Below are positions 1 to 45,340 of a stretch of DNA of 45,340 bases, piece after piece. Positions within the stretch are counted from its first letter, which is position 1. Every line of letters begins with the position of its first letter. The translations under genes and the position numbers were made by a program. The stretch lies in the IMG/VR virus record IMGVR_UViG_2537561977_000033; one strand, written 5' to 3'. Below the pieces are notes generated by a model. The model did not search any database. It saw only the letters and a program-made list of their open reading frames with translations, and had not been told where the DNA came from. Origin of the DNA: a virus. Its lineage: Duplodnaviria > Heunggongvirae > Uroviricota > Caudoviricetes.

Positions 1-1284
1 TTACAGACTTCTGGAAGGTTGCGCAGCTCTTACAACACGCGGTTGATCTTCCGCAGCGTCTTCCAGCGCACTTAAATCACGGTCTTTCACCTCTGGCATT
101 TTCAGCGCAGAGATTAAACCAATTACTGAATATGCCATGATCATAATGGCGATCGGATACCAGGATTCCGTCATGGTGCAGAAAATACCCGCCAGGATAG
201 GACCAAAACCGGAAGCGATAAGACCACCAATTTCTTTAGAAATAGCCATCCGGGTAAAGCGGTTTTTACAGCCGAACATTTCTGCCATGGTAATGTTTTC
301 CAGAGCAAATAATCCCAGCACCGCACAGTTATGAATCACAATCAGTGCAACCATAATGGTGCTCGGGGCATAGCTTTTATCTACAATGATAGAAAGCATT
401 GGCCATGCCAGCACAATCGCGGAGGTATTCATAATAATATACGGGATCCGGCGACCAATTTTATCGGATAACCAACCAAGGAACGGAATGGTCATAAAGC
501 CGAGAATCGAACTAATCATCAATGCATCTGTTGGAATTGCTTTGTTAAACAATAACGTCTGCACTAAATAGCCTGCAAGGAAAGTCTGAATTAACCCGGA
601 GTTACCCGCCTGACCAAAACGCAGCCCTGTTGCCAGCCAGAAGGATTTGCTCTGGAACATGCTACCAGCAGGTGCAGGTTTTGCTGTGGGTTGGTTGCTG
701 TCATTAACCTTCTCAAAGACCGGGCTTTCTTTCAGATTCATACGTAACCAGATAGCAAAGACCATCACGACAACGCTCGCCAGGAACGGTATACGCCATC
801 CCCACGCCAGCAGTTCCTCTTTACTGAGAATGAAGAACATAAAGGCCCAGATTGCCGTTGCGCTCAAGGTTCCGCAGTTAGTTCCCATAGCTACAAATGA
901 GGAGATAATTCCGCGCTTACCTTTTGGTGCATATTCCGCCAGCATCGTACCGGCACCGGAAATTTCCGCACCTGCACCCAACCCCTGAATAATACGCAGC
1001 GTCACCAGCAAGATGGGGGCAAAAACACCAATCTGTGCATAGGTCGGTAACACACCAATTAAGGTGGTACAGATCCCCATCATGGTGATGGTAATAAAGA
1101 GCACTTTTTTACGCCCTATTCTGTCGCCCATTTTGCCGAAAATAAATGCTCCGACAATACGCGCCACATAACCCTCACCGTAGGTTCCCATTGCCAAAAT
1201 TAACGCCATTGCCGTTGATGATTCAGGAAAAAATATTTCATGAAACACTAACGCTGCGCCGAGCGAATATAACTGGAAATCCAT
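1..1284 (-). CDS. ydfJ: MFS-family transporter, 427 aa, probably N-terminally shortened
   Basis: Long minus-strand ORF with multiple hydrophobic segments and MFS loop motif GKMGDRIGRKK only ~50 aa from the start; matches my memory of E. coli YdfJ. Stop codon at 1-3. Confidence 0.75.
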   Translation of the reverse strand: MDFQLYSLGAALVFHEIFFPESSTAMALILAMGTYGEGYVARIVGAFIFGKMGDRIGRKKVLFITITMMGICTTLIGVLPTYAQIGVFAPILLVTLRIIQGLGAGAEISGAGTMLAEYAPKGKRGIISSFVAMGTNCGTLSATAIWAFMFFILSKEELLAWGWRIPFLASVVVMVFAIWLRMNLKESPVFEKVNDSNQPTAKPAPAGSMFQSKSFWLATGLRFGQAGNSGLIQTFLAGYLVQTLLFNKAIPTDALMISSILGFMTIPFLGWLSDKIGRRIPYIIMNTSAIVLAWPMLSIIVDKSYAPSTIMVALIVIHNCAVLGLFALENITMAEMFGCKNRFTRMAISKEIGGLIASGFGPILAGIFCTMTESWYPIAIMIMAYSVIGLISALKMPEVKDRDLSALEDAAEDQPRVVRAAQPSRSL

Positions 1285-1887
1285 AATTCACAGGTGTTTT
1301 TTCCCATCCTGTGGTTTCCTTGGCGTTTTCTAGGTTTTTTCAGATAGTTGCATTTTTTAAAAAGCATCCTAAGTTCGATCTCAGTGTCTATCTGGGGCCT
1401 ATTTCTGTCCCATATATGCCCCAAAAAAACTCCCCAACAGATAAGTAGCTTTTTCATGGATTTATGCGTAAAATCAAGAACGGCTGGAAATCATTCAATA
1501 CTCACACTATCGAAAAATTTACCAGCCAACCGCAGCACGTTCTTGCATAAGGCGTGTCTGCGGTTTTTCAACTATTCAGATACATCACTCCCATCACATT
1601 CATTCCTCCGCATCAAAGGCATATAGGCTATATCACCTTGATATTTTTCTTTTTCAGATAAAAACTGTTATCTATGTATACTTTTAAACCCAATCCGTGT
1701 AGAGTCTCTGCATAAGATAGTTTGCAGTTGCCGCTTCAGCTTGCGCCATAAATCGCCTGATTTTTGCTGCCACCTGTTAGCATTCCTGTATACCTGAAAC
1801 GACAATGTTTATCTACGAACTTTAAGAACACCCAAGATAAAAATTGTCAACTATATCATATATAACACATTACTAATTCGAGGCTAT

Positions 1888-2001
1888 ATGAACAGCATAC
1901 TGATAATCACATCTCTCCTTATCATATTCAGCATTTTTAGTCATGCCCTAATAAAATTAGGGATTGGCATATCCAATAACCCAGACAAAACCGATGTATA
2001 A
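1888..2001 (+). CDS. small hydrophobic peptide ORF, 37 aa ([37 protein letters not shown])
   Basis: ATG preceded by GAGG 5 nt upstream; single predicted TM helix; not in the supplied ORF track (too short). Speculative. Confidence 0.25.
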
Positions 2002-2069
2002 GTCAACATATCCTGAATCAGACATACAATATCGCAATGAAAATCAATAATATTTTAAGGAATATCTTC

Positions 2070-2303
2070 ATGAAATCAAAAGACACCCTAAAGTGGTTCC
2101 CTGCGCAGCTTCCTGAAGTAAGAATTATCCTAGGGGATGCTGTAGTGGAAGTAGCAAAACAGGGAAGACCTATCAATACCAGAACATTGCTTGATTACAT
2201 TGAAGGAAACATAAAGAAAAAATCATGGCTGGATAACAAAGAATTATTACAAACAGCGATATCAGTTCTTAAAGACAACCAAAATTTAAATGGTAAAATG
2301 TAA
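2070..2303 (+). CDS. ydfK: YdfK/YnaE-family small prophage protein, 77 aa from the internal Met
   Basis: ORF 2037-2303; AAGGAA Shine-Dalgarno precedes the ATG at 2070 (MKSKDTLKWFPAQLPEV...); recalled similarity to K-12 YdfK/YnaE. Confidence 0.55.
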   Translation: MKSKDTLKWFPAQLPEVRIILGDAVVEVAKQGRPINTRTLLDYIEGNIKKKSWLDNKELLQTAISVLKDNQNLNGKM

Positions 2304-2591
2304 TATAATAAACTTACTTTTTTATCATTTTTCCACTTTAACAACATTTTGCTCCACTTTTCCACGACCAAACAACTTGAAATCTGGTTAAAATAACACG
2401 CAACACTATTCTTCTTCCTTGAGTCCGCCCGGAACTCGAAAAACAAACCGAGTTAAAGCCATTTTTCACAAAATCGATTTTGGGTTTCACCAAAATTACG
2501 GGGTTGCATACGCATTCGTTTATTTTCGAACGTGTAGGTAATGCTGCCAACTTACTGATTTAGTGTATGATGGTGATTTTAAGGTGCTTGC

Positions 2592-2867
2592 GTGGCTTCC
2601 ATTTCCATCAGATGTCCTTCCTGCTCCGCTACTGAAGGCGTGGTGCGTAACGGCAAAAGCACTGCCGGACATCAGCGCTATCTCTGCTCTCATTGCCGTA
2701 AAACATGGCAACTACAGTTCACTTACACCGCCTCTCAGCCCGGTACGCACCAGAAAATCATTGATATGGCCATGAATGGCGTCGGATGTCGCGCCAGTGC
2801 ACGCATTATGGGCGTTGGCCTCAACACGGTTTTACGTCACTTAAAAAACTCAGGCCGCAGTCGGTAA
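2592..2867 (+). CDS. insA: IS1 InsA, 91 aa
   Basis: [43 protein letters not shown]... matches IS1 InsA from memory. Confidence 0.85.
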
Positions 2868-3289
2868 CCTCGCGCATACAACCGGGCAGTGATGTGATTG
2901 TCTGCGCTGAAATGGACGAACAGTGGGGCTACGTCGGTGCTAAATCACGTCAGCGCTGGCTGTTTTACGCGTATGACAGGATACGGAGGACGGTTGTGGC
3001 GCACGTCTTCGGTGAACGCACTCTGGCCACACTGGAGCGTCTTCTGAGCCTGCTGTCGGCCTTTGAGGTCGTGGTATGGATGACGGATGGCTGGCCGCTG
3101 TATGAATCACGCCTGAAGGGAAAGCTGCACGTTATCAGCAAGCGTTACACTCAGCGCATTGAGCGACATAATCTGAATCTGAGACAACATCTGGCAAGGC
3201 TGGGACGGAAGTCACTGTCGTTCTCAAAATCGGTGGAGCTGCATGACAAGGTCATCGGGCATTATCTGAACATAAAACACTATCAGTAA
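2786..3289 (+). CDS. insB: IS1 InsB reading frame, 167 aa (normally made as InsAB' by frameshifting)
   Basis: [16 protein letters not shown]...[13 protein letters not shown]... matches IS1 InsB; overlaps insA in another frame. Confidence 0.85.
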
Positions 3290-3395
3290 GTTGGAGTCAT
3301 TACCAACGTGTACATACAAATATGCACAAAAATAATCATAATTATTTTCTGAGATGCATTATGATATGAACACCAATTTCGTATAGAGTCTCACT

Positions 3396-3986
3396 ATGTC
3401 TCGAATTTTTGCTTACTGTCGGATATCAACGCTGGATCAGACCACCGAAAATCAACGCCGGGAAATCGAAAGTGCAGGTTTTAAAATCAAACCTCAGCAA
3501 ATAATCGAAGAACACATTAGCGGCTCAGCAGCAACCAGTGAGCGTCCTGGTTTTAACCGGTTGCTTGCTCGCCTGAAATGTGGTGATCAATTGATTGTGA
3601 CAAAACTGGATCGCCTTGGTTGTAATGCAATGGATATCAGGAAAACAGTGGAACAACTGACCGAAACAGGTATCAGAGTGCATTGCTTAGCATTGGGGGG
3701 CATTGACCTGACCAGTCCAACAGGAAAAATGATGATGCAAGTAATTTCAGCAGTCGCTGAATTTGAACGAGACCTTTTACTTGAACGCACTCATTCCGGG
3801 ATAGTAAGAGCCCGCGGCGCAGGGAAACGTTTTGGTCGACCACCTGTGTTAAATGAAGAACAGAAACAGGCGGTATTCGAACGAATTAAGTCAGGTGTAA
3901 GTATAAGTGCCATTGCCCGGGAATTCAAAACCTCGCGGCAAACCATTTTAAGAGCCAAAGCAAAACTTCAGACACCTGACATATAA
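3396..3986 (+). CDS. pin: Pin/Gin/Hin-family serine DNA invertase, 196 aa
   Basis: [20 protein letters not shown]... with the catalytic Ser in the YCRIS motif and a C-terminal HTH; matches Pin of E. coli cryptic prophages. Confidence 0.85.
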
Positions 3987-4082
3987 AAATAATCTCGGTG
4001 TGAGATGCTTTACGTCTTCCAAGCCCCCTTCCTTGCCGTAAATGGAAAGATACATCTAATTATAGAATTTATATGTTTTACC

Positions 4083-4658
4083 CTACGGCAGTGCTGGCCA
4101 TTCAATATCCTGTGCAGTTGACGTATCAACACGGTTCAGCAATACCCGATACTTTTTCCATGCTTCCAGCAACGAGATTTCTTCCTCCGTTGCAATTTCC
4201 AGATCTGCAGCATCCTGAAGCGGCGCAATATGCTCACTGGCTACCTGCATCAGGTTGTTTTTTGTTTCTTCCGCCTCCCGGATCCGGAACAGTTTTTCTG
4301 CTTCCGTATCCTTCACCCAGGCTGTGCCGTTCCACTTCTGAAACTCCCCTTCCGGCGATAACCAGGTAACATTTTCCGGTAACGGACCGAGTTCAGAAAT
4401 AAATAACGCGTCGCCGGAAGCCACGTCATAAACCGTTTTACCCCGATGATCTTCAACGAGATGCCACGATGACTCATCACTGTTGAAAACAGCCACGAAG
4501 CCAGCCGGAATATCTGGCGGTGCAATATCGGTACTGTTTGCTGGCAGACCTGTATGAGGCGGAATATATGCATCACCTTCACCAATAAATTCATTAGTTC
4601 CGGCCAGCAGATTATAAATTTTTATGGTCCGTGGTTGTTCACTCATTCTGAATGCCAT
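4083..4658 (-). CDS. tfa: tail fiber assembly protein, 191 aa
   Basis: Immediately downstream of the fiber gene with start/stop overlap at 4656-4660; sequence matches remembered TfaQ/lambda Tfa. Confidence 0.8.
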
Positions 4659-6313
4659 TATGCAAGCCTCACAATATAGTTAAATGCGATGTTTTTGACG
4701 GTGTTTTCCGCGTTACCAGCAGCGTTAACGGTGATGGTGTGTCCATGTGAACCAATCGCAACGGAGTGCGTATGAGCACCAATACCGACAGTATGTGCAT
4801 GTGCGCCTGCGCTTGCAGCAGTACCGGACAGCGAGTGGGTATGAGCACCATCTGATGATGTCTTCCCTGCATTACGAGTCTGGCCACTACCGCTTGTTGT
4901 GCTCATAATCCCCGCGCTTAGATTTGAAATCGCGGTATAACCATTAGGGAAAATGCTCGTGTTCGTGCCACCAAATGCACCGGAACTCTTGTGTTGGTGC
5001 GCACCGGCACTATTTGCGGTCCCGCTAATACTATGGGTATGCGCCCCGGTGTTATTCGTGGATTTGGTTCCGTAATCAAACGACGATGTGGTTTTCGTCC
5101 CCAAATCCGTACTGGATGCGCTGGCGCTGTGGGTGTGCGATTTAATGCCGTCCTGTTCCTGAGTTAATACGGCCCGACCACTGGCGGGCTTGCCCTTAAT
5201 CGTCCAGCCACGCATATCAGGGATCACGCCTGACGGATAAGCAACTGCAAGTTTCGGGTATGCAGATTTGTCAAAAGTCTGCCCCTGCATCAGGGCATAA
5301 CCAGACGGAACGGTATCTGATGGCCACGGGATTGGTGCACCGACTGGATAAAACTCTGCAGGAGGATGAGCCGAGGTGTAAAGCTGCGCCCACGGCGACC
5401 AGTTTGCGTCGGTCGTATCCCGTCGTGAACGAATAAATGCCGGAGCATGAGCACCGCTTGTACCACTCCAGCCGATGAGTAACTCACCTTCGCCAACGGC
5501 TGTCATCCCTTTCAGGTGAATGATATTTCCATACGCTGTTGGATATCCGTTGTTATACACCTCGTATAACTCAAGACCTGCTGCCCCCTGCGTATTGTCT
5601 GTCAGCGCGGTTACCCGACCTTTTGAAGCCAGATTAACTGATGATACTGCTGTTCCACCTGACGGTAACGCCCCGATCTCTGATGCCGTTGGCTTATTTC
5701 TGGAGTTATAGTCCCTTCGCCAGCCAGGTGAATAATCTGTTCCGTGATTAATATAGGTAAACTGGGCGTTAGTTGTTCCACCACCAGTGGAGGTGGTCGG
5801 TGTGGTAATGCGGATCGTCATCGCTGACTTTATCCCCATTACTTCAATGACAGCTCCGGCGAGATGAATATTACCGCAGTCAGTATCAGTAATGATTTTA
5901 TTATTGCCATAAGACCAGGACCCCTTGCACATCCAGTAGGGATGGTTAAATGCTCCCTGAGAATCCAGCCACTCGATAAACTGTGCAGTCGTCCAGTTTC
6001 CTGTTGTTGTGCTTACTGACCCACCGAAGGCACGGCAGGCACCAATATTTTTCGTAAAGGTATCTTTGCCAGGGATATCCGCACCGTTCTGATCTTTCTG
6101 CAGACGTTTCTCAGCATTGTCATTGGCTGCTTTTACTGCCTTTGGCGTTGCCGCCAGCGTTTCAGACGTGCTGTTGGTCGCGCTGCTTAACTGGATTATC
6201 CCTTTGTGCTGTCGTTGCATCCTGTGCGGTGTATTTCCCGTTAGCCAGGTCATACGCGGCCTTAACGGCTTTTGGCGTTGCCGCCTGTGACTCGGAAGTG
6301 CTGTTGGTCGCAC
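4658..6313 (-). CDS. stf: side tail fiber, C-terminal distal part; frame differs from the upstream stf part, real translation start unclear
   Basis: C-terminus ...[40 protein letters not shown] matches lambda Stf; carries the conserved box [26 protein letters not shown] near its N-terminus; first ~35 codons look like out-of-frame read-through. Confidence 0.7.
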
Positions 6314-6335
6314 TACTGAGCTGGACTATCCCCTT
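6141..6335. repeat. two direct copies (~64 bp each, ~130 bp apart) of the conserved tail-fiber recombination box
   Basis: 6141-6204 and 6271-6335 align with about 15 mismatches and one 1-nt length difference; both encode ...[11 protein letters not shown]...ATPKAVKAA in different frames. Confidence 0.8.
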
Positions 6336-7736
6336 TTTCGTCGTGCTCGCATCCTCAAGCGCCACGGCGGATGCAATATCCTCTGCCCGTTTTGCCGCTG
6401 TCTCGGCGCGCGTTGCCGCGGTTTCTGCCGTACTTTTGCTCTGTGCTGCCGCTGTCGCACTGCCAGCAGCCTCTGTCGCCTTCGTGGATGCTGTCGTGGC
6501 GCTGCCCTTCGCTGCTGACGCCTGTCTGGTCGCCTCATCTTTTGAAGCTGACGCCGATGATGCCGATGAAGCCGCCGAACTGGCGGACGATGCGGCAGCC
6601 GTTTTTGAGGATTCTGCGCTGGTTTCCGACGCTTTCGCGTTCGTCTCGGATGTCTTCGCTGCGGAAGCAGACCTCGCTGCTGCACTGGCCTGTTCAGTGG
6701 CTTCGCCAGCCTTCGTTGTGGCTGTTGAAGCAGACGAGGCGGCACTTTCTGCCGACTTTCCGGCAGCGGTGGCACTGGCTGAGGCCTGCCCGGCACTTGT
6801 TGACGCGGTACTGGCAGATGATGCAGCCGCTGTTTTTGAGCCTGCCGCAGCTGAGGCACTCTGTCCCGCTGCCGTTTCAGAAGACCTGGCGTTCGTCTCG
6901 GACGTCTTTGCCGCCTTCGCGGAATTTCCTGCCGCCGTTGCCGAGGAAGCGGCACTACTGGCGCTTGATGATGCGTTCGTTTCTGATGATTTCGCTGCCT
7001 CTTTTGAGGCCGCCGCATCCCGGGCTGAGGTGGCAGCTTCTGACGCCTTTGTGGTCGCTGCGGATGCAGAAGTGGCTGCAGATTTTTGTGACGCTGCCGC
7101 ATTCGTTTCTGACGTTTTCGCCGCACCGGCACTGGTAGCTGCCGCGCTTTTTGAGGACTCTGCAGCGGCAGCACTTTTTGATGCTTCAGTAGCCTTTGTT
7201 GATGCCGTTCCTGCGCTGGAAGACGCTGACTGAGCCGACGTCGCGGCCTGCCCGGCTGATGTGCTGGCTGCACGTGCTGAGCCTGCAGCATCAGTCGCAT
7301 GGGTTGCCGCCTCACGGGCTGATGTGCCGGCATCGCCGGCTGACTTCTTCGCGGCTGCCGTGTTCTGTGCCACCGCGGACGCGTTACGCGCCACCTCTTC
7401 CACCATCAGCTCAAAACGGCGCAGTGCCTCCGGACGGGCATCATCCTCCGTCATGGCACCGAGAAAATCATTCAGCGTACCGGGTCGGGAATCTTCATAC
7501 ACGGTGATGGTCCCGGCATGTGACGGCGGGAATCCTTCCACCAACAGAATAACGCTGTACTGACCGTACTCAACGTCCATACTGTAACGCCCGGCTTCAT
7601 CCGGATTTTCTGAGGCCAGCGTGTTCACCACCACCGTGGTGCTGTTACGTTTTGCTTTCAGCTGGATTGTGCAGTTCTGTACCGGTTTTCCTGTGCCGTC
7701 TTTCAGTACACCTGAAATCTTTACTGCCATATTCAC
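6162..7736 (-). CDS. stf: side tail fiber, N-terminal proximal part, 524 aa, Ala/Ser-rich repeats
   Basis: N-terminus [37 protein letters not shown]... matches lambda Stf; ends shortly after the conserved box, inside the second copy of the repeat. Confidence 0.75.
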
Positions 7737-7741
7737 CCCAC

Positions 7742-7768
7742 AAAAAAGCCCGCCTGAACCGGCGGGCT
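7742..7768 (-). terminator. rho-independent terminator downstream of lom
   Basis: On the minus strand GCCCGCCGGTTCAGGCGGGC followed by TTTTTT. Confidence 0.5.
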
Positions 7769-7794
7769 GTCATAACACTGTGTTACCTGGCTAA

Positions 7795-8394
7795 TCAGAA
7801 TTTATAACCGACACCCACGATGAAACTGTTGGTACGCCAGTCACCGCTGCCGGAGCCTTCATAAGCGACGTCAACGGCCACGGATTCGGTCGGGTTAAAC
7901 TGCACGCCAGCTCCCCACGCCAGAGACGTGTTGCTGTGGCGACCGTCATCACTTCCGGTCAGCACATCGTGCGTTTTCCCCTTGTTGTCAGTTACGCGGA
8001 TATAATCTCCGGAGAAAGTCGAAACACGGCTGTAAGCCATACCCGCCATCGCATACGCGCTGAACCATTCATTCACGCGCACAGACGGCCCCGCCATCAC
8101 GCTGAACCAGCGGTTACGCACGGAATCTTCATGCCAGCGGGTATCGCTGTAATGCGTTTTTTGCTCATCTTCAGCGTTGGCATAACTGAATGACGTAATC
8201 AGCCCCAGCGTGTCCGTAAACTCATAACGGTATTTCACGTTAATCCCGTTCAGATTATCGCTGCCGGGAGCGTTCGTACGGGCATGAAGATACCCTGCGC
8301 TCAGTGTGGCCTGCTGCTCAGACGCCCATGCAGGCGCACCGAATACGGCCAGACAAATGGCTGCGGACAAAATGGCGGCATAAAGTTTACGCAT
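7795..8394 (-). CDS. lom: Lom outer-membrane protein (Ail/Lom family), 199 aa, with signal peptide
   Basis: [24 protein letters not shown]... ends in a beta-barrel motif ...GVGYKF; lambda Lom position between J and stf. Confidence 0.8.
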
Positions 8395-8418
8395 AATTAC
8401 CTCTCGCTTTTCTGCAAT

Positions 8419-8441
8419 AAAAAGGCGCCATTTCTGGCGCC
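8419..8441 (-). terminator. candidate rho-independent terminator after J
   Basis: Minus strand GGCGCCAGAAATGGCGCC followed by TTTTT. Confidence 0.4.
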
Positions 8442-8460
8442 CGTATATGGGTTATAAAAT

Positions 8461-11400
8461 TCAGCTGATACTGATGCCTGCGGTGGCTTTCTTCATCACC
8501 ACAACCAGCAAATCGCTGATACTTGCTGTGGGATACCAGTCATTTACCAGCCATGCTGACACCGAAAACTCCAGCGTCATGTGGCCGTGACCAGCTGGCA
8601 TATCAATAACACCACTGTAAATCAGCGTATTATCCAGCGCGGTACGGTTATAAATTTCAGCACCATTTTTCTTCACTATCAGGCGGCATGACGAATAAAT
8701 ATCGTTATTCTCCCGCTCATGTTTAGCGCCGCAGAATGCCACCGCTGGAATAACAATTTGCCTGTCAAAAGGCTGATCGTCATAAATCCTGACGGTAATG
8801 GTCCCTGATGGCCACCGCTCCGGTGCCCGGGAGTCCCGCGGGAAAGCCTTACCCACTGTTTTGACAATATCGCCTTCAATCTGATTGGCTGACAGTTTCC
8901 CCTTAATCTGACAGTTCTCATTAATCGTGACGTTGTTGAGCGTCCCGGAGTTCGCGTTCACGTTACCGCTGATATCGGCATTTTTCGCCGTCAGCCGTCC
9001 GCCAGGTGTCAGGGAAAATGCCGGAGGATTACCGCCGCTGGTAATGGTGGGGGCCGTCAGGCGTTTCAGGAACACGTCGTTCATGAATATCTGATCGCCC
9101 TGACCAACAAACATCGGTTTTGTGTTGCCATTCGCAGGATTAACCATCGCAATCCTGTCCGCCGCCAGCAGCACCTGACTCTGCATGCCGTCAGGGGTGT
9201 TCTCAATACCGGCACCAATACCCGCGATATAAAGGCGTCCGTCCTGCATCTGCTGCAGCTTCACAGCCCACATGCTGTTCAGGTTATTATTTGTATCAAC
9301 CTGAACCTTCTGTATCTGCTGAATTGCCGCACTCTGGTCTTCCAGTTTCTTATTGACGGTCTGCGTGATTTCATTGCTGACATCCGTAATGGACGTCCTG
9401 ATTTCAGCCAGGTCAGGCGCAAGCTGACCGTTATCAATCTGCGTCCACAGCTCCTGAGCCAGATGGGTTTTCCCTATCTCGCCTTTGAAAAAATCCAGAT
9501 AGCCGGATGCATCATCACTCGGCTGACCAACAGCCTCCACGAATGCCGATTTGCCAACGGTGTTCACACTGCGAACGTAAAAATAATAATCATGGCCCGG
9601 CCTGATATTGATACTGGCGGCTATCCAGTACAGCGCCGTGCCAAGATAGCGGGCTGTGGTTTCAACCTGCCTGATATCGGTAATCCGCTTTTCCGAGAAC
9701 CAGAACTCAAACTGTACCGTCGGGTCATAAACGGCAAGATGCGGCGTGGCGGTTATCTGAAAATAGCCCGGCGTCAGCTCAATCCGCGACGGCGCTGCCG
9801 GTGCGGCAATCCGGAACGATACCGACGCCGGATCGCCCTGCTGCCCCCACGCATTTACTGCCCGGACTGTCAGCCTGTAGTTCCCCAGCGCCAGTTGTGT
9901 GAAGCGGTAAGTGGTTTCCGTCGTCCGGGCCGTGCTGACCAGCCGCTCACTGCCGTCATCCGCTGTTACGGTCAGACGGAGCAGGAAGCTCACGCCCTTC
10001 ACCACCTTCGGCGTGTCCCAGCGCGCCAGCACCTGATATTCCCCGCTGTCTGCGGTGACTTCGGCAGTCAGGTGCTGCACCGCTGGCGGCGTGACACCAT
10101 TCACCGTGCCGCTCTGGTCGCCGTCAAAGTGCGCCCCGTTATCCACGATGGCCTCTTTTTCCGGTACATGCTGCACGGCGGTGATGGCATACGTGCCGTC
10201 ATCGTTCTCACGGATACTCACGCAGCGGAACAGGCGCTGGCGCAGCGTCGGCAGCTTCAGCCCCCATACGCTGTATCCGGCAACGCCGTCAGGAACACGG
10301 CTCACTTTTACCTTCACGCCGTCGGTGACGGACTGGACCTCCACGCTGACCGGATTGCCTCTTCCGTCAACCAGGCTTATCAGCGTGGTACCGGAGGATG
10401 GCAGCGTGATTTCACGGTCGAGCGTCAGCGTCCGGGTCTGGCTGTTCACCGCCAGCACGCGCCCGCCGGTACTGATACCGGCATAGTCATCATCGCAGAT
10501 TTCAATGACATCGCCCGGTACATGGCGAAGCCCTTCAGCACCCACGCTGAAGTCCACGGTCTGCGTTTCCAGCAGTTCCGTTTTAATCAGCCACAGCCCG
10601 GCGCGGTGTGCCTGCCCCCGGCTGGTACAGCCAAAGGCATCCATCTTCGTGACGTTACGACCGTAACGGGCAATGGCCTGCGTATCTTCAACAAGCTCTG
10701 TCGCCGTCTCCCAGCCGTTGTTCGGGTCAATCCAGTTCACCTCAACGGCATTATGGCGGTCCTTCAGGGCGCTGAAGCTGTAGCGGAACGGCGCGCCATC
10801 ATCCGGCATCACCACATTACTGCGGTTATAGGTCCACGCCTTATCCGACGGTCGGTCCTGCACGAACGTCAGCGTCTGCCCGTTCCATACCGGCATACAG
10901 CGCATCGCCGAGCAGAAATCACTGAGCACATCCCACGCCTTACGCTGTGTGGTCAGGTACGCATTACAGGTGATGCGCGGCTCCGTGCCGCCAAAGCCGT
11001 CCGGCACTGACTGGTCGCAGTACTGGCCGATGACATACAGCGCCCATTTATCCACATCCGTCGCACCAAGACGTTTCCCCATGCCGTAGCGCGGATGGGT
11101 CAGCATATCCCACAGACACCAGGCCATGTTGTTGCTGTATGCCGGTTTAAACGTTCCGTCCCAGATACCGCTGTATTGCCGCGTCTGCGGGTTATAGTTC
11201 GACGGCACCTGCAGAATGCGCCCGCGAAGATGATAATTACGACTCACCTGCTGGCTGCCGAACTGCTCCGAGTCCACCTGCACGCCGACCAGTGCCGTGT
11301 TCGGGTAGCCCTGTTTCACATCGATGATTTCGGTGTATGACGACCAGAGCGTTTTGTTCTGCAGCTGGTCTGTGGTGCTGTCCGGCGTCATCCTGCGCAT

Positions 11401-11940
11401 CCGGATACTGAACGGGCGCGGCGGCAGGTTATCCACCACCACAGAGGCCAGGTACTGCGAGGTGGTTTTGCCTTTAATGGTGATGTCTTTTTCCGTCACC
11501 CAGCCACCGTTACGTTGTATCTGAACCAGCAGGCGGACTTCCGATGGATTCCTGTCCCCCTTTGAGGTGGTTTCCACCAGTGCCTGCACACCGAAGGTAA
11601 AGCGCAGACGGTCGATGTTTGCAGACGTGATGGTCCGGGTGATCGGCGTGTCGTATTTCACTTCCGTACCGAGCACCGTCTCGGATCCGGAGGATTCAAA
11701 TCCCTCCGGCGGTGTCTGCTCCTGCTCACCGGCCCGGAACACCACCGTGACACCGGATATGTTGGTATTCCCCTCAGTGTCCAGCACCGGCGTACTGTTC
11801 AGCAGCACGCTTTTTAAGCCATCCACCGGACCTTCAACCGGCCCTTCGCTGATGGCATCGATCACACTCAGCAACTGCGTGGACTTCAGGTTGTCCTTCG
11901 CTTCGCGCGGGGTATGCCCCTTACTGCTGCCTTTACCCAT
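8461..11940 (-). CDS. J: tail tip / host specificity protein J, 1159 aa, with a C-terminal domain unlike lambda J
   Basis: First ~900 aa near-identical to remembered lambda J ([24 protein letters not shown]...); last ~250 aa diverge. Confidence 0.9.
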
Positions 11941-11999
11941 TCCTCACGCTCCATAAACGACAAAACCGCCCGCAGGCGGTTTCACATAAACATTTTGCA

Positions 12000-12671
12000 T
12001 CAGCGACCAATCACCACAACCTGACCACCGTCCCCTTCGTCTGCCGTGCTGATCTCCTGAGAAACCACACGTGACCCCACGCGCATTTCACCGTACAGAA
12101 CGGGCAGAACATTGCCCTGGGCAACCATGTTATCCAGTGAGGAGAAATAGGTGTTTTGTTTGCCGTTATCCGTTGTCTGTGTACGGGGAGTTCTGGTTTT
12201 CGGTGCCAGCATCTGCGCCACACCACCGAGCACCATACTGGCACCGAGAGAAAACAGGATGCCGGTCATACCACCGGCCCCAATGGCTGCCCCCCATGCT
12301 GCAAGGGTGGCTCCGGCGGTAAAGAATGATCCGGCAATGGCGGCAGCTCCCAGGACAATCTGGAATACGCCCCCTGACTTGGCTCCGGCGACTCTGGGAA
12401 CAATATGAATCACAGCGCCGTCAGGCAGAGTCTCATGTAACTGCGCCGTTAACCCGGACGTGCTGACGTCCCGCCCGGCAATCCGTACCTGATACCAGCC
12501 GTCGCTCAGTTTCTGACGAAACGCCGGGAGCTGTGTGGCCAGTGCGCGGATGGCTTCAGCCCCCGTTTTCACACGAAGGTCGATGCGGCGACCAAATCGT
12601 TGTAAATCCCCGTAAAGGCAGATGCGCGCCATGCCCGGTGACGCCAGAGGGAGTGTGTGCGTCGCTGCCAT
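12000..12671 (-). CDS. I: tail assembly protein I, 223 aa
   Basis: MAATHTLPLASPGMARICLYGDLQRFGRRIDLRV... matches lambda I. Confidence 0.85.
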   Translation of the reverse strand: MAATHTLPLASPGMARICLYGDLQRFGRRIDLRVKTGAEAIRALATQLPAFRQKLSDGWYQVRIAGRDVSTSGLTAQLHETLPDGAVIHIVPRVAGAKSGGVFQIVLGAAAIAGSFFTAGATLAAWGAAIGAGGMTGILFSLGASMVLGGVAQMLAPKTRTPRTQTTDNGKQNTYFSSLDNMVAQGNVLPVLYGEMRVGSRVVSQEISTADEGDGGQVVVIGR

Positions 12672-13312
12672 TTGTCGGTATACCTCTCTCGTTTGCTCAG
12701 TTGTTCAGGAATATGGTGCAGCAGCTCGCCATCACCACAGTAAATGGCGGCATGATTCGGCACCGATGAACCAAAACAGCACAGCAGCACATCGCCCGGT
12801 TGTGCTGATGACAACGGCACCTGATACAGCCCTGTGGCCTCCAGATTATCCAGATAGAGATTCTGACCGTGACGCCACCAGTCATCCTCGCGATGAAAAT
12901 CCGGCATCTCAATCCCCGCCAGATGATAAGCATCCCGGAACAGCGTGTAACAGTCCGTCACCCCGTGTTCAAAGCGCCGCCCGGTAAGATGTGGCACACA
13001 GCGGAACTTGTGAATCGCCCCCCGGCAGACCAGCCACCACGGCAAATCACTCTGCACCTGCAGCCGCCGGTCAGCCTCACTCAGCCAGGGCAGACCACCG
13101 GGGTGGCTGTGGACCAGCGCCACAATCTCACCCTGCATTTCTGCCTGCAGCCAGTCCTCCGGCGACATCCGGAAATAATCCTCTGGCTCACCGGAGATAT
13201 TCACGCAGGGAAAATATCTTTCCCCCTCCGGCGTGCTTACCACGAAGCCGCACGACTCCGCTGGCGCACATCGCCGGGCGTGCGCCAGAATCGCTGATTC
13301 TGTCTGTGTCAT
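12569..13312 (-). CDS. K: tail assembly protein K (JAMM/MPN plus NlpC/P60-like), 247 aa; lambda annotation may start at an internal Met
   Basis: MTQTESAILAHARRCAPAESCGF...HSHPGGLPWLSEAD (HxH...S..D JAMM-like motif) matches lambda K; overlaps I as in lambda. Confidence 0.85.
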   Translation of the reverse strand: MTQTESAILAHARRCAPAESCGFVVSTPEGERYFPCVNISGEPEDYFRMSPEDWLQAEMQGEIVALVHSHPGGLPWLSEADRRLQVQSDLPWWLVCRGAIHKFRCVPHLTGRRFEHGVTDCYTLFRDAYHLAGIEMPDFHREDDWWRHGQNLYLDNLEATGLYQVPLSSAQPGDVLLCCFGSSVPNHAAIYCGDGELLHHIPEQLSKRERYTDKWQRRTHSLWRHRAWRASAFTGIYNDLVAASTFV

Positions 13313-13317
13313 GGGAT

Positions 13318-14015
13318 TTACTGCGAAAGTTTGTTAATGGAAAGGAAGCCGCCAAAGTTGCCGACGTTATTGCGGAACTTACAACCGCTCAGGCATTTGC
13401 TGCATTTATCCTTCGTGATATCGGACGTTGGCTGGTCATATTCATCCGCGACCGCCGGACCGTGATAACCGCACTCATCGCCGCGATAGGTCCAGGTGCA
13501 GGTGTTGGCCAGCATGATACGTCCCGGAAAAACAGCGCCATCCGTTTCCGTCGGCGTGGACAGTACAAAGGAGGCACTCACCGCGCTCAGTTCGCTGCAC
13601 TGCTCAATGCGCCAGCGGCTGATCACCTCCTGCTCCGGATCGGCATAACTGTTTCCGTTGACGAAGTTCACCGCATCCAGAAAACGGGCGTAAACCTTAC
13701 GCCGGACCACCGTTCCGCCGACCAGGCTCTGCATATCTTCCGCCATCCCGGTGACCATACCGTACAGGTTAGAAACCGTCAGCGTGGGGCGCGTACTGGT
13801 GCCTTTGCCATTCAGTTCAAAACCGCTCCCCTGAATGGGATACGGCTGATACTGTCGCCCCTGCCAGGTGACCGGCTCACCTTTTTCGTTCTGCTCATTA
13901 CAGAAAAATAACGTTCTCCACCGACCTCTGTCAGATCGATTTCCCAGAGCACCACGCTGGCCGACTGCTCCGCACGGGTGCATTCATTCAGTGTTTCCTG
14001 CCGGATATCCTGCAT
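13318..14015 (-). pseudogene. L: tail protein L with a -1 frameshift in a T-run
   Basis: N-terminal 37 aa (MQDIRQETLNECTRAEQSASVVLWEIDLTEVGGERYF) and the rest (FFCNEQNEKGEPVTWQ...KLSQ) sit in different frames; the junction is TATTTTTCTG on the coding strand, around 13904-13908. Confidence 0.75.
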
Positions 14016-14344
14016 CAGTTCACCACCTGTTTAAACTCTGCGCTGAACTCAACACGCAACATACTGACCTGCGACGACCATTTTGCGCAGATCACCTTTA
14101 TCTGCCTGTAACCATAAGGCGGCGTCCACAGAAAGGCCTTCCAGCCCCCGTGCTCAGCCAGAAACGACTCCAGCGCCGTGGCCTCCTCACGGGAGACAGA
14201 CAGCGTCACGCTGTACGTTTTCAGGTCAGCGTTCAGCCCGGCAGGCGCACGCTGGGAATAGCCATCACCAAAGCGCACCTCCCTGACGGAAGGAGCCGAT
14301 GTCACATCCATCCCGGGTTTCACTTTCCAGCGGAAGGTTTTCAT
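14015..14344 (-). CDS. M: tail protein M, 109 aa
   Basis: MKTFRWKVKPGMDV...RVEFSAEFKQVVN matches lambda M. Confidence 0.85.
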   Translation of the reverse strand: MKTFRWKVKPGMDVTSAPSVREVRFGDGYSQRAPAGLNADLKTYSVTLSVSREEATALESFLAEHGGWKAFLWTPPYGYRQIKVICAKWSSQVSMLRVEFSAEFKQVVN

Positions 14345-15159
14345 CGTCCACCTCCGGAGAACAGACCACCATCGCGCATCTGTGCCTGGATTTCATCACG
14401 GGCACCCTTGCGGGCCATGTCATACACCGCCTTCATCATCTGTGGACCTGGCAGACCATTCGTACCGTCGTTCTGAATCACCACGTTGTTGTTCTGCTCA
14501 AACCTGATACCCTCTGAACGCCGCATTTGCGCCGGACTTCCGGTGCCACCGACATAACCGCCGGTGGCATAGCCGCGCATCAGCCGGTAGAGATTTCCCA
14601 CGCCAATCCGGCTGGTTGCCTCCTTCGTGAAGACAAATTCACCACGGTGAACAATCCCCGCTGGCTCATATTTGCCGCCGGTTCCCGTAAATCCTCCGGT
14701 TGCAAAATGGAATTTCGCCGCAGCTGCCTGAATGGCTGTACCGCCTGACGCTGATGCGCCGCCACCAACAGCCCCGCCAATGGCGCTGCCAATACTCCCG
14801 ACAATCCCCACCATTGCCTGCTTAAGCAGAATTTCTGTCATCATGGACAGCACGGAACGGGTGAAGCTGCGCCAGTTCTGCTCACTGCTGGTCAGCATCG
14901 CTGCCATATTCTGCGCAATACCATCAAAGGTCTGCGTGGCTGCACTTTTAACCTGCAACATACTGTCCGTGGCACTCTCTTTCCACTCGCTCCAGCCGGA
15001 CCTGAGGCCTGCCATCCAGCTCCCGCGAAGCAGGTCTTCAGCCGCCCAGGTCTTTTTCTGCTCTGACATGACGTTATTCAGCGCCAGAGGATTATCGCCA
15101 TACTGTTCCTTCAGGCGCTGTTCCGTGGCTTCCCGTTCTGCCTGCCGGTCAGTCAGCCC
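14341..15159 (-). pseudogene. H: tape measure protein H, C-terminal ~270 codons only; 5' end removed at the IS boundary
   Basis: Open frame runs without stops from the IS left end at 15159 down to the stop at 14341; the supplied ORF (first Met at 15069) covers part of it. Lambda H is about 850 aa. Confidence 0.8.
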
Positions 15160-16453
15160 CTGAGGAATCCCCAGAAAACAAGACAGGCATAGTGAGATGT
15201 GATCTAATTGATTGTGCTAACAATTTCAAGGAGATCACCACTATGCCTGCACGTTCATTATGCCAAAATTTCCTTAACAACATACTGGCCCCTTTGCATC
15301 TTTACCGTCAAAAATCACTGATTGACGCAACTAATGCTGTAATAAATGGCGCTTCCCTCACACTTACCAGTATCGGGCGTCATTTAACCGGTACGGCATC
15401 AGTTAAAAACAAAATAAAGCGGGTGGATCGACTGTTGGGGAATCGACATTTGCAAAATGAGGTTTCCACCATTTTTCAGCGAATTACCCAAAAGATTACG
15501 CGGGGAATGTCTCGTGTTGTGATACTCATTGACTGGAGTGCTTATCATGCCTCTCGTTTTCAGCTTTTGCGGGCAAGCCTGGCATGTGACGGGCGTTCTT
15601 TACCGTTGATGAGTTGTGTCGTTCCATCATCACAGACAGCGAATGCAGATGTACATGAGCGTTTTCTGGAATCGCTTGCTGAGTGCTTTTCCCCCGGGAC
15701 TGATGTCATTGTTATTACAGATGCCGGTTTTCAGGGGCGATGGTTCCAACAGCTCCGCTCCCGTGGCTGGACCTATATTTGCCGGGTACTGGGCAATCAT
15801 TATTACAATGTTGGTAATGGCTGGGAAAAGGTGTCGGACTCAGGCACAAAAGCATCAACGACAGCAATTTATTTAGGTGAAGGCCTGCTGGGTCGAGATA
15901 AAAATGCACAACATGAAGGGCATTTTTATCTTTATAAAAGTAAGCCTAAAGGTCGTAGATTTAAACGCTCGAAGGAAAGAGCAACCAGACCATCGGTGAC
16001 GGCTAAAGCTCGTACTGCCGGGAAATCACCATGGTTTATTTTCACAAACAGTACTGAGTTCTCGCCAAAACAGGTAATGAAATTATACAGCCGTAGAATG
16101 CAAATTGAGCAAAATTTCAGGGATGAAAAAAATCCTCGCTGGGGATTTGGACTACGGTTTGGTGCCAGTCATTCATCCGGGCGGGTCACGGTATTGAGTC
16201 TGATCGCAACATTAGCCAGTATCATTATGTGGTTAAGCGGTTTCAGCCTGGAAAACAAAGGGATACATCATAAATATCAGGCAAATACAGTGAAGCACAG
16301 GCGAGTCATCTCGTTATTAAAACTGGCGGAGAATGTGATTCGACATTCTCCACTCATACTAAACACACTGTCACTTGACGCAGGGCTGAAAGTTCTACAG
16401 CAACGGTATACCAATATGATAATGGTTTACTAAATTTTCTGGGGATCCCTCAG
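15160..16453 (+). mobile_element. IS4-family (IS10-like) insertion sequence, ~1.29 kb, no flanking direct repeat
   Basis: Terminal inverted repeats CTGAGGAATCCCCAGAAAA (15160-15178) and TTTTCTGGGGATCCCTCAG (16435-16453) resemble IS10 ends (CTGA.GATCCCC); flanking 9-mers differ (AGTCAGCCC vs GGCAAATCC). Confidence 0.8.
15192..16433 (+). CDS. IS4-family DDE transposase, 413 aa, IS10 transposase-like
   Basis: Motifs KRVDRLLGNRHLQNE, YKSKPKGRRFKRS, YSRRMQIEQNFRDEK and HKYQANTVKHRRV parallel remembered IS10 transposase; partial identity only. Confidence 0.85.
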   Translation: MRCDLIDCANNFKEITTMPARSLCQNFLNNILAPLHLYRQKSLIDATNAVINGASLTLTSIGRHLTGTASVKNKIKRVDRLLGNRHLQNEVSTIFQRITQKITRGMSRVVILIDWSAYHASRFQLLRASLACDGRSLPLMSCVVPSSQTANADVHERFLESLAECFSPGTDVIVITDAGFQGRWFQQLRSRGWTYICRVLGNHYYNVGNGWEKVSDSGTKASTTAIYLGEGLLGRDKNAQHEGHFYLYKSKPKGRRFKRSKERATRPSVTAKARTAGKSPWFIFTNSTEFSPKQVMKLYSRRMQIEQNFRDEKNPRWGFGLRFGASHSSGRVTVLSLIATLASIIMWLSGFSLENKGIHHKYQANTVKHRRVISLLKLAENVIRHSPLILNTLSLDAGLKVLQQRYTNMIMVY

Positions 16454-16695
16454 GGCAAATCCCCCCGGTTAACTTTGATTCTGGCCTGCGGATTTTTGAC
16501 CGTGGCCCTTTTCAGCCTGGCCCTTTCCTTTACCAGTTTCCGGCGTACCTTTGTCTCACGGGCAACCTGTGACGCAGACTGCGATATCGCGGATGAAGCA
16601 ACGCGGTTAATGGCCATTGCGGCGGCACCGGGCACCGCCGTTTTGCTGATACGGCTGAGGTTTTCAACGGCCTGCTCAAGACCTTTTATGGCCAT
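16454..16695 (-). pseudogene. Z: tail protein Z, N-terminal ~80 codons, truncated at the IS
   Basis: MAIKGLEQAVENLSRISKTAVPGAAAMAINRVASS...KVNRGDLP matches the lambda Z N-terminus; the frame runs into the IS right end. Confidence 0.7.
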
Positions 16696-16706
16696 ACATC
16701 CCCCTT

Positions 16707-17060
16707 TCAGCGGCGACGGTTAACGGCAGGCGGTACGCCCCGTCCAAGCCAGAGATGACAACTTCCGCCATCATCCGGCGAAACCCGATCTACCCAGAAA
16801 TTTTCCTCACCGATGGTCAGCGTGTCTCCACGCCGCAGCTGCCGCACCTCATCAGTCCGGACAAACAGGGACGGGCTGGAGCCTTCAACGCGCACGCCCT
16901 GTCCGGCATAGCTGATATTTTCAGGGTCATCAAAAACACCACGTATCACCGCACCTGACTGCTCACCGGATGTCATGGTGGCTGACGTTCCCATGTACCC
17001 GCGTATCGTTTCATCGGCGCGGGCAATGGCAGCATCGAACAGGTTATCGAAATCAGCCAC
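16707..17060 (-). CDS. FII: head-tail joining protein FII, 117 aa
   Basis: MADFDNLFDAAIARADETIRGYMGTSA... essentially identical to lambda FII from memory. Confidence 0.85.
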   Translation of the reverse strand: MADFDNLFDAAIARADETIRGYMGTSATMTSGEQSGAVIRGVFDDPENISYAGQGVRVEGSSPSLFVRTDEVRQLRRGDTLTIGEENFWVDRVSPDDGGSCHLWLGRGVPPAVNRRR

Positions 17061-17071
17061 AGCGCCTCCCG

Positions 17072-17470
17072 TTATTGCATTCTGGCCAGGCCGCGCTCTG
17101 TCATTTCGGCTGCCACACCGGCAGAGACACGAAACGCCGTTCCCGGCAGCACAAATGCCACAGGTTCATCCCGCGTGGCGTGAAGTGCATCAGTATGCAG
17201 CTTCACCAGTGCCACGACCGTGACCAGTTCAGACGTATCCAGAATCACGGTATCCGGCTGCGCTGATCCCACCTCATTTTCATGTCCGGTCAGCACATTT
17301 TCCCGGCTGAGAGGGGTGTCCTGACCGGCAGTTTCATCCGTGTCATCAAGCTCCTCTTCCAGCTCTGCCACACGGAGCGCCAGTTCTTCTTTCGTCCCCG
17401 TCAGGCTGACATCACGGTTCAGTTGTTCACCCAGCGAGCGGAGACGGGCAATCAGTTCATCTTTCGTCAT
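17072..17470 (-). CDS. FI: head protein FI, 132 aa from the internal Met MTKDELIARL...
   Basis: ORF 17072-17509 contains the lambda FI sequence starting at MTKDEL. Confidence 0.8.
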   Translation of the reverse strand: MTKDELIARLRSLGEQLNRDVSLTGTKEELALRVAELEEELDDTDETAGQDTPLSRENVLTGHENEVGSAQPDTVILDTSELVTVVALVKLHTDALHATRDEPVAFVLPGTAFRVSAGVAAEMTERGLARMQ

Positions 17471-17511
17471 GGACTCCTCCACAGAGAGAAAATGGCCCCG
17501 AAGGGCCATGA

Positions 17512-18537
17512 TTACGCCAGTTGAACGGCCACGAACTCATCAGGATCAGCCAGCAGCATCAGCGGTGCTGACTGAATCATGGTGAACTCTCGCGCCGGAT
17601 CGCCGGATGTCTTCCAGTTTTTCGGATAACGGGGAGACGCATTAATACCCTCACTCAATGCATCCGCATCCTGAATACAGCCATAGGTGCGCAGACCGCG
17701 TGCATGAGTGTTACCCAGCACCATCGTGTTGTCCGGCAGGAAGTTCTTTTTGACGCCGTTTTCCACGTACTGTCCGGAATACACGACGATGGCCACATCG
17801 CCATACATCCCCTTATAGGACACCGCTTTACCCAGGTCTTTCACCGCTGTCTCCAGCTCGGAATGAGAGCCACGACGGGTATCCAGCTTCTCCCTGACGG
17901 CTTTGAAGGAACGGAACAGCGCCCAGCCTTTCGGATCGAACACGATGATATTCACCACACCGCTGGCGTTCAGCGCGTAGGCTTCGATATCGTCGGTCGG
18001 GTCATACGTGGACTTGTCACGCTTGCTCCACTCCGTGCCGCCGGACTGCGTGATGTTATTCTCCTCACTGCGGCCCATATCCACCTCAACCGGATCGAAG
18101 GCTTCACCGGTCATGGTGTATTTGCCCTTAAGCACGGCAGAAACTGCCTGCATCTCTTCGACCTGAGCAATGGCCAGCTCTTCGTCACGCATGTTCTGCA
18201 TGATGATGCGACGGCGGCGGTAAGCTGGGTCCGCCAGATTCTGCGGATCTTCATCCGGCAGGCGACGCAGGGTCATCTGCGGATTCACTTCATGCTTCGG
18301 CTTGACATATCCCGGCGTAAATTCAGAGGTGGAGCCGCCACGGGAACGGATAACCTCACCGGAAACAATCGGCGAAACGTACAGCGCCATGTTTACCAGT
18401 CCCGGAATTTGTGAGAGATAGACTTTCTCCGTGGTGAAGGGATAGCTCTCACGGAAAAAGAGACGCAGAAACAGCGGATCAAACTTAAATTTCTGCTCAT
18501 TTGCCGCCAGCAGCTGGGCGGTTGTGTATATCGACAT
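17512..18537 (-). CDS. E: major capsid protein E, 341 aa
   Basis: MSIYTTAQLLAANEQKFKFDPLFLRLFFRESYPF... matches lambda gpE. Confidence 0.9.
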   Translation of the reverse strand: MSIYTTAQLLAANEQKFKFDPLFLRLFFRESYPFTTEKVYLSQIPGLVNMALYVSPIVSGEVIRSRGGSTSEFTPGYVKPKHEVNPQMTLRRLPDEDPQNLADPAYRRRRIIMQNMRDEELAIAQVEEMQAVSAVLKGKYTMTGEAFDPVEVDMGRSEENNITQSGGTEWSKRDKSTYDPTDDIEAYALNASGVVNIIVFDPKGWALFRSFKAVREKLDTRRGSHSELETAVKDLGKAVSYKGMYGDVAIVVYSGQYVENGVKKNFLPDNTMVLGNTHARGLRTYGCIQDADALSEGINASPRYPKNWKTSGDPAREFTMIQSAPLMLLADPDEFVAVQLA

Positions 18538-18591
18538 AAAAAATCCCGTAAAAAAAGCCGCACAGGCGGCCTTTAGTGATGAAGGGTAAAG

Positions 18592-18924
18592 TTAAACGAT
18601 GCTGATTGCCGTTCCGGCAAACGCGGTCCGTTTTTTCGTCTCGTCGCTGGCAGCCTCCGGCCAGAGCACATCCTCATAACGGAACGTGCCGGACTTGTAG
18701 AACGTCAGTGTGGTGCTGGTCTGGTCAGCAGCAACTGCAAGAATGCCAACGGCAGCACCGTCGGTGGTGCCATCCCACGCAACCAGCTTACGGGTGGAGG
18801 TGTCCAGCATCAGCGGGGTCATTGCAGGCGCTTTCGCACTCAATCCGCCGGGCGCGGTTGCGGTATGAGCCGGGTCACTGTTGCCCAGCGGCTGGTAATG
18901 GGTAAAGGTTTCTTTGCTCGTCAT
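18592..18924 (-). CDS. D: head decoration protein D, 110 aa
   Basis: [40 protein letters not shown]... matches lambda gpD; the ORF has 2 extra N-terminal codons. Confidence 0.85.
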
Positions 18925-18933
18925 AAACATCCC

Positions 18934-20233
18934 TTACACTGGTGTGTTCAGCAAATCGTTAACGGCATCAGATGCCGGGTTACCTGCAGCCAGCGGTGCC
19001 GGTGCCCCCTGCATCAGACGATCCAGCGCAGTGTCACTGCGCGCCTGTGCACTCTGTGGTGCTGCGGCCAGAATGCGGCGGGCCGTTTCCACGGTCATAC
19101 CGGGGGTTTCTGCCAGCACGCGGGCCTGTTCTTCGCGTCCGTGAGCCTCCTCACAGTTGAGGATCCCCATAATGCGGCTGTTTTCTGCCGCAACCGCAGC
19201 GGTGATCTGCGCGTTCACGTCCGGCTGCGCCGCGCTGGCGTTTTCGCCCTCCGTCGCTGGCACCACGTCAGTAACGTCAGCCTGCGAAGCAGTGGCTGAA
19301 ACAGTTGTTGATTGAGTCTCTTTGGTCATTCGCCCTCCTGAGAGACGGGATTTACGTGCATCCAGTGCATCACGCATAACGGTGATCGCATCGGTGCTGT
19401 TGACAAGTTCATCAGCCAGTCCGGCATCAATGGCCTCCTGACCGCTGTACACTGCAGCCTCGGTATCCAGCACAGCCTGCACGGACAGGCCGGTATATGC
19501 CGACACCTTCTGCGCAAACATCCGGCGGGTTGCGTCCATCCGGGACTGCAGTGTCTCCCGGACGTCATCCGGAAGATGGCTGTAGGGGTTGCCATCCACC
19601 TTATGGCTGCCGCTGTAAATCAGCGTGATTTCCACACCCTGTTTCTCCAGCGCAGCACCGTAATTACTGTGAGCCATCATGACGCCGATGGAGCCTGTCC
19701 GGGCGGTCTGCGTGACCAGACGCCGGGAGGCGGCACTGGCAAGCAACTGACCTGCACTGCAGTTCATGTCGTTGGCAAGCGCCCATACCGGTTTTATGTC
19801 ACGCACACGGGCGATGATGTCAGCGCAGTCAAATGCCCCCGCCACCATCCCGCCGGGCGTGTCCATATCGAGCAGAATGCCGTCCACCATCGGATCGCTG
19901 GCAGCCTGTTGCAGACGGGCGATAATGCCGTTGTAACCGGTCATCCCCGAGTACGGCTGCAGCGCCCGCGTCCGGCTGACCAGCGTGCCGGACACCGGCA
20001 GCACGGCGATGCCGTTCATGACCTGATAACTGCGGGCCTGTCGTGGTCCGTCATCATCACCGGATAATGCCAGCGTCGCGAGTGCCTCCTGGGCAGTCAG
20101 GCTGTCGCCGGACACCGCATCCGTCAGGCGGCTGATCCCAAGCTGGCCTGCAAGCGCACAAAAGAAAACCCGCGCATAGGCGGGTTCAAGCATCAGCGGC
20201 TCATTAAAGGCCATGCTGGCAATATGCGGGAGA

Positions 20234-20253
<20 letters not shown>
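18934..20253 (-). CDS. C: head protease/scaffold region protein C, 439 aa, GTG start (Nu3 scaffold is nested in its 3' part in lambda)
   Basis: Lambda C sequence starts at (V)TAELRNLPHIASMAFNEPLML; GTG at 20251-20253 preceded by AGGAGGAG; the supplied ORF extends upstream into the B overlap. Confidence 0.85.
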
Positions 20254-23934
<3,681 letters not shown>

Positions 23935-23960
<26 letters not shown>

Positions 23961-24480
23961 TCAGCAACCCCGGTATCAGTTCATCCAGCGCGGCTGCTTT
24001 GTTCATGGCTTTGATGATATCCCATTTCAGGAAATCAACATGTCGGTTTTCCAGTTCCGGAAAACGCCGCTGCACCGACAGGGGGATCCCGTCGAGAATA
24101 CTGGCAATTTCACCTGCGATCCGCGACAGCACGAAAGTACAGAATGCGGTTTCCACCACTTCAGCGGAGTCTCTGGCATTTTTCAGCTCCTGTGCGTCGG
24201 CCTGCGCACGCGTAAGTCGATGGCGTTCGTACTCAATAGTCCCTGGCTGGAGATCTGTCTCGCTGGCCTGCCGCAGTTCTTCAACTTCCCGGCGCAGCTT
24301 TTCGTTCTCAATTTCAGCATCCCTTTCGGCATACCATCTTATAACGGCGGCAGAGTCATAAAGCACCTCATTACCCTTGCCACCGCCTCGCAGAACGGGC
24401 ATTCCCTGTTCCTGCCAGTTCTGAATGGTACGGATACTCGCACCGAAAATGTCAGCCAGCTGCTTTTTGTTGACTTCCAT
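23935..24480 (-). CDS. Nu1: terminase small subunit Nu1, 181 aa
   Basis: MEVNKKQLADIFGASIRTIQNWQEQGMPVLRGGGKGNEVLYD... matches lambda Nu1. Confidence 0.9.
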
Positions 24481-24700
24481 TGCTCATTCCACGGACAAAA
24501 ACAGAGAAAGGAAACGACAGAGGCCAAAAAGCTCGCTTTCAGCACCTGTCGTTTCCTTTCTTTTCAGGGGGTATTTTAAATAAAAACATTAAGTTACGAC
24601 GAAGAAGAACGGAAACACCTTAAACCGGAAAATTTTCATAAATAGCGAAAACCCGCGAGGTCGCCGCCCCGTAACCTGTCGGATCGCCGGAAAGGACCCG
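24481..24700 (-). other. cos packaging site (cosB, cosN, cosQ) in circularly permuted prophage context
   Basis: 24658-24669 AGGTCGCCGCCC is the reverse complement of the lambda cohesive end GGGCGGCGACCT; the segment up to Nu1 mirrors the lambda left end and 24670-24700 the lambda right end (...CCGACAGGTTACG). Confidence 0.8.
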
Positions 24701-24868
24701 CAAAATGATAATAATTATCATCTACATGTCACAACGTGCATCTACGCCATCAAACCACGTCAAATAATCAATTATGACGCAGGTATCGTATTAATTGATC
24801 TGCATCAACTTAACGTAAAAACAACTTCAGACAATACAAATCAGCGACACTGAATACGGGGCAACCTC

Positions 24869-25063
24869 ATGTCAACGAAGAACAGAACCCGCAGAACAAC
24901 AACCCGCAACATCCGCTTTCCTAACCAAATGATTGAACAAATTAACATCGCTCTTGAGCAAAAAGGGTCCGGGAATTTCTCAGCCTGGGTCATTGAAGCC
25001 TGCCGTCGGAGACTAACGTCAGAAAAGAGAGCATATACATCAATCCAGAGTGATGATGGATGA
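24869..25063 (+). CDS. small prophage protein, 64 aa, YnfO/YlcI-like (DUF3950) by recollection
   Basis: MSTKNRTRRTTTRNIRFPNQMIEQINIALEQKGSGNFSAWVIEACRRRL; basic N-terminus. Confidence 0.4.
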   Translation: MSTKNRTRRTTTRNIRFPNQMIEQINIALEQKGSGNFSAWVIEACRRRLTSEKRAYTSIQSDDG

Positions 25064-25313
25064 ACATCCCGGTTTCTTTACCTTCCCTCCCTCCCCGCAC
25101 AGAACTGGCGAGCGTGAGGGACCAATATGTGAGCCATAAATGCCTTATCTTCAGAAATGCAGTTGGTATCCGAATAGAACGATATTGTAAATTCACCTAA
25201 ATACGAGGCATTGCTGTAGTTGAATTGCAGTACTGTATTAGCCTGACAGTGACAGAATACGATATTGACTCTGTCACTTGTGAAATGGTCAGAATGGTTA
25301 GCAGTTATGGTGA

Positions 25314-25520
25314 TCAGTCAACCAACAGGGAATAATCCTTCGTATTCTTATCGTGCTTTACTAACGCGGCCTCAATTGCCCTGAATGCTTCCAGAGATAC
25401 TTGATGTTCTATACATGCAATTACAACATCCGGGTAACCCATCGAAATGGTGCTATTAAGCATAGTTTTTACACGAACCTGCTCCTGGGAGGGGGTATCA
25501 ATGTATTGATCTTTATGCAT
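25314..25520 (-). CDS. hypothetical protein, 68 aa
   Basis: ORF only; no family recognised. Confidence 0.25.
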
Positions 25521-25814
25521 TTTGTCGCTCCATTCGTTTGCTCTTCACTTGCGGCTAAAAATATAACGTCAAATCACTCAGCATGAAAGAGTGAAAGTTT
25601 CAGCGCGTTTCCCTTACATAATCTGTCGTTTGTATTCTCTTCAGGCATACCGGAAAGACTAGGTATTGTCACACAACCAATACCATCGACAATCGAGATT
25701 TATATCTATTCGGTAATGTTTAAATATAACAAAACCCCGTAAAACGAGGTTTATGGGTAATTTGTATTGTTGAATAGCATCTGATGAGAAATTGATGCTA
25801 ATACTATAAACATA

Positions 25815-25988
25815 CTAGATTAAATCAATCTTGATATCATAGCTTTCAAGACCAGTCATTTTTTCCGTGCAGTAAACTGGATACTGGTAACTTCTTTCCC
25901 GGTCTTTTTCTTAAGCTCAATGATTTTTTTGTTATATATTCAGAAATATCTGCTTCTGTTTTTGTTTTAACTCTTCAATGTTCATCAT
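25815..25988 (-). pseudogene. gnsB: GnsA/GnsB-family gene remnant with two frame changes
   Basis: Three frames give MMNIEELKQ / KTEADISEYITKK / IIELKKKTGKEVTSIQFTARKKMTGLESYDIKIDLI, together resembling GnsA/B (MNIEELKKQAETEI...NKNTGKEV...FTAREKMTGLESYDVKI); breaks lie at A-runs. Confidence 0.45.
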
Positions 25989-26159
25989 TTCCTCTTTTAG
26001 TCTGTTATGACTTTCCTGGTACACAGTAGTGTCAATTATATGGAGTAAACGTATAAAAGATAAGATGAAACATCGCAATAATCAACATACGACGGTCTAA
26101 ATTTCACACAAACAGATAAAGATGATTATCATTTATTATCAATGCATTAGAATCAAATC

Positions 26160-26340
26160 AATTCAAGAGTCTCATTGCTGCTTCCAGAATTTCTTCTGAA
26201 GTTACATGTCGATCCGCTGCTACATAAATGACTTTATGATCTCCGGTCAGAGATGGAAACCCTGCGGCCATTACAGTAAGGTGTGTTTTTCGCCATTTGG
26301 ATATTCACGCATGATGGTGTTAACTCCAGTCATCGCTGGC
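26160..26340 (-). pseudogene. unidentified small gene remnant split over two frames
   Basis: ...PAMTGVNTIMREYPNGEKHTLL(stop) followed in another frame by MAAGFPSLTGDHKVIYVAADRHVTSEEILEAAMRLLN. Confidence 0.2.
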
Positions 26341-26656
26341 ACTACCACTGCTGGTTCAGAGTTAAAAAAACTATGATTTTTTCATGATGTTACCGTAGTA
26401 TGTGAGTATCCATCGAATAGACACCAAGCAAAAAAGCTCCCGAAGGAGCCTTCATTTTCACTTTTTTAAATCCAACGACAGACGGCTGGCATTTAAGTAT
26501 TGTGAAATATTATCAAATGTAATCATCATTGATTTACAAAAGATACATTTTGCCCCGAAAGGATTCATGTCAGAAACATCAAAAGATGATGTTCTATACT
26601 GGGAACCATGACAACACGGGCATCTAAAGTGAATATGGTTTGTAATATTGTCTACC

Positions 26657-26869
26657 TCAAAGCGCCACTACATGAACAGCGGCAGGACCTTTAGGTCCGT
26701 TCTCAATACCAAATTCAACTTCCTGATTCTCAGTTAATGTTTTGAAATCGTTGCTCTGAATTGCTGAGAAATGGACAAACACATCTTTGCTGCCATCTTT
26801 CGGCGTGATGAAACCAAAACCTTTTTCAGGGTTAAACCATTTCACTAAACCAGTCATTTTGTTAGACAT
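26657..26869 (-). CDS. cspI: cold-shock protein (CspA family), 70 aa
   Basis: [38 protein letters not shown]... with RNP1/RNP2 motifs; matches my memory of CspI. Confidence 0.8.
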
Positions 26870-27230
26870 AATTATTACCTTTTGAAGAAATTAGCCCTTG
26901 GGCAGAATGGTCCGAAAAAAATATCAGAGAGAAAAACCAACAAGGAAATCTCAAGAGGTACAAATAATAAAATTATAACAATGACTGCTTCAGATAAATT
27001 TGTAACAAACCAGAACACCATTAACGCATGATTAACCACCCATAGCAAGGATTACTTTTGTAAAGAAAAACACAGCAATGAAAGAATAGCTTTATTTATT
27101 AATAAAACGTGTCATTCTGATTAAGACCTTTTATCTTACCCTTAAGATTTCAGGAATTTTGGCTCATGGAAGAGTCCTTTTTATTCAAATTTTACATTCC
27201 GCGATGTAAATGTTCCGATTTAATATTACC

Positions 27231-28253
<1,023 letters not shown>

Positions 28254-28257
<4 letters not shown>

Positions 28258-28565
28258 AGATATTTATGATGAGGACGCTCGTGCTTATTGGCAGGATTTT
28301 CAATCTTAAAGGAGTACTGATGCTGCAGATAAGACTCAACTTTTTCTGACAATTTTTCTGCTACTTCCAGGAAGACTTGCCGGACGCTCCTTCTGGCTGC
28401 TGCCTCATAAAACTCCAGCGCAGCTCCTTCAACACGGTCCATGGCGACATCCAGGTCAAAAATTTCACCGTCAAAGCGTTCTTTGTCCTGTAAGGCTACA
28501 GTTACCGTAACTTTATTCTCAAAATTACGGACTCCTTTCACAACCAGTTCATAGTCTTGAGTCAT
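28254..28565 (-). CDS. ydfR: YdfR-like protein (DUF1327), 103 aa
   Basis: Between holin and lysozyme, as in K-12 Qin. Confidence 0.5.
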
Positions 28566-28569
28566 TGGA

Positions 28570-28785
28570 TTACTCTCCTCTCGCAGCCTTACGCCTGTCT
28601 TCTTTAATCTTGAAATAAAGATTTGTCAGATACGTCAGCAGGCCAAAAACCAGGCTACCCAGCACACCGATTGCAGCCCACTGTGACGGAGTTACTTTAT
28701 CGAGTAACTGCAATGCCCAGAAACCAGCATTACCCGCCGATGTGCCATAGGCAACACCTGTTGTTAACTTATCCATTGATTTCAT
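28570..28785 (-). CDS. essQ: phage 21 S-type holin (pinholin), 71 aa, with dual-start motif MKSM
   Basis: [71 protein letters not shown] resembles S21; the supplied ORF extends 25 codons upstream. Confidence 0.75.
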
Positions 28786-29004
28786 ATCCTCACCCCGATG
28801 TACACGGATGGTGCAATATGTTTGAAAAGATCGGAGTCTACGGGGTAGTTTTGACAGCACACGTTGTTCTCAACGGCGCTAAAAAAACATACACATTAAA
28901 AATGTGGGTAATTATTTTGAAAGAAAGTCATATATAAAATAATAATACGAGAAATGTTTTCATATTTAGTGTACTGTATACGGCCATTTATACAGGAAAA
29001 GCCT

Positions 29005-29175
29005 ATGTCAGAACGTAAAAACTCAAAATCACGCCGTAATTATCTCGTTAAATGTTCCTGCCCAAACTGCACCCAAGAGTCAGAACACAGTTTTTCAAGA
29101 GTACAAAAAGGTGCCCTTTTGATCTGCCCTCATTGCAACAAAGTATTCCAGACAAATCTTAAAGCTGTAGCCTGA
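29005..29175 (+). CDS. small Cys4 zinc-ribbon protein, ~56 aa
   Basis: MSERKNSKSRRNYLVKCSCPNCTQESEHSFSRVQKGALLICPHCNKVF; AGGAAA RBS before the ATG at 29005. Confidence 0.35.
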   Translation: MSERKNSKSRRNYLVKCSCPNCTQESEHSFSRVQKGALLICPHCNKVFQTNLKAVA

Positions 29176-29537
29176 TTGATTTTATTAGTAACAAGTATTT
29201 TTATATTTTAATAATATATTTAAAGCAGATAATAAAAAACCCGCCTGAGCGGGTTTGAGATTGTGGTGCTTTTTGTGGGAGTCATCCACTTACGCACTTT
29301 GTTTTGCCATGCCAGCAGTTAGCTTCTGCTGTAAAACTATTCATGCAGCAAACCTGCACTTCACCACAATGGTTAGCATACTTTTCCTGATTAAGATTTT
29401 GCCAAATATGCTAGCCATTGTTTCATGTATTGGACCTCCTTACTTTTTATTAAAGAGATCCAATATTCACTACTCTGTCCGTATCTCTACTCAGGCATCA
29501 GCCTTCTTCGTTATCGTATACAGACGAGCGATGAATT

Positions 29538-29753
29538 TTAATCAGTAATGATGACATTTGCTGCTGCAGGACCTTTAGCACCACTCTCTATAGAGAAGGT
29601 AACCTTTTGACCTTCAAATAAGGTTCGATAATTATCATTCTGAATCGCAGAAAAATGCACAAACACATCTTTACTACCATCAACAGGAGAAATAAAGCCG
29701 AAACCTTTATCAGCGTTAAACCATTTTACTAAACCAGTCATTTTATTTGACAT
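29538..29753 (-). CDS. cspB: cold-shock protein (CspA family), 71 aa
   Basis: [51 protein letters not shown]... matches my memory of CspB. Confidence 0.8.
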
Positions 29754-30052
29754 TCTACATTCCTTAACTTGAGCCTTTCGGCATAAATGGTTTGCATAAC
29801 AGAAACGACTTCGTACTTAATTGGAGAGACTCAAAGAAGGAATAAGTGAATAACACCTGAAATGAGAACTGCTTTAGTAAACTACTTCGTATATCGTCTG
29901 TTCTTCAAACCGACGCAATCATTAACGCATAGTTGAACATATGAAGCAATGTTTATTTTAGACATCCAGCCGTCTTCAACCCCATCAAAAACTATAGCTT
30001 TCTTCAGGAACGTGTGTATAGTGCGCCAAGTTATCAGTATTAAGGAATTTTT

Positions 30053-30265
30053 TTGTCCCGTAAAATGACAGGAATTGTCAAAACCTTTGACGGCAAAAGC
30101 GGCAAGGGTCTTATCACCCCATCCGATGGTCGTATCGATGTCCAGCTTCATGTTTCAGCGCTCAATCTCCGCGATGCAGAAGAAATTACCACCGGATTAC
30201 GCGTGGAATTTTGCCGGATAAATGGTCTGCGTGGCCCTTCAGCTGCCAATGTTTACCTTTCATGA
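30053..30265 (+). CDS. cspF: cold-shock-domain protein, divergent CspF/CspH-type, 70 aa
   Basis: [44 protein letters not shown]...[18 protein letters not shown]. Confidence 0.75.
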
Positions 30266-30556
30266 GCTATATTAAAGCTTTAATTTCAGGCCCCATCGGA
30301 TCACACATGGAGAGTTTTTATGAATAACCCCGTCTGTCTTGATGACTGGTTGATTGGCTTTAAAAGCTTATGCTGTACTTTGGCCGTAATAGCTCTGCTA
30401 ATAATATAATAAGCAGACTCATTGTGTTTAGGGGCATTGTACTGGAAGAAAACATTTTAAACATCAGGCAAATAACCAAGTCACCAGCTAAATAATAAGT
30501 TAACAGACATGAGTCCCGGGATGAGATTCAACATTACCATTGCCCCATTTAAAGCA

Positions 30557-30584
30557 CAAAACCCGCTCATCAGCGGGTTTTCTA
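30557..30584 (-). terminator. hairpin terminator candidate (tR'-like) downstream of the putative late promoter
   Basis: Perfect stem AAACCCGCT/AGCGGGTTT with a 5-nt loop; T-rich on both sides. Confidence 0.4.
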
Positions 30585-30619
30585 CTTTTTCTTAACGTCG
30601 GGTATACAAAGCCCATCGT

Positions 30620-30655
30620 TGAAAAAATTTTATCCATATTTTTTGAAAAATGCAA
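30620..30655 (-). promoter_or_regulatory. candidate late promoter pR' (sigma-70) just downstream of Q
   Basis: Minus strand TTGCAT (30650-30655), 17-nt spacer, TAAAAT (30627-30632); 32 bp after the Q stop. Confidence 0.4.
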
Positions 30656-30686
30656 ACATCATGTCGCCATCTTCAGCAAAAATCAT

Positions 30687-31439
30687 TTATCTCGTCACCT
30701 TCCTCAATTGCGCTTCCGCGTATGCTTCTTCCTGCCAGCACTTTGTTACCAGTTTACCAATGACGTCCGCATACCCCTTATACCACTGATAATCGGTCAG
30801 GTCTGGTACCAGCTTCTGGACATGACGTCGTGCCAGCGTGGTCGGTAAACGACTAAACCGGTTTCCATTACAACGCCCACAAATCTTATATACCGGTACG
30901 CCATGAAACCGGGTTCTTTTTTCATCCAGAACAATCCCTTTACCCTTACACCCTCTGCACGCTGTGCTGGCTTCGCCCTTACCATGGCAATGCTGACATA
31001 GTTCCTTCACCCATTCTTCCTTGATTACAGATTCCCCGCGTCTGTAGTGTTTCACCACTTCGCGCAATACATTATAAAATCCCGTACCTGAACAATGCTC
31101 ACAGCGAGCCTTACTTGCCGCAGACCTGGAGTAATCAGCAAAGGCAAAACTCACGAGGTAAGGAATAATCTGTAACCGGATTTCTTCACTCAATTTGTTC
31201 AATGTCGGGTTATCCAGTGCCATCGCGTAATTTAGCAGGCCTTCAATCGCAAACTGAGGGTCCTGAACACCAACTTTTGCCAGAAATAAGGCCAACCCAA
31301 GTGGTGCTTTCGACTGCACCATCCCCTGCGCTGCCATTACATCCGTAATTGTTAAACAACCGGTGCCTGTCGCTGGAGCGTCATCGCTCAATTTTGGAGA
31401 TTTTGGGGAGTAATATTTTGGTAAGGCTTCAAGGTTCAT
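30687..31439 (-). CDS. quuQ: late-gene antiterminator Q (phage 82/21-type), ~250 aa from the internal Met
   Basis: Cys-rich zinc-binding region (CEHCSGTGF...CQHCHGKGE...CRGCKGKG...CGRCNGN); position before the lysis genes; start MNLEALPKYY avoids overlap with the upstream gene. Confidence 0.75.
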   Translation of the reverse strand: MNLEALPKYYSPKSPKLSDDAPATGTGCLTITDVMAAQGMVQSKAPLGLALFLAKVGVQDPQFAIEGLLNYAMALDNPTLNKLSEEIRLQIIPYLVSFAFADYSRSAASKARCEHCSGTGFYNVLREVVKHYRRGESVIKEEWVKELCQHCHGKGEASTACRGCKGKGIVLDEKRTRFHGVPVYKICGRCNGNRFSRLPTTLARRHVQKLVPDLTDYQWYKGYADVIGKLVTKCWQEEAYAEAQLRKVTR

Positions 31440-31452
31440 GCTCGTTCTCCAC

Positions 31453-32541
31453 TTACGCCAGTACGCCAATTGCCAGCGCGCGATCGATAAAACGAAATAT
31501 CAGCTCCAGTTGGGAGCCATACTTATCTTCAAATGCCACTGTATCCGTATGCAGCTCGTTGTGATGCTTTCTGCACAAAGGCAACACAAAGAGATCATGT
31601 GCTTTTGTTCCCATTCCGCCCTGCCCGTGACCAATCAGATGATGCGGATCGTCGGCTGGCATACCGCAGCAAGCACACGGCTGTGTCTTAACCCAACGTG
31701 TGTATTTCTCCTTAACCCAGCGGCGACGTTTAGGCAGCTTCATGAAAGATTCCGGAGACTCTGGATCAACGGTGATGCTTACCACCGTCTTTTCCTGTGG
31801 TGATTTTTGTTGCTGGTGGGCGTAAGGCAACGGTGCAAGATTTTTTGTGCGTTGTTTCAATATTCTGGTGGCGGTCTGCTCTCCCGGTACGATGTCGCTT
31901 TCGCGGTACACCGAGCAGATTTTTTCCGCTGGTAATCCCAGCGAACGACGCGATACAGCCTCAGGTAGTGCATCCACCACCTGATTGCAGACCGCCCACC
32001 AGGATAATTCAGCCAAAGATAATTCCCGCTCCTGCGTACCGCTTATTGCGTGACGGATGACGTCAATCACCCATGCTGTCAGATTTTGTTGAGCAAGCAG
32101 CTCCAGTGATTCCGATGTCTGGTCACGCAGTTGGTTGTCGCAGTGCCAGCACAACACCATTGCGCCGGTACCATAACGGTGAATGACTGTTTCAGTGTGA
32201 TGGTAATCGCCATTAGGCCACTGGCAGGATGTAACATGACGTAATAGCCAGTCGGACAATGCGCCAACGCCGCCAGCAGCACGAATCACCCGTTCGTTAC
32301 TAAAAAACGGCAGCAATGTTTTGTCTTCCGCCAGCGGCTGGCGAACGGCAGGAACGACTCCGGATGGCAGATTACGCATGCTTTTTGGTTCCGGTTCCAC
32401 CAGCACTCGAGGATTATGAAATATCTGTATGGATTCACGGCCCGGCTTAAGGACCACCAGCCCAAGCTCAGGCACCAGAACAGGTCTAAGTAATACCCGC
32501 ACGTTACCTCCAGATCCGTTGCTGGAAAGTGCGGGACGCAC
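31453..32541 (-). CDS. ydfU: DUF968-family protein with C-terminal HNH-like Cys/His motif; start uncertain
   Basis: C-terminus ...PCACCGMPADDPHHLIGHGQGGMGTKAHDLFVLPLCRKHHNELH; upstream of Q as ydfU is in K-12 Qin. Confidence 0.55.
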   Translation of the reverse strand: MRPALSSNGSGGNVRVLLRPVLVPELGLVVLKPGRESIQIFHNPRVLVEPEPKSMRNLPSGVVPAVRQPLAEDKTLLPFFSNERVIRAAGGVGALSDWLLRHVTSCQWPNGDYHHTETVIHRYGTGAMVLCWHCDNQLRDQTSESLELLAQQNLTAWVIDVIRHAISGTQERELSLAELSWWAVCNQVVDALPEAVSRRSLGLPAEKICSVYRESDIVPGEQTATRILKQRTKNLAPLPYAHQQQKSPQEKTVVSITVDPESPESFMKLPKRRRWVKEKYTRWVKTQPCACCGMPADDPHHLIGHGQGGMGTKAHDLFVLPLCRKHHNELHTDTVAFEDKYGSQLELIFRFIDRALAIGVLA

Positions 32542-32782
32542 GTGGTGGGCGTTCGGAATAAGGCAGCCTGACAGAGATTATCCAGTGCCGATAGTCGAGA
32601 CTGAGAGCTTTCTTAACCTCGAACCCGCGCCTGCGGTAAGAATGAATCAGCCATTCGGCCTGTTCTGCAGTGCATGGAGGGTGCTGGAACCATTCAGACT
32701 TGAATGCGTGAGAATACCGCCCGTGCGTGCAGGCAAGAACGGGCGAATTATCAGAATTGTAATATTTTGCGTTGCGTGCCAT
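32504..32782 (-). CDS. hypothetical protein, 92 aa
   Basis: ORF only; overlaps the longest possible ydfU start. Confidence 0.3.
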   Translation of the reverse strand: MARNAKYYNSDNSPVLACTHGRYSHAFKSEWFQHPPCTAEQAEWLIHSYRRRGFEVKKALSLDYRHWIISVRLPYSERPPRASRTFQQRIWR

Positions 32783-32848
32783 CGGTTTTCTCCGGTGGCA
32801 CGGTGTTACTCAGCGGGAGTTCAGCCCCGCGCAAGATTGTAGATGAGT

Positions 32849-33100
32849 TTATTCTCCTGAAAAAGCAGAAAAGCCAGCTTTTATTCCGATCTCTTTCAAT
32901 GCCTGTAATGAAGTGACAAACTCACCTTCGCGCAAGATAAATCCGTCCGTGACCCGAGCATCCACAAAATTAATTAACGCAGCCCCATTCTTTCGCAAAC
33001 ACATAATGCGGTAATGACTAACAAGATTTCCATTTTCAACGCACACAGCATAGAGGCCATCTTCACAAAAAATTTTACGCAGTTCTTCGATGTTCATCAT
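32849..33100 (-). CDS. hypothetical protein, 83 aa (possibly Rem by position and length)
   Basis: MMNIEELRKIFCEDGLYAVCVENG...; symbol not assigned because I cannot recall the Rem sequence. Confidence 0.35.
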   Translation of the reverse strand: MMNIEELRKIFCEDGLYAVCVENGNLVSHYRIMCLRKNGAALINFVDARVTDGFILREGEFVTSLQALKEIGIKAGFSAFSGE

Positions 33101-33315
33101 CAGAATCCTTCCGGATAATTAGCTCTCCCCTTTAAGGGACCATCCCTCTTCTCCCTGCGCGCTACTTAAGTATTTTTGATTCTATTCCGGCACCGTCCAG
33201 AACTTCAAACGCGTTGAAAATAAAACAAAAACCCGCCGAAGCGGGTTAAGTGCGGGTGCGTTGAGGATGCCTGCCACATCAGAGGTGGCGAGGGATTTCT
33301 CCCTCGCCGGGTCTC

Positions 33316-33471
33316 TTACTCCTCAGGTTCGTAAGCTGTGAAGACAGCGACCTCCGTCTGGCCGGTTCGGATTCGTACCTCGCAAAGGTCTTTCCTCGTT
33401 ACCAGTGCCGTCACTATGACGGTTAAACAGATGACGATCAGGGCGATTAACATCGCCTTTTGCTGCTTCAT
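33316..33471 (-). CDS. hokD: Hok-family type I toxin, 51 aa
   Basis: Hand translation of the minus strand: MKQQKAMLIALIVICLTVIVTALVTRKDLCEVRIRTGQTEVAVFTAYEPEE; not in the ORF track (short). Confidence 0.8.
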   Translation of the reverse strand: MKQQKAMLIALIVICLTVIVTALVTRKDLCEVRIRTGQTEVAVFTAYEPEE

Positions 33472-33542
33472 AGCCTGCTTCTCCTGTCAACGCAAAGCAG
33501 AAGTGTCACCTTCGGTGCGAAACAGAGATGTCATGCTTTGGT

Positions 33543-33830
33543 TCAGAGAATGCGTTTGACCGCCTCGCTATATACTTCCGAGCGTTCTCTTTTCCCAACA
33601 GAAATCACGAAAACGACAACTTTCTCGTCTATAACCTGGTATACAAGGCGATAGCCTGAAGACCGGAGCTTAATCTTGTAACAATCAGGCATACCACGGA
33701 GCTTGTTTGCTTCAATCCGGGGTGACTCAAGTACTTCAACCAACTTCTTTTTCAACTGTTCACGTACCGTCGAGCCCAGCTTTCGCCATTCCTTTAGTGC
33801 CCGCTCGTCAAAATCCAGAAAATACGCCAT
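33543..33830 (-). CDS. relE: RelE mRNA interferase toxin, 95 aa
   Basis: MAYFLDFDERALKEWRKLGSTVREQLKKKLVEVLESPRIEANKLRGMPDCYKIKLRSSGYRLVYQVIDEKVVVFVISVGKRERSEVY matches RelE. Confidence 0.85.
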   Translation of the reverse strand: MAYFLDFDERALKEWRKLGSTVREQLKKKLVEVLESPRIEANKLRGMPDCYKIKLRSSGYRLVYQVIDEKVVVFVISVGKRERSEVYSEAVKRIL

Positions 33831-34069
33831 CAGAGTTCATCCAGCGTCACACGTACTGGCTTAGGATTACGAAGCCGTTCTTTCACTATCTCCACAAGTT
33901 CAGCATCTTCATCACTCAGGAGTGTCTGTTTGAACGGCAAGCGTTCATTGTCAGCGATATACTCGAGCATGAGACGAAGCGCTTCAGAAGGAGTTACACC
34001 CATTTTTTCAAGCGCGGCGTAAGAACGCGCTTTAAGTTCATCGTCAATACGCAGGTTAATGCTACCCAT
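33830..34069 (-). CDS. relB: RelB antitoxin, 79 aa
   Basis: MGSINLRIDDELKARSYAALEKMGVTPSEALRLMLEYIADNERLPFKQTLLSDEDAELVEIVKERLRNPKPVRVTLDEL matches RelB; stop/start overlap with relE. Confidence 0.85.
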   Translation of the reverse strand: MGSINLRIDDELKARSYAALEKMGVTPSEALRLMLEYIADNERLPFKQTLLSDEDAELVEIVKERLRNPKPVRVTLDEL

Positions 34070-34080
34070 GTCTTACACCT

Positions 34081-34106
34081 CTTGTAATTACAAATGTCAT
34101 TACAAG
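34081..34106 (-). promoter_or_regulatory. relBE operator (relO) palindromic repeats upstream of relB
   Basis: CTTGTAATTACAAATGTCATTACAAG, hexad repeats TTGTAAT/ATTACAA, 12 bp upstream of the relB start. Confidence 0.5.
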
Positions 34107-34399
34107 TATCGCACTACAACATGCTTAGGGCAAGTCACGAAGGAAGTCAGAAAGTAGTCGTAAGAACGGTGATCACTGTCCGCTTTGTGCCAGGAGCAGC
34201 CATTGCTAAGTCCATCCTGTATTGTGCAGATCAGCTCGTTTTTAAAGAGTCCGGCCATCATCTTACTGGTACAGACACCATATACTTTGTGACGGTCAGG
34301 CTACATATGCACAACTCAACTTATTCATCTATTTTTTGCTTTAGCATGTCAGTGTTGCTTTCTCGTCGGCGGGTGAGCGGTGACCTGACCTGTAGATAA
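34094..34399 (+). CDS. hypothetical ORF, 101 aa (YdfV position and size); may be spurious
   Basis: Length and position match my memory of K-12 ydfV; overlaps the relBE promoter region. Confidence 0.25.
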   Translation: MSLQVSHYNMLRASHEGSQKVVVRTVITVRFVPGAAIAKSILYCADQLVFKESGHHLTGTDTIYFVTVRLHMHNSTYSSIFCFSMSVLLSRRRVSGDLTCR

Positions 34400-34601
34400 A
34401 GGAACGTAGCACGTTTTATGCAACACCCGCATGCGGCAGAAAATTATTGCCGAACGTTTACCCCTGTCAACAAGCTTTACTTTCTGAGGCGCGCCAGCCC
34501 GCGAGGAAAACAATCTGAACATCAAACAATTAATGACACAAGAAATACGATTAAAGATTTTTTTGTGCATGCCGATAGTGCTTTTTTAAAAGGAGAAATC
34601 T

Positions 34602-34918
34602 ATGTCTGTCACAATTCAGGGAAATACCTCAACCGTTATTTCAAACAACTCCGCCCCGGAAGGAACATCAGAAATAGCCAAAATCACAAGACAAATTCAG
34701 GTGCTGACTGAAAAGCTTGGGAAAATCTCATCGGAAGAGGGGATGACGACACAGCAGAAAAAGAAATGGCTGCATTGGTACAGAAGCAAATTGAAAGCCT
34801 CAGGGCTCAACTGGAGCAGTTGTTAAGGCAGCAGGCAGAGAAAAAGAATAAAGACGCGACAGTTCAGCCTGATAAAAAGAAGAGAAAAAGACGATACAAA
34901 TACCGCTGGCACCATTGA
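34602..34918 (+). pseudogene. flxA: FlxA-like protein with an apparent -1 frameshift near an A-run
   Basis: Frame 1 MSVTIQGNTSTVISNNSAPEGTSEIAKITRQIQVLTEKLGKISSEEGMTTQQKK then frame 2 MAALVQKQIESLRAQLEQLLRQQAEKKNKDATVQPDKKKRKRRYKYRWHH; junction at CAGAAAAAGAAATGG. Confidence 0.45.
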
Positions 34919-34945
34919 TATTTACGTCTAAGTGACAGCCGTATT

Positions 34946-34968
34946 GTGGCCCTCATCGGGCCACTTTT
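34946..34968 (+). terminator. rho-independent terminator after flxA
   Basis: GTGGCCCTCATCGGGCCAC followed by TTTT. Confidence 0.5.
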
Positions 34969-35129
34969 CGCCATCAGCCTTTTCTTTAAAGACATATTAT
35001 CTTTGTATCATTTCTGATAGTTAACATTACAAGATATAAGTAATGGACGCACTCCCAATTAGTCTATTTAAATCGCCACGAGTTTAACTGACAACCCATG
35101 ATCAATTATGAATTGCAACTATTTCTGTA

Positions 35130-36790
35130 GTCACTTTTGTGGGGACAGTCCACAAAACTGCCAACTTCCGCTTCTTGCTCTTAGCGGACATTAGCATAGG
35201 CTATTTACCATAACGCCTCATTACGCGCACCGCCCAGACTGACTCAGCGCGTTTCTGGCATATCCCCGGTAAAACAAGTAACAACCCCCCCGAAAATGAA
35301 CACCAGAAACGCGACTTAAGAATCTACCCTATGAATGGATATGCACTCAACCGAATCGATCTTGGTTTCAATCTATTTTATCGGGATCAGGCTTCTTTTT
35401 AGGTAACTTCGGGGGCTTAACTTGCTGATGACTTTGCGTTCGGCGCGTAAGCCAGGGATGGTCAGCTTTAGATTTAACATAGTATTTTGAGCGTAAATCA
35501 ATACGGGCATTATCCACTCGTTCATGGACACTCTTTTCATCATCCAGTGGTATAGGCTCCGGGCCATCAACATACTTTTCCCAGCCCAGCGCTTTCCCGT
35601 CATACAGAACGTTAATTTCACCGTCAAAGTTCTCACATACAGTAACAACCGAATGCCTAAGTCGATATCCCCGGCCCTCACTGCGTACCTGAAACGCACT
35701 GCTTTTGTACTGGAAAGTGAGATTTTTAGACAGAACGCGCTTCGCCTGTAGGCTGAAGATATAACCCAGTTCCTCTTCAGAATGGTGCACATCAAGATGA
35801 GCATTATCAGTAGTACGAGGCGACGTAGCGAACCGGTTGTTATAGGCTTCAATAAAGGTCGGCAACCATGCATTTGCTGTTTCAATATCACTGATATTCT
35901 GAAGCCGCATTTCTTTGACCAGCCTGTCCTGTAGTGTCTGATTGGCGCGCTCTACCCGCCCTTTTGCCTGCGGGCTGTTGGCATGGATTGGCTCGATGCC
36001 CAGTGTCTTTATCGCACGAGTGAACTGGGTCAGCTCACCTTCCCGCTCTGGGTTATTTACCCTGAATATACTGTGTCTATCAGAGTAGAGAGCGAGCGGT
36101 ACGCCATGATCATTAAGGTAACCCCGGAGGGTTTCCATGTAAGCCCGGGTTGTTTCAGCAGGCACAAAACGCAACGCCATCAACGCACTGGTGGCATCAT
36201 CAATGAAAACGATCAGTGTACATCTGGGGCCTCGATTTTCAAACCAGTCATGCGGTGAGCCATCAATCTGGATCAGTTCACCGTAAGATGGTCGTCGCAT
36301 GCGGCGTTGATATATACGGGCAATTTTACGACGGCGTTCACGCCATAACCCCTCTTCTATCATCCACTTTCTGAGAGTTTCAACGGATAAAGATAAACCG
36401 TGTATCTCGCGCAATTTTTCGCACGCAAACGTAGGTCCAAAATCAGCGTAACGGCCTTTGAGGAGTGAAATTACTGTTGCTCTGAATTCAGTAGAAAAGG
36501 AATTATTAGGACGCTTTCCACGTCGGTGGGAAACCAGACCAGAAGGCCCTTCATTTCTATACCGTTGCACCAGACGTTTAACCTGCCGAATAGAAATGCC
36601 AATGCGTGCCGCAGCTTGTTCCTGAGTAATATGTCGATTAATTGACTCCTGAATAATCTGAAGTCGGTGGAGTTCCTTATGACTCATCGTAACAGTCTCT
36701 TTGATCATGAAAAATCCCCCAGAGAATTGTCTGGGGACATTTTAGAATGGTTCAAAGGGGACATTACAGCTTGGTGTTAACAATAGCCTG
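35130..36790 (-). mobile_element. insertion sequence carrying an integrase-fold DDE transposase (IS481/ISNCY-like); boundaries approximate
   Basis: Transposase gene 35368-36708; palindromic GGGGACA-containing sequences on both sides (35136-35160; 36711-36770); exact ends and target duplication not resolved. Confidence 0.4.
35368..36708 (-). CDS. DDE transposase with N-terminal HTH and rve integrase core, 446 aa
   Basis: MIKETVTMSHKELHRLQIIQESINRHITQEQAAARIGISIRQVKRL... (HTH), then candidate catalytic D (IQIDGSPHDWF), D (LYSDRHSIF) and E (AKGRVERANQTLQDRL). Confidence 0.8.
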   Translation of the reverse strand: MIKETVTMSHKELHRLQIIQESINRHITQEQAAARIGISIRQVKRLVQRYRNEGPSGLVSHRRGKRPNNSFSTEFRATVISLLKGRYADFGPTFACEKLREIHGLSLSVETLRKWMIEEGLWRERRRKIARIYQRRMRRPSYGELIQIDGSPHDWFENRGPRCTLIVFIDDATSALMALRFVPAETTRAYMETLRGYLNDHGVPLALYSDRHSIFRVNNPEREGELTQFTRAIKTLGIEPIHANSPQAKGRVERANQTLQDRLVKEMRLQNISDIETANAWLPTFIEAYNNRFATSPRTTDNAHLDVHHSEEELGYIFSLQAKRVLSKNLTFQYKSSAFQVRSEGRGYRLRHSVVTVCENFDGEINVLYDGKALGWEKYVDGPEPIPLDDEKSVHERVDNARIDLRSKYYVKSKADHPWLTRRTQSHQQVKPPKLPKKKPDPDKID

Positions 36791-37161
36791 CTTCTCCTTG
36801 CCTTCCGGCACTCGCGACAGATTATGTTTAGACGACTGTCGTAGCGACGTATTTCTCCGTCAGGTAATGACCAGATAAGGTCCGGATCAACCACAGCAGG
36901 TTTCTTCACCTTTGCCCTCGAGAGTTTTTTGCGGGCGTTTTGCCAGTCCTTACGCGCCTGTTCAGACGGGAATAACCCGTAACCAGAGCTGTATACATCG
37001 CCACTGGCAACCAGCTCTCTGGCCAGAACGCTCATCAGATATCTTGTTGCCCCAGTTTTAGCTTCCAGTTGTCGTAACGTCTCGCGCCCACTCTGGCGTA
37101 CGAGTTCCACCACCTGCCCTTTAATTTTTTCCCGCTCTTCTTGTGTAAAAACTTTTGCCAC
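36742..37161 (-). CDS. hypothetical protein of the early-right (replication) operon, 139 aa; 3' end probably altered by the IS
   Basis: Basic, Lys/Arg-rich; reading frame ends within ~40 bp of the transposase start. Confidence 0.3.
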   Translation of the reverse strand: MAKVFTQEEREKIKGQVVELVRQSGRETLRQLEAKTGATRYLMSVLARELVASGDVYSSGYGLFPSEQARKDWQNARKKLSRAKVKKPAVVDPDLIWSLPDGEIRRYDSRLNIICRECRKARRSRLLLTPSCNVPFEPF

Positions 37162-37201
37162 AAGTCCTCCTGAACATTACTTTATACCCTAAAATCAACA
37201 C

Positions 37202-38221
37202 TTATCCCCTGAAACCAGGCGGAATTTCTGTATCCGGTTCAGAAATATGATTCACACAACGCTGTACAGGTGAACGTCCCAGGCGGATGACCAGTTCGTC
37301 CCATTTTTCGCGGAGTTTTGACGGGCTCATGATGTTTTTTACCCAGAATTGATCTCGCTGTACCCGACCAAACATTTCGCAAATTTGTCTGTGGCTTCTG
37401 CCATCCAGCATCCGCATTGTGCGCACGTCATTGGCCCAGGCTGTCCAGTTAGGCTCTTTTGGTCGCATGATCTCTCCATCGTCGCTGGCAGCCTGTTCGT
37501 AAAGGTTCACGATCCGCCCCCAAATCCACTGCGCACACGCCAAATCCTCCCTGCTACCCCACTGGCGTTTTTTCGCACTAAACACAACCGCGTCGGGGTT
37601 CCGGGTTAAAAAATCCTGTTCAGCGGTCTGCGGGTCCGGTTGCGAAGCTTCCGGACGAAAAGTGTTTTTATTCTCTGTAGTAATCTCTGTTGTATTCTCT
37701 GTAAGATCATCAGGCCATTTTGACCCGATGACATTGGGTCGTTTTGAACCAATGGAGCGTTTCATTTTGACCTCTTCCATCGTGTCATTTTGACCTGATG
37801 GAGCGGCGCATTTTAAACCGATGGATTCGCTCAATTTGCCACCATCTAAAAGCTCGCTCCCGTAGTTGATCGTGTAGAAATTGGTCATATCGCGCTTTGA
37901 TTTATTGAGCTTTTCACAACGCAAAAGCCCCAGCGTTTTCAGACTTGCAAACGCGCGCTTTAACGTTGACTCTGACCAGAATGGGAACTGTTCCAGCCAT
38001 TGTTCCGTTGTGTTGTAAATCCAGCGAACACCATCACATTCCATGCCGGAATTGGTATCTCTCAACCAGTAATGCAACTGCTGCAACACAATGGCTTCAT
38101 TTAAGCCAATCTTCATCGCAAGCTGTGTGTTTATAACCAGTGGGCGTTCAGCAAAAAGAAGGCTCATAATTCCATCCAGCTTTTTGTTGGTATTGCTGTC
38201 GATACGCAAGTTTGAAAGCAA
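37202..38221 (-). CDS. putative replication initiation / replisome organizer protein, 339 aa
   Basis: Position downstream of cro-like dicC, corresponding to the lambda O/P position; no confident family match by eye. Confidence 0.35.
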   Translation of the reverse strand: MLSNLRIDSNTNKKLDGIMSLLFAERPLVINTQLAMKIGLNEAIVLQQLHYWLRDTNSGMECDGVRWIYNTTEQWLEQFPFWSESTLKRAFASLKTLGLLRCEKLNKSKRDMTNFYTINYGSELLDGGKLSESIGLKCAAPSGQNDTMEEVKMKRSIGSKRPNVIGSKWPDDLTENTTEITTENKNTFRPEASQPDPQTAEQDFLTRNPDAVVFSAKKRQWGSREDLACAQWIWGRIVNLYEQAASDDGEIMRPKEPNWTAWANDVRTMRMLDGRSHRQICEMFGRVQRDQFWVKNIMSPSKLREKWDELVIRLGRSPVQRCVNHISEPDTEIPPGFRG

Positions 38222-38669
38222 TTGCTTTTTCTATAAGTTCGTCAGTTTCACGATCCACTACGGCAGGATCAGCAAAAAGCAGTCCGGACTCCACCACATC
38301 GCCATATTCTTTGTTTAACCCGGCGATCATGTACGTGATGCTTTTTCCGTCACTAATTTCACGATACAACCTGAAATCATTAATCCGAATAGCCTCCATA
38401 ATTGCAGGCACTAGCGCCGTGAACTTTTCACGCTTATCCCTGGTGTCGATAGCCTTCCAGCGTTCGAATATCTTCACTCGATTAACGCCAAGTGCTCGCT
38501 GATCAACCGCGCCACCTTCATCTGTGACACGCTGAACATCGATGTTCGGGCGCTCTTTCAAAGCCCAGAATGCTTCTGTGATTAATATCGTCGCCTGCTC
38601 CTGTGTCATTCCTGGTCGACATATCCAGGCATCCAGAGCCTCACGAGCCTGTTCAGGAGTGATTTTCAT
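38148..38669 (-). CDS. hypothetical early protein, 173 aa (cII/YdaT position)
   Basis: First gene after dicC in the same operon; overlaps the dicC 3' end by 17 bp. Confidence 0.35.
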   Translation of the reverse strand: MKITPEQAREALDAWICRPGMTQEQATILITEAFWALKERPNIDVQRVTDEGGAVDQRALGVNRVKIFERWKAIDTRDKREKFTALVPAIMEAIRINDFRLYREISDGKSITYMIAGLNKEYGDVVESGLLFADPAVVDRETDELIEKAIAFKLAYRQQYQQKAGWNYEPSFC

Positions 38670-38883
38670 TGTTCAACCGCCCCGCCCGCTTCGTCTTACG
38701 ATATTCATCATAAACTTTGGGATCATACTGAAGCTCCCCGCCAGATGCCTCCTGTAGACGCATCGCGCGACCTTCGGGAACTAAATCCCCTTTCCAGCTA
38801 TAAAGCGAAGCCAAACGAATACCTGCTGCTTGTGCAAGTTTTGTTTTTGAACCGAAATACAAAAGAGCGTCAGTTTTAAGCAT
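38653..38883 (-). CDS. dicC: Cro-like repressor DicC, 76 aa
   Basis: MLKTDALLYFGSKTKLAQAAGIRLASLYSWKGDLVPEGRAMRLQEASGGELQYDPKVYDEYRK... matches DicC; divergent from dicA. Confidence 0.8.
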   Translation of the reverse strand: MLKTDALLYFGSKTKLAQAAGIRLASLYSWKGDLVPEGRAMRLQEASGGELQYDPKVYDEYRKTKRAGRLNNENHS

Positions 38884-38900
38884 TTAAAACACCTTTATTG

Positions 38901-38966
38901 TTAGTCATAACTAACAAGATAGATGTTAACAAAAACATAGTCAATACGATTTAGCATTAGCTAACT
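38901..38966. promoter_or_regulatory. dicA/dicC intergenic operators (two TTAG...CTAA palindromes)
   Basis: TTAGTCATAACTAACA (38901-38916) and TTAGCATTAGCTAACT (38951-38966) between the divergent repressor genes. Confidence 0.5.
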
Positions 38967-39374
38967 ATGGAAACAAAAAATTTAACTATCGGCGAACGCA
39001 TCAGGTATCGTCGGAAAAACCTCAAACACACCCAAAGGTCTCTTGCTAAAGCCCTGAAAATCTCCCATGTGTCTGTATCACAATGGGAACGGGGTGATAG
39101 TGAACCTACAGGGAAGAACCTTTTTGCCCTCAGCAAAGTATTGCAATGCTCACCAACATGGATTCTATTTGGCGATGAAGACAAGCAACCAACACCACCT
39201 GTTGAGAAGCCAGTTGCCTTATCCCCCAAAGAACTAGAGCTCCTTGAGCTGTTTAATGCACTGCCAGAATCAGAACAGGATACCCAGCTCGCCGAAATGC
39301 GAGCTCGAGTAAAAAACTTCAATAAACTCTTTGAAGAATTACTAAAAGCCCGTCAGCGGACAAATAAAAGATAA
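38967..39374 (+). CDS. dicA: XRE-family repressor DicA, 135 aa
   Basis: METKNLTIGERIRYRRKNLKHTQRSLAKALKISHVSVSQWERGDSEPTGKNLFALSKVLQCSPTWILFGDED... matches DicA. Confidence 0.9.
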   Translation: METKNLTIGERIRYRRKNLKHTQRSLAKALKISHVSVSQWERGDSEPTGKNLFALSKVLQCSPTWILFGDEDKQPTPPVEKPVALSPKELELLELFNALPESEQDTQLAEMRARVKNFNKLFEELLKARQRTNKR

Positions 39375-39409
39375 CATCATCAATGAGTTATCTTTTACCA
39401 CATCAATTA

Positions 39410-39463
39410 TGTTAGCTATAGCATACAAAATCACTTGACCGATATGTTAGTCATAGCTAATCT
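39410..39463 (+). promoter_or_regulatory. dicB-operon promoter with overlapping DicA operator-like palindromes
   Basis: TTGACC (39435-39440), 17-nt spacer containing TGTTAGTCATAGC, TAATCT (39458-39463); second palindrome TTAGCTATAGCATA at 39412-39425. Confidence 0.5.
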
Positions 39464-39540
39464 TGTTTGCATCAACACACCGCACGGTGTTCTCAGCAAA
39501 CAGTTCCGCTACCCCAGCGTTAAGGGGAAATGAGGTCAGC

Positions 39541-39696
39541 ATGGATACTATCGATCTTGGCAACAACGAATCTCTGGTGTACGGCGTGTTTCCAAACCAG
39601 GACGGCACGTTCACCGCAATGACGTATACCAAAAGCAAAACGTTTAAAACCGAAAATGGTGCCCGTCGCTGGCTGGAAAGAAACTCAGGTGAGTGA
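39541..39696 (+). CDS. ydfA: YdfA, 51 aa
   Basis: MDTIDLGNNESLVYGVFPNQDGTFTAMTYTKSKTFKTENGARRWLERNSGE. Confidence 0.7.
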   Translation: MDTIDLGNNESLVYGVFPNQDGTFTAMTYTKSKTFKTENGARRWLERNSGE

Positions 39697-39697
39697 T

Positions 39698-40273
39698 ATG
39701 GATTTCGACACAATCATGGAAAAGGCTTACGAAGAATACTTCGAAGGCCTTGCCGAAGGCGAAGAAGCTCTCAGCTTCAGTGAGTTTAAACAGGCACTCA
39801 GAATAAGAATGTGCTCTCACAATGACGCGGAGCACAAATATGAGAAGCAAAATCAGACCGCAGGAAATTTTGTTCTGGAACCCGGAGAAACGCTTTTCAA
39901 AATTCCCGTTACGTGCCCCATTTGCGGTTTTACATCAGAAGAACTTGACGACTCCTGTAACAATCAGGAAACAACCAAGTATGTCGAAGATGATACCGAG
40001 TGCGCACGAAGAACGATTATATCCACGAGTCCAAACTCCAGGACCAATAAATCTCACTATGAGAGGGTGATTAATCCACTCCCCCAAACCAATAAAAAAG
40101 ATGCCGGAGGACAAAAAACCCAATGGAACAACGGGATATCTGTCAAAAAAAGACGTTCCATTAAAGACAAACAACGCAGCGCCAACAACTGTAAGCGCTT
40201 TATACCAGTAATCAATTTTCATGTTCTTAAGCGGATTTATTGGTGGTTGCGACATTGCTTAATGAATCCTTAA
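39698..40273 (+). CDS. 191-aa ORF covering the region K-12 splits into ydfB and ydfC; contains a CPICGF zinc-finger-like motif
   Basis: Starts MDFDTIMEKAYEEYFEGLAEGEEALSFSEFKQAL... and continues uninterrupted to 40273. Confidence 0.4.
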   Translation: MDFDTIMEKAYEEYFEGLAEGEEALSFSEFKQALRIRMCSHNDAEHKYEKQNQTAGNFVLEPGETLFKIPVTCPICGFTSEELDDSCNNQETTKYVEDDTECARRTIISTSPNSRTNKSHYERVINPLPQTNKKDAGGQKTQWNNGISVKKRRSIKDKQRSANNCKRFIPVINFHVLKRIYWWLRHCLMNP

Positions 40274-40532
40274 AACTGTGGTGATTTTAAGGATACCACC
40301 TCGCCTGACGTGGTTAAAAGCAGGCACACAACACGAAAGCGCACGGCGAAGTTCGTCTCACTGTACGGTGTCGTTAAATTTAATTCGACCGTGCGCTTCC
40401 GGTTGTGGCAACCCGCAAAATGGCGCGGCGGTAAGTATGGCGGGGTTATTCCTTCCCCGTTGAGGACACCGGGTTGTCAGGTTGACCATACGCTTAAGTG
40501 ACAACCCCGCTGCAACGCCCTCTGTTATCAAT

Positions 40533-40585
40533 TTTCTGGTGACGTTTGGCGGTATCAGTTTTACTCCGTGACTGCTCTGCCGCCC
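40533..40585 (+). ncRNA. dicF: DicF small regulatory RNA (ftsZ-targeting), ~53 nt, followed by a T-run
   Basis: TTTCTGGTGACGTTTGGCGGTATCAGTTTTACTCCGTGACTGCTCTGCCGCCC matches the DicF sequence as I remember it; between the ydfB/C region and dicB. Confidence 0.8.
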
Positions 40586-40759
40586 TTTTTAAAGTGAATT
40601 TTGTGATGCGGTGAATACGGCTAAGCGCACGCGGAACAGTTAAAACCAAAAACAGTGTTATGGGTGGATTCTCTGTATCCGACGTTAATTGTTAACTGGT
40701 TAACGTCACCTGGAGGCACCAGGCACTGCATCACAAAATTCATTGTTGAGGACGCGATA

Positions 40760-40948
40760 ATGAAAACGTTATTACCAAACGTTAATACGTCTGAAGGTTG
40801 TTTTGAAATTGGTGTCACTATCAGTAACCCTGTATTTACTGAAGATGCCATTAACAAGAGAAAACAAGAACGGGAGCTATTAAATAAAATATGCATTGTT
40901 TCAATGCTGGCTCGTTTACGTCTGATGCCAAAAGGATGTGCACAATGA
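40760..40948 (+). CDS. dicB: cell-division inhibitor DicB, 62 aa
   Basis: MKTLLPNVNTSEGCFEIGVTISNPVFTEDAINKRKQERELLNKICIVSMLARLRLMPKGCAQ. Confidence 0.85.
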   Translation: MKTLLPNVNTSEGCFEIGVTISNPVFTEDAINKRKQERELLNKICIVSMLARLRLMPKGCAQ

Positions 40949-41136
40949 ATTCAGCATTTGCGCTTGTTCTGACAGTTTTTCTTGTTTCCGGAGTGCCAGT
41001 TGATATTGCAGTCAGTGTTCACAGGACAATGCAGGAGTGTATGACTGCAGCAACCGAACAGAAAATTCCCGGTAACTGTTACCCGGTCGATAAAGTTATT
41101 CACCAGGATAATATCGAAATCCCGGCAGGTCTTTAA
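40945..41136 (+). CDS. ydfD: YdfD small lysis-associated membrane protein, 63 aa
   Basis: MNSAFALVLTVFLVSGVPVDIAVSVHRTMQECMTAATEQKIPGNCYPVDKVIHQDNIEIPAGL; start overlaps the dicB stop. Confidence 0.7.
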   Translation: MNSAFALVLTVFLVSGVPVDIAVSVHRTMQECMTAATEQKIPGNCYPVDKVIHQDNIEIPAGL

Positions 41137-41229
41137 AACAGTTCCGTAATAAATATCCGGTTTCATTCTTATATGCCAGCAATGGCAGGGATTTGTTCAT
41201 CCTTAAATCTGTCATGAGGTTAAAACAAA

Positions 41230-43701
41230 ATGAGTAAAGTCTTTATTTGCGCCGCTATTCCTGACGAACTGGCAACAAGGGAAGAAGGCGCTGTGGCTGT
41301 AGCCACAGCCATTGAAGCTGGCGACGAACGCCGTGCTCGAGCAAAATTTCACTGGCAGTTCCTGGAACATTATCCGGCTGCTCAGGACTGCGCTTATAAA
41401 TTTATTGTCTGCGAGGATAAACCTGGCATACCCCGCCCTGCCCTCGATTCATGGGATGCTGAATATATGCAGGAAAACCGCTGGGATGAGGAGTCTGCTT
41501 CTTTTGTCCCGGTTGAGACTGAATCCGATCCGATGAACGTCACTTTTGACAAGCTGGCCCCTGAAGTACAGAACGCTGTCATGGTTAAGTTCGACACATG
41601 TGAAAACATCACCGTTGATATGGTTATTAGCGCACAGGAATTGTTGCAGGAAGACATGGCAACATTCGACGGACATATCGTTGAAGCGTTGATGAAAATG
41701 CCAGAAGTTAACGCCATGTATCCGGAGCTTAAGTTGCACGCCATTGGGTGGGTTAAGCATAAATGTATTCCTGGTGCTAAATGGCCCGAAATTCAGGCAG
41801 AGATGCGCATCTGGAAAAAACGTCGCGAAGGTGAACGCAAGGAAACCGGAAAATACACGTCTGTTGTTGATCTCGCCCGCGCCAGAGCCAATCAACAGTA
41901 CACTGAAAATTCAACAGGAAAAATCAGCCCGGTCATTGCTGCCATTCATCGCGAATACAAGCAGACATGGAAAACACTGGATGACGAACTGGCCTACGCT
42001 CTCTGGCCTGGTGATGTGGATGCCGGAAACATTGACGGCAGCATCCATCGCTGGGCAAAAAAAGAAGTTATCGACAACGACCGCGAAGACTGGAAGCGTA
42101 TCTCGGCATCAATGCGCAAACAGCCTGATGCCCTTCGCTACGACCGCCAAACTATTTTTGGCCTTGTCCGTGAGCGTCCGATCGACATTCACAAAGATCC
42201 CGTAGCACTGAACAAATATATCTGCGAATACCTGACGACAAAGGGCGTGTTTGAGAATGAAGAAACAGACCTGGGCACTGTTGATGTTCTCCAGTCATCA
42301 GAAACACAAACTGATGCAGTGGAAACTGAGGTATCTGATATCCCAAAAAATGAAACCGCGCCGGAAGCTGAACCATCTGTAGAGCGTGAGGGGCCGTTCT
42401 ATTTCCTCTTCGCAGATAAGGACGGAGAAAAATACGGTCGCGCAAACAAACTTTCTGGTCTGGATAAGGCACTGGCTGCTGGCGCCACTGAAATCACAAA
42501 AGAAGAATATTTTGCCCGAAAAAATGGCACATACACGGGCTTACCGCAAAATGTAGATACCGCTGAAGATTCAGAACAACCAGAGCCGATAAAAGTTACC
42601 GCTGACGAAGTAAACAAAATTATGCAGGCAGCCAATATCAGCCAGCCTGACGCCGATAAGTTGCTTGCTGCATCACGTGGTGAATTTGTTGAAGGGATTA
42701 GTGACCCGAATGATCCGAAATGGGTTAAGGGGATCCAGACCCGCGATTCTGTGAACCAGAACCAGCATGAATCGGAACGGAACTACCAAAAAGCGGAACA
42801 AAACAGTCCAAATGCGTTACAAAACGAGCCAGAAACGAAACAGCCTGAACCAGTGGCGCAACAGGAAGTGGAAAAAGCCTGCACCGCCTGCGGTCAGACC
42901 GGCGGCGGCAACTGCCCTGATTGTGGCGCGGTGATGGGCGACGCAACATACCAAGAAACATTCGATGAAGAGTATCAGGTTGAAGTTCAGGAAGATGATC
43001 CGGAGGAAATGGAAGGCGCTGAACATCCACACAAGGAGAACACTGGCGGCAATCAGCATCACAATAGCGATAATGAAACTGGCGAGACGGCAGATCACCC
43101 AATTAAGGTGAACGGTCATCACGAAATCACATCCACCAGCAGGACGTGTGACCATCTAATGATCGACCTTGAAACCATGGGAAAAAATCCTGATGCCCCG
43201 ATCATCTCAATAGGTGCAATATTTTTCGATCCGCAAACCGGAGATATGGGACCGGAATTTAGTAAGACTATCGATCTGGAAACTGCTGGCGGAGTCATTG
43301 ATCGGGACACCATTAAATGGTGGCTTAAGCAATCACGCGAAGCGCAATCTGCCATTATGACCGATGAAATCCCGTTAGATGATGCACTGTTACAATTGCG
43401 GGAATTTATCGACGAAAACTCCGGTGAATTTTTTGTTCAGGTTTGGGGAAATGGAGCCAACTTCGACAACACGATTTTGCGCCGTTCATACGAACGGCAG
43501 GGGATCCCCTGCCCGTGGCGTTACTACAACGATCGCGATGTACGCACAATCGTTGAGCTGGGGAAAGCCATAGACTTCGATGCCAGAACGGCTATTCCAT
43601 TCGAAGGTGAGCGCCATAATGCACTTGATGACGCCCGTTACCAGGCAAAATACGTTTCAGTTATCTGGCAAAAACTGATCCCGAGTCAGGCTGATTCTTA
43701 A
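41230..43701 (+). CDS. large exonuclease-like protein, 823 aa: acidic N-terminal ~600 aa of unknown function, CxxC-x6-CxxC zinc ribbon, C-terminal DEDDh (DnaQ-like) 3'-5' exonuclease domain
   Basis: C-terminal motifs in DEDDh order: DLETMG (Exo I), WGNGANFDNTIL (Exo II), HNALDDARYQAKY (Exo III); zinc ribbon CTACGQTGGGNCPDCG; sits between the dicB operon and xis-int (recombination-gene position). Confidence 0.6.
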   Translation: MSKVFICAAIPDELATREEGAVAVATAIEAGDERRARAKFHWQFLEHYPAAQDCAYKFIVCEDKPGIPRPALDSWDAEYMQENRWDEESASFVPVETESDPMNVTFDKLAPEVQNAVMVKFDTCENITVDMVISAQELLQEDMATFDGHIVEALMKMPEVNAMYPELKLHAIGWVKHKCIPGAKWPEIQAEMRIWKKRREGERKETGKYTSVVDLARARANQQYTENSTGKISPVIAAIHREYKQTWKTLDDELAYALWPGDVDAGNIDGSIHRWAKKEVIDNDREDWKRISASMRKQPDALRYDRQTIFGLVRERPIDIHKDPVALNKYICEYLTTKGVFENEETDLGTVDVLQSSETQTDAVETEVSDIPKNETAPEAEPSVEREGPFYFLFADKDGEKYGRANKLSGLDKALAAGATEITKEEYFARKNGTYTGLPQNVDTAEDSEQPEPIKVTADEVNKIMQAANISQPDADKLLAASRGEFVEGISDPNDPKWVKGIQTRDSVNQNQHESERNYQKAEQNSPNALQNEPETKQPEPVAQQEVEKACTACGQTGGGNCPDCGAVMGDATYQETFDEEYQVEVQEDDPEEMEGAEHPHKENTGGNQHHNSDNETGETADHPIKVNGHHEITSTSRTCDHLMIDLETMGKNPDAPIISIGAIFFDPQTGDMGPEFSKTIDLETAGGVIDRDTIKWWLKQSREAQSAIMTDEIPLDDALLQLREFIDENSGEFFVQVWGNGANFDNTILRRSYERQGIPCPWRYYNDRDVRTIVELGKAIDFDARTAIPFEGERHNALDDARYQAKYVSVIWQKLIPSQADS

Positions 43702-43773
43702 TGTTCAACTGTCGCCGGTTGTGACTGGTATTCTGCAACCGGCGCTCGTCTGATGTAAGAGATAAAGAAATCG

Positions 43774-44025
43774 ATGAGCGAAGTAATCATGATTGTCTCT
43801 CCCGGCAAATGGGTATCCGAAGAGCAGTTAATTGCGCTGAAAGGAATAAAAAAAGGTACGTTAAAAAAGGCCCGGGAAAAATCGTTTATGGAAGGAAGGG
43901 AATATAAGCATGTCGCTCATGACGGTATGCCATGGGATAACAGTCCATGCTTTTACAACCTGGAAGAAATTGATCGCTGGATTGAGCGCCAGGCATCAGC
44001 GAGACCAAGACGTCATCTTACTTGA
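43774..44025 (+). CDS. xis: excisionase-like small protein, up to 83 aa
   Basis: Small basic protein immediately upstream of the integrase; alternative start MIVSPGKW... Confidence 0.45.
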   Translation: MSEVIMIVSPGKWVSEEQLIALKGIKKGTLKKAREKSFMEGREYKHVAHDGMPWDNSPCFYNLEEIDRWIERQASARPRRHLT

Positions 44026-44044
44026 CTAAAAGCCACACTAACTA

Positions 44045-45340
44045 ATGAGAGAAGTTGAAATGAAATATCCGACAGGCGTGGAAAACCATGGAGGGAAATT
44101 ACGTATCTGGTTTGTTTATAAAGGCGTAAGAGTCAGGGAAAATCTGGGGGTTCCTGACACAGCAAAAAACAGGCGCGTTGCAGGTGAACTACGCTCCTCT
44201 GTTTGTTACGCAATAAAAACTGGTGTTTTCGACTATGCAAAACAGTTTCCCTCCTCACGCAATCTGGAAAAATTTGGTGAGGCCCGACAAGATTTAACCA
44301 TAAAAGAACTGGCTGAAAAATTTCTGGCACTGAAAGAAACTGAAGTCGCCAAAACATCACTCAACACATACCGTGCCGTCATCAAAAATATCCTGAGCAT
44401 AATCGGTGAAAAAAATCTTGCCTCATCGATTAATAAAGAAAAATTACTGGAGGTTCGTAAAGAGCTACTGACTGGATACCAGATCCCCAAAAGTAACTAT
44501 ATTGTTACACAACCAGGGAGATCGGCTGTAACTGTAAATAATTACATGACAAATCTTAACGCCGTGTTCCAGTTTGGTGTTGATAACGGTTACCTGGCAG
44601 ATAATCCGTTTAAGGGGATCTCGCCATTAAAGGAATCAAGAACCATTCCGGATCCTCTTTCGCGGGAGGAATTTATCCGTCTTATCGATGCGTGCAGAAA
44701 TCAGCAAGCAAAAAATTTATGGTGTGTTTCTGTTTATACTGGCGTTCGCCCTGGTGAGCTGTGTGCACTTGGATGGGAGGACATAGATCTGAAAAATGGA
44801 ACAATGATGATCAGGAGAAATTTAGCAAAAGACCGTTTCACGGTACCAAAAACACAGGCGGGAACCAATCGGGTCATTCATCTTATTAAGCCAGCAATCG
44901 ACGCTCTCCGGAGTCAGATGACATTAACGAGACTGAGCAAAGAGCATATCATTGATGTTCACCTCAGAGAGTATGGCAGAACAGAAAAACAAAAATGCAC
45001 CTTTGTTTTTCAACCTGAAGTGTCAGCGAGAGTAAAAAATTATGGTGACCATTTTACCGTTGACTCAATAAGGCAGATGTGGGACGCAGCGATAAAACGT
45101 GCCGGACTCCGCCATCGAAAATCATATCAGTCGAGACATACTTATGCCTGCTGGTCGCTGACAGCTGGTGCTAACCCGGCATTTATAGCAAACCAGATGG
45201 GCCATGCAGATGCGCAAATGGTATTTCAGGTATACGGAAAATGGATGTCTGAAAACAATAATGCACAGGTAGCTTTGTTAAATACACAGTTAAGCGAGTT
45301 TGCCCCAACCATGCCCCATAACGAAGCAATGAAAAATTAA
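44045..45340 (+). CDS. int: tyrosine integrase (phage integrase family), up to 431 aa
   Basis: C-terminal catalytic region with R (GVRPGELCALGWEDID), HxxR (SRHTYACW) and Tyr (VFQVYGKWM); stop at 45338-45340, the last bases of the window. Confidence 0.85.
   Translation: MREVEMKYPTGVENHGGKLRIWFVYKGVRVRENLGVPDTAKNRRVAGELRSSVCYAIKTGVFDYAKQFPSSRNLEKFGEARQDLTIKELAEKFLALKETEVAKTSLNTYRAVIKNILSIIGEKNLASSINKEKLLEVRKELLTGYQIPKSNYIVTQPGRSAVTVNNYMTNLNAVFQFGVDNGYLADNPFKGISPLKESRTIPDPLSREEFIRLIDACRNQQAKNLWCVSVYTGVRPGELCALGWEDIDLKNGTMMIRRNLAKDRFTVPKTQAGTNRVIHLIKPAIDALRSQMTLTRLSKEHIIDVHLREYGRTEKQKCTFVFQPEVSARVKNYGDHFTVDSIRQMWDAAIKRAGLRHRKSYQSRHTYACWSLTAGANPAFIANQMGHADAQMVFQVYGKWMSENNNAQVALLNTQLSEFAPTMPHNEAMKN

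Follow-up and report, generated by a model that had tools for sequence, protein, structure and literature searches.

The junction between a lambdoid prophage and the Escherichia coli transporter gene ydfJ

Described prophages at the ydfJ locus

In Escherichia coli K-12, the Qin prophage meets host DNA at a ydfJ'-ynfT-ydfK-pinQ junction, and the truncation of ydfJ by 28 codons that Qin has caused is already published (Ramisetty and Sudhakari, 2019; PMC6379469). For prophages of the ydfJ site, the legend to S7 Fig of Nakamura et al. (2021; PMC8112680) gives an att of 18 or 19 bp, and passages of the same paper describe the locus as occupied in many strains, including K-12. Here, we analysed a 45,340-nt stretch of DNA (hereafter the window; IMG/VR record IMGVR_UViG_2537561977_000033) and conclude, with very little room for doubt, that its positions 1273–1290 are the attL of a ~44-kb lambdoid prophage of the Qin/mEp460_ev081/HannyBb type integrated in ydfJ. 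We observed the truncation of the gene, read four att sequences, traced the adjoining arm to phage DNA and identified a small ORF; the finding as a whole is a rediscovery of the documented ydfJ junction.

The window prophage and Qin share their integration site, the 28-codon truncation of ydfJ and the gene order at the left end (ynfT, ydfK, pinQ, tfaQ), with 99.2% identity over window positions 1–2400. Qin has been reduced to a remnant of 20 kb and its intQ is degraded, whereas the prophage in the window appears to be full length (~44 kb, 1287–45340), with head, tail, lysis and replication genes and intact xis and int, and it further differs from Qin by an IS1 copy between ydfK and pinQ. Its closest match is PhiR42_1, an inducible phage from ECOR13 (95% coverage at 98.9% and 85% at 96.8% identity). 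With the PPydfJ prophages of STEC (PMC8112680) it has in common the attB in ydfJ, an att length of 18 or 19 bp and a conserved attP arm with the invariant TGTCCCATATATGCCCCA block, but the STEC prophages carry dinI-like genes and nleC/nleG effector cargo beside att instead of ynfT-ydfK. The ynaM-ynaE module of Rac, near uspF, is 99.2% identical to window positions 1526–2400, which span a hairpin, ynfT and ydfK, and its YnaM equals YnfT; its att and integrase system, however, is a different one, and the homology begins exactly at the hairpin. In layout the locus resembles lambda Int/att, with a tyrosine integrase and Xis by attP, a short dyad-like core and candidate arm sites that repeat on either side of the core, but it differs from lambda in that the att sequences have no similarity, the target lies inside a protein-coding gene that the phage leaves unrepaired, and Int binding at the arm sites is predicted.

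Truncated ydfJ and the four att sequences

Occupying window positions 1–1284 on the minus strand, ydfJ' is an ORF of 427 aa that corresponds to the 3' 1284 nt of ydfJ, a gene for an MFS transporter of the MHS family (TIGR00883 match of 452.1 bits, above the cut-off of 443.45), and its product begins MDFQLYSL (MDFQLYSLGAALVF). The first-pass annotation had called this gene 5'-shortened, pointing to how near its start the MFS loop motif GKMGDRIGRKK lies, and comparison with an intact allele agrees: the first residue of the motif is residue 50 of the ydfJ' ORF, and ydfJ of the prophage-free strain 15.03CC, located directly between ydfI and rspB, encodes 455 aa (annotated 1368 nt). The additional N-terminus of the 455-aa protein, MTIEKHERSTKDLVKAAVSGWLGTALEF, is followed by the Met that opens the window ORF, so that ydfJ', relative to the intact gene, is without codons 1–28 and the promoter. 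The check proposed against a truncation, namely a full-length ydfJ beginning at this same Met, came out in favour of truncation, since the uninterrupted gene starts 28 codons further upstream.

Because NCBIfam profile alignments of ydfJ' begin at position 37 of ShiA and 40 of ProP, later than those of the intact protein (positions 12 and 22 respectively), TM1 of YdfJ is predicted to be cut about in half; ydfJ', short of 28 residues at its N-terminus, did not show a complete 12-TM architecture with TM1. Two codons before the ATG at 1284 there is a TGA in the same frame, and therefore no replacement N-terminus is supplied by the phage; no Shine-Dalgarno (SD) sequence is evident upstream of this ATG. 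A consensus scan for promoters and terminators over positions 1100–2500 performed no better than on shuffled sequences (five promoter-like matches found versus 5.1 expected) and, being at chance level, is weak evidence on whether a promoter reading into ydfJ' is missing. The frame of ydfJ' is intact over its 427 codons, with 10–14 nucleotide differences from the intact and K-12-like alleles and a sole amino-acid difference from both, A37E in TM2, which results from a tandem double substitution (GCA to GAG, nt 1174–1175, codon 37). In a K-12-like genome, PGAP annotates the same 1284-nt stretch as a ydfJ pseudogene ('incomplete; missing N-terminus'), with ynfT and ydfK as the next genes. Because half of TM1 and the promoter are absent, we infer that ydfJ' is a pseudogene and that YdfJ function has been lost. 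In strain 2014C-4423 (segment 951–2412), ydfI, which is immediately downstream of ydfJ', is annotated as frameshifted, and this may reflect decay of the orphaned downstream gene.

Four att sequences were compared. The attB is that of 15.03CC, two free phages (HannyBb and mEp460_ev081) provided attP, and the window itself contains attL. Because the window ends at the int stop codon, attR was read from a sister genome, Ecol_AZ147, in which the xis-int segment matches that of the window at 100% identity. All four have in common a perfect core of 11 bp, GAAATCCATAA, at window positions 1276–1286, which occurs once in the window and lies within an imperfect att, CTKGAAATCCATAA(A)TTCA (1273–1290), with a length of 18 bp for attP and attL but 19 bp for attB and attR. 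These lengths agree with those in the S7 Fig legend of PMC8112680, a comparison by length alone with what that legend states. The shape of the core is dyad-like (TGAAAT-CCAT-AATTCA), and it contains CAT, the complement of the native Met29 codon ATG that is now the start codon of ydfJ'. In pairwise alignment, the window and 15.03CC are identical through position 1286, with no identity past it; on its left side of the core attL equals attB, and on the right it equals attP of HannyBb and mEp460_ev081. In both free phages, int, core and arm are contiguous, and the arm is 98–99.5% identical to window positions 1287–2036. The attR of Ecol_AZ147 is the reciprocal junction, with the core 37 nt past the int stop, then the 84-nt 5' end of ydfJ and then rspB. 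An att core had been expected within 1285–2036 and a second copy beyond the integrase. The junction is indeed there, but the core straddles the left edge of that interval and overlaps the ydfJ' start codon; the second copy is present in the sister genome, at a position that is outside the window.

The recombination genes lie at the opposite end of the window on the plus strand. The ORF at 43774–44025, taken as xis, is called 'excisionase' in records that are 100% identical or near-identical, and int (44045–45340) has tyrosine-recombinase family matches that are below the equivalog cut-offs of the Xer models, with identical genes annotated as 'site-specific integrase'. In the model that we favour, this tyrosine integrase put the prophage into codons 26–29 of the host transporter gene by recombination of attP (...CTTGAAATCCATAATTCA...) with attB (...CTGGAAATCCATAAATTCA...), splitting ydfJ in two. 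The ydfJ promoter and first 28 codons were thereby moved ~44 kb away, past int at the other end of the prophage and hence out of the window; there the int stop would be followed by CTTGAAATCCATAAATTCAAGCGC, then the 84-nt ydfJ 5' end, then rspB. The remaining 427 codons stayed beside ydfI, starting from the native Met29 codon that by chance lies inside the core. In the uninterrupted arrangement rspA, rspB, ydfJ and ydfI occur on one strand with short gaps, and the prophage interrupts this gene string. That integration into ydfJ had displaced the true N-terminus, as the first-pass annotation proposed, is borne out by the att comparison.

How often the site is occupied was assessed by megablast of window positions 1–2400 against 5426 complete E. 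coli genomes, many of which match only 1–1290. A 271-nt query spanning attB was uninterrupted (at least 80% covered) in 2009 of the 5426, the ydfJ'-ynfT-ydfK arm was present in 1986, and further genomes have other cargo behind the same att arm, for example dinI-like genes or nleC. The displaced 5' end of ydfJ can also be followed. In the Ecol_AZ147 attR (4640–4771 of its segment) it forms a 36-codon ORF, MTIEKHERSTKDLVKAAVSGWLGTALEFMDFKSHTC, that consists of the YdfJ N-terminus and eight phage-encoded residues. In K-12, the small protein YnfP (MTIEKHERSTKDLVKAAVSGWLGTALEFMDFKSHAC) has been detected by tagging (PMC6001520, Table 1), and it corresponds to the displaced YdfJ N-terminus fused to phage sequence, the attR peptide of Ecol_AZ147 being the same with one substitution. 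A minus-strand ORF that crosses the core (1248–1457, 69 aa; hypothetical in HannyBb) was dismissed: its C-terminus differs between attP and attL, and it has no family support.

Two other accounts of the short gene deserve consideration. That ydfJ is here a complete, naturally short gene starting from this Met, with ordinary intergenic AT-rich DNA beside it, might be argued from an ORF that stays open for 427 codons from an ATG and from a TIGR00883 score still over the cut-off (452 versus 443 bits). Against this, 2009 genomes have the 455-aa form, whose 28 further codons adjoin rspB, the profiles show that an N-terminal segment is missing, free phage genomes have the neighbouring DNA joined directly to int, and the ATG has no evident SD and an in-frame stop two codons upstream. 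The comparison of attB, attP, attL and attR refutes a naturally short ydfJ, to which we give practically no credence. Nor does it seem at all probable that an IS-mediated deletion or illegitimate recombination, in place of site-specific integration, truncated the gene. An IS1 does lie ~1.25 kb away (2537–3304), and other strains have ydfJ or int interrupted by IS elements; the junction, however, consists exactly of attB-left, core and attP-right, with the reciprocal product at attR, the IS1 has a clean 8-bp target duplication of its own and an empty site in relatives, and the same junction is found in ~2000 genomes without this IS1. Site-specific integration of the prophage at the ydfJ att is thus the reading that we retain.

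The phage arm, its hairpin and the ynfT-ydfK module

GC content is 0.28–0.40 over positions 1300–2400 versus 0.43–0.52 within ydfJ, and everything from 1287 onward is phage DNA. The description of 1285–2036 as an AT-rich non-coding arm needs qualifying, in that this segment is moderately AT-rich but carries ynfT and is not simply non-coding. Its first part, 1287–1436 on the plus strand, is the phage-derived attP arm on the int-distal side, the positional equivalent of the lambda P arm, and is contiguous with int and core in HannyBb and mEp460_ev081. From 1287 to ~1436 the arm is common to phages and prophages of the ydfJ site that have differing DNA downstream, with identities of ~77–98%.

Within the arm, two tandem repeats, TGTCCCATA and TGCCCCAAA (1406–1425, plus strand, 11 nt from start to start), are candidate Int arm-type sites, and the 18-nt block that covers most of them, TGTCCCATATATGCCCCA (1406–1423), is invariant among arms that are otherwise only ~77% identical. 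A second tandem pair, TGCCCCAAC and TGCCCCATA, likewise 11 nt apart, lies in the 3' end of int (45301–45320, plus strand), which in attP is across the core from the first pair; it too is a putative binding site. The shared motif TGYCCCAWM has four copies in the 45 kb, all on the plus strand and all beside att (1406/1417 and 45301/45312), a count that compares with 3.5 expected by chance for a motif derived from these same sites. Their placement and conservation, which are the whole of the support, suggest that the TGYCCCAWM pairs are Int arm-type sites. Directly beside the core there is also an inverted repeat, CACAGG-N13-CCTGTG (1290–1315), partly kept in the diverged arms of Stx phages as CATAGA...TTCTGTG, which may be a protein-binding site in the attP arm.

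Further into the prophage, folding and covariation both point to a conserved terminator-like hairpin on the plus strand at 1530–1568, CCGCAGCACG...CGTG-T-CTGCGG followed by TTTTT. Its 10-bp stem with one bulge (1530–1563) has a predicted folding energy of -20.7 kcal/mol (z = -4.1, plus strand), and in an alignment of 13 hairpin sequences 98.5% of cells are paired, with double compensatory changes at two pairs. Breakpoints of mosaic recombination cluster at the hairpin (1514, 1526, 1549 and 1563). It forms part of a conserved element of ~50 nt (window 1506–1568) that comprises a 5' flank, CACTATCGAAA..CCAGCCAA, the hairpin and the T-run, and for which, to our knowledge, no name exists. The element recurs in lambda, HK97, phi80, phiP27, mEp460, Rac and Qin-type phages between the end of the tail-fibre genes and the att/dinI region. 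In lambda its homologue lies between ea31 and ea47 (J02459, 24162–24210), 3.5 kb from att; in HK97 it lies ~50 nt past the separately annotated sib site; in mEp460 and phi80 it comes after dinI; and in phiP27, Rac-SA53 and SPF_0923 it is 3–14 nt downstream of a tail-fibre or tfa gene, on the opposite strand. Over several phages, the spacing to a tail-fibre or tail-fibre-assembly gene upstream on the opposite strand is 2–14 nt, typically 3. A homologue is also found at the Rac site of strain ECCNB20-2. These features argue for a conserved terminator-like boundary of lambdoid modules, with a putative function in termination.

An Rfam scan of positions 1000–3500 at E <= 1 returned only a sub-threshold match to the sRNA CssrB (RF02799) and a spurious miRNA match. 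CssrB was rejected at 25.3 bits versus a gathering threshold of 76, with only its 3' hairpin aligning, a match that the 1530–1568 hairpin produces when read on the opposite strand, and a literature search on CssrB found nothing relevant.

Downstream of the hairpin, the 37-aa ORF at 1888–2001 (plus strand) is ynfT, which encodes a small protein of the YnaM/YnfT family with a single TM segment. The family model NF041477 matches it at 63.9 bits over profile positions 1–34 of 34 (cut-off 35), and ynfT is also the PGAP name for a 37-aa ORF upstream of ydfK. The first-pass annotation was right that this hydrophobic ORF has a plausible ribosome-binding site, an SD (GAGG, 1880–1883) at a 4-nt spacing. 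The highest mean Kyte-Doolittle hydropathy in a 19-residue window is 2.52, and hydropathy of this kind indicates a single-pass membrane peptide. YnfT is identical in sequence to YnaM of K-12 and to 'YnfQ', encoded between ydfJ and ydfK. Both YnaM (Rac) and ynfQ (K-12 coordinate 1632890) were detected in K-12 by chromosomal SPA tagging (PMC6001520, Table 1; 2018), with comparatively high levels of YnaM reported for cells in normal growth, and the y-ome paper places ynfT first among the genes of the Qin region, which begins at coordinate 1632890.

The next gene, ydfK (2070–2303, plus strand), is a prophage gene annotated as 'cold shock protein YdfK' (WP_000836768.1); its longest ORF starts at 2037. 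Between ydfK and pinQ lies a 768-bp copy of IS1 (2537–3304, plus strand), identified by its ends, its length and an 8-bp target duplication, AACGTGTA. All of the hallmarks of IS1 are present, namely terminal inverted repeats, InsA and InsB ORFs and the target-site duplication, and an empty site is found in mEp460_ev081 and in a K-12-like genome. The ydfK/IS1 junction, as one high-identity piece, was absent from the complete E. coli genomes searched.

For the hairpin and for ynfT, other readings must be weighed as well. The hairpin could be the orthologue of lambda sib/tI, the retroregulator of int, given that it lies on the int-sense strand, 244–282 nt beyond the core, and ends in a T-run. The same scan applied to lambda picks a hairpin with a T-run ~140–190 nt beyond the lambda core, presumably lambda tI/sib itself. 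By blastn, however, the arm has no similarity to the int-att-sib region of lambda; moreover, the homologue of the element in lambda is 3.5 kb from att, that in HK97 is distinct from the annotated sib, and the element often sits just downstream of a tail-fibre or tfa gene on the opposite strand. We therefore consider sib orthology unlikely and reject it on the lack of similarity to lambda att-sib and the separateness from HK97 sib. The 37-aa ORF, for its part, might be taken for a chance ORF or for a type I toxin of the Hok/Ldr kind rather than an ordinary small membrane protein, being short, very hydrophobic, prophage-borne and among the y-ome genes. Yet a curated family model matches it well above the cut-off, and SPA tagging has revealed the identical protein at each of the two K-12 loci, data that refute a chance ORF. 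A toxic product is argued against by the comparative abundance of YnaM in normally growing cells, and the Rfam scan at E <= 1 gave no antisense RNA family; taken together, a chance ORF or a toxin is very improbable, and an ordinary small membrane protein remains our reading of YnfT.

For the ~50-nt element as a whole we offer a tentative suggestion, to which we attach a low probability: it might be an undescribed functional RNA or DNA element, a bidirectional terminator or processing site that would end int-sense and late transcripts, possibly with a CssrB-like sRNA on the opposite strand, and it might also act as a patch of homology for modular recombination.

Implications for the rspAB-ydfJ-ydfI locus

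Roughly two thirds of sequenced E. coli carry a split rspAB-ydfJ-ydfI gene string, and with the exact att coordinates the limits of the prophage can be set. Beyond the junction itself, two mildly interesting points are left over, namely YnfT, a small membrane protein that is expressed according to the K-12 tagging, and the conserved hairpin at the boundary of lambdoid modules. For the transporter, the 427-aa 'YdfJ' is best regarded as the product of a prophage-truncated pseudogene, and functional work should take the 455-aa allele.

Follow-up and report, generated by a model that had tools for sequence, protein, structure and literature searches.

An intact IS1F-type insertion sequence between ydfK and pinQ in a Qin-type prophage

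Canonical IS1 (IS1A/IS1E/IS1R, IS1B) is a 768-bp element with 23-bp inverted repeats, in which insA is followed by insB' and a -1 frameshift at an A6C motif yields the InsAB' transposase. The target duplications that it leaves are usually described as 9 bp long. The role of the A6C motif in frameshifting is also set out in a study that gives the duplication as 8 or 9 bp and reports that IS1F of Escherichia coli K-12, its type IV, is essentially or nearly unable to transpose (PMC12428005).

Invertases of the Din family act on invertible segments such as e14 P/Pin, Mu G/Gin and P1 C/Cin. PinQ, the invertase of the Qin prophage, works in trans: it inverts the e14 P segment and thereby blocks adsorption of phage T2, and the e14 crossover sequence for this PinQ-mediated inversion is CCTTCTCCCAAACCAA (PMC12529663). 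In K-12, pinQ lies at the left end of Qin (ydfJ'-ynfT-ydfK-pinQ-tfaQ-stfQ), which is a 20-kb remnant.

Here we describe an IS1 insertion within a stretch of 45,340 bp (hereafter the window) that is a near full-length lambdoid prophage of ~44 kb at the Qin site. Its best match among complete E. coli genomes shows 97% identity over 93% of the query. When the IS1 is left out, the left end is 99.4% identical to that of K-12 Qin over 3.9 kb and has the same gene order, whereas K-12 carries no IS1 at this site. The coordinates of the features discussed below are collected in Table 1.

Table 1. Positions of the IS1 insertion, its neighbours and other annotated features in the 45,340-bp window
Feature	Position	Strand	Remarks
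ydfJ'	1-1284		left end of prophage
ydfK, cold shock protein YdfK	2070-2303	+	77 aa, intact; named from annotation of collinear loci
Left target-site duplication copy AACGTGTA	2529-2536		abuts IS1 left end
IS1, IS1F-type isoform	2537-3304	+	768 bp; transposase genes directed toward pinQ
IRL, left terminal inverted repeat GGTAATGCTGCCAACTTACTGAT	2537-2559	+	from pattern searches; starts GGTAATG
insA	2592-2867	+	GTG start, 91 aa; Zn-ribbon and HTH
insAB' transposase coding region	2592-3289	+	predicted 232 aa after -1 shift; insB' open to stop
A6C (A AAA AAC) programmed -1 frameshift motif	2843-2849	+	joins insA to insB'; within TTAAAAAAC, 2841-2849
IRR, right terminal inverted repeat	3282-3304	-	20/23 match to reverse complement of IRL (3 mismatches)
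Right target-site duplication copy AACGTGTA	3305-3312		last 4 bases begin predicted pinQ -35 hexamer
Predicted sigma-70 pinQ promoter, TGTACA-16-AATAAT	3309-3336	+	consensus scan; prediction
pinQ, serine DNA invertase	3396-3986	+	196 aa, intact; PF00239 and PF02796
IS009 sRNA, inside tfaQ	4117-4315	-	Rfam gathering-level
stf second ORF	4658-6313	-	fibre repeat and collar
stf N-terminal ORF	6162-7736	-	PF08400
IS4-family transposase gene	15192-16433	+	413 aa; NF033591, 360 bits; inside tail gene block
cspA-type thermoregulator leader (prophage csp gene)	26630-27014	-	Rfam gathering-level
cspA-type thermoregulator leader (prophage csp gene)	29522-29914	-	Rfam gathering-level
ISNCY-family transposase gene	35368-36708	-	445 aa; NF033594, 466 bits; early or regulatory region
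DicF	40534-40585	+	Rfam gathering-level
Integrase gene	44045-45340		far end of prophage

The element and its isoform

An earlier note on this DNA, made from the sequence alone, had proposed a complete 768-bp IS1 with ends at positions 2537 and 3304, and pattern searches place both ends at exactly these bases. Reading of positions 2200-4300 gives the order of the left junction as TTTTCG, AACGTGTA and then IRL, and that of the right junction as the IS1 end ATCAGTAAGTTGGAGTCATTACC, AACGTGTA and then CATAC; the sequence of the occupied-site junction is CGTTTATTTTCGAACGTGTAGGTAATGCTGCC. The insA product matched PF03811 and PF12759 in Pfam (69.8 and 95.1 bits, respectively), while the conceptual InsAB' fusion scored 245 bits against the NCBIfam model NF033558, 'IS1 family transposase' (cutoff 100), and matched the Pfam domains Zn_ribbon_InsA, HTH_Tnp_IS1 and DDE_Tnp_IS1, with 248 bits for PF03400. 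The element thus has the length (~768 bp) and the imperfect inverted repeats of ~23 bp beginning with GGT that characterize the IS1 family, together with an insA ORF, an A6C motif behind which the -1 insB' frame is open (frameshifting here is predicted from the sequence), a DDE domain, a direct duplication in the range of 8-9 bp, an unoccupied counterpart of the site elsewhere, and identity to a named isoform. It is a complete, intact copy of a known element and an ordinary, strain-specific insertion.

Comparison with other copies identifies the isoform. The window IS1 is identical to IS1F of K-12 MG1655 at 763 of 768 nucleotides (99.3%), as opposed to only 698-701 of 768 (~91%) for the IS1A and IS1B copies, and we therefore assign it to the IS1F type ('type IV'). 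While it shares the length, inverted repeats, insA, A6C frameshift motif and insB' with canonical IS1, it diverges from it by ~9% at the nucleotide level, and its IRL starts with GGTAATG instead of GGTGATG; position 4 of IRL is typically A in the IS1F type. K-12 IS1F has the same GGTAATG termini at both ends, the same length and the same gene layout. However, it differs in having a stop codon that ends the InsB' frame prematurely (the insB7 gene carries a pseudogene annotation), an H34P substitution in the CxxC...HC zinc motif of InsA, a T52K substitution and an S-to-L change, and in lacking a target duplication, whereas in the window copy all frames are open and the duplication is perfect. 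The stop and the three substitutions, all arising from the 5 of 768 positions at which the two copies differ and all absent from the window copy, provide a straightforward reason why K-12 IS1F is reported as inactive.

Copies identical to the window IS1 at 768 of 768 positions (100%) are found in many E. coli chromosomes and in plasmids of Shigella boydii, S. dysenteriae, S. flexneri and S. sonnei, some of them annotated as IS1 family transposase, and the isoform has therefore spread recently. Judged from these comparisons, the IS1F-type isoform itself is intact and widespread outside K-12, with K-12 IS1F as its dead relative, and intact copies evidently transpose. The open frames, the perfect duplication and the identical copies elsewhere suggest that the copy in the window is likewise probably active.

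Target duplication, empty site and origin of the insertion

The 8-bp target duplication claimed by the earlier note was upheld: AACGTGTA is identical on both flanks, and its only two occurrences in the whole 45,340-bp window are those lying directly against the IS1 ends. The probability of an 8/8 match at a fixed position by chance is ~1.5e-5. The repeat stops at 8 bp and cannot be extended to 9 bp, because the neighbouring bases differ on both sides (G2528 versus the IS-terminal C3304, and the IS-initial G2537 versus C3313). To see how common this length is, GTDB representative genomes were scanned for the IS1F-type left end, the loci coming mainly from Shigella flexneri SFBU1023, E. coli ECMA0423 and Mixta sp., and repeats were measured around every complete copy. 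Among the copies with a perfect repeat, the repeat was 9 bp in 14 of 24 and 8 bp in 10 of 24; a repeat of 8 bp is therefore ordinary for this type. All three IS1A/B insertions examined in the ydfK-pinQ region had 9-bp duplications. The length of the stagger may accordingly vary with the isoform (A versus G at IRL position 4), a contrast that draws on only three IS1A/B cases.

To find the site without the element, we joined 400 nt of left flank ending in a single AACGTGTA to 400 nt of right flank. Among 5426 complete E. coli genomes, 2749 contain a place that covers at least 80% of this empty site, a count that may include loci with short insertions, since pieces up to 900 bp apart were merged into one place. 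The best 30 matches aligned in a single piece over 800 of 800 positions at 99.9% and are annotated ydfK and pinQ on either side. At base level, the unoccupied site of E. coli strain K_EC180 reads ...TTCGAACGTGTACATAC..., with a single copy of AACGTGTA, within the uninterrupted ...TTCGAACGTGTACATACAAAT..., and its sole SNP is found 50 bp further left. The comparison with Qin-type prophages lacking IS1 that the earlier note had called for gave a matching picture: in K-12 Qin the spacer from the ydfK stop to the pinQ start is 316 bp long, exactly the length in the window after removal of IS1 and one repeat, and the two differ by that one SNP. Since the spacer is restored in this way and is contiguous, at ~99.9% identity, in thousands of complete E. 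coli genomes, the event is a simple transposition in which nothing was deleted, inverted or displaced. IS1 prefers AT-rich targets, and the ydfK-pinQ spacer is 66.5% AT compared with 50.4% for the window.

The occupied site is rare. The exact insertion was found in one draft assembly only (GCA_000188815.2, contig ADUP01000059.1). An exact-sequence lookup of the window's J protein led to this contig alone; all 21,940 bases compared agree with the window, and the IS1 is present, so that the draft assembly is evidently the source of the window. A single-piece match to the occupied junction occurred in none of the 5426 complete E. coli genomes, where the best full-coverage matches were made up of three pieces with IS1 at other positions, and the junction was likewise absent from the GTDB species-representative genomes and from JGI metagenome contigs. 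Some IS1 lies within or beside the same 1.6-kb region in 26 complete E. coli genomes. In the three of these with a matching span, the element is an IS1A/B and sits inside pinQ (AW1.7), 85 bp after ydfK (B379) or inside ydfK (GN05505); given the other isoform and the different positions we rejected them as the same event. They are independent insertions, and the AT-rich ydfK-pinQ region has been struck repeatedly.

The insertion is known from draft assembly sequence, and it could in principle have come about otherwise, namely by homologous recombination between IS1 copies, so that the element would lie at one boundary of a more extensive rearrangement or deletion, or as an artefact of the draft assembly. 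The contig is indeed draft whole-genome shotgun sequence, the same prophage carries two further IS elements, one of them beside truncated tail genes, and in Shigella and E. coli such recombination has left many copies of IS1 without a duplication; in our survey 59 of 83 complete IS1F-type copies had no repeat longer than 2 bp, the duplication presumably having been lost by recombination between IS copies. However, the window copy has a perfect 8-bp direct repeat exactly at both ends, its two flanks join up and align collinearly with unoccupied sites in their thousands without a base lost or gained, and assemblers do not create target duplications. The contiguous empty sites and the K-12 spacer comparison effectively refute recombination or artefact already, and the chance that either accounts for the insertion is, in our judgement, negligible.

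We are instead highly confident that the locus records a recent simple insertion of an intact IS1F-type IS1, private to one strain or lineage, into the AT-rich 316-bp spacer at the left end of a Qin-type prophage. Transposition as the origin is what we infer from the anatomy, duplication, empty site, isoform and rarity observed here, and recency from the perfect repeat, the 100% identity to other copies and the private distribution; both agree with the earlier note, which had read the locus as a simple recent transposition. In the established mechanism, the InsAB' transposase, made by the -1 frameshift at the A6C motif, binds the 23-bp terminal repeats and joins the element to target DNA that has been cut with a stagger; here, repair of an 8-base stagger left the two copies of AACGTGTA. 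No sequence was lost, and ydfK, pinQ and the predicted pinQ core promoter are all intact.

The predicted pinQ promoter

The element lies between the promoter-proximal region of the invertase gene and the ydfK side, as previously suggested. The gene that the earlier note called pin is pinQ of the Qin-type prophage, and the estimated distance of 90 bp to it proved to be 91 bp (3305-3395, counting the 8-bp repeat and ending before the ATG at 3396). On the other side, 233 bp separate the stop codon of ydfK from IS1. PinQ of the window differs from K-12 PinQ by one residue (R3 versus Q3), and this exact protein is recorded in thousands of assemblies.

The TGTACA and AATAAT hexamers are listed as a predicted constitutive RpoD promoter of pinQ and pinR in a Genomic SELEX study, which also flags the ydfK-pinQ spacer as associated with H-NS (Shimada et al., PMC3946193). 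The pinQ promoter is a prediction backed by in vitro binding of RNA polymerase, and whether its core is intact is conditional on that prediction. Between the right end of IS1 (3304) and the predicted -35 hexamer (3309-3314) downstream of it lie 4 bp. The predicted core promoter is nonetheless preserved, since the TGTA within the duplication restores the -35 hexamer next to pinQ: both hexamers, the spacer between them and a leader of ~52 nt remain attached to pinQ, and the right end of IS1 replaces only the DNA upstream of about -40, including the T-rich TTTATTTT.

This proximity raises the question of a regulatory mutation, in which PinQ would go up or down and alter inversion of the e14 P segment. 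The proposed routes are the removal of activating or silencing DNA upstream, a block to read-through from ydfK, and read-through or bending supplied by the IS1 end. Several observations would fit, namely the 4-bp distance to the -35 hexamer, the H-NS flag on the spacer, the shift of the T-rich TTTATTTT, which lay upstream of the -35, by 776 bp, the orientation of insAB' toward pinQ, the capacity of IS1 insertions to give rise to promoters or modify them (Prentki et al. 1986, as cited in PMC12428005), and the role of PinQ in phage defence, pinQ and pinR being induced ~14-fold by T2 (PMC12529663). Against this stand the two promoter hexamers and the entire 5' leader, all unchanged. Reading of positions 3291-3320 revealed no strong outward promoter at IRR, and the consensus scan lists none there. 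IS1 is classically polar, which makes read-through unlikely. The insertion moreover occurs in a single assembly and so shows no sign of having been selected. A regulatory mutation acting by any of these routes is thus an improbable reading, and we think it very unlikely that the IS1 rewires pinQ expression, for instance by relieving silencing or uncoupling phage-induced control, and so amounts to a regulatory variant, created by an IS, of a phage-defence switch. If it did, PinQ-driven inversion of the e14 P segment, which blocks T2 adsorption, would change. The preferred reading remains an insertion whose effect on pinQ expression, from the arrangement of the sequence, is probably small or absent, and a functionally meaningful change is unlikely.

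Scans for other signals gave little in this region. No terminator was found between positions 1900 and 4200, and an Rfam scan of the ydfK-pinQ spacer returned no known RNA element that IS1 could have split. A hybrid promoter-like match runs on the minus strand from 2550 to 2522, with TTGGCA in IRL, a 17-nt spacing and GAAAAT in the flank (9/12 consensus); it points from the left end of IS1 toward ydfK and, while a consensus match only, resembles described IS1 junction promoters.

An orphan invertase in a decaying prophage

PinQ resembles the Din-family recombinases in being a small serine invertase with a Resolvase and an HTH_7 domain (PF00239, 125 bits; PF02796, 44 bits), and its gene adjoins the tail-fibre genes tfa and stf. 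In contrast to the Din-family segments, there is neither a pair of inverted crossover sites nor an alternative tail-fibre cassette beside pinQ, and the locus thus does not form an invertible segment of this kind. The earlier note had raised the possibility that the insertion displaced DNA usually found beside an invertase gene, and this did not hold up: without IS1 the 316-bp spacer is restored, the same order is seen in Qin and Rac, and the window has no e14-type site. The best match to CCTTCTCCCAAACCAA in the whole window is a single one with 3 mismatches at 40077, 36 kb away and within chance expectation, and the generic crossover core AAACCNNGGTTT has only chance-level matches in the window, all far from pinQ. 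Of the 10 places shown in the comparison of gene order (Qin, Rac and other sites), 9 have ydfK or ynaE preceding pin by 316 bp, with tfa and stf on the far side of pin, and ynaM or ynfT is called in 8 of those 9; the tenth has an IS3-like element instead of ydfK. Because this order and the 316-bp spacing recur in unoccupied loci and no e14-type site is present in the window, that no invertible segment adjoins the gene is characteristic of Qin/Rac-type prophages and was not brought about by IS1. PinQ is an orphan invertase in a Qin-type prophage.

A perfect 14-bp palindrome, CAAAATCGATTTTG, is present in the ydfK-pinQ spacer at 2468-2481, ~60 bp to the left of the insertion point, and adjoins the only SNP relative to K-12 (2486). 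It was considered as a hix half-site on the basis of a loose resemblance by eye, did not match the e14 site and was dropped.

The prophage is decaying, and IS1 is among several IS elements that have struck it. The IS4-family gene is flanked by an 81-aa fragment of Minor_tail_Z and by a 242-aa gene that has only the C-terminal domain of the tape-measure protein; genes that should lie between Z and the end of the tape-measure gene appear to be missing, and an IS-associated deletion has therefore probably left the prophage tail-defective. The side tail fibre gene is broken up into a pair of overlapping ORFs, each in its own frame (4658-7736, minus strand), that bear a common motif near the overlap. 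Since other genomes have a single stf CDS of ~1116-1131 aa, the window stf is probably a frameshifted or recombined pseudogene; an exact protein lookup found no record of the product of its N-terminal ORF. None of the Rfam matches (IS009, the csp leaders and DicF) is touched by IS1.

Taken as a whole, the insertion is a known element showing known behaviour, and its value lies mainly in correct annotation: nothing is missing beside pinQ, and with the IS1F-type isoform, duplications of 8 bp are almost as frequent as those of 9 bp. Given the anti-phage role of PinQ, natural pinQ alleles with an IS against the promoter are ready material for testing how pinQ is regulated.

Follow-up and report, generated by a model that had tools for sequence, protein, structure and literature searches.

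The comparison of a 45,340-nt stretch of Caudoviricetes DNA (the window) with its relatives suggests that the Pin-like recombinase encoded near one end is a decayed, PinQ/PinR-type descendant of res-site resolvases. It would stand at a module boundary without a substrate in cis, rather than being a Hin-type invertase that was stripped of its invertible segment, and we give this reading a probability of about 0.7. A res-recombinase module of about 0.7–0.85 kb would have arrived between tfa and ydfK/attP in the phage lineage, where it shows two kinds of decay: crossover subsite I is eroded, with the promoter-overlapping subsites II and III partly kept, and the catalytic arginine (R71 of Tn3 and gamma-delta resolvase) is exchanged for cysteine. 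The window has extra damage, with an IS1 element parting the site I remnant from sites II–III and a frameshift in stf.

The recombinase gene (3396–3986, forward strand) encodes a small serine recombinase of 196 amino acids, as judged from its open reading frame and Pfam domains. On the reverse strand lie a tail fibre assembly gene (4083–4658, 191 aa; Pfam Caudo_TAP, E = 3.6e-43), which is of the tfaQ type according to the annotation of its counterpart in matching genomes, and the side tail fibre gene stf (4658–7736), with the Pfam domains phage_tail_N, Phage_fiber_2 (fibre repeat) and Collar. The original prediction had described tfa and pin as convergent with a 96-bp gap, accompanied by only one stf-tfa set; both descriptions were accurate, the gap being exactly 3987–4082. 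The locus forms the ydfK-pinQ-tfaQ-stf end of a prophage of the Qin type, which sits in ydfJ as Qin itself does, and its synteny matches K-12 Qin and Rac. The window protein shares 195 of 196 residues with each of the K-12 proteins, differing from PinQ by R3Q and from PinR by A159V; at ≥99% protein identity and with the ydfK-pin-tfa-stf synteny at a lambdoid prophage end, it is a member of the PinQ/PinR group. The same gene is carried by the phages mEp460_ev081, 2H10, Tritos and HannyBb, and the PinQ/PinR systems share with the window the gene order ydfK-pin-tfa-stf-lom-J, the eroded upstream region and a cysteine at position 76. The colinear pin-gap-tfa layout was found in 2,035 of 5,426 complete E. 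coli genomes, and the E. coli genomes that were sampled individually had this one layout. The window locus is an ordinary pinQ/pinR arrangement that is already known and that more than one in three complete E. coli genomes carry.

Some features distinguish this copy from K-12 PinQ and PinR, namely the IS1 within the res remnant upstream of the gene and a frameshift of 2 bp in stf. The stf of the window is inactivated by this deletion at 6205/6206 (CCCTTT^GTGC, where relatives have CCCTTTCTGTGC), which was seen by alignment to the stf genes that are intact in E. coli E200139 and phage mEp460 and splits the gene into overlapping ORFs at 6162–7736 and 4658–6313. K-12 Qin has lost the greater part of its stf and tail genes, whereas the prophage in the window is nearly complete from J to int.

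The original prediction took the recombinase for an invertase of the Gin/Cin/Pin type, and this premise did not withstand the comparison with its relatives. The protein combines a catalytic domain (Resolvase, PF00239, E = 2.5e-36) with a C-terminal HTH_7 (PF02796, E = 2e-11), the same pair as in Tn3-family TnpR/res and plasmid multimer-resolution modules. Hin, Gin, Cin and PinE are about 60–70% identical among themselves, and the window protein falls outside this tight cluster, with 38% identity to PinE and 35–39% to Cin and other phage invertases. In HMMER comparisons, PinQ scored 106 bits against Gin, slightly above gamma-delta resolvase (84 bits), which on sequence alone speaks against a resolvase origin, and scores with the biochemically studied Tn3 and gamma-delta resolvases were low (80–84 bits). 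Far closer relatives, at 60–85% identity, are encoded on 1,653 of 1,868 matching plasmids and at 78 loci across gamma-, beta- and alpha-Proteobacteria. The plasmid and Tn3-family relatives, including those beside tnpA or parA, are 72–84% identical to the window protein; they include the product of a gene divergent from a 994-aa Tn3-family tnpA (78%) and that of a pEA29-type plasmid gene near parA/parG (74%). A whole or partial tnpA occurs at 22 of the 85 family loci, and a divergent Tn3-family tnpA lies 160 bp away in locus L013 and nine other loci. Adjacency to tfa is confined to the E. coli PinQ lineage, except for one weak, distant tfa-like match in locus L081.

The upstream regions of these relatives have a common architecture. 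At 66 of the 78 loci, TGTCCGAAAC-N6-GTTTCGGACA is found at about -114, followed by a 32-bp dyad at -74, a TATAAT and a third dyad adjoining the start codon. This layout matches the order in Tn3, where site III is nearest to tnpR and crossover takes place in site I (PMC7157771). Exactly one site I was present in 60 loci and two in none, and two inverted sites were found in none of the 85 family loci. Because the relatives have one three-part res upstream, never two, and often stand beside a Tn3-family transposase, they are regarded as resolvases. On this evidence of architecture and context, from which the label resolvase derives, the PinQ/PinR protein belongs to the res-site resolvase family, which comprises Tn3-subgroup TnpR as well as stand-alone plasmid and chromosomal resolution modules. 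The window differs from such modules in that it has no tnpA and no transposon ends and that its recombinase gene is embedded in a lambdoid prophage.

The DNA upstream of the recombinase gene in the window is homologous and colinear with these modules in the order I-II-(-10)-III-ATG, but site I is eroded and sites II and III are weakened. The remnant of subsite I, at which crossover takes place in the family, lies at 2507–2532 (forward strand) and is colinear with TGTCCGAAATCGACCGGTTTCGGACA of a plasmid relative of 84% identity; its right half, TTTTCGAACG, is recognisable and its left half has decayed. It scored 6.3 bits, compared with a median of 27.4 bits at the 78 other loci, and the maximum for site I across Qin-type loci ranged from 6.3 to 9.6 bits. 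Subsite II (3323–3354, TGCACAAAAATAATCATAATTATTTTCTGAGA), with two half-sites and a 12-bp spacer, aligns with the family sequence TGTACGAAAGTAAGTGAAATTAATTTCGGACA and reached 8.3 bits, whereas the family median is 22.5. The -10-like TATGAT (TATAAT in the family) and the following subsite III, TGAACACCAATTTCGTATA, occupy 3360–3385 and were called from conserved columns in an alignment of 80 upstream regions. Subsite III (3367–3385), which is nearest to the gene, is the best kept, its right half TATACGAAAT scoring 10.3 bits. A scan with the res matrix found no other res-like site in the 45 kb. These data support the descent of the upstream region from a family res, of which no intact copy is present. 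Since the recognition helix of the DNA-binding domain is nearly the same as in the relatives, the res sites would have decayed rather than co-evolved with the protein.

In the window, the remnant is also interrupted. An IS1 element of 768 bp (2537–3304, forward strand), identified by its terminal inverted repeats, insA/insB ORFs and junction sequences, sits between subsites I and II and is flanked by an 8-bp target duplication, AACGTGTA, at 2529–2536 and 3305–3312; in IS-free genomes the sequence is uninterrupted at this position. As a result, 776 bp separate site I from sites II–III, a distance incompatible with the res synaptosome in Tn3-type synapses.

The protein itself lacks part of the catalytic set. 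In Tn3 numbering this set consists of Y6, R8, S10, D36, R68 and R71, and the R71A and R71K substitutions in Tn3 resolvase gave no recombination and an about 1000-fold slower cleavage (PMC2794168). When aligned by HMMER with gamma-delta resolvase and Gin, the window protein has Cys76 (codon TGT, 3621–3623, forward strand) at the position of Arg71 and reads LDRLGC instead of LDRLGR, unlike TnpR/res resolvases. Y7, R9, S11 and R73 are present, and E39 is a conservative exchange seen throughout the family. Arginine occupies this position in 114 of the 120 closest clusters and at 77 of the 85 loci, and cysteine was found in prophage lineages only. As judged from its sequence, the window protein would thus be a poor catalyst with no substrate in cis. 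A point against this reading is that dN/dS between the two Cys76 lineages was 0.37, not 1, and that functional temperate phages retain pin at 99.5% identity, which suggests that the PinQ-type protein is probably still under some selection.

In a different explanation, which was implicit in the original prediction, pin is a member of the Hin/Gin/Cin/Pin family that was stranded when an ancestral segment carrying a second, inverted stf'-tfa' was deleted. There are several points of likeness to these invertases. The protein has the small serine recombinase fold, and PinQ carries an invertase-like GRPP arm motif; the gene lies beside phage tail fibre genes and converges on them, in the stf-tfa-pin orientation known from P1 and P7; there, cin and S are convergent and the 3' end of cin overlaps cixL. 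A weak half-site, TTTTCGTAAAGG (10.6 bits), occurs at 6049 in stf and spans, by reading of the translation, the codons for the peptide TFTKNIG; in other fibres the crossover site coincides with a comparable N-L-G motif, such as L-E-N-L-G-L-G at pixL in e14 StfP. However, neither paired inverted 26-bp sites nor a second fibre/tfa set was found in the window. The matrix for Hin-type sites was built from 11 hix, gix, cix and pix half-sites, pix and cix being taken from e14 and P7, and hix and gix from general background. Over the whole 45-kb window, its top full site reached only 11.0 bits, which is below the mean maximum of shuffled windows (11.7 bits), whereas real sites score 26–29 bits. The pattern AAACCNNGGTTT with up to two mismatches matched 21 times against 23.9 expected, and no inverted repeat bracketing tfa and the 3' part of stf was found. 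A segment holding alternative fibre C-termini with opposed tfa genes was likewise absent from the window, Qin, Rac, mEp460 and the sampled genomes, which all have a single stf and tfa, and BLAST searches by the authors of PMC12529663 reportedly turned up no inversion isomers for Qin or Rac. The earlier observation that there is no crossover pair and no invertible segment was therefore borne out. The 18-bp imperfect palindrome CACAAAATCGATTTTGGG noted at the same time is present too, but at 2467–2484 rather than 2468–2485. It occurs once in the window, 165 nt downstream of ydfK and upstream of the res remnant, is aligned with non-res DNA of an IncI plasmid relative, and scored poorly with both the Hin-type and res matrices; it is a crossover site of neither type.

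In pinE, the sequence annotated as the cin enhancer of P7 is well kept; in pinQ it is not, and 12 nt are inserted there, although Fis sites are too degenerate for exclusion on sequence. Given also the low identity to PinE, the colinear res remnant upstream, the uniform layout of the sampled E. coli genomes, and close relatives that are res-linked, tnpA-linked and never flank a second site, this explanation is already contradicted by the family evidence, and we consider it very improbable. The 96-bp gap between pin and tfa contained no crossover site in the matrix scan and no terminator-like site in a terminator scan, and its sequence is the same in Qin, Rac, mEp460, Tritos and HannyBb except for one base and a 1-nt difference in an A-run. 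Homology to the plasmid relative stops 39 nt beyond the pin stop codon, and in loci with tfa only, shared homology starts only at about 4094. In Tritos and HannyBb, pin is found at 99.5% identity alongside unrelated fibre genes and a 110-nt tfa stub, and tfa modules without pin are common. Because the protein's family is res-linked and the two modules occur independently, the adjacency of pin and stf-tfa is a mosaic-module boundary, not the relic of an invertible segment, and has no functional link to fibre switching.

It could also be argued that the protein is still a working resolvase that serves the phage, for example by resolving dimeric circles or double lysogens in tandem, using a diverged res with drifted half-sites. 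Functional phages retain the gene together with the same upstream region, dN/dS is below 1 for the Cys76 lineages, and the homologue in Erwinia phage LS-2018a (61% identity) has all three parts of a clean res, with the variant half-sites GTACTAAA, in a locus that also contains a ParA-like match, weak at 25% identity over 210 aa, which shows that the resolvase system can serve phage or plasmid replicons. On the other hand, the left half of site I is gone even though the recognition helix is almost that of relatives using TGTCCGAAA, the protein has cysteine at the R71 position, and in the window the IS1 separates site I from II–III. We know of no need for dimer resolution in lambdoid integrating phages, and a resolvase in service seems to us improbable.

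A challenge to the resolvase-descendant reading comes from published genetics. Kirigo et al. (2025; PMC12529663) reported that plasmid-expressed PinQ raised inversion of the e14 P segment from about 30% in the wild type to 88% and protected against T2. In their model, PinQ is an active invertase with its substrate elsewhere, inverting e14-type P segments in trans so that a chimeric StfE2 blocks T2 adsorption. The 88% inversion argues for some activity in trans; moreover, protection was lost in strains lacking stfP, stfE or e14, pinQ was induced by T2 (PMC12529663), and the window protein is one residue away from K-12 PinQ. The half-site cores of family site I, TCCGAAAC, and pix, TCCCAAAC, are also alike. 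By the same paper's own data, however, native P-segment inversion depends on PinE: with pinE deleted and pinQ and pinR intact, the P segments stayed 1.5% inverted, while deletion of pinQ lowered inversion only from 30% to 22% (Table S4, PMC12529663). The text of PMC12529663, as far as it was available, describes neither a catalytic-mutant control nor a test of PinQ in a pinE-deleted host. A bias of 88% is unlike the equilibrium of a reversible invertase, and overexpressed PinE gave 49% (PMC12529663). The cysteine in place of R71 weighs against this model as well, and the pix sites, spaced as AAAC-N4-GTTT rather than N6, reach only about 5 bits when scored by the family matrix. Since pinQ-tfa is present in at least 2,035 genomes and close e14-type P segments (at least 95% identity) in at most 479 records, e14 cannot be the general target of PinQ, and no e14-type P segment lies within the 45-kb window. 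Direct inversion in trans by PinQ therefore appears rather unlikely to us. The original prediction, that pin lacks a substrate in cis or acts in trans, was a fair summary, and trans action on the e14 P segment has since been published for the near-identical K-12 PinQ (PMC12529663); its assumption of an invertase did not hold.

If the protein descends from resolvases and has lost the catalytic arginine, weak or no catalysis would be predicted, and this descent together with the worn-out res may explain why no invertible segment has ever been found beside pinQ. The PinQ-type protein is most likely not a dedicated invertase, and the role for which it was retained would most likely be to bind DNA, for instance to regulate its own gene at the remnant of sites II and III, and/or to influence other recombination systems indirectly. 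A stronger claim, which we put forward only tentatively and consider somewhat doubtful, is that PinQ and PinR are crippled res-resolvase descendants kept as DNA-binding factors and that the anti-T2 effect is indirect, with PinQ not performing strand exchange. It might then act by biasing or stimulating the inversion of the e14 P segment catalysed by PinE, or as a regulator. If this is true, the published 'recombinase-activated defence' would name the wrong catalyst. The locus is of value as a correction to the name 'Pin', by which readers, and the authors of a recent experimental paper, are led to treat the protein as a Hin-type invertase.

When the locus was compared by megablast with 5,426 complete genomes of E. 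coli, it proved to be one end of a Qin-type prophage (ydfJ-ynfT-ydfK-pinQ-tfaQ-stf-lom-J), an object that is already known; its gene order is identical to that of Qin and Rac in K-12. Within the window, the leftmost 12 kb carry ydfJ' (1-1284, minus strand), a ydfK/ynaE-type gene (2037-2303, plus strand), a cleanly inserted IS1 of 768 bp (2537-3304) with an 8-bp duplication AACGTGTA, the gene of a 196-aa serine recombinase with Pfam Resolvase and HTH_7 domains (3396-3986, plus strand), a gap of 96 bp, tfa (4083-4658, minus strand), stf (4658-7736, minus strand) and, beyond stf, lom and then J. The recombinase differs from K-12 PinQ only by R3Q and from PinR only by A159V. The colinear pin-gap-tfa block was found in 2,035 of the 5,426 genomes, and the pin gene occurs at 99.5% identity in the inducible phages mEp460_ev081, 2H10, Tritos, HannyBb and the PhiR series. 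Strain EA2, the closest complete genome (locus L002), has an IS1 between ynfT and ydfK (L002 3278-3975); this copy and that of the window are independent insertions. The pinQ-tfa block of E. coli also turns up, 99% identical, in contigs assigned to MAGs of Alistipes, Draconibacterium and Caldithrix (L016, L017 and L018), most likely through contamination or mis-binning.

The prophage in the window is nearly complete. Its remainder holds tail, head, lysis and early-region ORFs, with an 823-aa ORF in the position of the mEp460/Tritos exonuclease gene and a 431-aa ORF in the integrase position that extends to the right edge of the window. DicF sRNA (40534-40585, plus strand) and two cspA-type thermoregulator leaders of cold-shock gene paralogues in the late region (26630-27014 and 29522-29914, minus strand) are present as in K-12 Qin. 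A full-length match to the candidate sRNA family RF02111 of Rfam ('IS009'; 4117-4315, minus strand; 220.9 bits, gathering score 117) lies entirely inside the tfa coding sequence, in its 3' half. Compared with the intact genes of E. coli E200139 and phage mEp460, stf is interrupted by a 2-bp deletion at 6205/6206 that causes a frameshift (minus strand, CCCTTT^GTGC versus CCCTTTCTGTGC in relatives). The frameshift and the IS1 are a sign of prophage decay, or else the stf deletion is a sequencing error.

The original prediction described an orphan Pin invertase, convergent with tfa, beside a single stf and a single tfa, and noted that no pair of inverted crossover sites was evident. The ORF and Pfam layout agreed with this arrangement, and the absence of a site pair was upheld by three kinds of search. 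The search with known hix, gix, cix and pix site models that had been proposed was run over the whole window with a Hin-family matrix of 11 half-sites, for which pix was taken from e14 and cix from an annotated P7 record, together with hix and gix half-sites. Genuine crossover sites score 26-29 bits with this matrix, whereas the top 26-mer in the 45 kb reached 11.0 bits against a shuffled mean maximum of 11.7, and no Hin-type site was found. A search of the window for the pattern AAACCNNGGTTT and inverted-repeat detection also gave nothing above chance. The palindrome that had been placed at 2468-2485 in fact lies at 2467-2484; it was rejected as a crossover site, scoring 2.5 bits with the Hin-family matrix and aligning outside res in the relatives. 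This palindrome, CACAAAATCGATTTTGGG, reads CAAAAAATCGATTTTTGG upstream of the gene in a diverged lineage (loci L019 and L095), in which positions 3 and 16 changed together with the dyad kept, a single event. In stf, a T-F-T-K-N-I-G motif at 6049 coincides with a weak half-site; this stands alone with no partner, and protein-motif conservation explains it most simply.

The expectation of a Pin-type invertase was itself misplaced, since the protein shares only 38% identity with PinE, the e14 invertase, and its relatives are linked to res sites. Identity to Cin and other phage invertases is likewise 35-39%. Homologues are encoded on 1,868 plasmids, 1,653 of them at 60-90% identity, and a scan with one genome per species gave 80 loci at 62-99% identity in gamma-, beta- and alpha-Proteobacteria. 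On a Klebsiella IncF plasmid, a gene with 78% identity and the gene of a 994-aa Tn3-family transposase point away from each other across a 160-bp intergenic region; the same layout was seen in nine further loci, and tnpA, whole or partial, was present in 22 of 85. A pEA29-type Erwinia plasmid has the homologue near parA/parG. Adjacency to tfa is restricted to the E. coli PinQ lineage, save one weak, distant tfa-like match in locus L081. NCBIfam gave only sub-threshold matches (Mpi, XisF and others) without discriminating power, and PDB sequence scores were by themselves ambiguous between invertase and resolvase.

The upstream regions of the relatives align as a conserved three-part array. Its first site, TGTCCGAAAC-N6-GTTTCGGACA at about -114, was recognised with 14 or more of 20 matches in 66 of the 78 loci outside Qin; then come a 32-bp dyad (about -74), TATAAT and, directly next to the start codon, a short third dyad. 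It is reported that the res of Tn3 and Tn501 has three subsites, with site III next to tnpR and crossover in site I, and that the promoters lie within res and the resolvase autoregulates (PMC7157771). This organisation matches the array of the relatives. Within 4 kb on either side, exactly one site I was counted in 60 loci and two in none, which is the pattern of a resolvase and not of an invertase. Erwinia phage LS-2018a encodes a 61%-identical recombinase with a clean three-part res upstream (L008 6880-7000), whose half-sites are GTACTAAA and not GTCCGAAA; this looks like co-variation of site and protein inside the family. In the literature, the half-site string was found only in a cloning primer.

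With the IS1 removed, the ydfK-pin intergenic region of the window aligns colinearly with those of the relatives. Both subsite III (3367-3385) and the -10 element TATGAT (3360-3365) are near consensus, subsite II (3323-3354) is weakened to 8.3 bits against a median of 22.5, and subsite I (2507-2532) has kept its right half and lost its left. The best Qin-type score for subsite I is 6.3-9.6 bits, against a family median of 27.4. Site II and what is left of site I have the IS1 exactly between them. The recognition helix departs from the family consensus only at T180S and V187A, so the sites have undergone decay and not co-evolution with the protein. Site I is also degenerate in L019, a less eroded upstream variant from another E. 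coli strain, and in L095, a chimeric, partly plasmid-type locus of another prophage that lies elsewhere in the chromosome, near prfC/dinI, and has an IS66 within tfa. No second res copy or res-like site was found elsewhere in the 45-kb window.

Nucleotide homology to an IncI plasmid relative spans -56 to +39 of the gene, and Qin, Rac and the phages have an essentially invariant 96-bp pin-tfa gap. In Tritos and HannyBb, unrelated fibre genes begin after only about 110 nt of the tfa 3' end, and tfa occurs without pin in many genomes, where homology begins about 12 nt inside tfa. These boundaries indicate that pin and the fibre genes are separate mosaic modules. A P1/P7-style layout, in which a crossover site overlaps the 3' end of the recombinase gene, was dropped because the gap holds no site, is invariant, and belongs to the recombinase module in its first 39 nt.

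HMMER alignments with gamma-delta resolvase and Gin place Cys76 of PinQ (codon 3621-3623) at the Arg71 position of the LDRLGR motif. Of the 120 closest protein clusters, 114 have arginine at this position, as do 77 of 85 loci; cysteine is confined to the PinQ/PinR/phage lineage and a second, tfa-adjacent prophage lineage (cluster P0009, 85% identical). R71 is among the six most critical residues of Tn3 resolvase, and with R71A or R71K recombination was undetectable and cleavage about 1000-fold slower (PMC2794168). The remaining five positions are conserved, with Glu at the D36 position throughout the family. The dN/dS ratio was 0.37 between the two Cys lineages versus 0.15-0.19 in comparisons with the plasmid type, which suggests that constraint is relaxed but not absent. 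In the chimeric recombinases of clusters P0004-P0008 and L095 6001-6591, the N-terminal part is of the plasmid type (Arg76) and the C-terminus of the PinQ type, which suggests gene conversion between plasmid-borne and prophage-borne copies.

The option that the recombinase acts in trans is already covered by a published report. Kirigo et al. (NAR 2025) report that expressing PinQ from a plasmid lifts the inverted share of the e14 P segment (1,797 bp) to 88%, from about 30%, that the inverted segment makes StfE2, a blocker of T2 adsorption, and that BLAST found no inversions within Qin or Rac (PMC12529663). Inversion was 22% in a pinQ deletion versus 30% in the wild type, and 1.5% in a pinE deletion with pinQ and pinR intact (Table S4); the text consulted describes neither a catalytic-mutant control nor a PinQ test in a pinE-deleted host. 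These data, taken with Cys76 and the descent from a resolvase, leave it unestablished that PinQ itself catalyses the inversion. The bias of 88%, compared with 49% with overexpressed PinE in the same source, resembles selection or modulation more closely than inversion at equilibrium. The pix sites reach only about 5 bits by the family matrix, and their spacing is 2 bp shorter. PinQ carriers number at least 2,035 genomes, against at most 479 records with close e14-type P segments (at least 95% identity). K-12 cured of e14 reportedly lacks Gin-complementing activity, a point that carries no evidential weight here.

A role of PinQ in trans is possible, and as direct catalysis it is unproven. The best-supported reading of the window locus is a decayed res-resolvase module at a mosaic boundary beside fibre genes. 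Such a module would be without a substrate in cis, and the copy in the window is further disrupted by IS1.

Follow-up and report, generated by a model that had tools for sequence, protein, structure and literature searches.

The stf locus of the LT-68 prophage

The window, i.e., the whole 45,340-nt stretch of DNA analyzed here, belongs to a draft contig of Escherichia coli LT-68 (ADUP01000059.1; 2011 draft assembly), where a lambda-like prophage sits at the Qin (ydfJ) site. The fiber region of this prophage comprises the following genes and reading frames:

3396..3986, plus strand: pin-type serine invertase of 196 aa, convergent with tfa; PF00239 (Resolvase) and PF02796 (HTH_7)
4083..4658, minus strand: tfa, tail fiber assembly chaperone, intact, 191 aa; PF02413 (Caudo_TAP), E 3.6e-43
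4658..6325, minus strand: distal part of stf, in the +1 frame with respect to the proximal part, open from 6325
6162..7730, minus strand: stf proximal reading frame, 522 aa from ATG 7730 (start in the ORF list, GTG 7736)
7795..8394, minus strand: lom, 199 aa, annotated Ail/Lom in relatives
8461..11940, minus strand: J, 1159 aa, located by tblastn with lambda J

Domain content and gene order identify the gene between J-lom and tfa as a lambda Stf-type side tail fiber gene, in agreement with the first-pass annotation, which had described a side tail fiber gene lying in two reading frames. The proximal ORF carries the prophage tail fiber N-terminal domain (PF08400) at residues 3-136 (E 2.8e-72), and alignment with lambda stf revealed homology in both halves: 87% identity to orf-401 over 285 N-terminal aa, and 69% identity of the distal frame to orf-314 residues 70-314 (C-terminal 230 aa). 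The distal frame encodes a Phage_fiber_2 box (copy 2, below), a Collar domain, His-rich repeats and the C-terminal region (PF03406, PF07484, PF03335). The order J-lom-stf-tfa is that of the lambda late operon and is annotated likewise in relatives. A comparison with NCBIfam yielded no family for either fiber half. In the LT-68 annotation, a 551-aa version of the distal half is recorded as "long tail fiber protein p37" (EFZ55477.1), and a spurious antisense ORF is placed over the proximal half of stf.

Two Phage_fiber_2 boxes are read in different frames

The two frames meet at an 87-nt direct repeat, whose copies are 78% identical and start 130 nt apart (3 × 43 + 1):

6249..6335, minus strand: box copy 1 (Phage_fiber_2 repeat); PF03406 positions 1-42 of 42, E 6.9e-22, 77.2 bits
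6119..6205, minus strand: box copy 2 (Phage_fiber_2 repeat); PF03406 positions 4-41 of 42, E 1.2e-19, 70 bits

The repeat is far above chance, because each box alone is a significant match to PF03406 (a 42-position profile with a gathering score of 22 bits, which both exceed). Copy 1 is read in the proximal frame and copy 2 in the distal one. The duplicated box, its spacing of about 130 bp, not divisible by 3, and the termination of the proximal ORF within copy 2 were thus described correctly at first pass. The product of this ORF consists of 505 native residues (...DATTAQ) followed by a 17-aa out-of-frame tail, and ends at TGA 6164-6162. Candidate starts in the distal frame are GTG 6313, ATG 6253 and ATG 6220. 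A continuous frame for the whole fiber is not present in the window, given the break at 6204-6206 and the stop at 6164-6162; as it stands, stf is a pseudogene. The additional statement that no single-base change fuses the frames proved wrong, as 163 single-base deletions between 6328 and 6164 each generate a 1023-codon ORF; single-base insertions alone fail to do so.

The pin-type gene, annotated pinQ in a relative, is separated from tfa by 97 nt. We found neither a gix/hix-like core (AAACCNNGGTTT) nor relevant inverted repeats resembling crossover sites near the fiber genes. An invertase-driven switch of the Mu Gin, P1 Cin or e14 Pin type was discarded as the source of the duplicated box, since no crossover sites came to light and there is no alternative fiber/tfa cassette.

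Intact relatives carry both boxes and two additional nucleotides

Intact alleles with two boxes occur in E. coli 55989 (WP_001387657.1), E. coli 600029 (WP_213181684.1) and phage mEp460_ev081 (VUF53340.1). The encoded proteins are 1024 aa long in the two strains and 1023 aa in the phage, each with two PF03406 stretches. These alleles are collinear with the window across the whole 3.07-kb gene, at 98-99% nucleotide identity for the two E. coli alleles and ∼93% for mEp460_ev081, with lom upstream and tfa downstream. A pin-type recombinase follows in two of the three records (600029 and mEp460_ev081), as in the window. Unlike the window, they carry an extra AG, space their boxes 132 rather than 130 nt apart, and encode one continuous protein. 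The two-box arrangement is accordingly the normal, intact state of the gene.

The difference maps to a single site:

6204..6206, minus strand: 2-nt deletion site; intact alleles GCACAGAAAGGG, window GCACAAAGGG

The window reads CAACGACAGCACAAAGGGATAATCCAG across this gap, and the lost dinucleotide is either AG or GA, as the alignment with intact alleles is ambiguous. It is the sole indel over 3,073 nt in the comparison of the window with the three intact alleles, and positions 6645..5505 (1,140 nt) are identical to strain 600029 except for these 2 nt. Putting AG back restores a 1024-aa protein that differs by 6 residues from the 55989 allele and by 13 from the 600029 allele. Among the matches listed from complete E. 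coli genomes, 40 of 40 relatives are 2 nt longer over the box stretch, including all 31 listed records with at least 99% identity. The first-pass annotation was therefore right that the true difference amounts to 2 nt. It was equally right to dismiss a homopolymer slip: the nucleotides were lost outside any run, and no homopolymer changed in length. Within the second 44-aa repeat unit, the gap falls in the linker ahead of box copy 2. The frame shifts 18 codons past box 1, and the gap creates an in-frame rare AGG codon exactly at the junction (CAA-AGG-G).

Searches for the deleted form retrieved no second instance. A 40-nt pattern of the junction had no matches in GTDB representative genomes, a 27-nt pattern had none in JGI metagenome contigs, and megablast against 5,426 complete E. 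coli genomes yielded no 100% match. A collection of 15 billion proteins does not include the exact product of the proximal ORF, whichever of the two starts is taken, and the distal ORF protein forms a cluster of one member. The out-of-frame tail was covered by no protein match among 5.8 billion clusters, which is weak evidence given that only short fragments were returned. Within the collections searched, the deletion is private to the LT-68 draft contig.

The box marks mosaic boundaries, but the deletion does not coincide with them

The duplicated box and the split gene had initially been interpreted as a scar of recombination at a hotspot of fiber shuffling. The box itself is a real mosaic boundary in the population: across E. 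coli alleles, the end-points of homology gather at the 3′ end of each of the two boxes (query 289-292 and 432-438). K-12 StfR (1120 aa), encoded in the Rac prophage (StfR, tfaR, pinR) with the same stf-tfa-pin order, is a further case: over its N-terminal 522 residues it is 88% identical to the restored protein (residues 1-566), but it has a single hybrid box (KKGIVQ...) and thus one 44-aa unit fewer than the window allele. The left flank of this hybrid matches copy 1 and its right flank matches copy 2. The central part of StfR also differs and includes a Gp34_trimer domain, and its reading frame is intact. Lambda likewise has one box.

The split in LT-68, however, does not coincide with this boundary. 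That the duplication and the frame break both arose from unequal or illegitimate exchange at this conserved box is contradicted by several observations. Two boxes at 132-nt spacing are the ancestral state, intact in many genomes and in one phage record. Hundreds of nucleotides on each side of the gap are identical to intact alleles, and the nearest relative (600029) and level of identity are the same throughout. The gap (query ∼346) falls in the linker, which is divergent, rather than in the core that the boxes share, and is outside every cluster of homology end-points. Since the 1,140 nt around the gap match one intact allele at every other position, there is no recombination junction. We regard such an exchange as very improbable; this split is a plain small deletion in the linker.

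A real mutation or a consensus error

The same prophage contains other lesions. An IS4-family element lies between residue 81 of Z and residue 581 of H; U, V, G and T are absent, and gene L is frameshifted by a T6-to-T5 change. With this gene content, the prophage is already defective apart from the stf lesion and cannot build tails. Counting the stf deletion, its non-functional tail module carries at least three lesions.

A second explanation is that LT-68 has an unbroken stf (1024 aa) and that the 2-nt gap reflects a consensus error of the draft, in a region repeated among the prophages of this genome. The frameshift in L affects a T6 homopolymer, a classic error context. Very many 220- to 330-nt contigs in NCBI drafts carry the Phage_fiber_2 box, which evidently confuses assemblers, and relatives hold 2 to 4 matching places per genome. 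On the other hand, a 2-nt loss outside a homopolymer does not resemble a typical pyrosequencing error, because no homopolymer length is changed, and a 279.7-kb contig passes unbroken through the region. Nine head genes as well as M, K, I and J give full-length matches to lambda (83-99% amino acid identity), so indels are not widespread in the assembly. Further mutations are moreover expected to accumulate in a prophage already killed by the IS-associated deletion. We therefore infer that the deletion is probably a real mutation, and consider a consensus error the less likely origin, albeit one to be taken seriously: as the deletion is known from one draft contig of 2011 only, separating the two needs the sequencing reads.

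Predicted consequences for the side fiber

The explanation that we find most plausible, with some reservation, is that a genuine 2-nt deletion broke stf in a prophage that was already dead, and that no side fiber is made. According to this proposal, AG or GA was lost at 6204-6206, in the linker that leads into the second native Phage_fiber_2 repeat. Translation begun at the stf start codon would then shift after residue 505, add 17 wrong residues and stop in copy 2. The truncated product would retain the collar domain at the N terminus, a shaft rich in Ala and Ser, and a single box; box copy 2, Collar domain, His-rich distal shaft and receptor-binding tip would all be missing. For its expression, the distal frame lacks a promoter-like site and could draw only on a fortuitous internal start, and any distal product would lack the N-terminal domain anchoring the fiber to the tail. 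With the tip lost from the proximal half and the anchor from the distal half, both half-fibers would be unusable, and therefore no side fiber could be made.

The split might alternatively be tolerated or even used, by low-level +1 frameshifting at CAA-AGG-G or by separate translation of the distal part from ATG 6253. In E. coli, ribosomes can be induced to shift by +1 at rare AGG codons, tandem AGG-AGG being the best documented case. Here, +1 is the direction needed, the deletion itself made the in-frame rare AGG (Arg) codon at the junction, and frameshifting would yield a full-length fiber minus one Lys. Nevertheless, inspection of 6325-6162 uncovered no known +1 slippery motif but a single rare AGG, the tRNA-Gln decoding CAA re-pairs poorly on AAA, and CAA-AGG-G has no CUU/CCC-type P-site codon, no tandem rare codon and no SD-like stimulator at the right distance upstream. 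Nor is the two-frame state conserved: all 40 listed relatives have the 2-nt longer form, and the three alleles analyzed in detail are single-frame. Programmed frameshifting was rejected on these two grounds, the missing motif and the missing conservation. As for separate translation, a weak Shine-Dalgarno-like AAGG lies 6 nt before ATG 6253, but we found no sigma-70-like promoter site in 5900-7900, and designed independent expression of the distal part was discarded with this AAGG as its only signal. The distal piece would also be without the PF08400 collar domain that anchors the fiber (PMC12617516), and the prophage cannot build tails in any case. Tolerance or use of the split is thus extremely improbable, and we assign close to negligible probability to an actual product, be it a near-full-length Stf minus one lysine that a few ribosomes would make via CAA-[A]-GGG, rendering the fiber allele leaky instead of null, or a distal half acting alone from ATG 6253.

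Parallel with laboratory lambda

A broken stf has its closest precedent in lambda PaPa. Hendrix and Duda reportedly described in 1992 the frameshift that distinguishes lambda PaPa stf (orf-401/orf-314) from Ur-lambda stf. This frameshift is also described in PMC12617516 and PMC2762979. In Ur-lambda, the N-terminal domain of Stf is a collar that fixes the fibers at the gpV/gpM junction, and the frameshift abolished the side fibers of laboratory lambda (PMC12617516). Frameshifts were likewise the commonest stf-inactivating mutations in lambda experiments, accounting for 15 of 19 mutated stf isolates (PMC2762979).

In LT-68, as in lambda PaPa, a small indel splits the fiber gene into N-terminal and C-terminal ORFs, and at a similar position: the orf-401 frame ends 9 codons past the PF03406 box of lambda, compared with a shift 18 codons past box 1 in the window. 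The two cases differ in the number of boxes, one in lambda and two in the window allele, and in the lesion itself, which from the lambda sequence looks like one nucleotide missing from a run of C; in the window, 2 nt outside any run are missing. Furthermore, lambda PaPa is otherwise viable, unlike the LT-68 prophage with its missing tail genes (all of U, V, G and T, and the greater part of Z and H) and frameshifted L. The outcome expected of the lesion, loss of the side fibers, is nonetheless that of laboratory lambda.

On its own, the finding matters little, being another frameshifted prophage fiber gene with a textbook precedent in lambda PaPa. The locus is better annotated as one stf pseudogene than as a "long tail fiber protein p37" plus an antisense ORF. 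In draft genomes, private indels in the box region need read-level confirmation, since this region forms a mosaic boundary at the population level and is also hazardous to assemble. Tandem Phage_fiber_2 boxes in fiber genes are to be read as native domain repeats, which by themselves are no evidence of a recombination scar.

The split fiber gene and its surroundings

The end of a lambdoid late operon lies on the minus strand of the window, running from J through lom and two fiber ORFs to tfa:

11940..8461, minus strand: J (1159 aa)
8394..7795, minus strand: lom
7736/7730..6162, minus strand: stf proximal fiber ORF, overlapping the distal ORF
6313..4658, minus strand: stf distal fiber ORF (551 aa; frame open from 6325)
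4658..4083, minus strand: tfa
3396..3986, plus strand: pin-type serine invertase, directly convergent with tfa
2534-3307: IS1 (inverted repeats 2534-2559 and 3282-3307; transposase ORF 2786-3289)

Beyond the invertase lie IS1 and then the host gene ydfJ. The proximal ORF has the prophage tail fiber N-terminal domain (PF08400) at its N terminus, and the distal ORF contains the Collar domain (PF07484) and His-rich fiber repeats. Once the frame is restored, the identity of the protein to lambda orf-401 is 87% across the first 285 residues and that to lambda orf-314 is 69% across the last 230, which identifies the gene by homology as the lambda side tail fiber gene stf.

A strong terminator-like hairpin (7747-7768, minus strand; 8-bp stem with 7 GC pairs, followed by a T run) separates lom from the stf start and is presumably read through under late antitermination. 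The invertase gene is an orphan lying across a 97-nt gap from tfa; neither an alternative fiber cassette nor recognizable crossover sites were found beside it, and phage mEp460_ev081 and K-12 Rac show the same arrangement of orphan pin and tfa. The IS1 copy is located between the ydfK/ynaE side and pin, and the top complete-genome matches to its flank reach only 98.5%.

A 2-nt deletion between native boxes

A repeat search of the window revealed a direct repeat of 87 nt whose copies, 6249-6335 (box copy 1) and 6119-6205 (copy 2), are 78% identical and spaced by 130 nt. Each copy alone is matched by PF03406, "Phage tail fibre repeat", with 77 and 70 bits, respectively (cutoff, 22 bits). By translation, copy 1 is in the proximal frame, which then reaches a stop at 6164-6162, inside copy 2, while copy 2 is read in the distal frame, open from 6325 and at +1 with respect to the proximal one. 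Repeat search and translation thus bear out the anatomy described in the first-pass annotation.

Megablast with 5950-6550 as the query matched 3,828 of 5,426 complete E. coli genomes. The matched stretch was 2 nt longer than the query in all 40 matches listed, including the 31 listed records at ≥99% identity, with full-length matches of 603 versus 601 nt. In E. coli relatives stf is annotated as a single 1024-aa protein, and phage mEp460_ev081 carries the same gene (1023 aa) with two PF03406 stretches. Alignment places the missing AG (or GA) at 6204-6206, where the sequence of intact alleles is GCACAGAAAGGG, against GCACAAAGGG in the window. This gap is the only indel across the whole 3,073-nt gene in comparison with three intact alleles (E. 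coli 55989 and 600029, and mEp460_ev081), and from 6645 to 5505 it is also the sole difference from strain 600029. Reinsertion of AG yields a 1024-aa protein differing by 6 residues from the 55989 allele. The native state is thus a pair of boxes spaced by 132 nt (44 codons), and the break in stf is a simple loss of 2 nt from the second 44-aa repeat unit, within its linker part (QDATTAQ/KGIIQ).

The earlier claims of a 2-nt difference, and of something other than a homopolymer slip, are right. The accompanying claim that no single-base change restores the frame is wrong: the box spacing of 130 nt equals 3 × 43 + 1, so that removal of one base also restores it. In silico, the ORF becomes continuous with any of 163 different single-base deletions between 6328 and 6164, but with none of the single-base insertions.

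Past recombination at the box

The first-pass annotation explained the split as a recombination scar at the duplicated box. The box is a place of past fiber-gene recombination, because homology ends in the E. coli matches listed from best to worst cluster at query positions 289-292 and 432-438 (the 3′ ends of copies 1 and 2), the only box of K-12 StfR is a hybrid, with one 44-aa unit fewer, and lambda has one box. The hybrid box of StfR fits, as expected, unequal crossing-over between two boxes, or duplication in the opposite direction. When residues ∼465-510 of K-12 Rac stfR are compared with 6119-6335, the left flank resembles copy 1, and the right flank, AEKRLQKDQ, is similar to what follows copy 2.

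The clustered homology ends and the StfR hybrid would also suit a box exchange that produced the split, but the deletion lies at query position ∼346, away from these clusters, and the identity pattern is unchanged across it, making such an origin very unlikely. The fiber split, the 2-nt difference, and the recombinational role of the box therefore stand, whereas the scar mechanism falls, with the lesion off the homology boundary and the duplication native. Duplication as a by-product of the deletion was likewise rejected, given the two-box state of intact alleles. All 48 stf substitutions relative to strain 600029 fall within 7637-6645, and most of those relative to 55989 within 5261-4718; this clustering points to a mosaic pattern, with past exchanges elsewhere in stf and not at the deletion.

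Expected products

The truncated product would consist of 505 native residues plus 17 others. In Ur-lambda, the Stf N-terminal domain makes a dodecameric collar around the gpV/gpM junction (PMC12617516); the truncated product would retain this collar-forming domain without the distal shaft and the receptor-binding tip. No promoter-like site was found for the distal frame, and it has just a fortuitous start, ATG 6253 with AAGG 6 nt upstream; any distal-frame product would lack the anchoring domain. The expected phenotype is absence of side fibers, as in laboratory lambda, whose stf is split by a frameshift into orf-401 and orf-314 (PMC12617516; PMC2762979). Frameshift was also the commonest route of stf loss in experimental evolution of lambda (15 of 19 mutated isolates; PMC2762979). 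The lambda orf-401 frame ends 9 codons past the single box, where the sequence reads as a C run one base short, presumably relative to Ur-lambda. Leaky or programmed +1 frameshifting could be envisaged at CAA-AGG-G, which the deletion newly creates with a rare codon exactly at the junction, but neither a supporting motif nor conservation accompanies this site, and we regard such recoding as extremely improbable.

Other lesions and cargo of the prophage

Comparison of lambda proteins with the window by tblastn showed that nu1, A, W, B, C, D, E, FI, and FII are intact, with 97 to 99% identity to lambda. M, K, I, and J are intact too. Z ends at residue 81 (window 16453; residues 1-81 remain), H retains residues 581-853 (starting at window 15162), and U, V, G, and T were not found in the window; the prophage is therefore unable to build a tail tube. 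An IS4-family element (15163-16452; transposase ORF 15192-16433, plus strand) lies between the Z and H stumps. Gene L (minus strand) is split across two frames near residue 37, at about 13904-13910. The site reads CGTTATTTTTCTG, with a five-T run; one more T would restore lambda RYFFCNE, and the stretch is 1 nt longer in all eight E. coli relatives among the matches listed. Genuine decay and a sequencing error in the homopolymer are both possible explanations of this frameshift. With the Z-H gap and its IS4-family element, together with the L split, the tail module is nonfunctional whatever the state of stf; counting the fiber frameshift, the prophage has at least three lesions.

Four Rfam matches, all above the gathering score, are typical Qin-type prophage cargo:

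4117-4315, minus strand: IS009 candidate sRNA, inside tfa
26630-27014, minus strand: cspA-type thermoregulator leader
29522-29914, minus strand: cspA-type thermoregulator leader
40534-40585, plus strand: DicF sRNA

Real mutation or consensus error

The distal ORF (551 aa) is identical, residue for residue, to EFZ55477.1 of E. coli LT-68, the sole member of its 90% cluster among ∼15 billion proteins. Contig ADUP01000059.1 (GCA_000188815.2; 279.7 kb) shares 9,656 nt with the window at 100% identity. The deleted junction was found neither in GTDB representatives nor in JGI metagenomes, 5950-6550 had no match at 100% in the 5,426 complete E. coli genomes, and a protein database search found no protein with the out-of-frame tail. 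In the LT-68 annotation as deposited, the distal half of stf is the only half called; the place of the proximal ORF is taken by a 245-aa antisense ORF (6496-7233, plus strand), almost certainly not a real gene. The Ala/Ser-rich shaft region is open in several frames, other long ORFs over stf being antisense (6142-7233 and 6371-7138) or in the third frame (6326-7333, minus strand).

A real mutation is the probable source of the 2-nt gap: the change is not in homopolymer length, the contig is a long one, the window has fourteen further lambda-like structural genes that are full-length and intact, and decay is expected in a dead prophage. A consensus error is the less favored but still plausible alternative, in view of a gap that is private to one draft from 2011, the neighboring gene L frameshift in a T run, and a box that is a multicopy repeat fragmenting assemblies. 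Among protein database matches, dozens of "tail fiber protein, partial" clusters come from 220- to 330-nt contigs holding hardly more than the Phage_fiber_2 box, which seems to be a common breakpoint of short-read assemblies; a few short box contigs are labeled Staphylococcus, Pseudomonas, or Acinetobacter, probably through contamination. Collectively, these results describe a frameshifted pseudogene of stf, or else an assembly error mimicking one, in a defective lambda-like prophage, a type of lesion already known and ordinary whether real or an error.

Follow-up and report, generated by a model that had tools for sequence, protein, structure and literature searches.

Gene J lies in a tail-defective Qin-locus prophage

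The window, the whole 45,340-nucleotide stretch of DNA that was analysed (IMG/VR record IMGVR_UViG_2537561977_000033), carries gene J for the tip attachment or central tail fibre protein at 8461..11940 on the minus strand as an intact ORF of 1159 amino acids plus stop. J sits in a tail cluster with the order L-K-I-J-lom-stf-tfa, as in lambda and the ATCC 8739 prophage, and the gene order at the Qin locus is I-J-lom-stf-tfa-pin. Gene I was located at 12000-12671 (PF06805). Directly downstream of J is lom, which encodes an Ail/Lom outer-membrane protein (7795..8394, minus strand; PF06316 Ail_Lom, E = 5e-123). The side tail fibre gene stf (4658..7736, minus strand) is split by a 2-nt deletion near 6205 into ORFs at 6162..7736 and 4658..6313. 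The N-terminal piece matches PF08400, the C-terminal piece matches Phage_fiber_2 and Collar, and alignment with the single 1007-amino acid stf of ATCC 8739 shows the 2-nt gap in the window gene. The tail fibre assembly gene at 4083..4658 (minus strand; PF02413 Caudo_TAP) is tfaQ-like and corresponds to tfaQ in ATCC 8739.

An IS10-like (IS4-family) insertion sequence at 15158..16455 on the plus strand is bounded by 21-nt terminal inverted repeats (15158-15178 and 16435-16455) and encodes a DDE_Tnp_1 transposase (15192..16433). The element stands in for ~4.06 kb comprising the 3' end of Z, U, V, G, T, and the 5' two-thirds of H. A blastn comparison with the ATCC 8739 prophage record paired window position 15160 with 13689 and position 16453 with 9624. 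In the ATCC 8739 prophage the tail genes remain and stf is undivided, whereas the window prophage has an IS-mediated deletion and an stf frameshift. The window prophage, of E. coli, is tail-defective. Having lost the major tail, chaperone, and most tape-measure genes and carrying the frameshift in stf, it cannot deploy J on a virion of its own.

The possibility that J is decaying in this defective prophage was considered and ruled out because the ORF is intact and has a dN/dS of 0.09 relative to the ATCC 8739 orthologue. That orthologue (WP_000515744.1) occupies the same chromosomal locus; it shares 98% of residues with the window J overall and every residue (100%) of the receptor-binding domain (RBD). 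A protein identical to the window J is deposited at NCBI as EFZ55482.1, 'host specificity protein J' of E. coli LT-68. Six Pfam domains were matched in the order FNIII-A_GpJ (residues 86-207), Phage-tail_3 (330-498), Ig_J (610-714), Ig_J_second (716-818), Phage_Tail_Tip (872-1000), and Ig_GpJ_C (1029-1159), all scoring far over their cutoffs. The ordered gpJ architecture of hub, two FNIII/Ig domains, helical shaft, beta-prism fibre, and C-terminal RBD is present. The window J is an ordinary intact lambda-family gpJ.

J is a mosaic relative to lambda gpJ

Lambda gpJ (NP_040600; PDB 8IYK, 8XCJ, and 8XCK), which binds LamB, shares gene position, domain order, and the PF12421 family with the window J. 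The two proteins align colinearly by BLASTP from the first to the last residue with 967 of 1159 residues identical (83%). The conserved backbone consists of the hub and FNIII/Ig domains in residues 1-805 (9526..11940, minus strand), as delimited by DNA and protein identity. Residues 1-800 are ~97% identical to lambda J (799/820 over the N-terminal part), and the DNA encoding residues 1-805 is 95-99% identical in 120-nt windows to lambda and phage 21 J alike. Divergence starts near residue 805. A sequence-only reading of the locus had J tracking lambda J over ~900 residues; the tracking is as close as proposed but ends earlier.

Residues ~806-890 (9271..9525, minus strand; boundaries approximate) make up a phage-21-type shaft that was assigned by DNA identity and is presumably alpha-helical. 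The helical shaft domain takes its name from the lambda structure, where it spans residues 809-861 (PMC11101478). The window shaft is 28 residues longer than that of lambda and ~23% identical to it (18/77 over residues 821-897), with the lambda gaps opposite window residues ~836-866. The shaft DNA is 27-64% identical to lambda versus 96-97% identical to phage 21 J, and the phage 21 relationship extends over shaft plus upper fibre at 94-97% DNA identity. This shaft is a second, separate mosaic module that the sequence-only reading overlooked.

Identity to lambda rises again in the central straight fibre, the beta-prism at residues ~891-1028 (8857..9270, minus strand; PF09327 Phage_Tail_Tip match). 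Residues 898-1033 are 71% identical to lambda and residues 921-1000 are ~84% identical, with 37 of 40 positions matching at 961-1000. Over a short patch at 8941-9060, DNA identity to ATCC 8739 falls to 87.5%, while on either side it is 100%. Residues 930-961 (9058..9153, minus strand) are the homologue of lambda J 902-933 at an alignment offset of +28. The lambda stretch, 32 residues long, is the trigger peptide of the HepS abortive-infection nuclease (PMC13043305). Window Q950 and F952 are conserved, aligning with lambda Q922 and F924, and PDB entry 9oik, 'J tail tip', was matched by the window stretch.

The C-terminus belongs to the lambda RBD family

The interval singled out in the sequence-only reading, 8461-9250, spans 790 nt and is one base off frame; the codon-exact interval is 8464-9249. 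The ORF does end with the C-terminal sequence quoted there, and the extreme C-terminus is recognisably like that of lambda, which ends in ...SDVQVMVIKKQALGISVV. The statement that the last ~250 residues do not resemble lambda's LamB-binding C-terminus is refuted. The last 262 residues align with lambda without rearrangement at 149 of 262 identical positions (57%), and a phmmer search with them matched the lambda gpJ chains 8xcj/8iyk at E = 6e-90. Identity drops to 41% over the last 126-131 residues. The Ig-like RBD at residues 1029-1159 (8464..8856, minus strand) matches PF12421 Ig_GpJ_C ('Tip attachment protein J, C-terminal receptor binding domain') over positions 1-135 of the 135-position profile with E = 2.6e-37 and a score of 128.3 bits, where the cutoff is 26.2. 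Judged by its sequence, the window C-terminus is a diverged allele of lambda's Ig-like RBD family and not a foreign domain. The 57% and 41% colinear identities and the full-length PF12421 match indicate that one allele has replaced another inside a single domain family. The modular swap that had been proposed thus stands as an exchange of the receptor-binding end by recombination, but the module measures ~130-160 residues rather than 250.

The best solved-structure matches were A8 gpJ 713 (9wca/9wcb; E = 4e-112), followed by lambda gpJ (8xcj/8iyk; E ~1e-89). The entries 9wca and 9wcb are A8 gpJ without and with OmpC, and 8xck and 8xcj are a lambda gpJ pair, one with LamB and one without. By its description, 9wcb shows the open state in complex with EDL933 OmpC. 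A single-sequence AlphaFold2 model of residues 1001-1159 was all-beta and of low confidence (mean pLDDT 58.6). Its only significant Foldseek matches were 9wca, 9wcb, 8xck, and 8xcj (E 3e-12 to 8e-9, TM ~0.48), so that structure prediction, counted here as weak support, led back to A8 and lambda gpJ.

Divergence within the RBD is concentrated in four hypervariable, indel-bearing blocks (8518..8844, minus strand) identified by alignment to lambda. These blocks cover residues 1033-1044, 1071-1080, 1100-1106, and 1130-1141 and have 6/16, 2/10, 1/7, and 2/12 positions identical to lambda, respectively. The strands between them have 9-15 residues identical to lambda, and the conserved motifs FDRQ, KNG, and DMPxGxG alternate with the blocks. 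Natural J lineages are defined by indels at lambda residues 1012 and 1107 (PMC6646904), and these two sites fall at blocks 1 and 4. By analogy, we infer that the four blocks correspond to the receptor-contact loops L1-L4 described for lambda (PMC11101478). All four putative loops differ from those of lambda, and the window RBD, at 41% identity, has neither the lambda-type sequence nor its contact loops.

The closest receptor-tested relative depends on OmpC

RBD identities to the window J in a multiple alignment were 100% for ATCC 8739, 95% for Stx2a_WGPS2, 94% for PPompW_EH1992, and ~92% for gpJ 1A2, the last value resting on 127 readable positions of a sequence taken from a machine-read PDF with frameshifting errors. 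A frameshift-tolerant alignment found 113 of these 127 positions identical. More distant were phage 21 (64%), A8 (61%), 434 (44%), and lambda (41%). The window RBD is therefore of the 1A2 / O157-prophage sequence type. The engineered chimera gpJ 1A2 (Brodel et al. 2024, PMC11338833) belongs to the same RBD allele class, and its natural counterparts are the O157/O145 prophages PPompW_EH1992 (LC567832; RBD 98% identical to 1A2) and Stx2a_WGPS2 (NC_049941). Putative L1 and L3 are identical between the window RBD and this class. The window RBD differs from 1A2/PPompW by ~8 substitutions, three of them in putative L2 (ERENND versus EKEHTD) and one in putative L4 (VNDW versus VNNW). The body upstream of the RBD also differs, with lambda's own shaft in 1A2 and the phage-21 type in the window J.

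MG1655 cells lacking lamB and ompC received DNA from the 1A2 and A8 chimeras only if OmpC was supplied (PMC11338833). 1A2 accepts EDL933-type OmpC and many variants, but not the K-12 variant (PMC11338833; preprint 10.1101/2025.02.28.640725). The A8 gpJ chimera (PDB 9WCA, closed; 9WCB, open with EDL933 OmpC) and phage 21 / 4A7 J are of the same family as the window J. Their RBDs are 61-65% identical to that of the window, with an L2 longer by 5-6 residues and a shorter L1. A8 has a 29-residue stretch just upstream of the RBD that is identical to the window J, and its RBD is 80% identical to that of phage 21. A8 binds OmpC, whereas Phi21 is reported to be natively LamB-dependent, and a single J mutation adds OmpC (PMC11336670); the J of that Phi21 strain may not equal the phage 21 record compared here, OL657228. 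Phage 434 / ev099 J has the domain family and gene context of the window J, but its RBD shares only 43-44% of residues and has other indels in L1, L2, and L4. Its reported receptor is OmpC (PMC12502783). EHEC phage phi330, another OmpC user, has an RBD 35-40% identical to lambda and 434 by its authors' account.

Phage PhiR55_1 (PV340571) is 96% identical in DNA over the whole J gene and 95.8% identical in protein over the last 262 amino acids. PhiR55.1 makes plaques (PMC13190303), and thus the window allele class works in viable phages. A search of the available literature for receptor data on the natural allele carriers PhiR55_1, vB_EcoS-640R1, and PPompW_EH1992 found none, and the BASEL-completion paper and a 2026 receptor-prediction preprint had no content on lambda-type RBD alleles.

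The window allele class predominates in E. coli

Window-type RBD DNA was found in 3372 of 5426 complete E. coli genomes, and the window allele class is the commonest version of the J RBD in this set. Phage-21-type RBD DNA was present in 1176 genomes. Lambda-type RBD DNA, which has no megablast-level similarity to the window RBD, was present in 97, all at ≥99% identity. The lambda-type carriers are apparently often laboratory lysogens; among the genomes listed, 5 of 5 were laboratory strains.

Discussion

We consider it probable that the window J is an intact mosaic lambda-family gpJ that carries the dominant RBD class, most likely recognises OmpC as its porin, and persists as a recombination reservoir. 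The mosaic would consist of the conserved hub/FNIII backbone common to lambda and phage 21 (1-805), the phage-21-type longer helical shaft and upper fibre (about 806-960), and the C-terminal Ig-like RBD of the class dominant in E. coli prophages. It may have arisen by homologous recombination among lambdoid prophages through conserved flanks. By analogy with the lambda gpJ-LamB and A8 gpJ-OmpC complexes, the four distal loops of the trimeric RBD would enter the extracellular mouth of the trimeric porin. Porin binding would then spread the RBD bases, twist the beta-prism, flip the helical shaft, and bring about opening of the tail tip for DNA ejection. Since J cannot be deployed by its own prophage, the gene may be kept as a reservoir for recombination.

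The receptor of the window J, unlike that of lambda, is probably not LamB on sequence grounds. OmpC rather than LamB is the most likely porin because chimera gpJ 1A2, the tested allele nearest to the window J, needs OmpC but not LamB. The different primary receptor proposed in the sequence-only reading is likely on this comparison, a case made by homology.

Alternatively, the RBD could bind OmpF or another outer-membrane protein, or a subset of OmpC variants unlike that of 1A2. We regard this as unlikely. Four of the ~8 substitutions relative to 1A2/PPompW fall in putative L2 and L4, 1A2 itself tells EDL933 from K-12 OmpC, and in lambda and Phi21 few mutations suffice to change the porin used, Phi21 moving from LamB to OmpC to OmpF by one or a few changes in J (PMC11336670). 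The RBD is nevertheless 92-95% identical to the O157/O145 prophage alleles with unchanged L1 and L3 blocks, and no data suggest a non-OmpC receptor for this class. Retargeting of the Qin-locus allele to other OmpC variants or another porin by its loop substitutions is likewise a minor possibility. If true, the allele would be a natural specificity variant useful for mapping how gpJ loops read porin loops.

It is still less probable that the RBD binds LamB as lambda does and that its divergence reflects neutral or immune-evasion drift. The domain is a homologue of the RBD with which lambda binds LamB, and divergence alone is no proof of a receptor change because Phi21, at 64% RBD identity, reportedly uses LamB natively (PMC11336670). 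The closer relative 1A2, however, works in lamB-deleted cells and needs OmpC, and the window RBD departs from lambda in each of its four putative contact loops. A non-homologous ~250-residue domain grafted onto a lambda J body, which the sharp falls in identity past ~805 and again past ~1000 might suggest, is almost certainly wrong given the 57% alignment of the last 262 residues, the PF12421 and PF09327 matches, and the lambda gpJ structure match. OmpC recognition by an RBD of the lambda family remains the preferred reading.

The finding is ordinary and matters little as a discovery because it is already known. That natural J homologues recombine in their specificity region has been on record since 2018 (PMC6646904), OmpC-targeted delivery vectors already exploit the 1A2 allele class (PMC11338833), and the exact protein is deposited and annotated. 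The genome counts give it its context. With the lambda type in 97 of 5426 genomes and the window class in 3372, lambda's LamB-binding tip is a rare allele and being unlike lambda is the norm for natural J proteins. Receptor prediction for such prophages should follow the RBD allele class and not the name 'J'.

The J gene

Tail-tip protein J (1159 aa, ending ...[33 protein letters not shown]) is encoded on the minus strand by an ORF of 3480 nt (8461..11940 in the ORF list). Its neighbours follow the lambda order, with gene I on one side and lom-stf-tfa on the other. Pfam identified the whole lambda gpJ domain series in J (FNIII-A_GpJ, Phage-tail_3, Ig_J, Ig_J_second, Phage_Tail_Tip, and Ig_GpJ_C). 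The interval under study, 8461-9250, is the 3' end of this ORF; it lies one base off the reading frame, and the codon-exact interval is 8464-9249 (J residues 898-1159). J is intact, and changes relative to the copy in the orthologous prophage of strain ATCC 8739 are overwhelmingly synonymous (dN/dS 0.09). The protein is already deposited and annotated. The exact sequence is EFZ55482.1 in NCBI ('host specificity protein J [Escherichia coli LT-68]'), which belongs to a 90%-identity cluster of 34,633 members.

Comparison of J with lambda J

BLASTP aligned J with lambda J (1132 aa) over its full length in one colinear stretch, with 967 of 1159 residues identical. The sequence-only reading had the first ~900 residues tracking lambda J closely. 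This holds for the first ~800, with 799 of 820 residues identical over 1-820 (DNA 95-99% identical to both lambda and phage 21), but not beyond, where only 18/77 residues match at 821-897 and J has 28 extra residues. Identity is 97/136 over residues 898-1033, including 37/40 at 961-1000, and 52/126 (41%) over residues 1034-1159. The last ~250 residues had been described as unlike the lambda C terminus, and the data contradict this: the interval is 57% identical to lambda (149/262 over residues 898-1159), phmmer matched it to lambda gpJ chains 8xcj and 8iyk (E about 1e-89), and the last 131 residues matched PF12421, 'Tip attachment protein J, C-terminal receptor binding domain', across the full profile (E = 2.6e-37). 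The difference from lambda is therefore one of allele, not of domain kind.

Sequence comparison presents J as a three-part mosaic, with domains named according to lambda cryo-EM work (PMC11101478). Residues 1-805, the hub and FNIII backbone, are shared by lambda and phage 21. Residues ~806-960, the alpha-helical shaft and upper beta-prism, are of the phage-21 type (DNA 94-97% identical to OL657228 versus 27-72% to lambda). The remainder, from about residue 1000 on, has DNA 100% identical to ATCC 8739 J, against only 52-58% for lambda and 57-73% for phage 21. A patch at 8941-9060 (residues ~961-1000) is 87.5% identical to ATCC 8739 J between 100% flanks, which suggests that it is probably a small gene-conversion tract. 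Over this patch J looks like the alleles of PPompW and phage 21 (GGRL...GNVN against DGKL...GSVN).

The helical shaft (9271-9525, residues ~806-890) is of the phage-21 type and 28 residues longer than that of lambda. It forms a second mosaic module, an independent one that had been lumped with the receptor-binding end. Lambda J 902-933, the 32-residue peptide by which the Gifsy-1 abortive-infection nuclease HepS is activated (PMC13043305), has its homologue in another stretch of the protein, at 9058-9153 (J residues 930-961). The window J is predicted to trigger HepS, because key residues Q950 and F952 are conserved (lambda Q922 and F924).

Receptor-binding domain and candidate receptor

The receptor-binding domain (RBD) has four hypervariable, indel-bearing blocks at residues 1033-1044, 1071-1080, 1100-1106, and 1130-1141, interleaved with the conserved motifs FDRQ, KNG, and DMPxGxG. 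Every second loop of a beta-sandwich lies on one face, and we thus infer that the four blocks are L1-L4, the distal loops that in lambda are inserted into LamB. The first and fourth blocks line up with lambda residues 1012 and 1107, indel sites that define natural J lineages according to Maddamsetti et al. (PMC6646904).

The top PDB match of the interval was not lambda but 'A8 gpJ 713' (E = 4e-112), with entries 9wca (closed) and 9wcb (open with EDL933 OmpC). Brodel et al. constructed the chimeras A8 and 1A2 by fitting lambda gpJ with C termini from natural E. coli phage J variants, so as to switch lambda particles from LamB to OmpC (PMC11338833). Both delivered DNA into MG1655 lacking lamB and ompC only if OmpC was supplied, and jointly they cover 21/23 OmpC variants; 1A2 used the EDL933 OmpC variant and not the K-12 variant (PMC11338833; preprint 10.1101/2025.02.28.640725).

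The window RBD is 100% identical to that of the ATCC 8739 prophage, 95% to Stx2a_WGPS2, and 94% to PPompW_EH1992. Next are 1A2 at 92%, the first in this order with an assigned receptor (OmpC, experimental), phage 21 and 4A7 at 64-65% (LamB natively reported for Phi21), A8 at 61% (OmpC, experimental, structure 9wcb), 434 and ev099 at 43-44% (OmpC reported for 434), and lambda at 41% (LamB, experimental, structure 8xcj). The 1A2 DNA was taken from machine-read PDF text of the PMC11338833 supplement, which had dropped bases; a frameshift-tolerant alignment with the window J gave 113 identities at 127 readable RBD positions. 1A2 is 98% identical to PPompW_EH1992, and the window RBD differs from the two by about 8 substitutions, three in putative L2 and one in L4. 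Phi21 is reported to use LamB natively and to have gained OmpC through one J mutation (PMC11336670), and the RBDs of A8, which uses OmpC, and phage 21 are 80% identical. These three points call for caution in naming a receptor, and porin choice is changeable within this RBD family.

The closest functionally tested relative, 1A2, is OmpC-dependent and LamB-independent. This supports the proposal that J has a different primary receptor and puts a name to it, with OmpC a reasonably probable receptor of the window J. The earlier interpretation is supported in part: the primary receptor is likely one other than LamB, probably OmpC, but by way of a swapped homologous allele and not an acquired foreign domain.

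Homology with 8XCJ/8XCK and 9WCA/9WCB suggests a mode of action following that of lambda (PMC11101478). Each protomer of the RBD trimer would dock its four loops in the trimeric porin. The RBD bases would move apart, new hydrogen bonds would make the beta-prism more compact and twist it, the helical shaft would flip, the FNIII strings would come apart, and the tail tip would open. The longer window shaft would make a longer closed fibre.

Distribution of RBD types and prophage context

The last 390 nt of J were compared with 5426 complete E. coli genomes by megablast, counting matches at 80% coverage or more. The window-type RBD was found in 3372 genomes (with a median of 2 copies in each; 103 replicon records have a best match of ≥99% identity), the phage-21 type in 1176, and the lambda type in 97. 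Every lambda-type match was ≥99% identical, and the five genomes among the matches listed are all laboratory strains. The LamB-binding tip of lambda is the exception and the window allele is the norm. Viable phages bear the window-type allele: PhiR55_1, whose last 262 aa are 95.8% identical, forms plaques on E. coli C (PMC13190303).

The window is a lambdoid prophage in the Qin locus (truncated ydfJ, ydfK, pinQ, and tfaQ at 1-4658), orthologous to that of ATCC 8739 (NC_010468 2284838-2325227), and three lesions mark its degradation. An IS10-like IS4-family element (15158-16455; 21-nt terminal inverted repeats, junctions 15160 and 16453, 413-aa DDE transposase at 15192..16433) stands in for about 4.06 kb of tail genes found in the orthologue. 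Missing are U, V, G and T, together with the 3' end of Z and the 5' two-thirds of tape-measure H, of which a 242-aa C-terminal remnant is left (14341-15069). At 2537-3304, between the ydfK side and pinQ, 768 bp are inserted with respect to ATCC 8739; the insert encodes an IS1 transposase (PF03400, E = 1e-74) and so is an IS1 copy. Compared with the undivided ATCC 8739 stf (1007 aa), the side tail fibre gene stf (4658-7736) lacks 2 nt near 6205, and this deletion breaks it into two overlapping ORFs of 524 and 551 aa. The deletion could be a sequencing error; the split is reminiscent of the stf frameshift in laboratory lambda PaPa. The prophage is unable to build a tail, and in this genome J can matter only by recombining with another lambdoid phage or by complementing one.

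Follow-up and report, generated by a model that had tools for sequence, protein, structure and literature searches.

Flow-based and early long-read sequencing chemistries under-call homopolymer length, the more so as runs become longer. In one published genome, that of Clostridium autoethanogenum, under-called homopolymers gave scores of false frameshift annotations, which resequencing proved to be errors (PMC4687164). The short runs described here resemble that case in being single-base deletions, all in one direction and mostly in runs of 5-8, which split genes lying in otherwise conserved sequence; they differ in that the case for them is built entirely from comparison with relatives. The closest described prophages are the Qin-type cryptic prophage of E. 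coli K-12 and the nearly intact copy of it in ATCC 8739, and the closest described gene is L of phage lambda, which lies between M and K and encodes a minor tail, or tail-tip, protein.

The window, by which we mean the whole stretch of 45,340 nucleotides that was analysed (IMG/VR record IMGVR_UViG_2537561977_000033), is 100% identical to the E. coli LT-68 draft contig ADUP01000059.1 (GCA_000188815.2) over all 20,666 bases compared, and position x of the window is contig position 61709 + x. LT-68 is listed as an ETEC strain in PMC4038620. The sequence of the window is that of a lambdoid prophage inserted in ydfJ, at the Qin site. Its left end carries ydfJ', ydfK, pinQ and tfaQ, and its right part carries nohA, ynfO, cold-shock genes (cspI/B/F), relBE, hokD, flxA, dicABC, an exonuclease gene, xis and int. 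The insertion site is common to this copy, the K-12 prophage and the ATCC 8739 copy, as are flanking and accessory genes, including an integrase adjoining rspB. Unlike these Qin-type comparators, however, the window copy has kept a complete lambda-like head module, has lost Z'-U-V-G-T-'H at an ISEc60-associated deletion, and also bears an IS1 and an ISNCY-family element.

The IS1-family transposase ORF (2786-3289; NF033558) lies in an insertion of ~768 bp relative to ATCC 8739, at ~2537-3304 between ydfK and pinQ; the two alignment breakpoints share 8 bp there, as would fit a target-site duplication. The ISNCY-family (IS1202/ISEsa1-like) transposase ORF is full-length (446 aa; 35368-36708, minus strand) and lies between ydfW and a DUF977 gene; its counterpart in STEC276 carries a 'partial' annotation.

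Measured against lambda, the prophage has kept the head genes from nu1 to FII intact, together with M, K, I and J. The counterpart of lambda 8220-12283 is absent, and with it Z from codon 82, U, V, G, T and residues 1-580 of H. The features at this junction are:

14341..15162, minus strand: truncated tape-measure gene H, residues 581-853 only (tblastn; TIGR01541, tape_meas_lam_C)
15157..16455, plus strand: ISEc60 (IS4 family) in place of lambda 8220-12283, 99.8% identical to annotated ISEc60 copies (NF033591, IS4 transposase)
16453..16695, minus strand: truncated gene Z, codons 1-81 only

Lambda homology on the H side stops at window position 15160, which is lambda 12284, and the 21-nt terminal inverted repeats of ISEc60 lie at 15158-15178 and 16435-16455. 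A 16-nt extension of the ISEc60 match into Z was considered and set aside as chance similarity of the flanking sequence. Reading the flanks of ISEc60 gave no target-site duplication, which points to a deletion junction; conceivably, the Z'-IS-'H junction might instead be an assembly collapse between two IS copies. A second assembly with the lineage-specific, IS-truncated H' product was sought, and the LT-68 contig is its sole carrier on record.

Essential morphogenesis genes have thus been lost by lesions independent of homopolymer length, as in a cryptic prophage. Taken at face value, a prophage with these losses could build no tail, with or without a working L. In addition, a 2-bp deletion near 6205 (~6195-6215) divides the side tail fibre gene, one 1007-aa ORF in ATCC 8739, into ORFs 6162..7736 and 4658..6313 (both minus strand); the site reads CCCTTTGTGC against CCCTTTCTGTGC, with ATCC 8739 as the sole reference. 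This deletion lies outside any homopolymer and may be a real frameshift.

Within this context, the tail genes that follow H keep the order M-L-K-I-J (tblastn map), which is likewise that of ATCC 8739 and KK05-19. The features of L and its neighbours are:

14015..14344, minus strand: gene M, intact
13318..14015, minus strand: gene L, lambda-type minor tail / tail-tip protein L, 698 nt against 699 in lambda
13812..14015, minus strand: upstream 67-aa ORF, L residues 1-37 and then 30 out-of-frame residues
13904..13908, minus strand: T5 run (A5 on the plus strand), the site of the frame break; T6 in all references
13318..13908, minus strand: remainder of L, residues 37/38-232 and stop, in a second frame
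12569..13312, minus strand: gene K, intact

Over its length, L of the window is 98.7% identical to lambda L at the nucleotide level and has a single gap. A 699-column alignment with lambda L (J02459 13429-14127) and with the intact L of E. coli 5CRE51 has the same one gap, where the window reads TATTTTTCTGT against TATTTTTTCTGT in both; as aligned, it is TA-TTTTTCTGT in the window and TATTTTTTCTGT in the two others. Besides the missing T at codons 36-38, the window differs from lambda L by eight substitutions. The run is T6 in lambda, 5CRE51, ATCC 8739 and KK05-19, and also in nine loci with the exact M allele of the window; it occupies positions 75613-75617 of the LT-68 contig.

The effect on the reading frame can be followed directly. 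The 67-aa ORF begins with the ATG at 14015, starts MQDIRQETLNEC and continues to GGERYF, after which the sequence is unrelated to L up to the stop at 13812. The second-frame ORF, one of two overlapping L-like ORFs in the ORF listing, carries FFCNEQNEKGEPVTW and runs to the normal C-terminus of L. In tblastn, lambda L residues 37-232 align at 13908..13321 with 99.5% amino acid identity and residues 1-37 align in another frame. The TIGR01600 phage_tail_L profile (224 positions) is likewise matched in two pieces, positions 2-37 (E 1.7e-5) and 28-224 (E 7.6e-87). The frame break rests on direct alignment and involves no statistical pattern, and chance is not at issue.

The initial annotation had named the gene L and had described a one-base loss in its T-run that splits it into a 37-codon N-terminal piece and a remainder. 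The name is borne out by the lambda alignment and the TIGR01600 profile, the alignment gives T5 against T6 in lambda and close relatives, and the ORFs and tblastn agree on the two pieces. In the comparison with lambda L DNA, which it had also suggested, there is a single gap, and the continuous frame needs the sixth T. By sequence, profile and synteny the gene is lambda gpL. It matches the profile of this family (TIGR01600 / PF05100) and lies in the M-L-K-I-J position; in place of the one uninterrupted ORF of ~232 codons expected of the family, the deposited sequence has a frame that shifts after codon 37. This absence of a single L ORF is probably an artefact.

A mechanical ORF of 221 aa also spans most of the gene (13318-13983, minus strand), starting from an out-of-frame ATG at 13983. 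It corresponds to EFZ55485.1, 'phage minor tail protein L' of E. coli LT-68, the first ~26 residues of which come from that ATG and are not L sequence. This second-frame product is found in one record only, EFZ55485.1.

All indels between the window and its relatives were listed, with ATCC 8739, STEC276, lambda and KK05-19 as references. Taken together, these four independent references leave the window one base short at 17 homopolymer sites, each time against every reference that covers the site, and longer at no site. The raw tally is 19:1 shorter to longer (binomial p about 4e-5), the sole longer site being the annotated Z frameshift of ATCC 8739 itself. At that site (~19093 in ATCC 8739, 16641-16644 in the window) ATCC 8739 has a 2-nt deletion of its own, and the window, lambda and KK05-19 agree. 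Besides the L run, the contracted sites are:

1423..1429: A8 to A7, intergenic
3985..3989: A6 to A5, at the pinQ stop codon
8419..8423: A6 to A5, between lom and J
11988..11990: A4 to A3, between I and J
18538..18543: A7 to A6, immediately upstream of E; three references show it
25924-25930 and 25965-25968: T8 to T7 and T5 to T4, breaking gnsB (25818-25985)
26364-26370 and 26377-26382: A8 to A7 and T7 to T6, breaking ynfN (26161-26369)
27642..27648: T8 to T7, breaking rzpQ (27234-27727)
29198..29202: T6 to T5, intergenic
29987..29991: A6 to A5, intergenic
33222..33225: A5 to A4, between rem and hokD
34758-34762, 34874-34878 and 34885-34889, plus strand: three A6 to A5 contractions in flxA

The pattern is the same whichever relative is used. 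Against ATCC 8739, there are five isolated homopolymer differences of one base, and in 5/5 the window has the shorter run; against STEC276 (99.77% identity over 17 kb), each of the six gaps (6/6) is an A/T run that has lost one base in the window, and the more divergent stretch at 25-28 kb adds further contractions of the same kind. Where lambda and KK05-19 cover these sites, they too have the longer run, and the window is the outlier. As a control, two finished sequences, ATCC 8739 and lambda, were compared over 20 kb at 3.4% divergence, and runs of at least 4 showed zero one-base length differences. Sorted by the length of the run in the reference, the contractions in the window are:

3-runs: 0/1379
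4-runs: 1/454
5-runs: 4/152, two of them natural polymorphisms
6-runs: 8/57
7-runs: 2/13
8-runs: 4/4, each exactly 7

With L set aside, 7/56 of the 6-runs, about one in eight, are contracted. The two natural polymorphisms are A4/A5 differences at 25741-25744 and 30558-30561, at which STEC276 is like the window and KK05-19 is one base longer. Runs do vary in length naturally, at a low rate and where they are short. The excess of one-base-short A/T runs is one-directional and length-dependent, and the L site belongs to it.

Contractions occur in coding and non-coding DNA alike. L, gnsB, ynfN, rzpQ and flxA are broken by contractions only, while the products of over 20 genes around them match their STEC276 counterparts at 100% identity. 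Among 1,200 complete E. coli genomes, the best matches to the flxA region are identical to the window save for the three gaps, and the three contractions are unique among the 1,200 complete genomes holding the region. In flxA itself (330 bp; 34602-34928) the net change is -3, and the frame is restored past about 40 scrambled codons.

Substitutions are few by comparison. The 17-kb block shared with STEC276 has 19 scattered SNPs and a 14-SNP patch at one edge, against 6 contractions, and its transitions and transversions number 16:17. The ratio of private SNPs to indels is taken from this block because, in the M-L-K-I block, the relatives are ~2% divergent and T5 is common to the window, E. coli DEC10F and a metagenome contig (see below). 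A mismatch-repair mutator gives mostly transitions, far more substitutions, and run-length changes in both directions. A mutator lineage is thus ruled out as the source of the short runs by the few substitutions, about half of them transversions, by changes that are all -1, and by 8-runs that are every one exactly 7.

The missing T in L is probably a homopolymer base-calling or consensus error of the LT-68 draft assembly and not a mutation of the bacterium, a reading to which we give a probability of about 0.85. A T6 run would have been under-called and deposited as T5 in the LT-68 contig, and an under-call in a coding region would mimic a -1 frameshift and split the gene. The 17 same-direction, length-dependent contractions indicate systematic homopolymer under-calling, and we infer that the sequencing method is the cause of the short runs. 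Under-call artefacts are recognized by the loss of a single base in a homopolymer (here T6 to T5), by an excess in one direction (17 against 0), by a frequency that climbs with run length, and by deviations that are not common to close relatives and ignore coding constraint; all of these are found here, and the phenomenon fits such artefacts in every respect that sequence comparison can test. Contraction of about one in eight 6-runs in this assembly, set against the great rarity of T5 in finished sequences, favours an artefact by at least an order of magnitude, and that rarity holds even if every instance is counted as real. Our figure is kept from going higher in part because L is unselected in a tail-deleted prophage; for LT-68 and DEC10F alike, moreover, the sequencing platform was not found in the searchable literature. 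The frameshift described in the initial annotation is thus true of the deposited sequence and, given the 16 further shortened A/T runs, probably wrong for the organism.

The contrary view is that one T was truly lost by -1 slippage in the T6 run after the tail module was already non-functional, which would make L a true but ordinary pseudogene, carried by a Qin-site prophage that is in decay and has tail genes deleted. Such decay has something to build on, since a prophage that is tail-defective independently of L leaves L unselected and would tolerate a real mutation: the ISEc60-associated loss of Z (from codon 82), U, V, G, T and H 1-580 does just this, and a second lesion, the 2-bp deletion outside any homopolymer, interrupts the side tail fibre gene. 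T5 is moreover found at this exact site in 15 distinct N-terminal products and in at least three prophage backgrounds. We nevertheless regard real slippage as unlikely. It must coincide with 16 other same-direction contractions in 45 kb, including 4/4 of the eight-runs and three in flxA, and almost no substitutions accompany the contractions. T5 is also very rare in finished genomes, where its exact match is an indel-ridden assembly, that of 377323_2f.

The distribution of the T5 allele bears on both of these readings. Other loci with the exact M protein of the window have T6 and an intact 232-aa L in 9/9 cases. A 36-mer with T5 has zero matches in 185,579 species-representative genomes. The exact T5 71-mer centred on the run occurs in 1/4,135 complete-genome records and in 0/109 phage records, both of which are lower bounds as the query includes the T81 variant of the window. 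The one genome is E. coli 377323_2f (NZ_CP039404.1 1690710-1708780), in which Z, U, G, H, M, K, I and J are all annotated 'frameshifted', and it follows that this assembly is indel-ridden. Its L contains the T5 71-mer and is nevertheless annotated as intact, with 699 nt, so that a compensating indel is implied close by.

Among predicted proteins, the 67-aa product falls in a cluster of 15 products of 65-78 aa, all of which leave the L frame between GGERYF and SVMS; contigs that encode T5-type products number roughly 25. Products identical to that of the window come from E. coli DEC10F (AIGU01000052.1) and from a JGI metagenome contig (3300045988), at ~10100-10112 in each locus. The flanks of these two are 95.8% and 94.2% identical to the window, respectively, and upstream of L they are 87% identical to each other. 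In both, the compared runs of at least 6 other than the L run are unchanged; in the metagenome contig these include 5/6 of the runs of length 6, and in DEC10F the L run is the only 6-run compared. The metagenome contig has further single-base differences from lambda, both +1 and -1, in T, L, K and I. T5 therefore recurs independently in at least two other prophage backgrounds, as recurrent error or as real slippage, between which the data do not distinguish for those sequences.

It seems very doubtful to us that the T6 run at codons 36-38 is a true hot spot at which slippage recurs. Were it so, resident lambdoid prophages of E. coli would repeatedly lose tail-tip assembly at this point, and the 15 truncated N-terminal products would record independent natural events and not sequencing errors.

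Two further readings would give the short run a function. In the first, full-length L is restored from T5 by programmed or leaky recoding, either through a -1 slip of tRNA-Phe on U UUU U or through transcriptional slippage, so that UAU UUU UCU is read as UAU UUU UUC UGU. A -1 slip at the U-run would, from the sequence, regenerate exactly the wild-type ...YFFCNE.... The likeness is to the programmed -1 frameshift of lambda G/GT, which also places a frame change within the lambda tail-assembly gene cluster. The G/GT frameshift, however, is conserved in relatives together with a canonical slippery heptamer, whereas the break in L is absent from relatives and has no such site: the two-ORF layout is unconserved, with essentially all relatives having T6 and a single ORF, and the 0-frame U UUU UCU fails the YYZ rule and is not a canonical X XXY YYZ heptamer. 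A 5-nt run is also far too short for efficient transcriptional slippage. As the partner tail genes are absent, the product would in any case be without use, and we consider recoding to have next to no chance of being correct.

In the second, the homopolymer would be a phase-variable (contingency) switch that toggles L and hence tail production. The lesion does lie in a homopolymer and does recur in different backgrounds, but the tract is short (6), T5 is very rare, the lengthened T7 form is found in none of the 13 T6 loci examined, and the other affected runs are scattered over unrelated genes and intergenic DNA. A switch of this kind is accordingly extremely improbable.

With under-calling in the LT-68 draft as the preferred reading, the L frameshift is most likely not a real feature, and the value of the analysis lies in quality control. 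In A/T runs of at least 5, false one-base deletions seem to occur in the LT-68 draft about once per 2.5 kb. Protein databases already include truncated 'proteins' from this draft, namely EFZ55485.1 and the 67-aa product, and such entries are unreliable. If the lesion in L were real after all, it would be an unremarkable pseudogene in a prophage already without tail shaft genes. For the biology of this strain, the apparent pseudogenes L, gnsB, ynfN, rzpQ and flxA, and by extrapolation very many others genome-wide, are not to be taken as gene decay.

Follow-up and report, generated by a model that had tools for sequence, protein, structure and literature searches.

Qin (Kim) of E. coli K-12 has lost its entire head-tail block, and the related prophage of ATCC 8739 keeps the block with a frameshifted Z. 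The cryptic prophage Qin, its full-length relatives, and the prophage studied here share an integration site at which, as described for Qin-type prophages, ydfJ is cut to 427 aa, with rspB beside int (PMC6379469); they also have in common the accessory genes dicA/B/C, DicF, relBE, hokD, ydfU, cspB/F/I, nohA, pinQ, and tfaQ. Deletions that leave an intact insertion sequence (IS) at the joint and no target duplication have been found in the E. coli long-term evolution experiment, and where duplications are missing, the explanation put forward is that one IS copy recombined with another or that an adjacent deletion took place (PMC11708052). IS-mediated deletion is a known phenomenon and an ordinary step in prophage decay, not a new kind of element. 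The case studied here has the same intact IS at the joint and likewise no duplication; it differs in that the evolution-experiment deletions involved another IS family, and in that it comes from a natural isolate, where the route is not directly observable.

The window, by which we mean the whole stretch of 45,340 nucleotides that was analyzed, comes from one E. coli gut isolate (draft assembly GCA_000188815.2, contig ADUP01000059.1). It starts with a 427-aa ydfJ remnant (99.8% identical to that of ATCC 8739), ends with int, and is collinear at 99.7% with the ATCC 8739 locus annotated dicA/B/C, relBE, hokD, ydfU, and rspB; the DicF RNA is present as well. Integration at the 5' end of ydfJ, an int gene adjoining rspB, and the Qin accessory genes identify this 45-kb element as a Qin-type lambdoid prophage and not lambda itself. 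The original prediction had taken lambda as its frame. The morphogenesis genes follow the lambda order Nu1-A-W-B-C-D-E-FI-FII-Z...H-M-L-K-I-J with DNA identities of 98.3% (heads) and 95.6% (tail tip); the early, lysis, and immunity regions are unlike those of lambda.

Extent of the loss and its junctions

Alignments to lambda and to ATCC 8739, together with a complete 1,294-bp IS, bear out the proposal that an IS4-family element replaces the region from the 3' end of Z through U, V, G, and T to the 5' end of H. Both blastn and junction alignments place window position 15160 at lambda 12284 (position 15340 of the ATCC 8739 locus) and window position 16453 at lambda 8219 (position 19405), with flanks collinear with the reference loci on either side, so that lambda coordinates 8220-12283 give way to the IS; in ATCC 8739 the corresponding segment is NC_010468 2294461-2298526. 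The shortfall relative to either reference is 4,064 bp, rising to 4,066 bp when the ambiguous junction bases (one per junction) are assigned to the IS, in agreement with the roughly 4 kb first estimated.

On the minus strand, the truncated Z gene (16450..16695) comprises codons 1-81 at 16453-16695, 100% identical to lambda Z 1-81 and matching positions 1-79 of the 190 in the Minor_tail_Z profile, followed by a TGA (16450-16452) supplied by the IS end; the Z frame does, as predicted, run into the right inverted repeat. The H remnant (14341..15159, minus strand) begins at the left inverted repeat and retains the last 272 tape-measure codons, close to the 270 expected: tblastn aligns H residues 581-853 (581/582-853 at 15162/15159-14344, about 90% protein identity to lambda H), and the Tape_meas_lam_C profile matches at 4e-21. 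Its first in-frame start is an ATG at 15069, giving a 242-aa ORF. For annotation, this ORF and the 81-aa Z are pseudogene fragments, and the element between them is ISEc60. Searches by tblastn with the lambda and ATCC 8739 proteins detect no U, V, G, or T in the whole window at E <= 1e-5, as had been claimed; the lambda-type tail module (Z, U, V, G/GT, H) is represented by Z 1-81 and H 582-853 only. Base-level alignments leave at most one base of microhomology at each junction, and the IS is exact at both of its ends. Given that the IS ends are complete and that the element is 100% identical to active-looking copies, the deletion did not eat into the IS.

Without the terminator U, the tube protein V, the chaperones G/GT, and a full-length tape measure H, none of which could be made from this locus, the prophage would be expected to assemble no tails and to yield no infectious particles. 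Full-length versions of Nu1, A, W, B, C, D, E, FI, and FII are encoded, with protein identities of 97-99%, and cosN (GGGCGGCGACCT) is exact and intact at 24669/24670. The head and packaging module is complete in sequence and putatively functional, in keeping with the earlier picture of a phage deprived of its tail tube with head, terminase, and cos seemingly intact.

Identity of the insertion sequence

The element (15160..16453, plus strand) is a complete ISEc60, its ends having been fixed by comparison of 25 copies. From end to end it shows 100% identity to copies that bear the annotation "IS4-like element ISEc60 family transposase" in E. coli CFSAN029787, FDAARGOS_943/944, RMDEC332/364, and VL46, and to nine others in the same genome. 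The 19-bp left inverted repeat (IRL, CTGAGGAATCCCCAGAAAA, 15160..15178, plus strand) adjoins the H remnant, and the right one (IRR, CTGAGGGATCCCCAGAAAA on the minus strand, 16435..16453) adjoins the Z remnant. IRR is the reverse complement of IRL except for one mismatch, which creates a GATC; shuffled windows yielded 0 inverted-repeat matches of this kind. The intact transposase ORF (15243..16433, plus strand) lies antisense to the phage late operon and encodes 396 aa, or 413 aa if read from a GTG at 15192. The 396-aa protein is the ISEc60 transposase WP_001111632.1 and matches Pfam DDE_Tnp_1 (PF01609, 1.8e-20) and the IS4-family model NF033591 of NCBIfam (8.5e-108; 360.5 bits, where the cut-off is 152). 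Inverted repeats, transposase, and the element itself are thus those of ISEc60, the RefSeq/PGAP name. The prophage copy differs in having no target duplication, whereas 16 of the 25 copies examined have one of 10 bp; its membership stands regardless, because a duplication belongs to the insertion event and not to the element.

The element had been called IS10-like, which holds at the level of the IS4 family: IS10 belongs to the same DDE_Tnp_1 superfamily and is of similar size, 1,329 bp, with similar termini (CTGA.GAATCCCC), and the ISEc60 5' leader, whose layout allows a hairpin to mask the start of the transposase, recalls the fold-back inhibition of IS10. In the strict sense the element is not IS10. 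The transposase is 36.0% identical to that of IS10A (residues 1-367, 93% of the length, E = 4e-64), compared with 51.6% for ISSfl1; the duplication is 9 bp for IS10 and 10 bp in all 16 informative ISEc60 copies; and Rfam gives no RNA-OUT match in 15100-16520 at E <= 5, a search that a diverged antisense RNA could escape. We also considered a 1,298-bp element that would include the flanking CC/GG and generate a 6-bp duplication, and rejected it: homology to lambda and ATCC 8739 reaches 15160 on one side and starts at 16453 on the other, and other copies show CTC, TTC, or TCC beside IRL. Among species-representative genomes the sole match to the IS end came from Pectobacterium sp. B2J-2, whose element resembles ISEc60 over no more than about 106 nt at the left end (82% identity); we therefore regard it as a different IS and left its flanks out.

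Flanking sequences and routes to the deletion

In the isolate's genome at least 10 identical ISEc60 copies are present, seven with perfect 10-bp duplications and three without, and 4 of 10 further copies in two related assemblies also lack a duplication. Sister isolates of the lineage include GCA_031665325.1 and GCA_031665585.1, which have at least one ISEc60 site in common with it. Both copies examined in FDAARGOS_944 are without one and have lost neighboring genes (the narZ 3' end; the traL-traP interval). At most of these duplication-less copies each flank resembles a full target. ISEc60 seems to insert in one orientation at the centre of GC-rich palindromes, with a 10-bp duplication of the form G-G-R-N4-C-Y-C, a target preference that is a small but reusable descriptive datum; a stricter rule drawn from the first 10 duplications, RRRNNNNCCC, proved too strict once ten more copies were added.

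The 9-mers on either side of the prophage copy had been reported to differ, and they do, as given; the relevant unit is 10 bp, and the 10-mers CAGTCAGCCC (H side, 15150..15159, plus strand) and GGCAAATCCC (Z side, 16454..16463, plus strand) also differ, neither being repeated across the IS. The Z-side 10-mer comes close to the consensus target and sits within a near-palindrome rich in GC. On the H side only the CCC half beside IRL fits, and among the 16 duplications a C at position 1 occurs in none and an A at position 2 in one. The last bases of the left flank are CCC and the first of the right flank are GG, the pattern of ordinary ISEc60 junctions (CCC|IRL, IRR|GG); by our own estimate, chance would give these half-sites roughly 1 time in 64 and 1 in 16, respectively.

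The locus is very probably a genuine IS-associated deletion of some kind, specific to this strain, in a decaying Qin-type prophage. An intact IS at the gap and no target duplication agree with the proposed insertion followed by adjacent deletion or by recombination between two copies, and we retain both routes; the final sequence is the same under either. We favor homologous recombination between two copies as the specific route and put its chances at about even. ISEc60 would have entered Z at GGCAAATCCC, a typical target, and a second copy in direct orientation would have entered H about 4 kb away; recombination between the identical 1.3-kb copies would then have left one copy and removed Z codons 82-192, U, V, G, T, and H codons 1-581. 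We infer the order of these events as well as the second copy. The outcome would be a single intact IS whose flanks come from two separate insertion sites, which is why no duplication would be present. The full-target-like flanks at most duplication-less copies fit recombination between two normal insertions, as this route predicts. Such a second copy would leave a junction of IRR to CAGTCAGCCC-CCGGTTTTT, or of TTGATTAC-GGCAAATCCC to IRL. It counts against the two-copy route that no intermediate, with ISEc60 in Z or H and a duplication, turned up among viral and metagenome contigs, in 5,426 complete E. coli genomes, or by exact-protein look-ups. The poor match of CAGTCAGCCC to a full target is likewise unexpected for an ordinary insertion in H, and two independent insertions in the same orientation 4 kb apart are a priori unlikely unless the element hops locally.

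A transposase-promoted adjacent deletion, in which a single ISEc60 in Z stays in place while its left end is linked to another position in H, with loss of the intervening 4 kb in one event, would need only one insertion, and a near-consensus Z flank beside an H flank that fits only in its CCC half would suit an atypical or constrained strand transfer nearby. Adjacent deletion is a recognized cause of IS copies without duplications and, within the IS4 family, is reported for IS10 (Roberts et al. 1991, as cited in PMC11708052). IS4-family members of the IS10/IS50 type are cut-and-paste, however, and the title cited there calls the IS10 deletions low frequency; for replicative IS elements the process is described more often. 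Nor does this route really account for the weak H-side site, because classical models also need a full staggered target where the new joint forms, and flanks that look like two full targets at most other duplication-less copies fit recombination better. We consider adjacent deletion a possible but doubtful origin. That ISEc60, as a cut-and-paste element, makes such transposase-driven one-ended deletions frequently is unlikely; the idea arises because the H site is half-matched and insertion is in one orientation at palindrome centres, and about a third of the copies in the genomes sampled lack a duplication. If true, it would make ISEc60 a natural model of a process that is on record for IS10 at low frequency only.

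The junctions themselves speak against a deletion independent of transposase and of IS homology, in which the IS was captured at a break or one flank of a simple insertion was lost illegitimately: both termini are exact, each flank shows its normal half-site, and microhomology does not exceed one base per junction. Duplication-less insertions at deletion centres have been proposed for IS5 and IS481 (PMC11708052), and the poor H-side target would be in keeping with such an origin, yet we regard it as very improbable here.

The sequence comes from a draft assembly, which also counts against the two-copy route. An assembler could have collapsed an IS-4 kb-IS arrangement, with insertions in both Z and H and U-V-G-T between them, into one IS; the reads show the element to be a repeat, and all 10 copies are base-identical, as consensus gap-filling would make them. 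All 10 nevertheless lie inside contigs of 21-731 kb, seven with perfect duplications, so repeat placement looks generally reliable. Paired-end distances (1.3 kb vs 6.7 kb) would be expected to expose a collapse, and we found no reciprocal flank partners, the signature of an inversion, among the duplication-less copies. An artefact of this kind is very unlikely, and Z and H would be disrupted even so.

Occurrence of the junction and state of the prophage

The Z-IS junction was found in the source assembly and in one sequencing run (SRR040460) only, and in 0 of 5,426 complete E. coli genomes. A Logan unitig of SRR040460 carries the same junction and breaks off after 28 nt of IS sequence, as would be anticipated when an element is repeated. 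A degenerate pattern for both junctions, validated by its 2 matches in the window, had 0 matches in viral and metagenome contigs. The 81-aa Z at first appeared widespread, in about 30 blocks of other samples, a reading we rejected: outside the source assembly and SRR040460, those contigs simply end at codon 81 and have the intact lambda continuation (...CCCGT). The apparent spread is a selection artefact of looking up an exact sequence. None of the best 25 matches to the tail-tip region from complete E. coli genomes exceeds 99% (the best reaches 98.4%); five records attain at least 99% over shorter matches. With no near-identical relative among these 25 the ancestral state of the lineage is not directly readable.

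One decay step can be dated to a single lineage, one more example of IS elements eroding prophages with little import beyond correct annotation. The ATCC 8739 relative retains its head-tail block, whereas here Z'-U-V-G-T-'H has been lost to ISEc60; heads and tail tip are retained, and heads and packaging machinery are still encoded by a 45-kb Qin-type prophage that, judging from its gene content, cannot produce tailed particles. The prophage was already damaged elsewhere; further lesions comprise an IS1, an ISNCY-family IS, and frameshifts in L and stf.

The Z-H junctions and the missing segment

The phage genes of the window lie on the - strand, and ISEc60, an IS4-family insertion sequence, stands between what is left of Z and H. 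Gene FII (16707-17060, -) is upstream of a Z remnant (16450-16695, -) whose 81 residues are 100% identical to residues 1-81 of lambda Z and end in a TGA stop, the right end of the IS lying at 16453; below 15159, at its left end, the C-terminal 272 residues of a tape-measure protein like that of lambda lie on the - strand (Tape_meas_lam_C; H 581-853 by tblastn), followed by M, L, K, I, and J. This H remnant holds a 242-aa ORF from its first ATG, with no evident role. By blastn, window 9444-15160 corresponds to lambda 18002-12284 (95.6%) and window 16453-24669 to lambda 8219-1 (98.3%). Window 15160 is thus lambda (NC_001416) 12284 and position 15340 of the Qin-type locus of ATCC 8739 (L019), an intact relative, and window 16453 is lambda 8219 and L019 19405; by either reference, then, 4,064 bases are missing, or 4,066 if the base that the IS end and the phage have in common at each junction is counted as IS. 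The lost segment comprises Z codons 82-192, U, V, G, T, and H codons 1-581, for a net length change of about -2.77 kb, and tblastn with lambda and ATCC 8739 queries returned no match to U, V, G, or T in the whole window. The comparison with lambda thus bears out the original prediction that Z runs into one IS end, that the last ~270 codons of H begin at the other, and that U, V, G, and T, roughly 4 kb, are missing.

The further claim that the prophage cannot make a tail tube agrees with what is known of lambda: a tube should not be buildable when U, V, G/GT, and full-length H are lacking and Z has lost its C-terminal two thirds, so no infectious particle would form. As predicted, head, terminase, and cos look intact in sequence, Nu1, A, W, B, C, D, E, FI, and FII being full length at 97-99% protein identity and cosN exact.

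Looking up the 81-aa Z remnant as an exact sequence gave contig ADUP01000059.1 of the source genome (GCA_000188815.2, a draft assembly of one E. coli gut isolate), 100% identical to window 6450-26695, and also a Logan unitig of run SRR040460 that has the Z-IS junction and ends 28 nt into the IS. The remaining contigs returned were rejected as junction carriers; they stop at codon 81 because their sequence runs out there, and their leftover bases are those of intact lambda. Neither junction was found in 5,426 complete E. coli genomes (no place covering at least 80% of 14900-16700), in viral contigs, or in metagenome contigs, and the H-remnant ORF is on record in the source assembly only, which argues that the deletion is, as far as these collections show, private to one strain.

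The ISEc60 element

The two ends of ISEc60 (15160-16453, 1,294 bp) are 19-bp inverted repeats, CTGAGGAATCCCCAGAAAA and CTGAGGGATCCCCAGAAAA, that mismatch at one position (0 expected by chance). Its single ORF (15243-16433, +), antisense to the phage late operon, encodes a 396-aa transposase with hits to Pfam DDE_Tnp_1 (1.8e-20) and, at 8.5e-108 and 360 bits (cut-off 152), to the NCBIfam model NF033591, 'IS4 family transposase'. Several complete E. coli genomes have copies with the annotation 'IS4-like element ISEc60 family transposase' that equal the window element at 100% from end to end, and in two of these genomes there are 36-38 copies. The transposase of the element shares 51.6% identity with that of ISSfl1 and only 36%, over 93% of its length, with that of IS10A, and an Rfam search of the region gave no match to RNA-OUT; the description 'IS10-like' is therefore correct at family level only.

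Fold-back inhibition in IS10 offers a precedent for the leader of ISEc60 (15182-15251, +), which forms a long predicted hairpin (-37.9 kcal/mol, z = -5.6 against shuffles) in which 15184-15194 pairs with the Shine-Dalgarno sequence and the transposase ATG at 15243. In transcripts reading through from outside, the transposase would probably be untranslatable in the same way. GATC sites occur at 15201, at 15233, and at 16444 in the right inverted repeat (IRR); the left repeat (IRL) has none, and this is the sole difference between the two.

Target sites and the route to the deletion

We compared 25 ISEc60 copies, ten from the source genome, five from complete genomes, and ten from two further assemblies, which set the ends as CTGAGG...CCTCAG. 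Perfect 10-bp target duplications flank 16 of the 25, and the length is 10 bp in 16/16 informative copies; the approximate consensus is G-G-R-N4-C-Y-C, usually centred in a GC-rich palindrome, with the C-rich side adjoining IRL in every case. The left flank of the window copy is CAGTCAGCCC and its right flank GGCAAATCCC, with no duplication of any length; the flanks thus differ as predicted, and the 9-bp length assumed for them becomes 10 bp. Nine of the 25 copies lack a duplication; such copies also occur in ISEc60-rich genomes other than the source genome, where they adjoin missing genes. Two of the nine form a tandem IS-10 bp-IS dimer (L041/L042).

Complete IS ends, flanks collinear in reference phages, and the missing duplication together read as the signature of an IS-mediated deletion, which supports the proposed insertion followed by adjacent deletion or by recombination between two copies. 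Published analyses put missing duplications down to these same two causes (PMC11708052), and cite IS10 as promoting adjacent deletion at low frequency. The route we favour, at about an even chance, is that an ISEc60 copy in Z would have recombined with a direct copy in H, because the flanks of most duplication-less copies resemble two complete targets and because a cut-and-paste transposase need then do nothing unusual. Two independent insertions 4 kb apart are a priori unlikely, and the H-side 10-mer matches the target only in the half adjoining IRL; both points favour the main rival, in which a first insertion in Z would have led to an adjacent deletion promoted by the transposase, a route we regard as possible but rather doubtful. 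The two routes leave the same end sequence, so the sequence cannot choose between them. Collapse of an IS-4 kb-IS arrangement by the draft assembler is improbable, since all ten base-identical copies of the source genome lie inside large contigs, mostly with perfect duplications (seven have one, three do not). Capture at a break, or illegitimate deletion, is the least likely reading and a very remote one: each junction keeps the half-site usual beside that IS end, and both IS termini are uneroded. The observation is thus confirmed and its interpretation supported, with the IS name, duplication length, and prophage identity refined; a catalogued IS, IS-mediated deletion, and cryptic-prophage decay are already well known.

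A second prophage of the same strain (L029, ADUP01000036.1), with HK97-type portal, protease, and capsid genes, carries ISEc60 between protease and capsid with a perfect duplication, GGGAAATCCC. One duplication-less copy in the source genome (L031) has the 10-mer AGGATCGCCC as its right flank, and another, in GCA_031665325.1 (L045), has it as its left flank, which suggests a common ancestral insertion rearranged differently in two related lineages. An element whose terminal 29 nt equal the ISEc60 IRL is present at seven or more contig ends (L021-L028) of Pectobacterium sp. B2J-2; sharing only ~106 nt at 82% overall, it was set aside as a different but related IS, and its flanks, CCC-N4-GG, reverse the ISEc60 site arrangement.

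The Qin prophage and its other lesions

The window is a whole prophage, from a 427-aa ydfJ remnant at its start to a tyrosine integrase at its end that adjoins rspB in collinear genomes, and its early half shares 99.7% identity with a locus in which dicA/dicB/dicC, relBE, hokD, ydfU, ydfT (Q), cspB/F/I, and nohA are annotated. By sequence, then, the lambda-type prophage originally described keeps its lambda morphogenesis gene order and is Qin, which reportedly integrates at the ydfJ 5' end, removing 28 codons, and has reported sizes of 11 to 97 kb in different strains (PMC6379469). Rfam matches above gathering score are the DicF sRNA (40534-40585, +), two cspA-type thermoregulator leaders of the Qin cold-shock genes (26630-27014 and 29522-29914, both -), and the IS009 sRNA inside tfaQ (4117-4315, -).

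An IS1 (2537-3304, 768 bp; InsA/InsB ORFs, NF033558 at 3.5e-43) separates ydfK from pinQ; its 8-bp duplication is AACGTGTA, and the site is empty in ATCC 8739. An ISNCY-family transposase ORF (35368-36708, -; 446 aa, NF033594 at 1.2e-139, annotated ISEsa1-like in relatives) occupies the same position in the replication/early region of many Qin-type prophages, and this lesion is therefore older than the ISEc60 event. Tail gene L is split (13812-14015 and 13318-13983, -) by a one-base deletion near 13911, in a T run that is T5 here and T6 in lambda and ATCC 8739; the split may reflect genuine decay, or else an error of homopolymer sequencing in the draft. The side tail fibre gene, stf (4658-7736, -), changes frame near 6201-6208, giving overlapping 524-aa and 551-aa ORFs where ATCC 8739 has a single 1,007-aa ORF and recalling the stf frameshift of laboratory lambda. 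The otherwise intact ATCC 8739 locus has a frameshift annotated in its own gene Z (L019 19069-19645), so decay of the Qin tail module proceeds independently from strain to strain.

Follow-up and report, generated by a model that had tools for sequence, protein, structure and literature searches.

A sequence-intact lambda-type cos site, predicted to be functional, in a tail-defective Qin-family prophage

Introduction

In the cos region of lambda as described by Murialdo and Feiss, the R3 element of cosB covers bp 50-65. The contacts detected by NMR fall on bp 55-63 and packaging-defective substitutions were described at positions 56, 58 and 59 (PMC9026076; PMC4669245). Around position 53, a minor-groove contact by the wing of TerS has been proposed, 5′ of the major-groove contacts (PMC9026076). 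The distance between cosN and cosB is strictly required, and packaging is terminated only when a downstream cosQ-cosN is encountered (PMC9026076; PMC4669245). The helper-packaging assay of Feiss requires two prophages arranged in tandem (PMC4669245).

Defective prophages of E. coli O157 Sakai were shown to be excised, replicated and packaged, and some of them to be transferred via inter-prophage complementation or recombination (PMC2669165). In K-12, the cos/nu1 region of the DLP12 prophage is usable by lambda (PMC3945230). Finally, PICIs carry cos sites that are devoid of the lambda R sequences, the protein Rpp redirecting TerS to them (PMC9026076), and capsid-forming PICIs (cf-PICIs) build their own DNA-filled capsids and borrow only the tails of the helper (bioRxiv 10.1101/2025.02.11.637232).

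Here, we analysed a viral DNA of 45,340 nucleotides (Caudoviricetes; IMG/VR record IMGVR_UViG_2537561977_000033), hereafter called the window. We report that its single cos site very probably belongs to a Qin-family lambdoid prophage endowed with a lambda-type packaging and head module, and that the site is predicted to be functional.

Results

On its minus strand, window 24481-24705 can be aligned position by position with the lambda cos junction, reconstituted by joining the right and left ends of NC_001416 (Table 1). The dodecamer AGGTCGCCGCCC, which is the complement of the left cohesive end GGGCGGCGACCT of lambda, occurs once on the plus strand, and a dodecamer search of the whole window detected no cos site other than the one at 24658-24669. 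On one side, lambda bp 1-8219 correspond to the minus strand from 24669 to 16453 with 98.3% identity; on the other, lambda 48502-48094 corresponds to window 24670-25078 with 96% identity. This long, continuous lambda homology around the dodecamer excludes a chance motif. From lambda 48487 through bp 52, a segment that spans the cohesive end, both nick-site flanks and the cosN-R3 spacer, the match is 100% and free of indels, and the cosQ-to-cosN spacing is that of lambda with zero indels. Nicks would be expected at 24669/24670 on the top strand and at 24657/24658 on the bottom strand.

The organisation of cosB is also that of lambda, with the element order R3-I1-R2 (inverted)-R1 and a Nu1 start at the equivalent of bp 191 in common. 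Within the nominal R3, the sole change is C53T (window 24617); bp 54-65, including the TerS contact bases 55-63, are identical to lambda and the cosN-R3 distance is unaltered. The 16-mer of R2, CTGTCGTTTCCTTTCT, and that of R1, which is direct, are complements of each other. The I1 region shows two changes, A73G and T102C, both common among natural phage isolates, and its IHF-consensus-like 13-mers at 24579-24596, which match WATCAANNNNTTR with one or two mismatches, are the same as in lambda and make up a predicted IHF site. Outside R3, the differences from lambda are A48471G, T48486C, A73G, T102C, delG138 and A188G, and none of them falls within the defined elements. With C53T, this gives seven small differences, which lie outside the defined contact bases and are each known from other phages. 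Altogether, all the features that define a lambda-type complex cos at the sequence level are present; the site is sequence-intact and its function is predicted.

Table 1. Features of the cos region and of the surrounding prophage, with their coordinates in the window.
Feature	Coordinates	Strand	Remarks
cosQ (GGGTCCT on minus strand), packaging-termination element	24693-24699	-	identical to lambda 48473-48479
cosN cohesive-end dodecamer (GGGCGGCGACCT on minus strand)	24658-24669	-	single exact match
cosB R3 (lambda bp 50-65), critical TerS binding site	24605-24620	-	one change, C53T
I1 region, IHF bending site between R3 and R2	24562-24604	-	lambda bp 74-101 identical
cosB R2 (lambda bp 109-124), inverted relative to R3 and R1	24546-24561	+	16-mer CTGTCGTTTCCTTTCT as in lambda
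cosB R1 (lambda bp 151-166)	24505-24520	-	16-mer as in lambda
Nu1 (small terminase; nohA in the annotation of relatives), 181 aa	23935-24480	-	97.8% identical to lambda Nu1
A (large terminase), 641 aa	22035-23960	-	98.8% identical to lambda gpA over full length, without internal stop
W, B (portal), C/Nu3, D, E (major capsid), FI, FII	16707-22038	-	complete head and head-completion genes
Z′, cut-off tail gene, first 81 of 192 aa	16453-16695	-	tblastn; lambda homology ends at bp 8219
ISEc60 (IS4 family)	15158-16455	+	transposase ORF 15192-16433 matches NF033591
′H, tape-measure remnant, aa 581-853	14344-15162	-	tblastn
L, tail-tip gene, -1 frameshift	13318-14017	-	one base lost in homopolymer run 13904-13908
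stf (side tail fibre), split in two overlapping ORFs	6162-7736 and 4658-6313 (span 4658-7736)	-	
'IS009' RNA family inside tfaQ	4117-4315	-	Rfam, above gathering score
IS1, intact, 768 bp, between ydfK and pinQ	2537-3304		8-bp target duplication AACGTGTA
gnsB, frameshifted	~25818-25974		
cspA-type thermoregulator 5′ leaders, upstream of cspB and cspI	29522-29914; 26630-27014	-	Rfam, above gathering score
rzpQ (Rz-like spanin gene), frameshifted	27231-27727	-	T7 run ~27641-27650, compared with K-12 and PhiR42_1
ISEsa1 (IS1202/ISNCY family) transposase	35368-36708		between flxA/ydfW and DUF977 gene
DicF sRNA	40534-40585	+	Rfam, above gathering score
Whole Qin-family lambdoid prophage	1273-45340	-	attR side by ydfJ, int at right end of window

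The packaging and head genes that follow the cos site were compared with those of lambda by tblastn and codon by codon. Nu1, A, W, B, C/Nu3, D, E, FI and FII all have the lambda length and 97-99% amino acid identity, reaching 98.5-99% for W and FII, and this comparison found no internal stop in the ORFs from Nu1 to FII. Nu1, whose ATG is at 24480, differs from its lambda counterpart by K48R, A75T, L132I and R153W only. Its residues 1-47, which hold the winged HTH (recognition helix 17-24, wing 31-39), are those of lambda, so that a lambda packaging specificity is to be expected. With a dN/dS of 0.14 relative to lambda for the packaging and head genes, Nu1 to FII bear no sign of decay. More broadly, the proteins of the window are 97-100% identical to named lambda or Qin proteins.

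These observations bear out the structural description that an earlier note, drawn up from the letters of this DNA, had put forward: a lambda-like cosN on the plus strand with cosB and cosQ flanks, directly upstream of Nu1-A, and intact terminase, portal and capsid genes. The interval that it gave, 24481-24700, brackets the whole cos accurately. It had also named mutations in the cosN nick sites or in R3 as what would speak against an intact site. On exact alignment, the nick sites are unchanged, whereas the nominal R3 does carry C53T, outside the contact segment.

The prophage that harbours the cos site is collinear with Qin of K-12, with E. coli 1297KP and with phage PhiR42_1. On its left, ydfJ occupies window 1-1284 (99.8% identity to K-12) and prophage homology runs from ~1273; on its right, the window ends with int, which adjoins rspB in relatives. 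This places the element at the ydfJ/rspB locus where Qin is integrated. Rightward of cos come a ynfO-like gene, cspI, rzpQ, rrrQ, ydfR, essQ, cspB, cspF and ydfT (Q), then ydfU, rem and hokD and, beyond, relBE, flxA, dicC, dicA, dicF, dicB, ydfD, an exonuclease gene, xis and int. The dic immunity region, the relBE/hokD/csp genes and the essQ-rrrQ lysis genes of Qin are thus all found, and tblastn gave 100% identity to K-12 for DicA, DicC, DicB, RelBE, HokD, CspB/F/I, EssQ, YdfR and RrrQ. A tRNA scan revealed no tRNA gene in the window. Just right of cos, window 25031-25812 is a mosaic segment that resembles the right end of lambda (80% DNA identity to lambda 47579-48090) and contains a p79-like ORF (25317-25520; 78% amino acid identity to lambda), whereas K-12 Qin and PhiR42_1 have a ydfO/ybcV segment in its place.

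Collinearity with PhiR42_1 (PV340562; 48.7 kb; recorded host, ECOR13) extends over nearly all of the prophage, at 95-99% identity. The two have in common ISEsa1 and the immunity, replication, Q, lysis, cos and head modules, with int shared at 99.8%, O at 98.4%, and xis, DicA, DicC, Q, the holin and the lysozyme at 100%. PhiR42_1 differs by its intact Z, U, V, G, T, H, L, Rz and stf, and it is without ISEc60 and IS1. It also possesses, next to ISEsa1, ~2 kb (9491-11464) that are missing from the window (at 36797-36811) and from E. coli 1297KP; this segment encodes the C-terminus of DUF977/LygF, a SAM methyltransferase and small ORFs. Its absence beside ISEsa1 may correspond to an IS-adjacent deletion. 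From the GenBank records of the PhiR phages, which describe the phage genomes as complete and name a propagation host, we infer that these phages are viable; a literature search found no paper describing them. The near-isogeny of our prophage with the deposited PhiR42_1 suggests that Qin-type phages equipped with lambda heads and tails are still active and in circulation.

The lesions of the prophage are of several kinds. ISEc60, here 1.3 kb long, 99.8% identical to annotated ISEc60 copies and bordered by terminal inverted repeats of 21 nt (15158-15178 and 16435-16455), caps a deletion of 4,064 bp equivalent to lambda bp 8220-12283, which removed the C-terminus of Z, the whole of U, V, G and T, and the N-terminus of H. 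The Z′::ISEc60 junction was found in none of the 5,426 complete E. coli genomes and in none of the GTDB species representatives; the deletion is therefore probably strain-specific and recent. In L, aligning the DNA with that of lambda L and translating it in three frames showed that the reading frame breaks after ~37 codons, which could be a second tail defect or a sequencing error. As judged from its gene content, the prophage appears to be crippled mainly in tail assembly, through the Z-H deletion and the L frameshift. The Stf protein, which is encoded by a single ORF of 1025 aa in PhiR42_1, is split here; a split stf is also natural in lambda PaPa, by frameshift.

The prophage carries two other IS elements. 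IS1, with copies of its target duplication AACGTGTA at 2529-2536 and 3305-3312, sits at a ydfK-pin location that is non-essential. The ISEsa1 insertion, with a transposase ORF that forms one frame of 446 aa in the window and is split in PhiR42_1, was considered as a crippling insertion in the early region. We rejected this, as PhiR42_1 and ~500 complete E. coli genomes carry the same insertion; its presence in the apparently active PhiR42_1 points to a passenger rather than a disabling element. Thus, where the earlier note had described a prophage defective in its tail and further damaged by IS insertions, the tail defect holds, U, V, G and T being absent, Z kept only to aa 81 and H only from aa 581, and the deletion does lie under ISEc60. 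ISEsa1 does not count as a defect and IS1 lies in a non-essential spot. The frameshifts in L and rzpQ and the split stf are lesions that come in addition to those listed there.

Discussion

The cos site described here is one of many. Of 5,426 complete E. coli genomes, 4,590 (~85%) contain a match of any kind to a lambda-type cos, and in 3,985 the 225-bp cos is covered over at least 80% of its length. There is a median of 2 copies per genome and up to 8, with 37 places on plasmids. The arrangement of Qin lysis genes, cos, terminase and portal is itself present in ~470 genomes. Given that such cos sites occur in most E. coli genomes, the site is real but ordinary, of a kind already described, in a prophage family that is also known; what is specific to this copy is only its private, ISEc60-associated tail deletion.

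If the site functions as predicted, the sequence data are consistent with the following route, which is modelled on lambda biology. What the sequence establishes directly is the identity to lambda, the integrity of the genes and the relationship to deposited phages, whereas we infer cleavage, packaging, induction and tail donation. First, Nu1, with its lambda-identical DNA-binding domain, would position gpA to nick cosN 12 nt apart. The terminase complex would then stay on the cosB end and dock on the portal, and the DNA would be translocated in the order cosB, Nu1, A and onwards to J, leftward in the window from 24669, until a second cosQ-cosN is reached. Since one chromosomal cos cannot terminate packaging, mobilisation would need either excision with replication and concatemers, or a second cos in tandem (PMC4669245). 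By comparison with PhiR42_1, int, xis and O are intact, and the state of int and xis makes excision plausible. The excised circle would measure ~44.1 kb, which is 91% of the lambda length and inside the packaging range of lambda.

After excision and replication, the expected products would be 44-kb DNA-filled tailless heads, which would depend on the tails of another lambda-type phage, or on recombinational repair, to become infectious. Because W and FII are so close to those of lambda, lambda-type tails provided in trans should join these heads, by analogy with classical head-tail complementation. Packaging with the aid of a helper, which the earlier note had raised, is plausible in view of the size of the excised circle and of the O157 precedent. 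Among the findings that weigh against our preferred explanation, DicA is a 135-aa HTH protein in which no cleavage domain was detected, rzpQ is frameshifted, and ~2 kb are absent relative to PhiR42_1.

The main role of such a site in nature might also be another one. The prophage could act as a substrate for recombination and a store of modules, instead of being packaged whole, a proposition that we consider evenly balanced between true and false. Lambdoid phages entering the cell would swap the cos-Nu1-head region with the prophage, or repair it, and terminase cuts at the chromosomal cos would stimulate this exchange. Recombination of lambda with DLP12 of K-12 is indeed frequent, 10 of 19 junctions adjoined cos, and DLP12-nu1 recombinants are viable (PMC3945230). 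Here, 8.6 kb around cos are at 98% identity to lambda-type phages, and partners would be many, since so large a share of E. coli genomes hold at least one lambda-type cos. However, this role does not compete with a functional site: it is compatible with our preferred explanation and requires the same functional cos. In view of the O157 and DLP12 precedents, recombinational exchange would be at least as likely as whole-element packaging.

It is also conceivable that packaging starts from the integrated prophage. Its own terminase, or that of a helper, would cut the lone cos and package in situ, leftward through the tail genes and past ydfJ, and the outcome would be one-cos (docL-like) defective particles or chromosome breaks and not transfer of the element. 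Packaging is unidirectional from cosB and its termination needs a downstream cosQ-cosN (PMC4669245, PMC9026076), and this fits with the single cos of the window and with the mere 23.4 kb that separate it from the prophage end at ~1273. Nonetheless, the 99.8-100% identity of int and xis to those of PhiR42_1 makes excision plausible, and a second cos ~37-51 kb downstream would lie beyond the window. We regard in situ packaging as rather unlikely to be what happens. The behaviour of docL and one-cos particles is known from classical lambda work; our literature search on them returned nothing relevant.

A different question is how much of the damage is real. Some of the defects in L, rzpQ, gnsB and stf could be homopolymer sequencing errors, which would leave the Z-H deletion as the only genuine lesion. 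The L and rzpQ frameshifts are indeed each located within a mononucleotide run (Table 1). Against this, ~7.7 kb of head genes are free of frameshifts and gnsB is annotated as frameshifted in an independent genome too; the natural split of stf in lambda PaPa points the same way. On these grounds, we find it improbable that the Z-H deletion is the sole true damage.

The differences between this cos and that of lambda can be placed by comparison with 11 deposited lambda-like phages, whose cos regions we aligned with the window. PhiR29_1 carries every difference that separates the window from lambda and, from lambda 48443 to bp 200, each base of the window is either that of lambda or that of PhiR29_1. 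The upstream changes and delG138 are present in the environmental isolates Turner, Kati and Chlobot. Since delG138, located between R2 and R1, is found in 11 of the 11 natural isolates compared, it is the lambda reference that departs from the rest. Three of the deposited phage genomes, PhiR29_1, 2H10 and phiSTEC1575-Stx2k, also carry C53T, and the latter two have A73G and T102C as well. Moreover, at least 10 complete E. coli genomes contain exactly this 225-bp cos haplotype, at 100% identity.

C53T was examined as a disabling R3 mutation and rejected, as it lies outside bp 55-63 (PMC9026076) and is found in these deposited phages. A quantitative effect of C53T on cos may nevertheless exist, because C53 is conserved in all three R repeats of lambda (CGTTTCC in R3, R2 and R1) and stands at the proposed wing contact. 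Pushed further, this would mean that the site looks intact but is weakened: C53T, alone or together with A73G near I1, would lower TerS binding in a decaying relic whose packaging initiation would be poor or strictly IHF-dependent. R3 is the most critical R site, and CG to TA at bp 58 makes lambda IHF-dependent (PMC4669245, PMC9026076); in addition to the conservation of C53, the remnant Qin cos of K-12 is likewise altered in R3, by G54A. We nevertheless consider a weakened site very unlikely, given that position 53 is outside both the NMR contacts and the defective positions 56, 58 and 59 (PMC9026076), and given the occurrence of T53 in deposited phages and of the whole haplotype across E. 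coli genomes.

Finally, since only tail-shaft genes were lost while cos, terminase, head, W, FII, int, xis, replication and Q were kept, one may imagine this Qin variant as an accidental tail thief that spreads as DNA-filled heads tailed by co-resident or co-infecting lambda-type phages, which if true would resemble a capsid-forming PICI at prophage size; we deem this highly improbable, and the loss of the tail has the look of a recent, strain-specific deletion associated with an IS, and not of an evolved strategy.

A cos site of a Qin-family prophage, predicted to be functional, remains our preferred explanation. It is from this site that the packaging of a Qin-type prophage would originate, in a copy that is a few lesions short of a deposited phage, and the cryptic Qin of K-12 descends from an active lambda-headed phage. 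Our results suggest that such elements could supply incoming phages with modules for cos, terminase and head, or be complemented by these phages, both concepts being already established (PMC2669165, PMC3945230). Beyond annotation, the importance of the site is small.

Compared with known systems, the nearest is Qin of K-12, which occupies the same site (ydfJ flank, int on the rspB side) and has in common with the window dicA/dicC/dicF/dicB, relBE, hokD, rem, ydfU, ydfT (Q), cspB/F/I, essQ-ydfR-rrrQ-rzpQ, pinQ and tfaQ, the proteins being mostly 100% identical. K-12 Qin is without O, its intQ is broken and it has lost ~18.3 kb that extend from A into stf, most of which is gone (equivalent to window 5613-23952), whereas the window copy retains the terminase and the head genes, most of the tail-tip genes, int, xis and O. 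In K-12 (NC_000913, ~1,636,545), cosN, cosQ, R2 and R1 are exact and R3 has G54A instead of C53T, but this cos is fused to a truncated nohA and there is no large terminase. The prophage pool of O157 Sakai (Asadulghani et al. 2009, PMC2669165) consists, as here, of lambdoid prophages damaged by IS elements and deletions; its mobility was shown experimentally (PMC2669165), whereas that of the element in the window is putative. Last, cos-type PICIs and cf-PICIs are chromosomal and helper-dependent and have lambda-like cosQ and cosN (PMC6739421, PMC9026076, bioRxiv 10.1101/2025.02.11.637232). A PICI or satellite identity was considered for the element and rejected: unlike PICIs, it possesses a full lambda cosB (R3-I1-R2-R1), its own Nu1/A terminase, lysis and tail-tip genes together with remnants of the tail operon, and a phage-sized length of 44 kb.

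Follow-up and report, generated by a model that had tools for sequence, protein, structure and literature searches.

The late-gene control cassette of lambdoid phages is laid out in the literature as a Q gene followed by the promoter pR', a pause element, a terminator and then the late genes. In phage lambda, the Q site is placed between the -35 and -10 elements of pR', and the promoter reads TTGACT, 17 nt, TAAATT, TGACTC, AACGATGGG; in the record of phage phi80, too, the Q site is annotated between -35 and -10. The AACGAT of lambda is a -10-like element that sigma-70 re-binds, causing the pause at +16/+17 where Q loads (PMC9191641). Throughout, we take lambda +1 as the first A of AACGAT, a numbering that was checked against the pause motif T+14 N Y+16 G+17 (PMC9191641). 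Q proteins belong to three unrelated families, namely PF03589 (Q-lambda), PF06530 (Q21) and PF06323 (Q82) (PMC9388147). Short terminated RNAs made from pR' are known for lambda (6S RNA), 21, phi80, 82, P22 and the Stx phages (StxS) (PMC7547250). In the literature we found no description of a late promoter of the Qin type or of its RNA.

The DNA analysed here (the window) is 45,340 nucleotides long (IMG/VR record IMGVR_UViG_2537561977_000033) and represents an E. coli lambdoid prophage of the Qin type. Over positions 30300-30900 its identity to the cryptic prophage Qin of E. coli K-12 is 99.8%, and over positions 30480-30760 it matches phage PhiR42_1 at 100%; from promoter to terminator there is no difference between the window and K-12, in which the coordinate (NC_000913.3) equals the window position plus 1,611,802. 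The 601-bp stretch 30300-30900, which spans the intergenic region downstream of Q, was matched in 2,309 of 5,426 complete E. coli genomes. We regard it as very probable that this segment is the prophage's cassette for late-gene control and follows the plan of the lambda cassette.

The gene order is in keeping with such a cassette. On the minus strand, ydfU (31453-32541) is followed by Q, the intergenic region, cspB, a holin gene, ydfR, lysozyme and Rz, with cspF (30053-30265) and ynfS (30320-30409) lying before cspB on the plus strand, opposite to Q. The holin is of the phage-21 type (PF04971), and in an intact relative Rz is followed by terminase and then by head genes; lysis and morphogenesis genes are thus found on the Q strand, downstream of the candidate terminator. 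Lambda has the same order of Q, promoter, pause element, terminator and lysis genes, whereas in the window the terminator is separated from the holin gene by cold-shock genes, of which one is convergent. The leader of cspB (29522-29914, minus strand) matches the Rfam cspA thermoregulator RF01766 with 158.8 bits, as expected, and late transcripts from pR' would consequently cross a structured cold-shock leader as well as running antisense to cspF. In several E. coli strains (e.g. NZ_CP166722.1) the 601-bp promoter region is split by an IS1A insertion, which could separate Q and pR' from the late genes.

The Q gene of the window (30687-31439, minus strand) is of the quuQ/ydfT type, encodes 250 amino acids and is named ydfT, putative antitermination protein Q, in RefSeq. 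Its assignment rests on Pfam and on structural homology: the product matches PF03589 (Antiterm) with E = 3.6e-54, together with a DnaJ CXXCXGXG domain, and is homologous over its full length to Q-lambda (PDB 7ubm; E = 4.6e-36), with residues 1-120 and 160-250 aligned. A protein of the Q-lambda family is therefore encoded directly upstream of the promoter, and lambda Q/qut/pR'/tR' is a system of the same PF03589 family. The initial annotation had proposed the qut regions of phages 82 and 21 for comparison. This choice was abandoned because the Q proteins of those phages belong to the different families PF06323 and PF06530, with other Q-site positions and architectures; phages 82 and 21 are functional analogues of the element in the window and not its relatives, and lambda, P22 and phi80, all with PF03589 proteins, are the fitting comparators. 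Relative to Q-lambda, the Q protein of the window carries an insertion of about 43 amino acids, which adds CXXCXGXG zinc-finger repeats to the ‘arm’ region that contacts DNA. Four such repeats, which give the match to the DnaJ central domain, lie in residues ~113-193 (~30861-31103, minus strand); in the same place Q-lambda has a single zinc-ribbon ‘arm’ that touches the Q site and sigma region 4. The enlarged arm, together with a promoter spacer unlike that of lambda, suggests an altered site recognition.

The predicted promoter lies just 3' of Q. It had been described as a near-consensus sigma-70 promoter on the minus strand with the hexamers TTGCAT and TAAAAT and a 17-nt spacer. The hexamers are present as described, at 30655-30650 and 30632-30627, respectively; the term ‘near-consensus’ is apt for the -10 element, which agrees at five of six positions, but not for the -35 element, which agrees at three of six (TTG only). 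The -35 element, whose first base follows the Q stop codon by 31 nt, differs from the TTGACT of lambda but is invariant in ten aligned phages, and the identical hexamer is annotated as the -35 of pR' in the phi80 record. The -10 element reads TAAGAT in most relatives. Six nucleotides past the -10 (TTTTTC in the window, occupying the place of TGACTC in lambda) begins AACGATGGG, consisting of AACGAT at 30615-30620 and GGG at 30612-30614; the 9-mer and its distance from the -10 are the same as at pR' of lambda and of P22, and the 17-nt spacer length is likewise shared with lambda. By the geometry of lambda pR', transcription would start at A30620, and AACGAT would then occupy +1 to +6, so that a -10-like pause element is found, by sequence and by position, in the initially transcribed region. 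This element had not been mentioned in the initial annotation.

It should be noted how much weight each of these motifs can bear. In a generic scan of 2.5 kb, sites resembling promoters or terminators were only roughly twice as frequent as expected from shuffled sequence, and promoter and terminator motifs by themselves are therefore weak evidence; the scan reported the promoter as a 9/12 match in a different register. The composite pattern TTG-N20-TANNNT-N6-AACGAT is another matter: this promoter is its single occurrence in the 45 kb, and none of 100 shuffles contains it. AACGAT is invariant in 28 of 28 Qin-type variants, which follows from the construction of the search, and also in the ten independently aligned phages. 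The lambda pause motif T+14 N Y+16 G+17 is absent from that position in the window, where TTTG is found at +11 to +14, and the pause position may for this reason differ from that of lambda. The supplements of a genome-wide study of sigma-70 pauses, searched by gene name, coordinate prefix and sequence, have no entry for the locus, which is a weak negative.

Between the hexamers, the spacer TTTTCAAAAAATATGGA (30633-30649, minus strand) is a putative Q-binding element. Thirteen of its 17 columns are invariant across the ten phages, and it is better conserved than the adjoining Q coding sequence, as would suit a protein-binding site. It is identical to the lambda spacer, TATTGAATAAAATTGGG, at 11 of 17 positions. 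Being 97.6% conserved among phages with this type of Q and unlike the spacers of lambda and phi80, it fits the expectation for a site specific to this Q, as far as can be judged from alignments. Between the end of Q and the -35 lies a further block, GATGGCGACAT (30661-30671, minus strand), which hardly varies among Qin-type phages; lambda and P22 share it (GATGGCAACAT), the lambda copy standing 10 bp, or one helical turn, farther from the -35. HK225-like and Erwinia-phage-like relatives have, in a gap of 40-60 nt between the Q stop and the -35, an inverted repeat that abuts the -35 (AGCTCA...TGAGCT, GCCTG...CAGGC or GCCCA...TGGGC, for example) and whose arms vary compensatorily between phages. 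No such repeat abuts the -35 in the window.

Downstream of the promoter, a perfect-stem hairpin had been reported some 40-60 nt away, and it is indeed found 46 nt past the -10, beginning at +40 of the predicted transcript. The hairpin (30558-30581), identified by scanning and folding, is AAAACCCGCT-GATG-AGCGGGTTTT and can be drawn with 10 bp and a 4-nt loop (GAUG in the RNA) or with 9 bp and a 6-nt loop. On the minus strand it is flanked by an A-rich tract upstream and by TTTTGTGCTTT downstream, with GTGCTTT following the hairpin, and it would act there as tR'; on the plus strand it is a plausible terminator for cspF-ynfS. The minus-strand U tract, UUUUGUGC (30554-30561), is interrupted, and relatives have 5-7 U. 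Evidence for termination in vivo comes from the Term-seq data for K-12, in which a minus-strand RNA 3' end of the class ‘orphan’ is mapped at NC_000913.3 position 1642356 (Adams et al. 2021, PMC7815308, Supplementary file 1). This coordinate, checked base by base, is C30554 of the window, 8 nt past the stem, in the flanking sequence ...GAGCGGGTTTTGTG[C]TTTAAATGGG; in that table the 3' end is nucleotide 51 of 61, a convention that was verified on sgrS. In two growth conditions the 3' end received 103,591 and 55,368 reads, a level similar to or higher than what the table gives for established small RNAs such as sokC (66,698) and sgrS (6,222) (PMC7815308). The position is not among the Rho-dependent regions (PMC7815308). 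An intrinsic terminator, with a GC-cored 10-bp hairpin, a U tract and a mapped 3' end, thus lies between the promoter and the late genes, and the abundance of the 3' end in uninduced K-12 is compatible with an active pR' promoter. A second minus-strand Term-seq 3' end, seen in one growth condition, is located 168 nt downstream at 1642188 (window ~30386), 9 nt past a weak stem TCTGCT...AGCAGA. Read-through or RNA processing could account for it, and it suggests that the first terminator is leaky and allows some read-through.

With a mapped 3' end at C30554 and an assumed start at A30620, the predicted pR'-tR' leader RNA (30554-30620, minus strand) would be about 67 nt long and would be the counterpart of the lambda 6S RNA, which at 194 nt is considerably longer. 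Folding of a 76-nt leader sequence gave -30.4 kcal/mol (z = -6.1), a stability reached by none of 200 shuffles, and in the minimum free energy structure a stem-loop at the 5' end precedes the terminator. For the leader, NC_000913.3 lists no RNA and no regulatory feature, and a search of Rfam returned no family for it, the sole overlapping match (throat-1, E = 0.86) being far below threshold.

Conservation was assessed in an alignment of ten phages with this type of Q, comprising SfV, Ayreon, a Stx2c phage, 2H10, two Salmonella phages, mEp460, 720R4, Tritos and the window. Conservation in this region is highest at the promoter and pause elements: mean column identity is 100% for the -35, 97.6% for the spacer, 95% for the -10, 100% for +1 to +9 and 97.5% for +10 to +17. 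The corresponding values are 87% for the last 31 nt of the Q coding sequence, 74% for the linker, 89% for the hairpin and 59% after the T tract. A first scan for related loci had returned only relatives of at least 94% identity; diversity was obtained by tblastn on phage records and by scans seeded with the Q proteins of HK225 and an Erwinia phage. The 88 loci of the Qin type reduce to 28 distinct variants, all of which have the hairpin in the same place, while the DNA past the T tract is found in many unrelated contexts. Since the hairpin is kept where the downstream DNA switches context, the boundary of the module lies just past the terminator. The same or a nearly identical module is present in the plaque-forming phages SfV, mEp460, Ayreon, 2H10, Tritos and PhiR42_1, with lysis and head genes downstream. 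A ‘terminator’ is annotated at the homologous hairpin in the records of SfV and Ayreon, and the phi80 record has a terminator after Q. Covariation in the terminator stem is minimal (one of 17 pairs compensatory by RNAalifold), as the sequences are close relatives.

The hairpin has, in addition, a second face. On the plus strand it is followed by the T-rich tract CTACTTTTTCTTAA (30582-30595), the scan predicts a plus-strand terminator at 30558-30581 with the tail CTACTTTTTC, and cspF and ynfS converge on it. The A/T flanks for termination in both directions are thus present, although only the minus-strand 3' end appears in Term-seq at 37 °C. The A-rich upstream flank (AAGAAAAAGTAGAAAA), which gives the plus-strand tail UUUUCUACUUUUUC, is confined to the cspF-bearing lineage of Qin, 2H10 and Tritos, and in the same lineage the minus-strand U tract is down to 4-5 U from 6-7 U. 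The hairpin is therefore plausibly bidirectional in the cspF-bearing lineage, where it probably also stops the convergent cspF-ynfS transcript. It looks as if, in this lineage, the terminator of the Q module has been remodelled into a two-way terminator.

This dual arrangement raises the question of whether the hairpin might be solely the plus-strand terminator of cspF-ynfS, next to promoter-like hexamers that arose by chance. The convergence of the two genes on the hairpin, the T-rich tail (TTTTCTACTTTTTC) and the predicted plus-strand terminator are all as this explanation would have it, but phages that have this Q module and lack cspF, and whose downstream genes are on the Q strand, retain the hairpin right after the same promoter, from which it follows that the hairpin belongs to the Q module. 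Moreover, it is the minus strand that carries the mapped 3' end, and the Term-seq list (37 °C; PMC7815308) has no plus-strand 3' end at the hairpin, while chance is a poor explanation for a composite promoter-pause pattern that did not arise in 100 shuffles. An exclusive role in cspF termination, which the initial annotation had named as the finding that would undo its proposal, is contradicted by the minus-strand 3' end and by the cspF-less phages; we rejected it as very unlikely. Even less probable, to the point of being negligible, is that the region codes for a small protein. A 51-aa open reading frame (30500-30655, minus strand) is listed, and automatic annotation places a hypothetical protein at the equivalent position in PhiR42_1 (PV340562). 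Its TTG start, however, lies within the -35 hexamer and hence upstream of the predicted transcript start, and the frame continues across the terminator. Among relatives the leader varies by indels of 1-2 nt and the sequence past the T tract is unrelated, and the frame is not annotated in K-12. It is almost certainly an annotation artefact.

A less easily dismissed explanation is that the hairpin ends the early operon containing Q, the mapped 3' end then deriving from transcripts that read through from ydfU and Q, and that in this prophage the promoter-like sequence does not work. In favour are the weak -35 and the cryptic state of Qin in K-12; in addition, neither Kim 2012 nor the SMRT-Cappable-seq data have a mapped transcription start at the locus. 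Against this, the -35, the spacer, the -10 and the pause element are the most conserved part of the region and have exactly the geometry of lambda pR', and such conservation of its columns is unexpected for a dead promoter. The module is also present in viable phages, which need late transcription, and the abundance of the 3' end in uninduced cells is as would be seen with a constitutive pR', in line with the general behaviour of such promoters (PMC7547250). We consider an operon terminator beside a silent promoter improbable, and return to the late-promoter cassette, for which the initial proposal of a Q-modified promoter with a short terminated leader is borne out by the Q gene upstream, the offset of AACGAT, the minus-strand 3' end and the late genes downstream.

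The late promoters of other phages in the Q-lambda family support the comparison with lambda. The same layout follows Q in P22 and, in near-identical form, in HK225, SF6, a Stx2a phage and phi80 (with AACGCT in the last), the terminator being 40-200 nt farther on. The short leader of the window has parallels in P22 (gene 23) and phi80 (gene 17), both with Q proteins of this family, in which the terminator lies ~40-65 nt from the start. These Q proteins are just 33-37% identical to that of the window, and their Q-site sequences are unlike that of the window. The record of phi80 has the -35, Q site, -10 and terminator annotated in a matching layout, and phi80 shares with the window not only the TTGCAT -35 but also the end of the spacer, ...AAAAACTGGATAGATT; it differs in having AACGCT instead of AACGAT.

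Among the terminated RNAs of such promoters, StxS (Sy et al. 2020, PMC7547250) is likewise a constitutive short RNA that ends just past an antiterminated late promoter in the lysogen. StxS arises from a 258-nt precursor that is processed by RNase E, and it binds Hfq (PMC7547250). It ends in a long U run, whereas the RNA of the window ends in UUUUGUGC, which is a poor poly-U tail; tight Hfq binding would be less likely for the latter.

The transcript of the window is predicted to begin with a stem-loop (30594-30620, minus strand; AACG.GGG ... CCC.CGTT), present in both the minimum free energy and the centroid folds. Its arms are the first 4-5 nt, i.e. part of the pause element, and (T)CGTT ~13-20 nt downstream. 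The stem-loop is retained in 20 of 20 variants, in which the changes are confined to one-sided exchanges between wobble and Watson-Crick pairs. Lambda, too, has a 5' AACG(A)...(T)CGTT stem. We surveyed 82 distinct pR' starts of the Q-lambda family, including those of lambda and P22: CGTT is present in 42 of 47 leaders of the AACG type and TGTT in all 35 of the AACA type. Within the latter, AACAG pairs with CTGTT and AACAA with TTGTT. The outer pairs thus covary across the wider family, in few clades and through perhaps three independent events. It looks, from these comparisons, as though the pR' transcripts of the Q-lambda family share a conserved 5' stem-loop, of which we found no description in the literature examined. 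It is conceivable, if rather unlikely, that the ~67-nt RNA is an abundant small RNA of K-12 that is functional in its own right, as StxS is, and that its 5' stem-loop serves in antitermination or in the stability of the leader RNA.

By analogy with lambda, the cassette may be envisaged to work as follows. The sigma-70 promoter pR', 31 nt past the Q stop codon, would initiate minus-strand transcription near A30620, and sigma-70 would re-bind the -10-like AACGAT that makes up +1 to +6, leading to a promoter-proximal pause of RNA polymerase. Without Q, the polymerase would escape from the pause and stop at the hairpin and U tract, releasing an RNA of ~67 nt with its 3' end at C30554. With Q, binding of the protein in the spacer between -35 and -10 would allow it to load on the paused polymerase and render it resistant to the terminator; the modified enzyme would then pass the hairpin and transcribe antisense over cspF, into cspB, the genes for holin, lysozyme and Rz, and the head genes.

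The element is an expected, textbook-style part of a lambdoid prophage and comes as no surprise. Its description completes the annotation of a very common prophage module of E. coli, and it accounts for an ‘orphan’ Term-seq 3' end of K-12 as that of the counterpart of lambda 6S RNA. It also identifies lambda, and not phages 82 and 21, as the proper experimental comparator. With its bigger zinc-finger arm, its different spacer and its short leader, the system is a natural variant of the Q-lambda family for studies of how Q recognizes its site. Finally, the same module is found upstream of toxin or late genes in Stx2c- and Stx2k-converting phages, where read-through from the late promoter controls toxin output.
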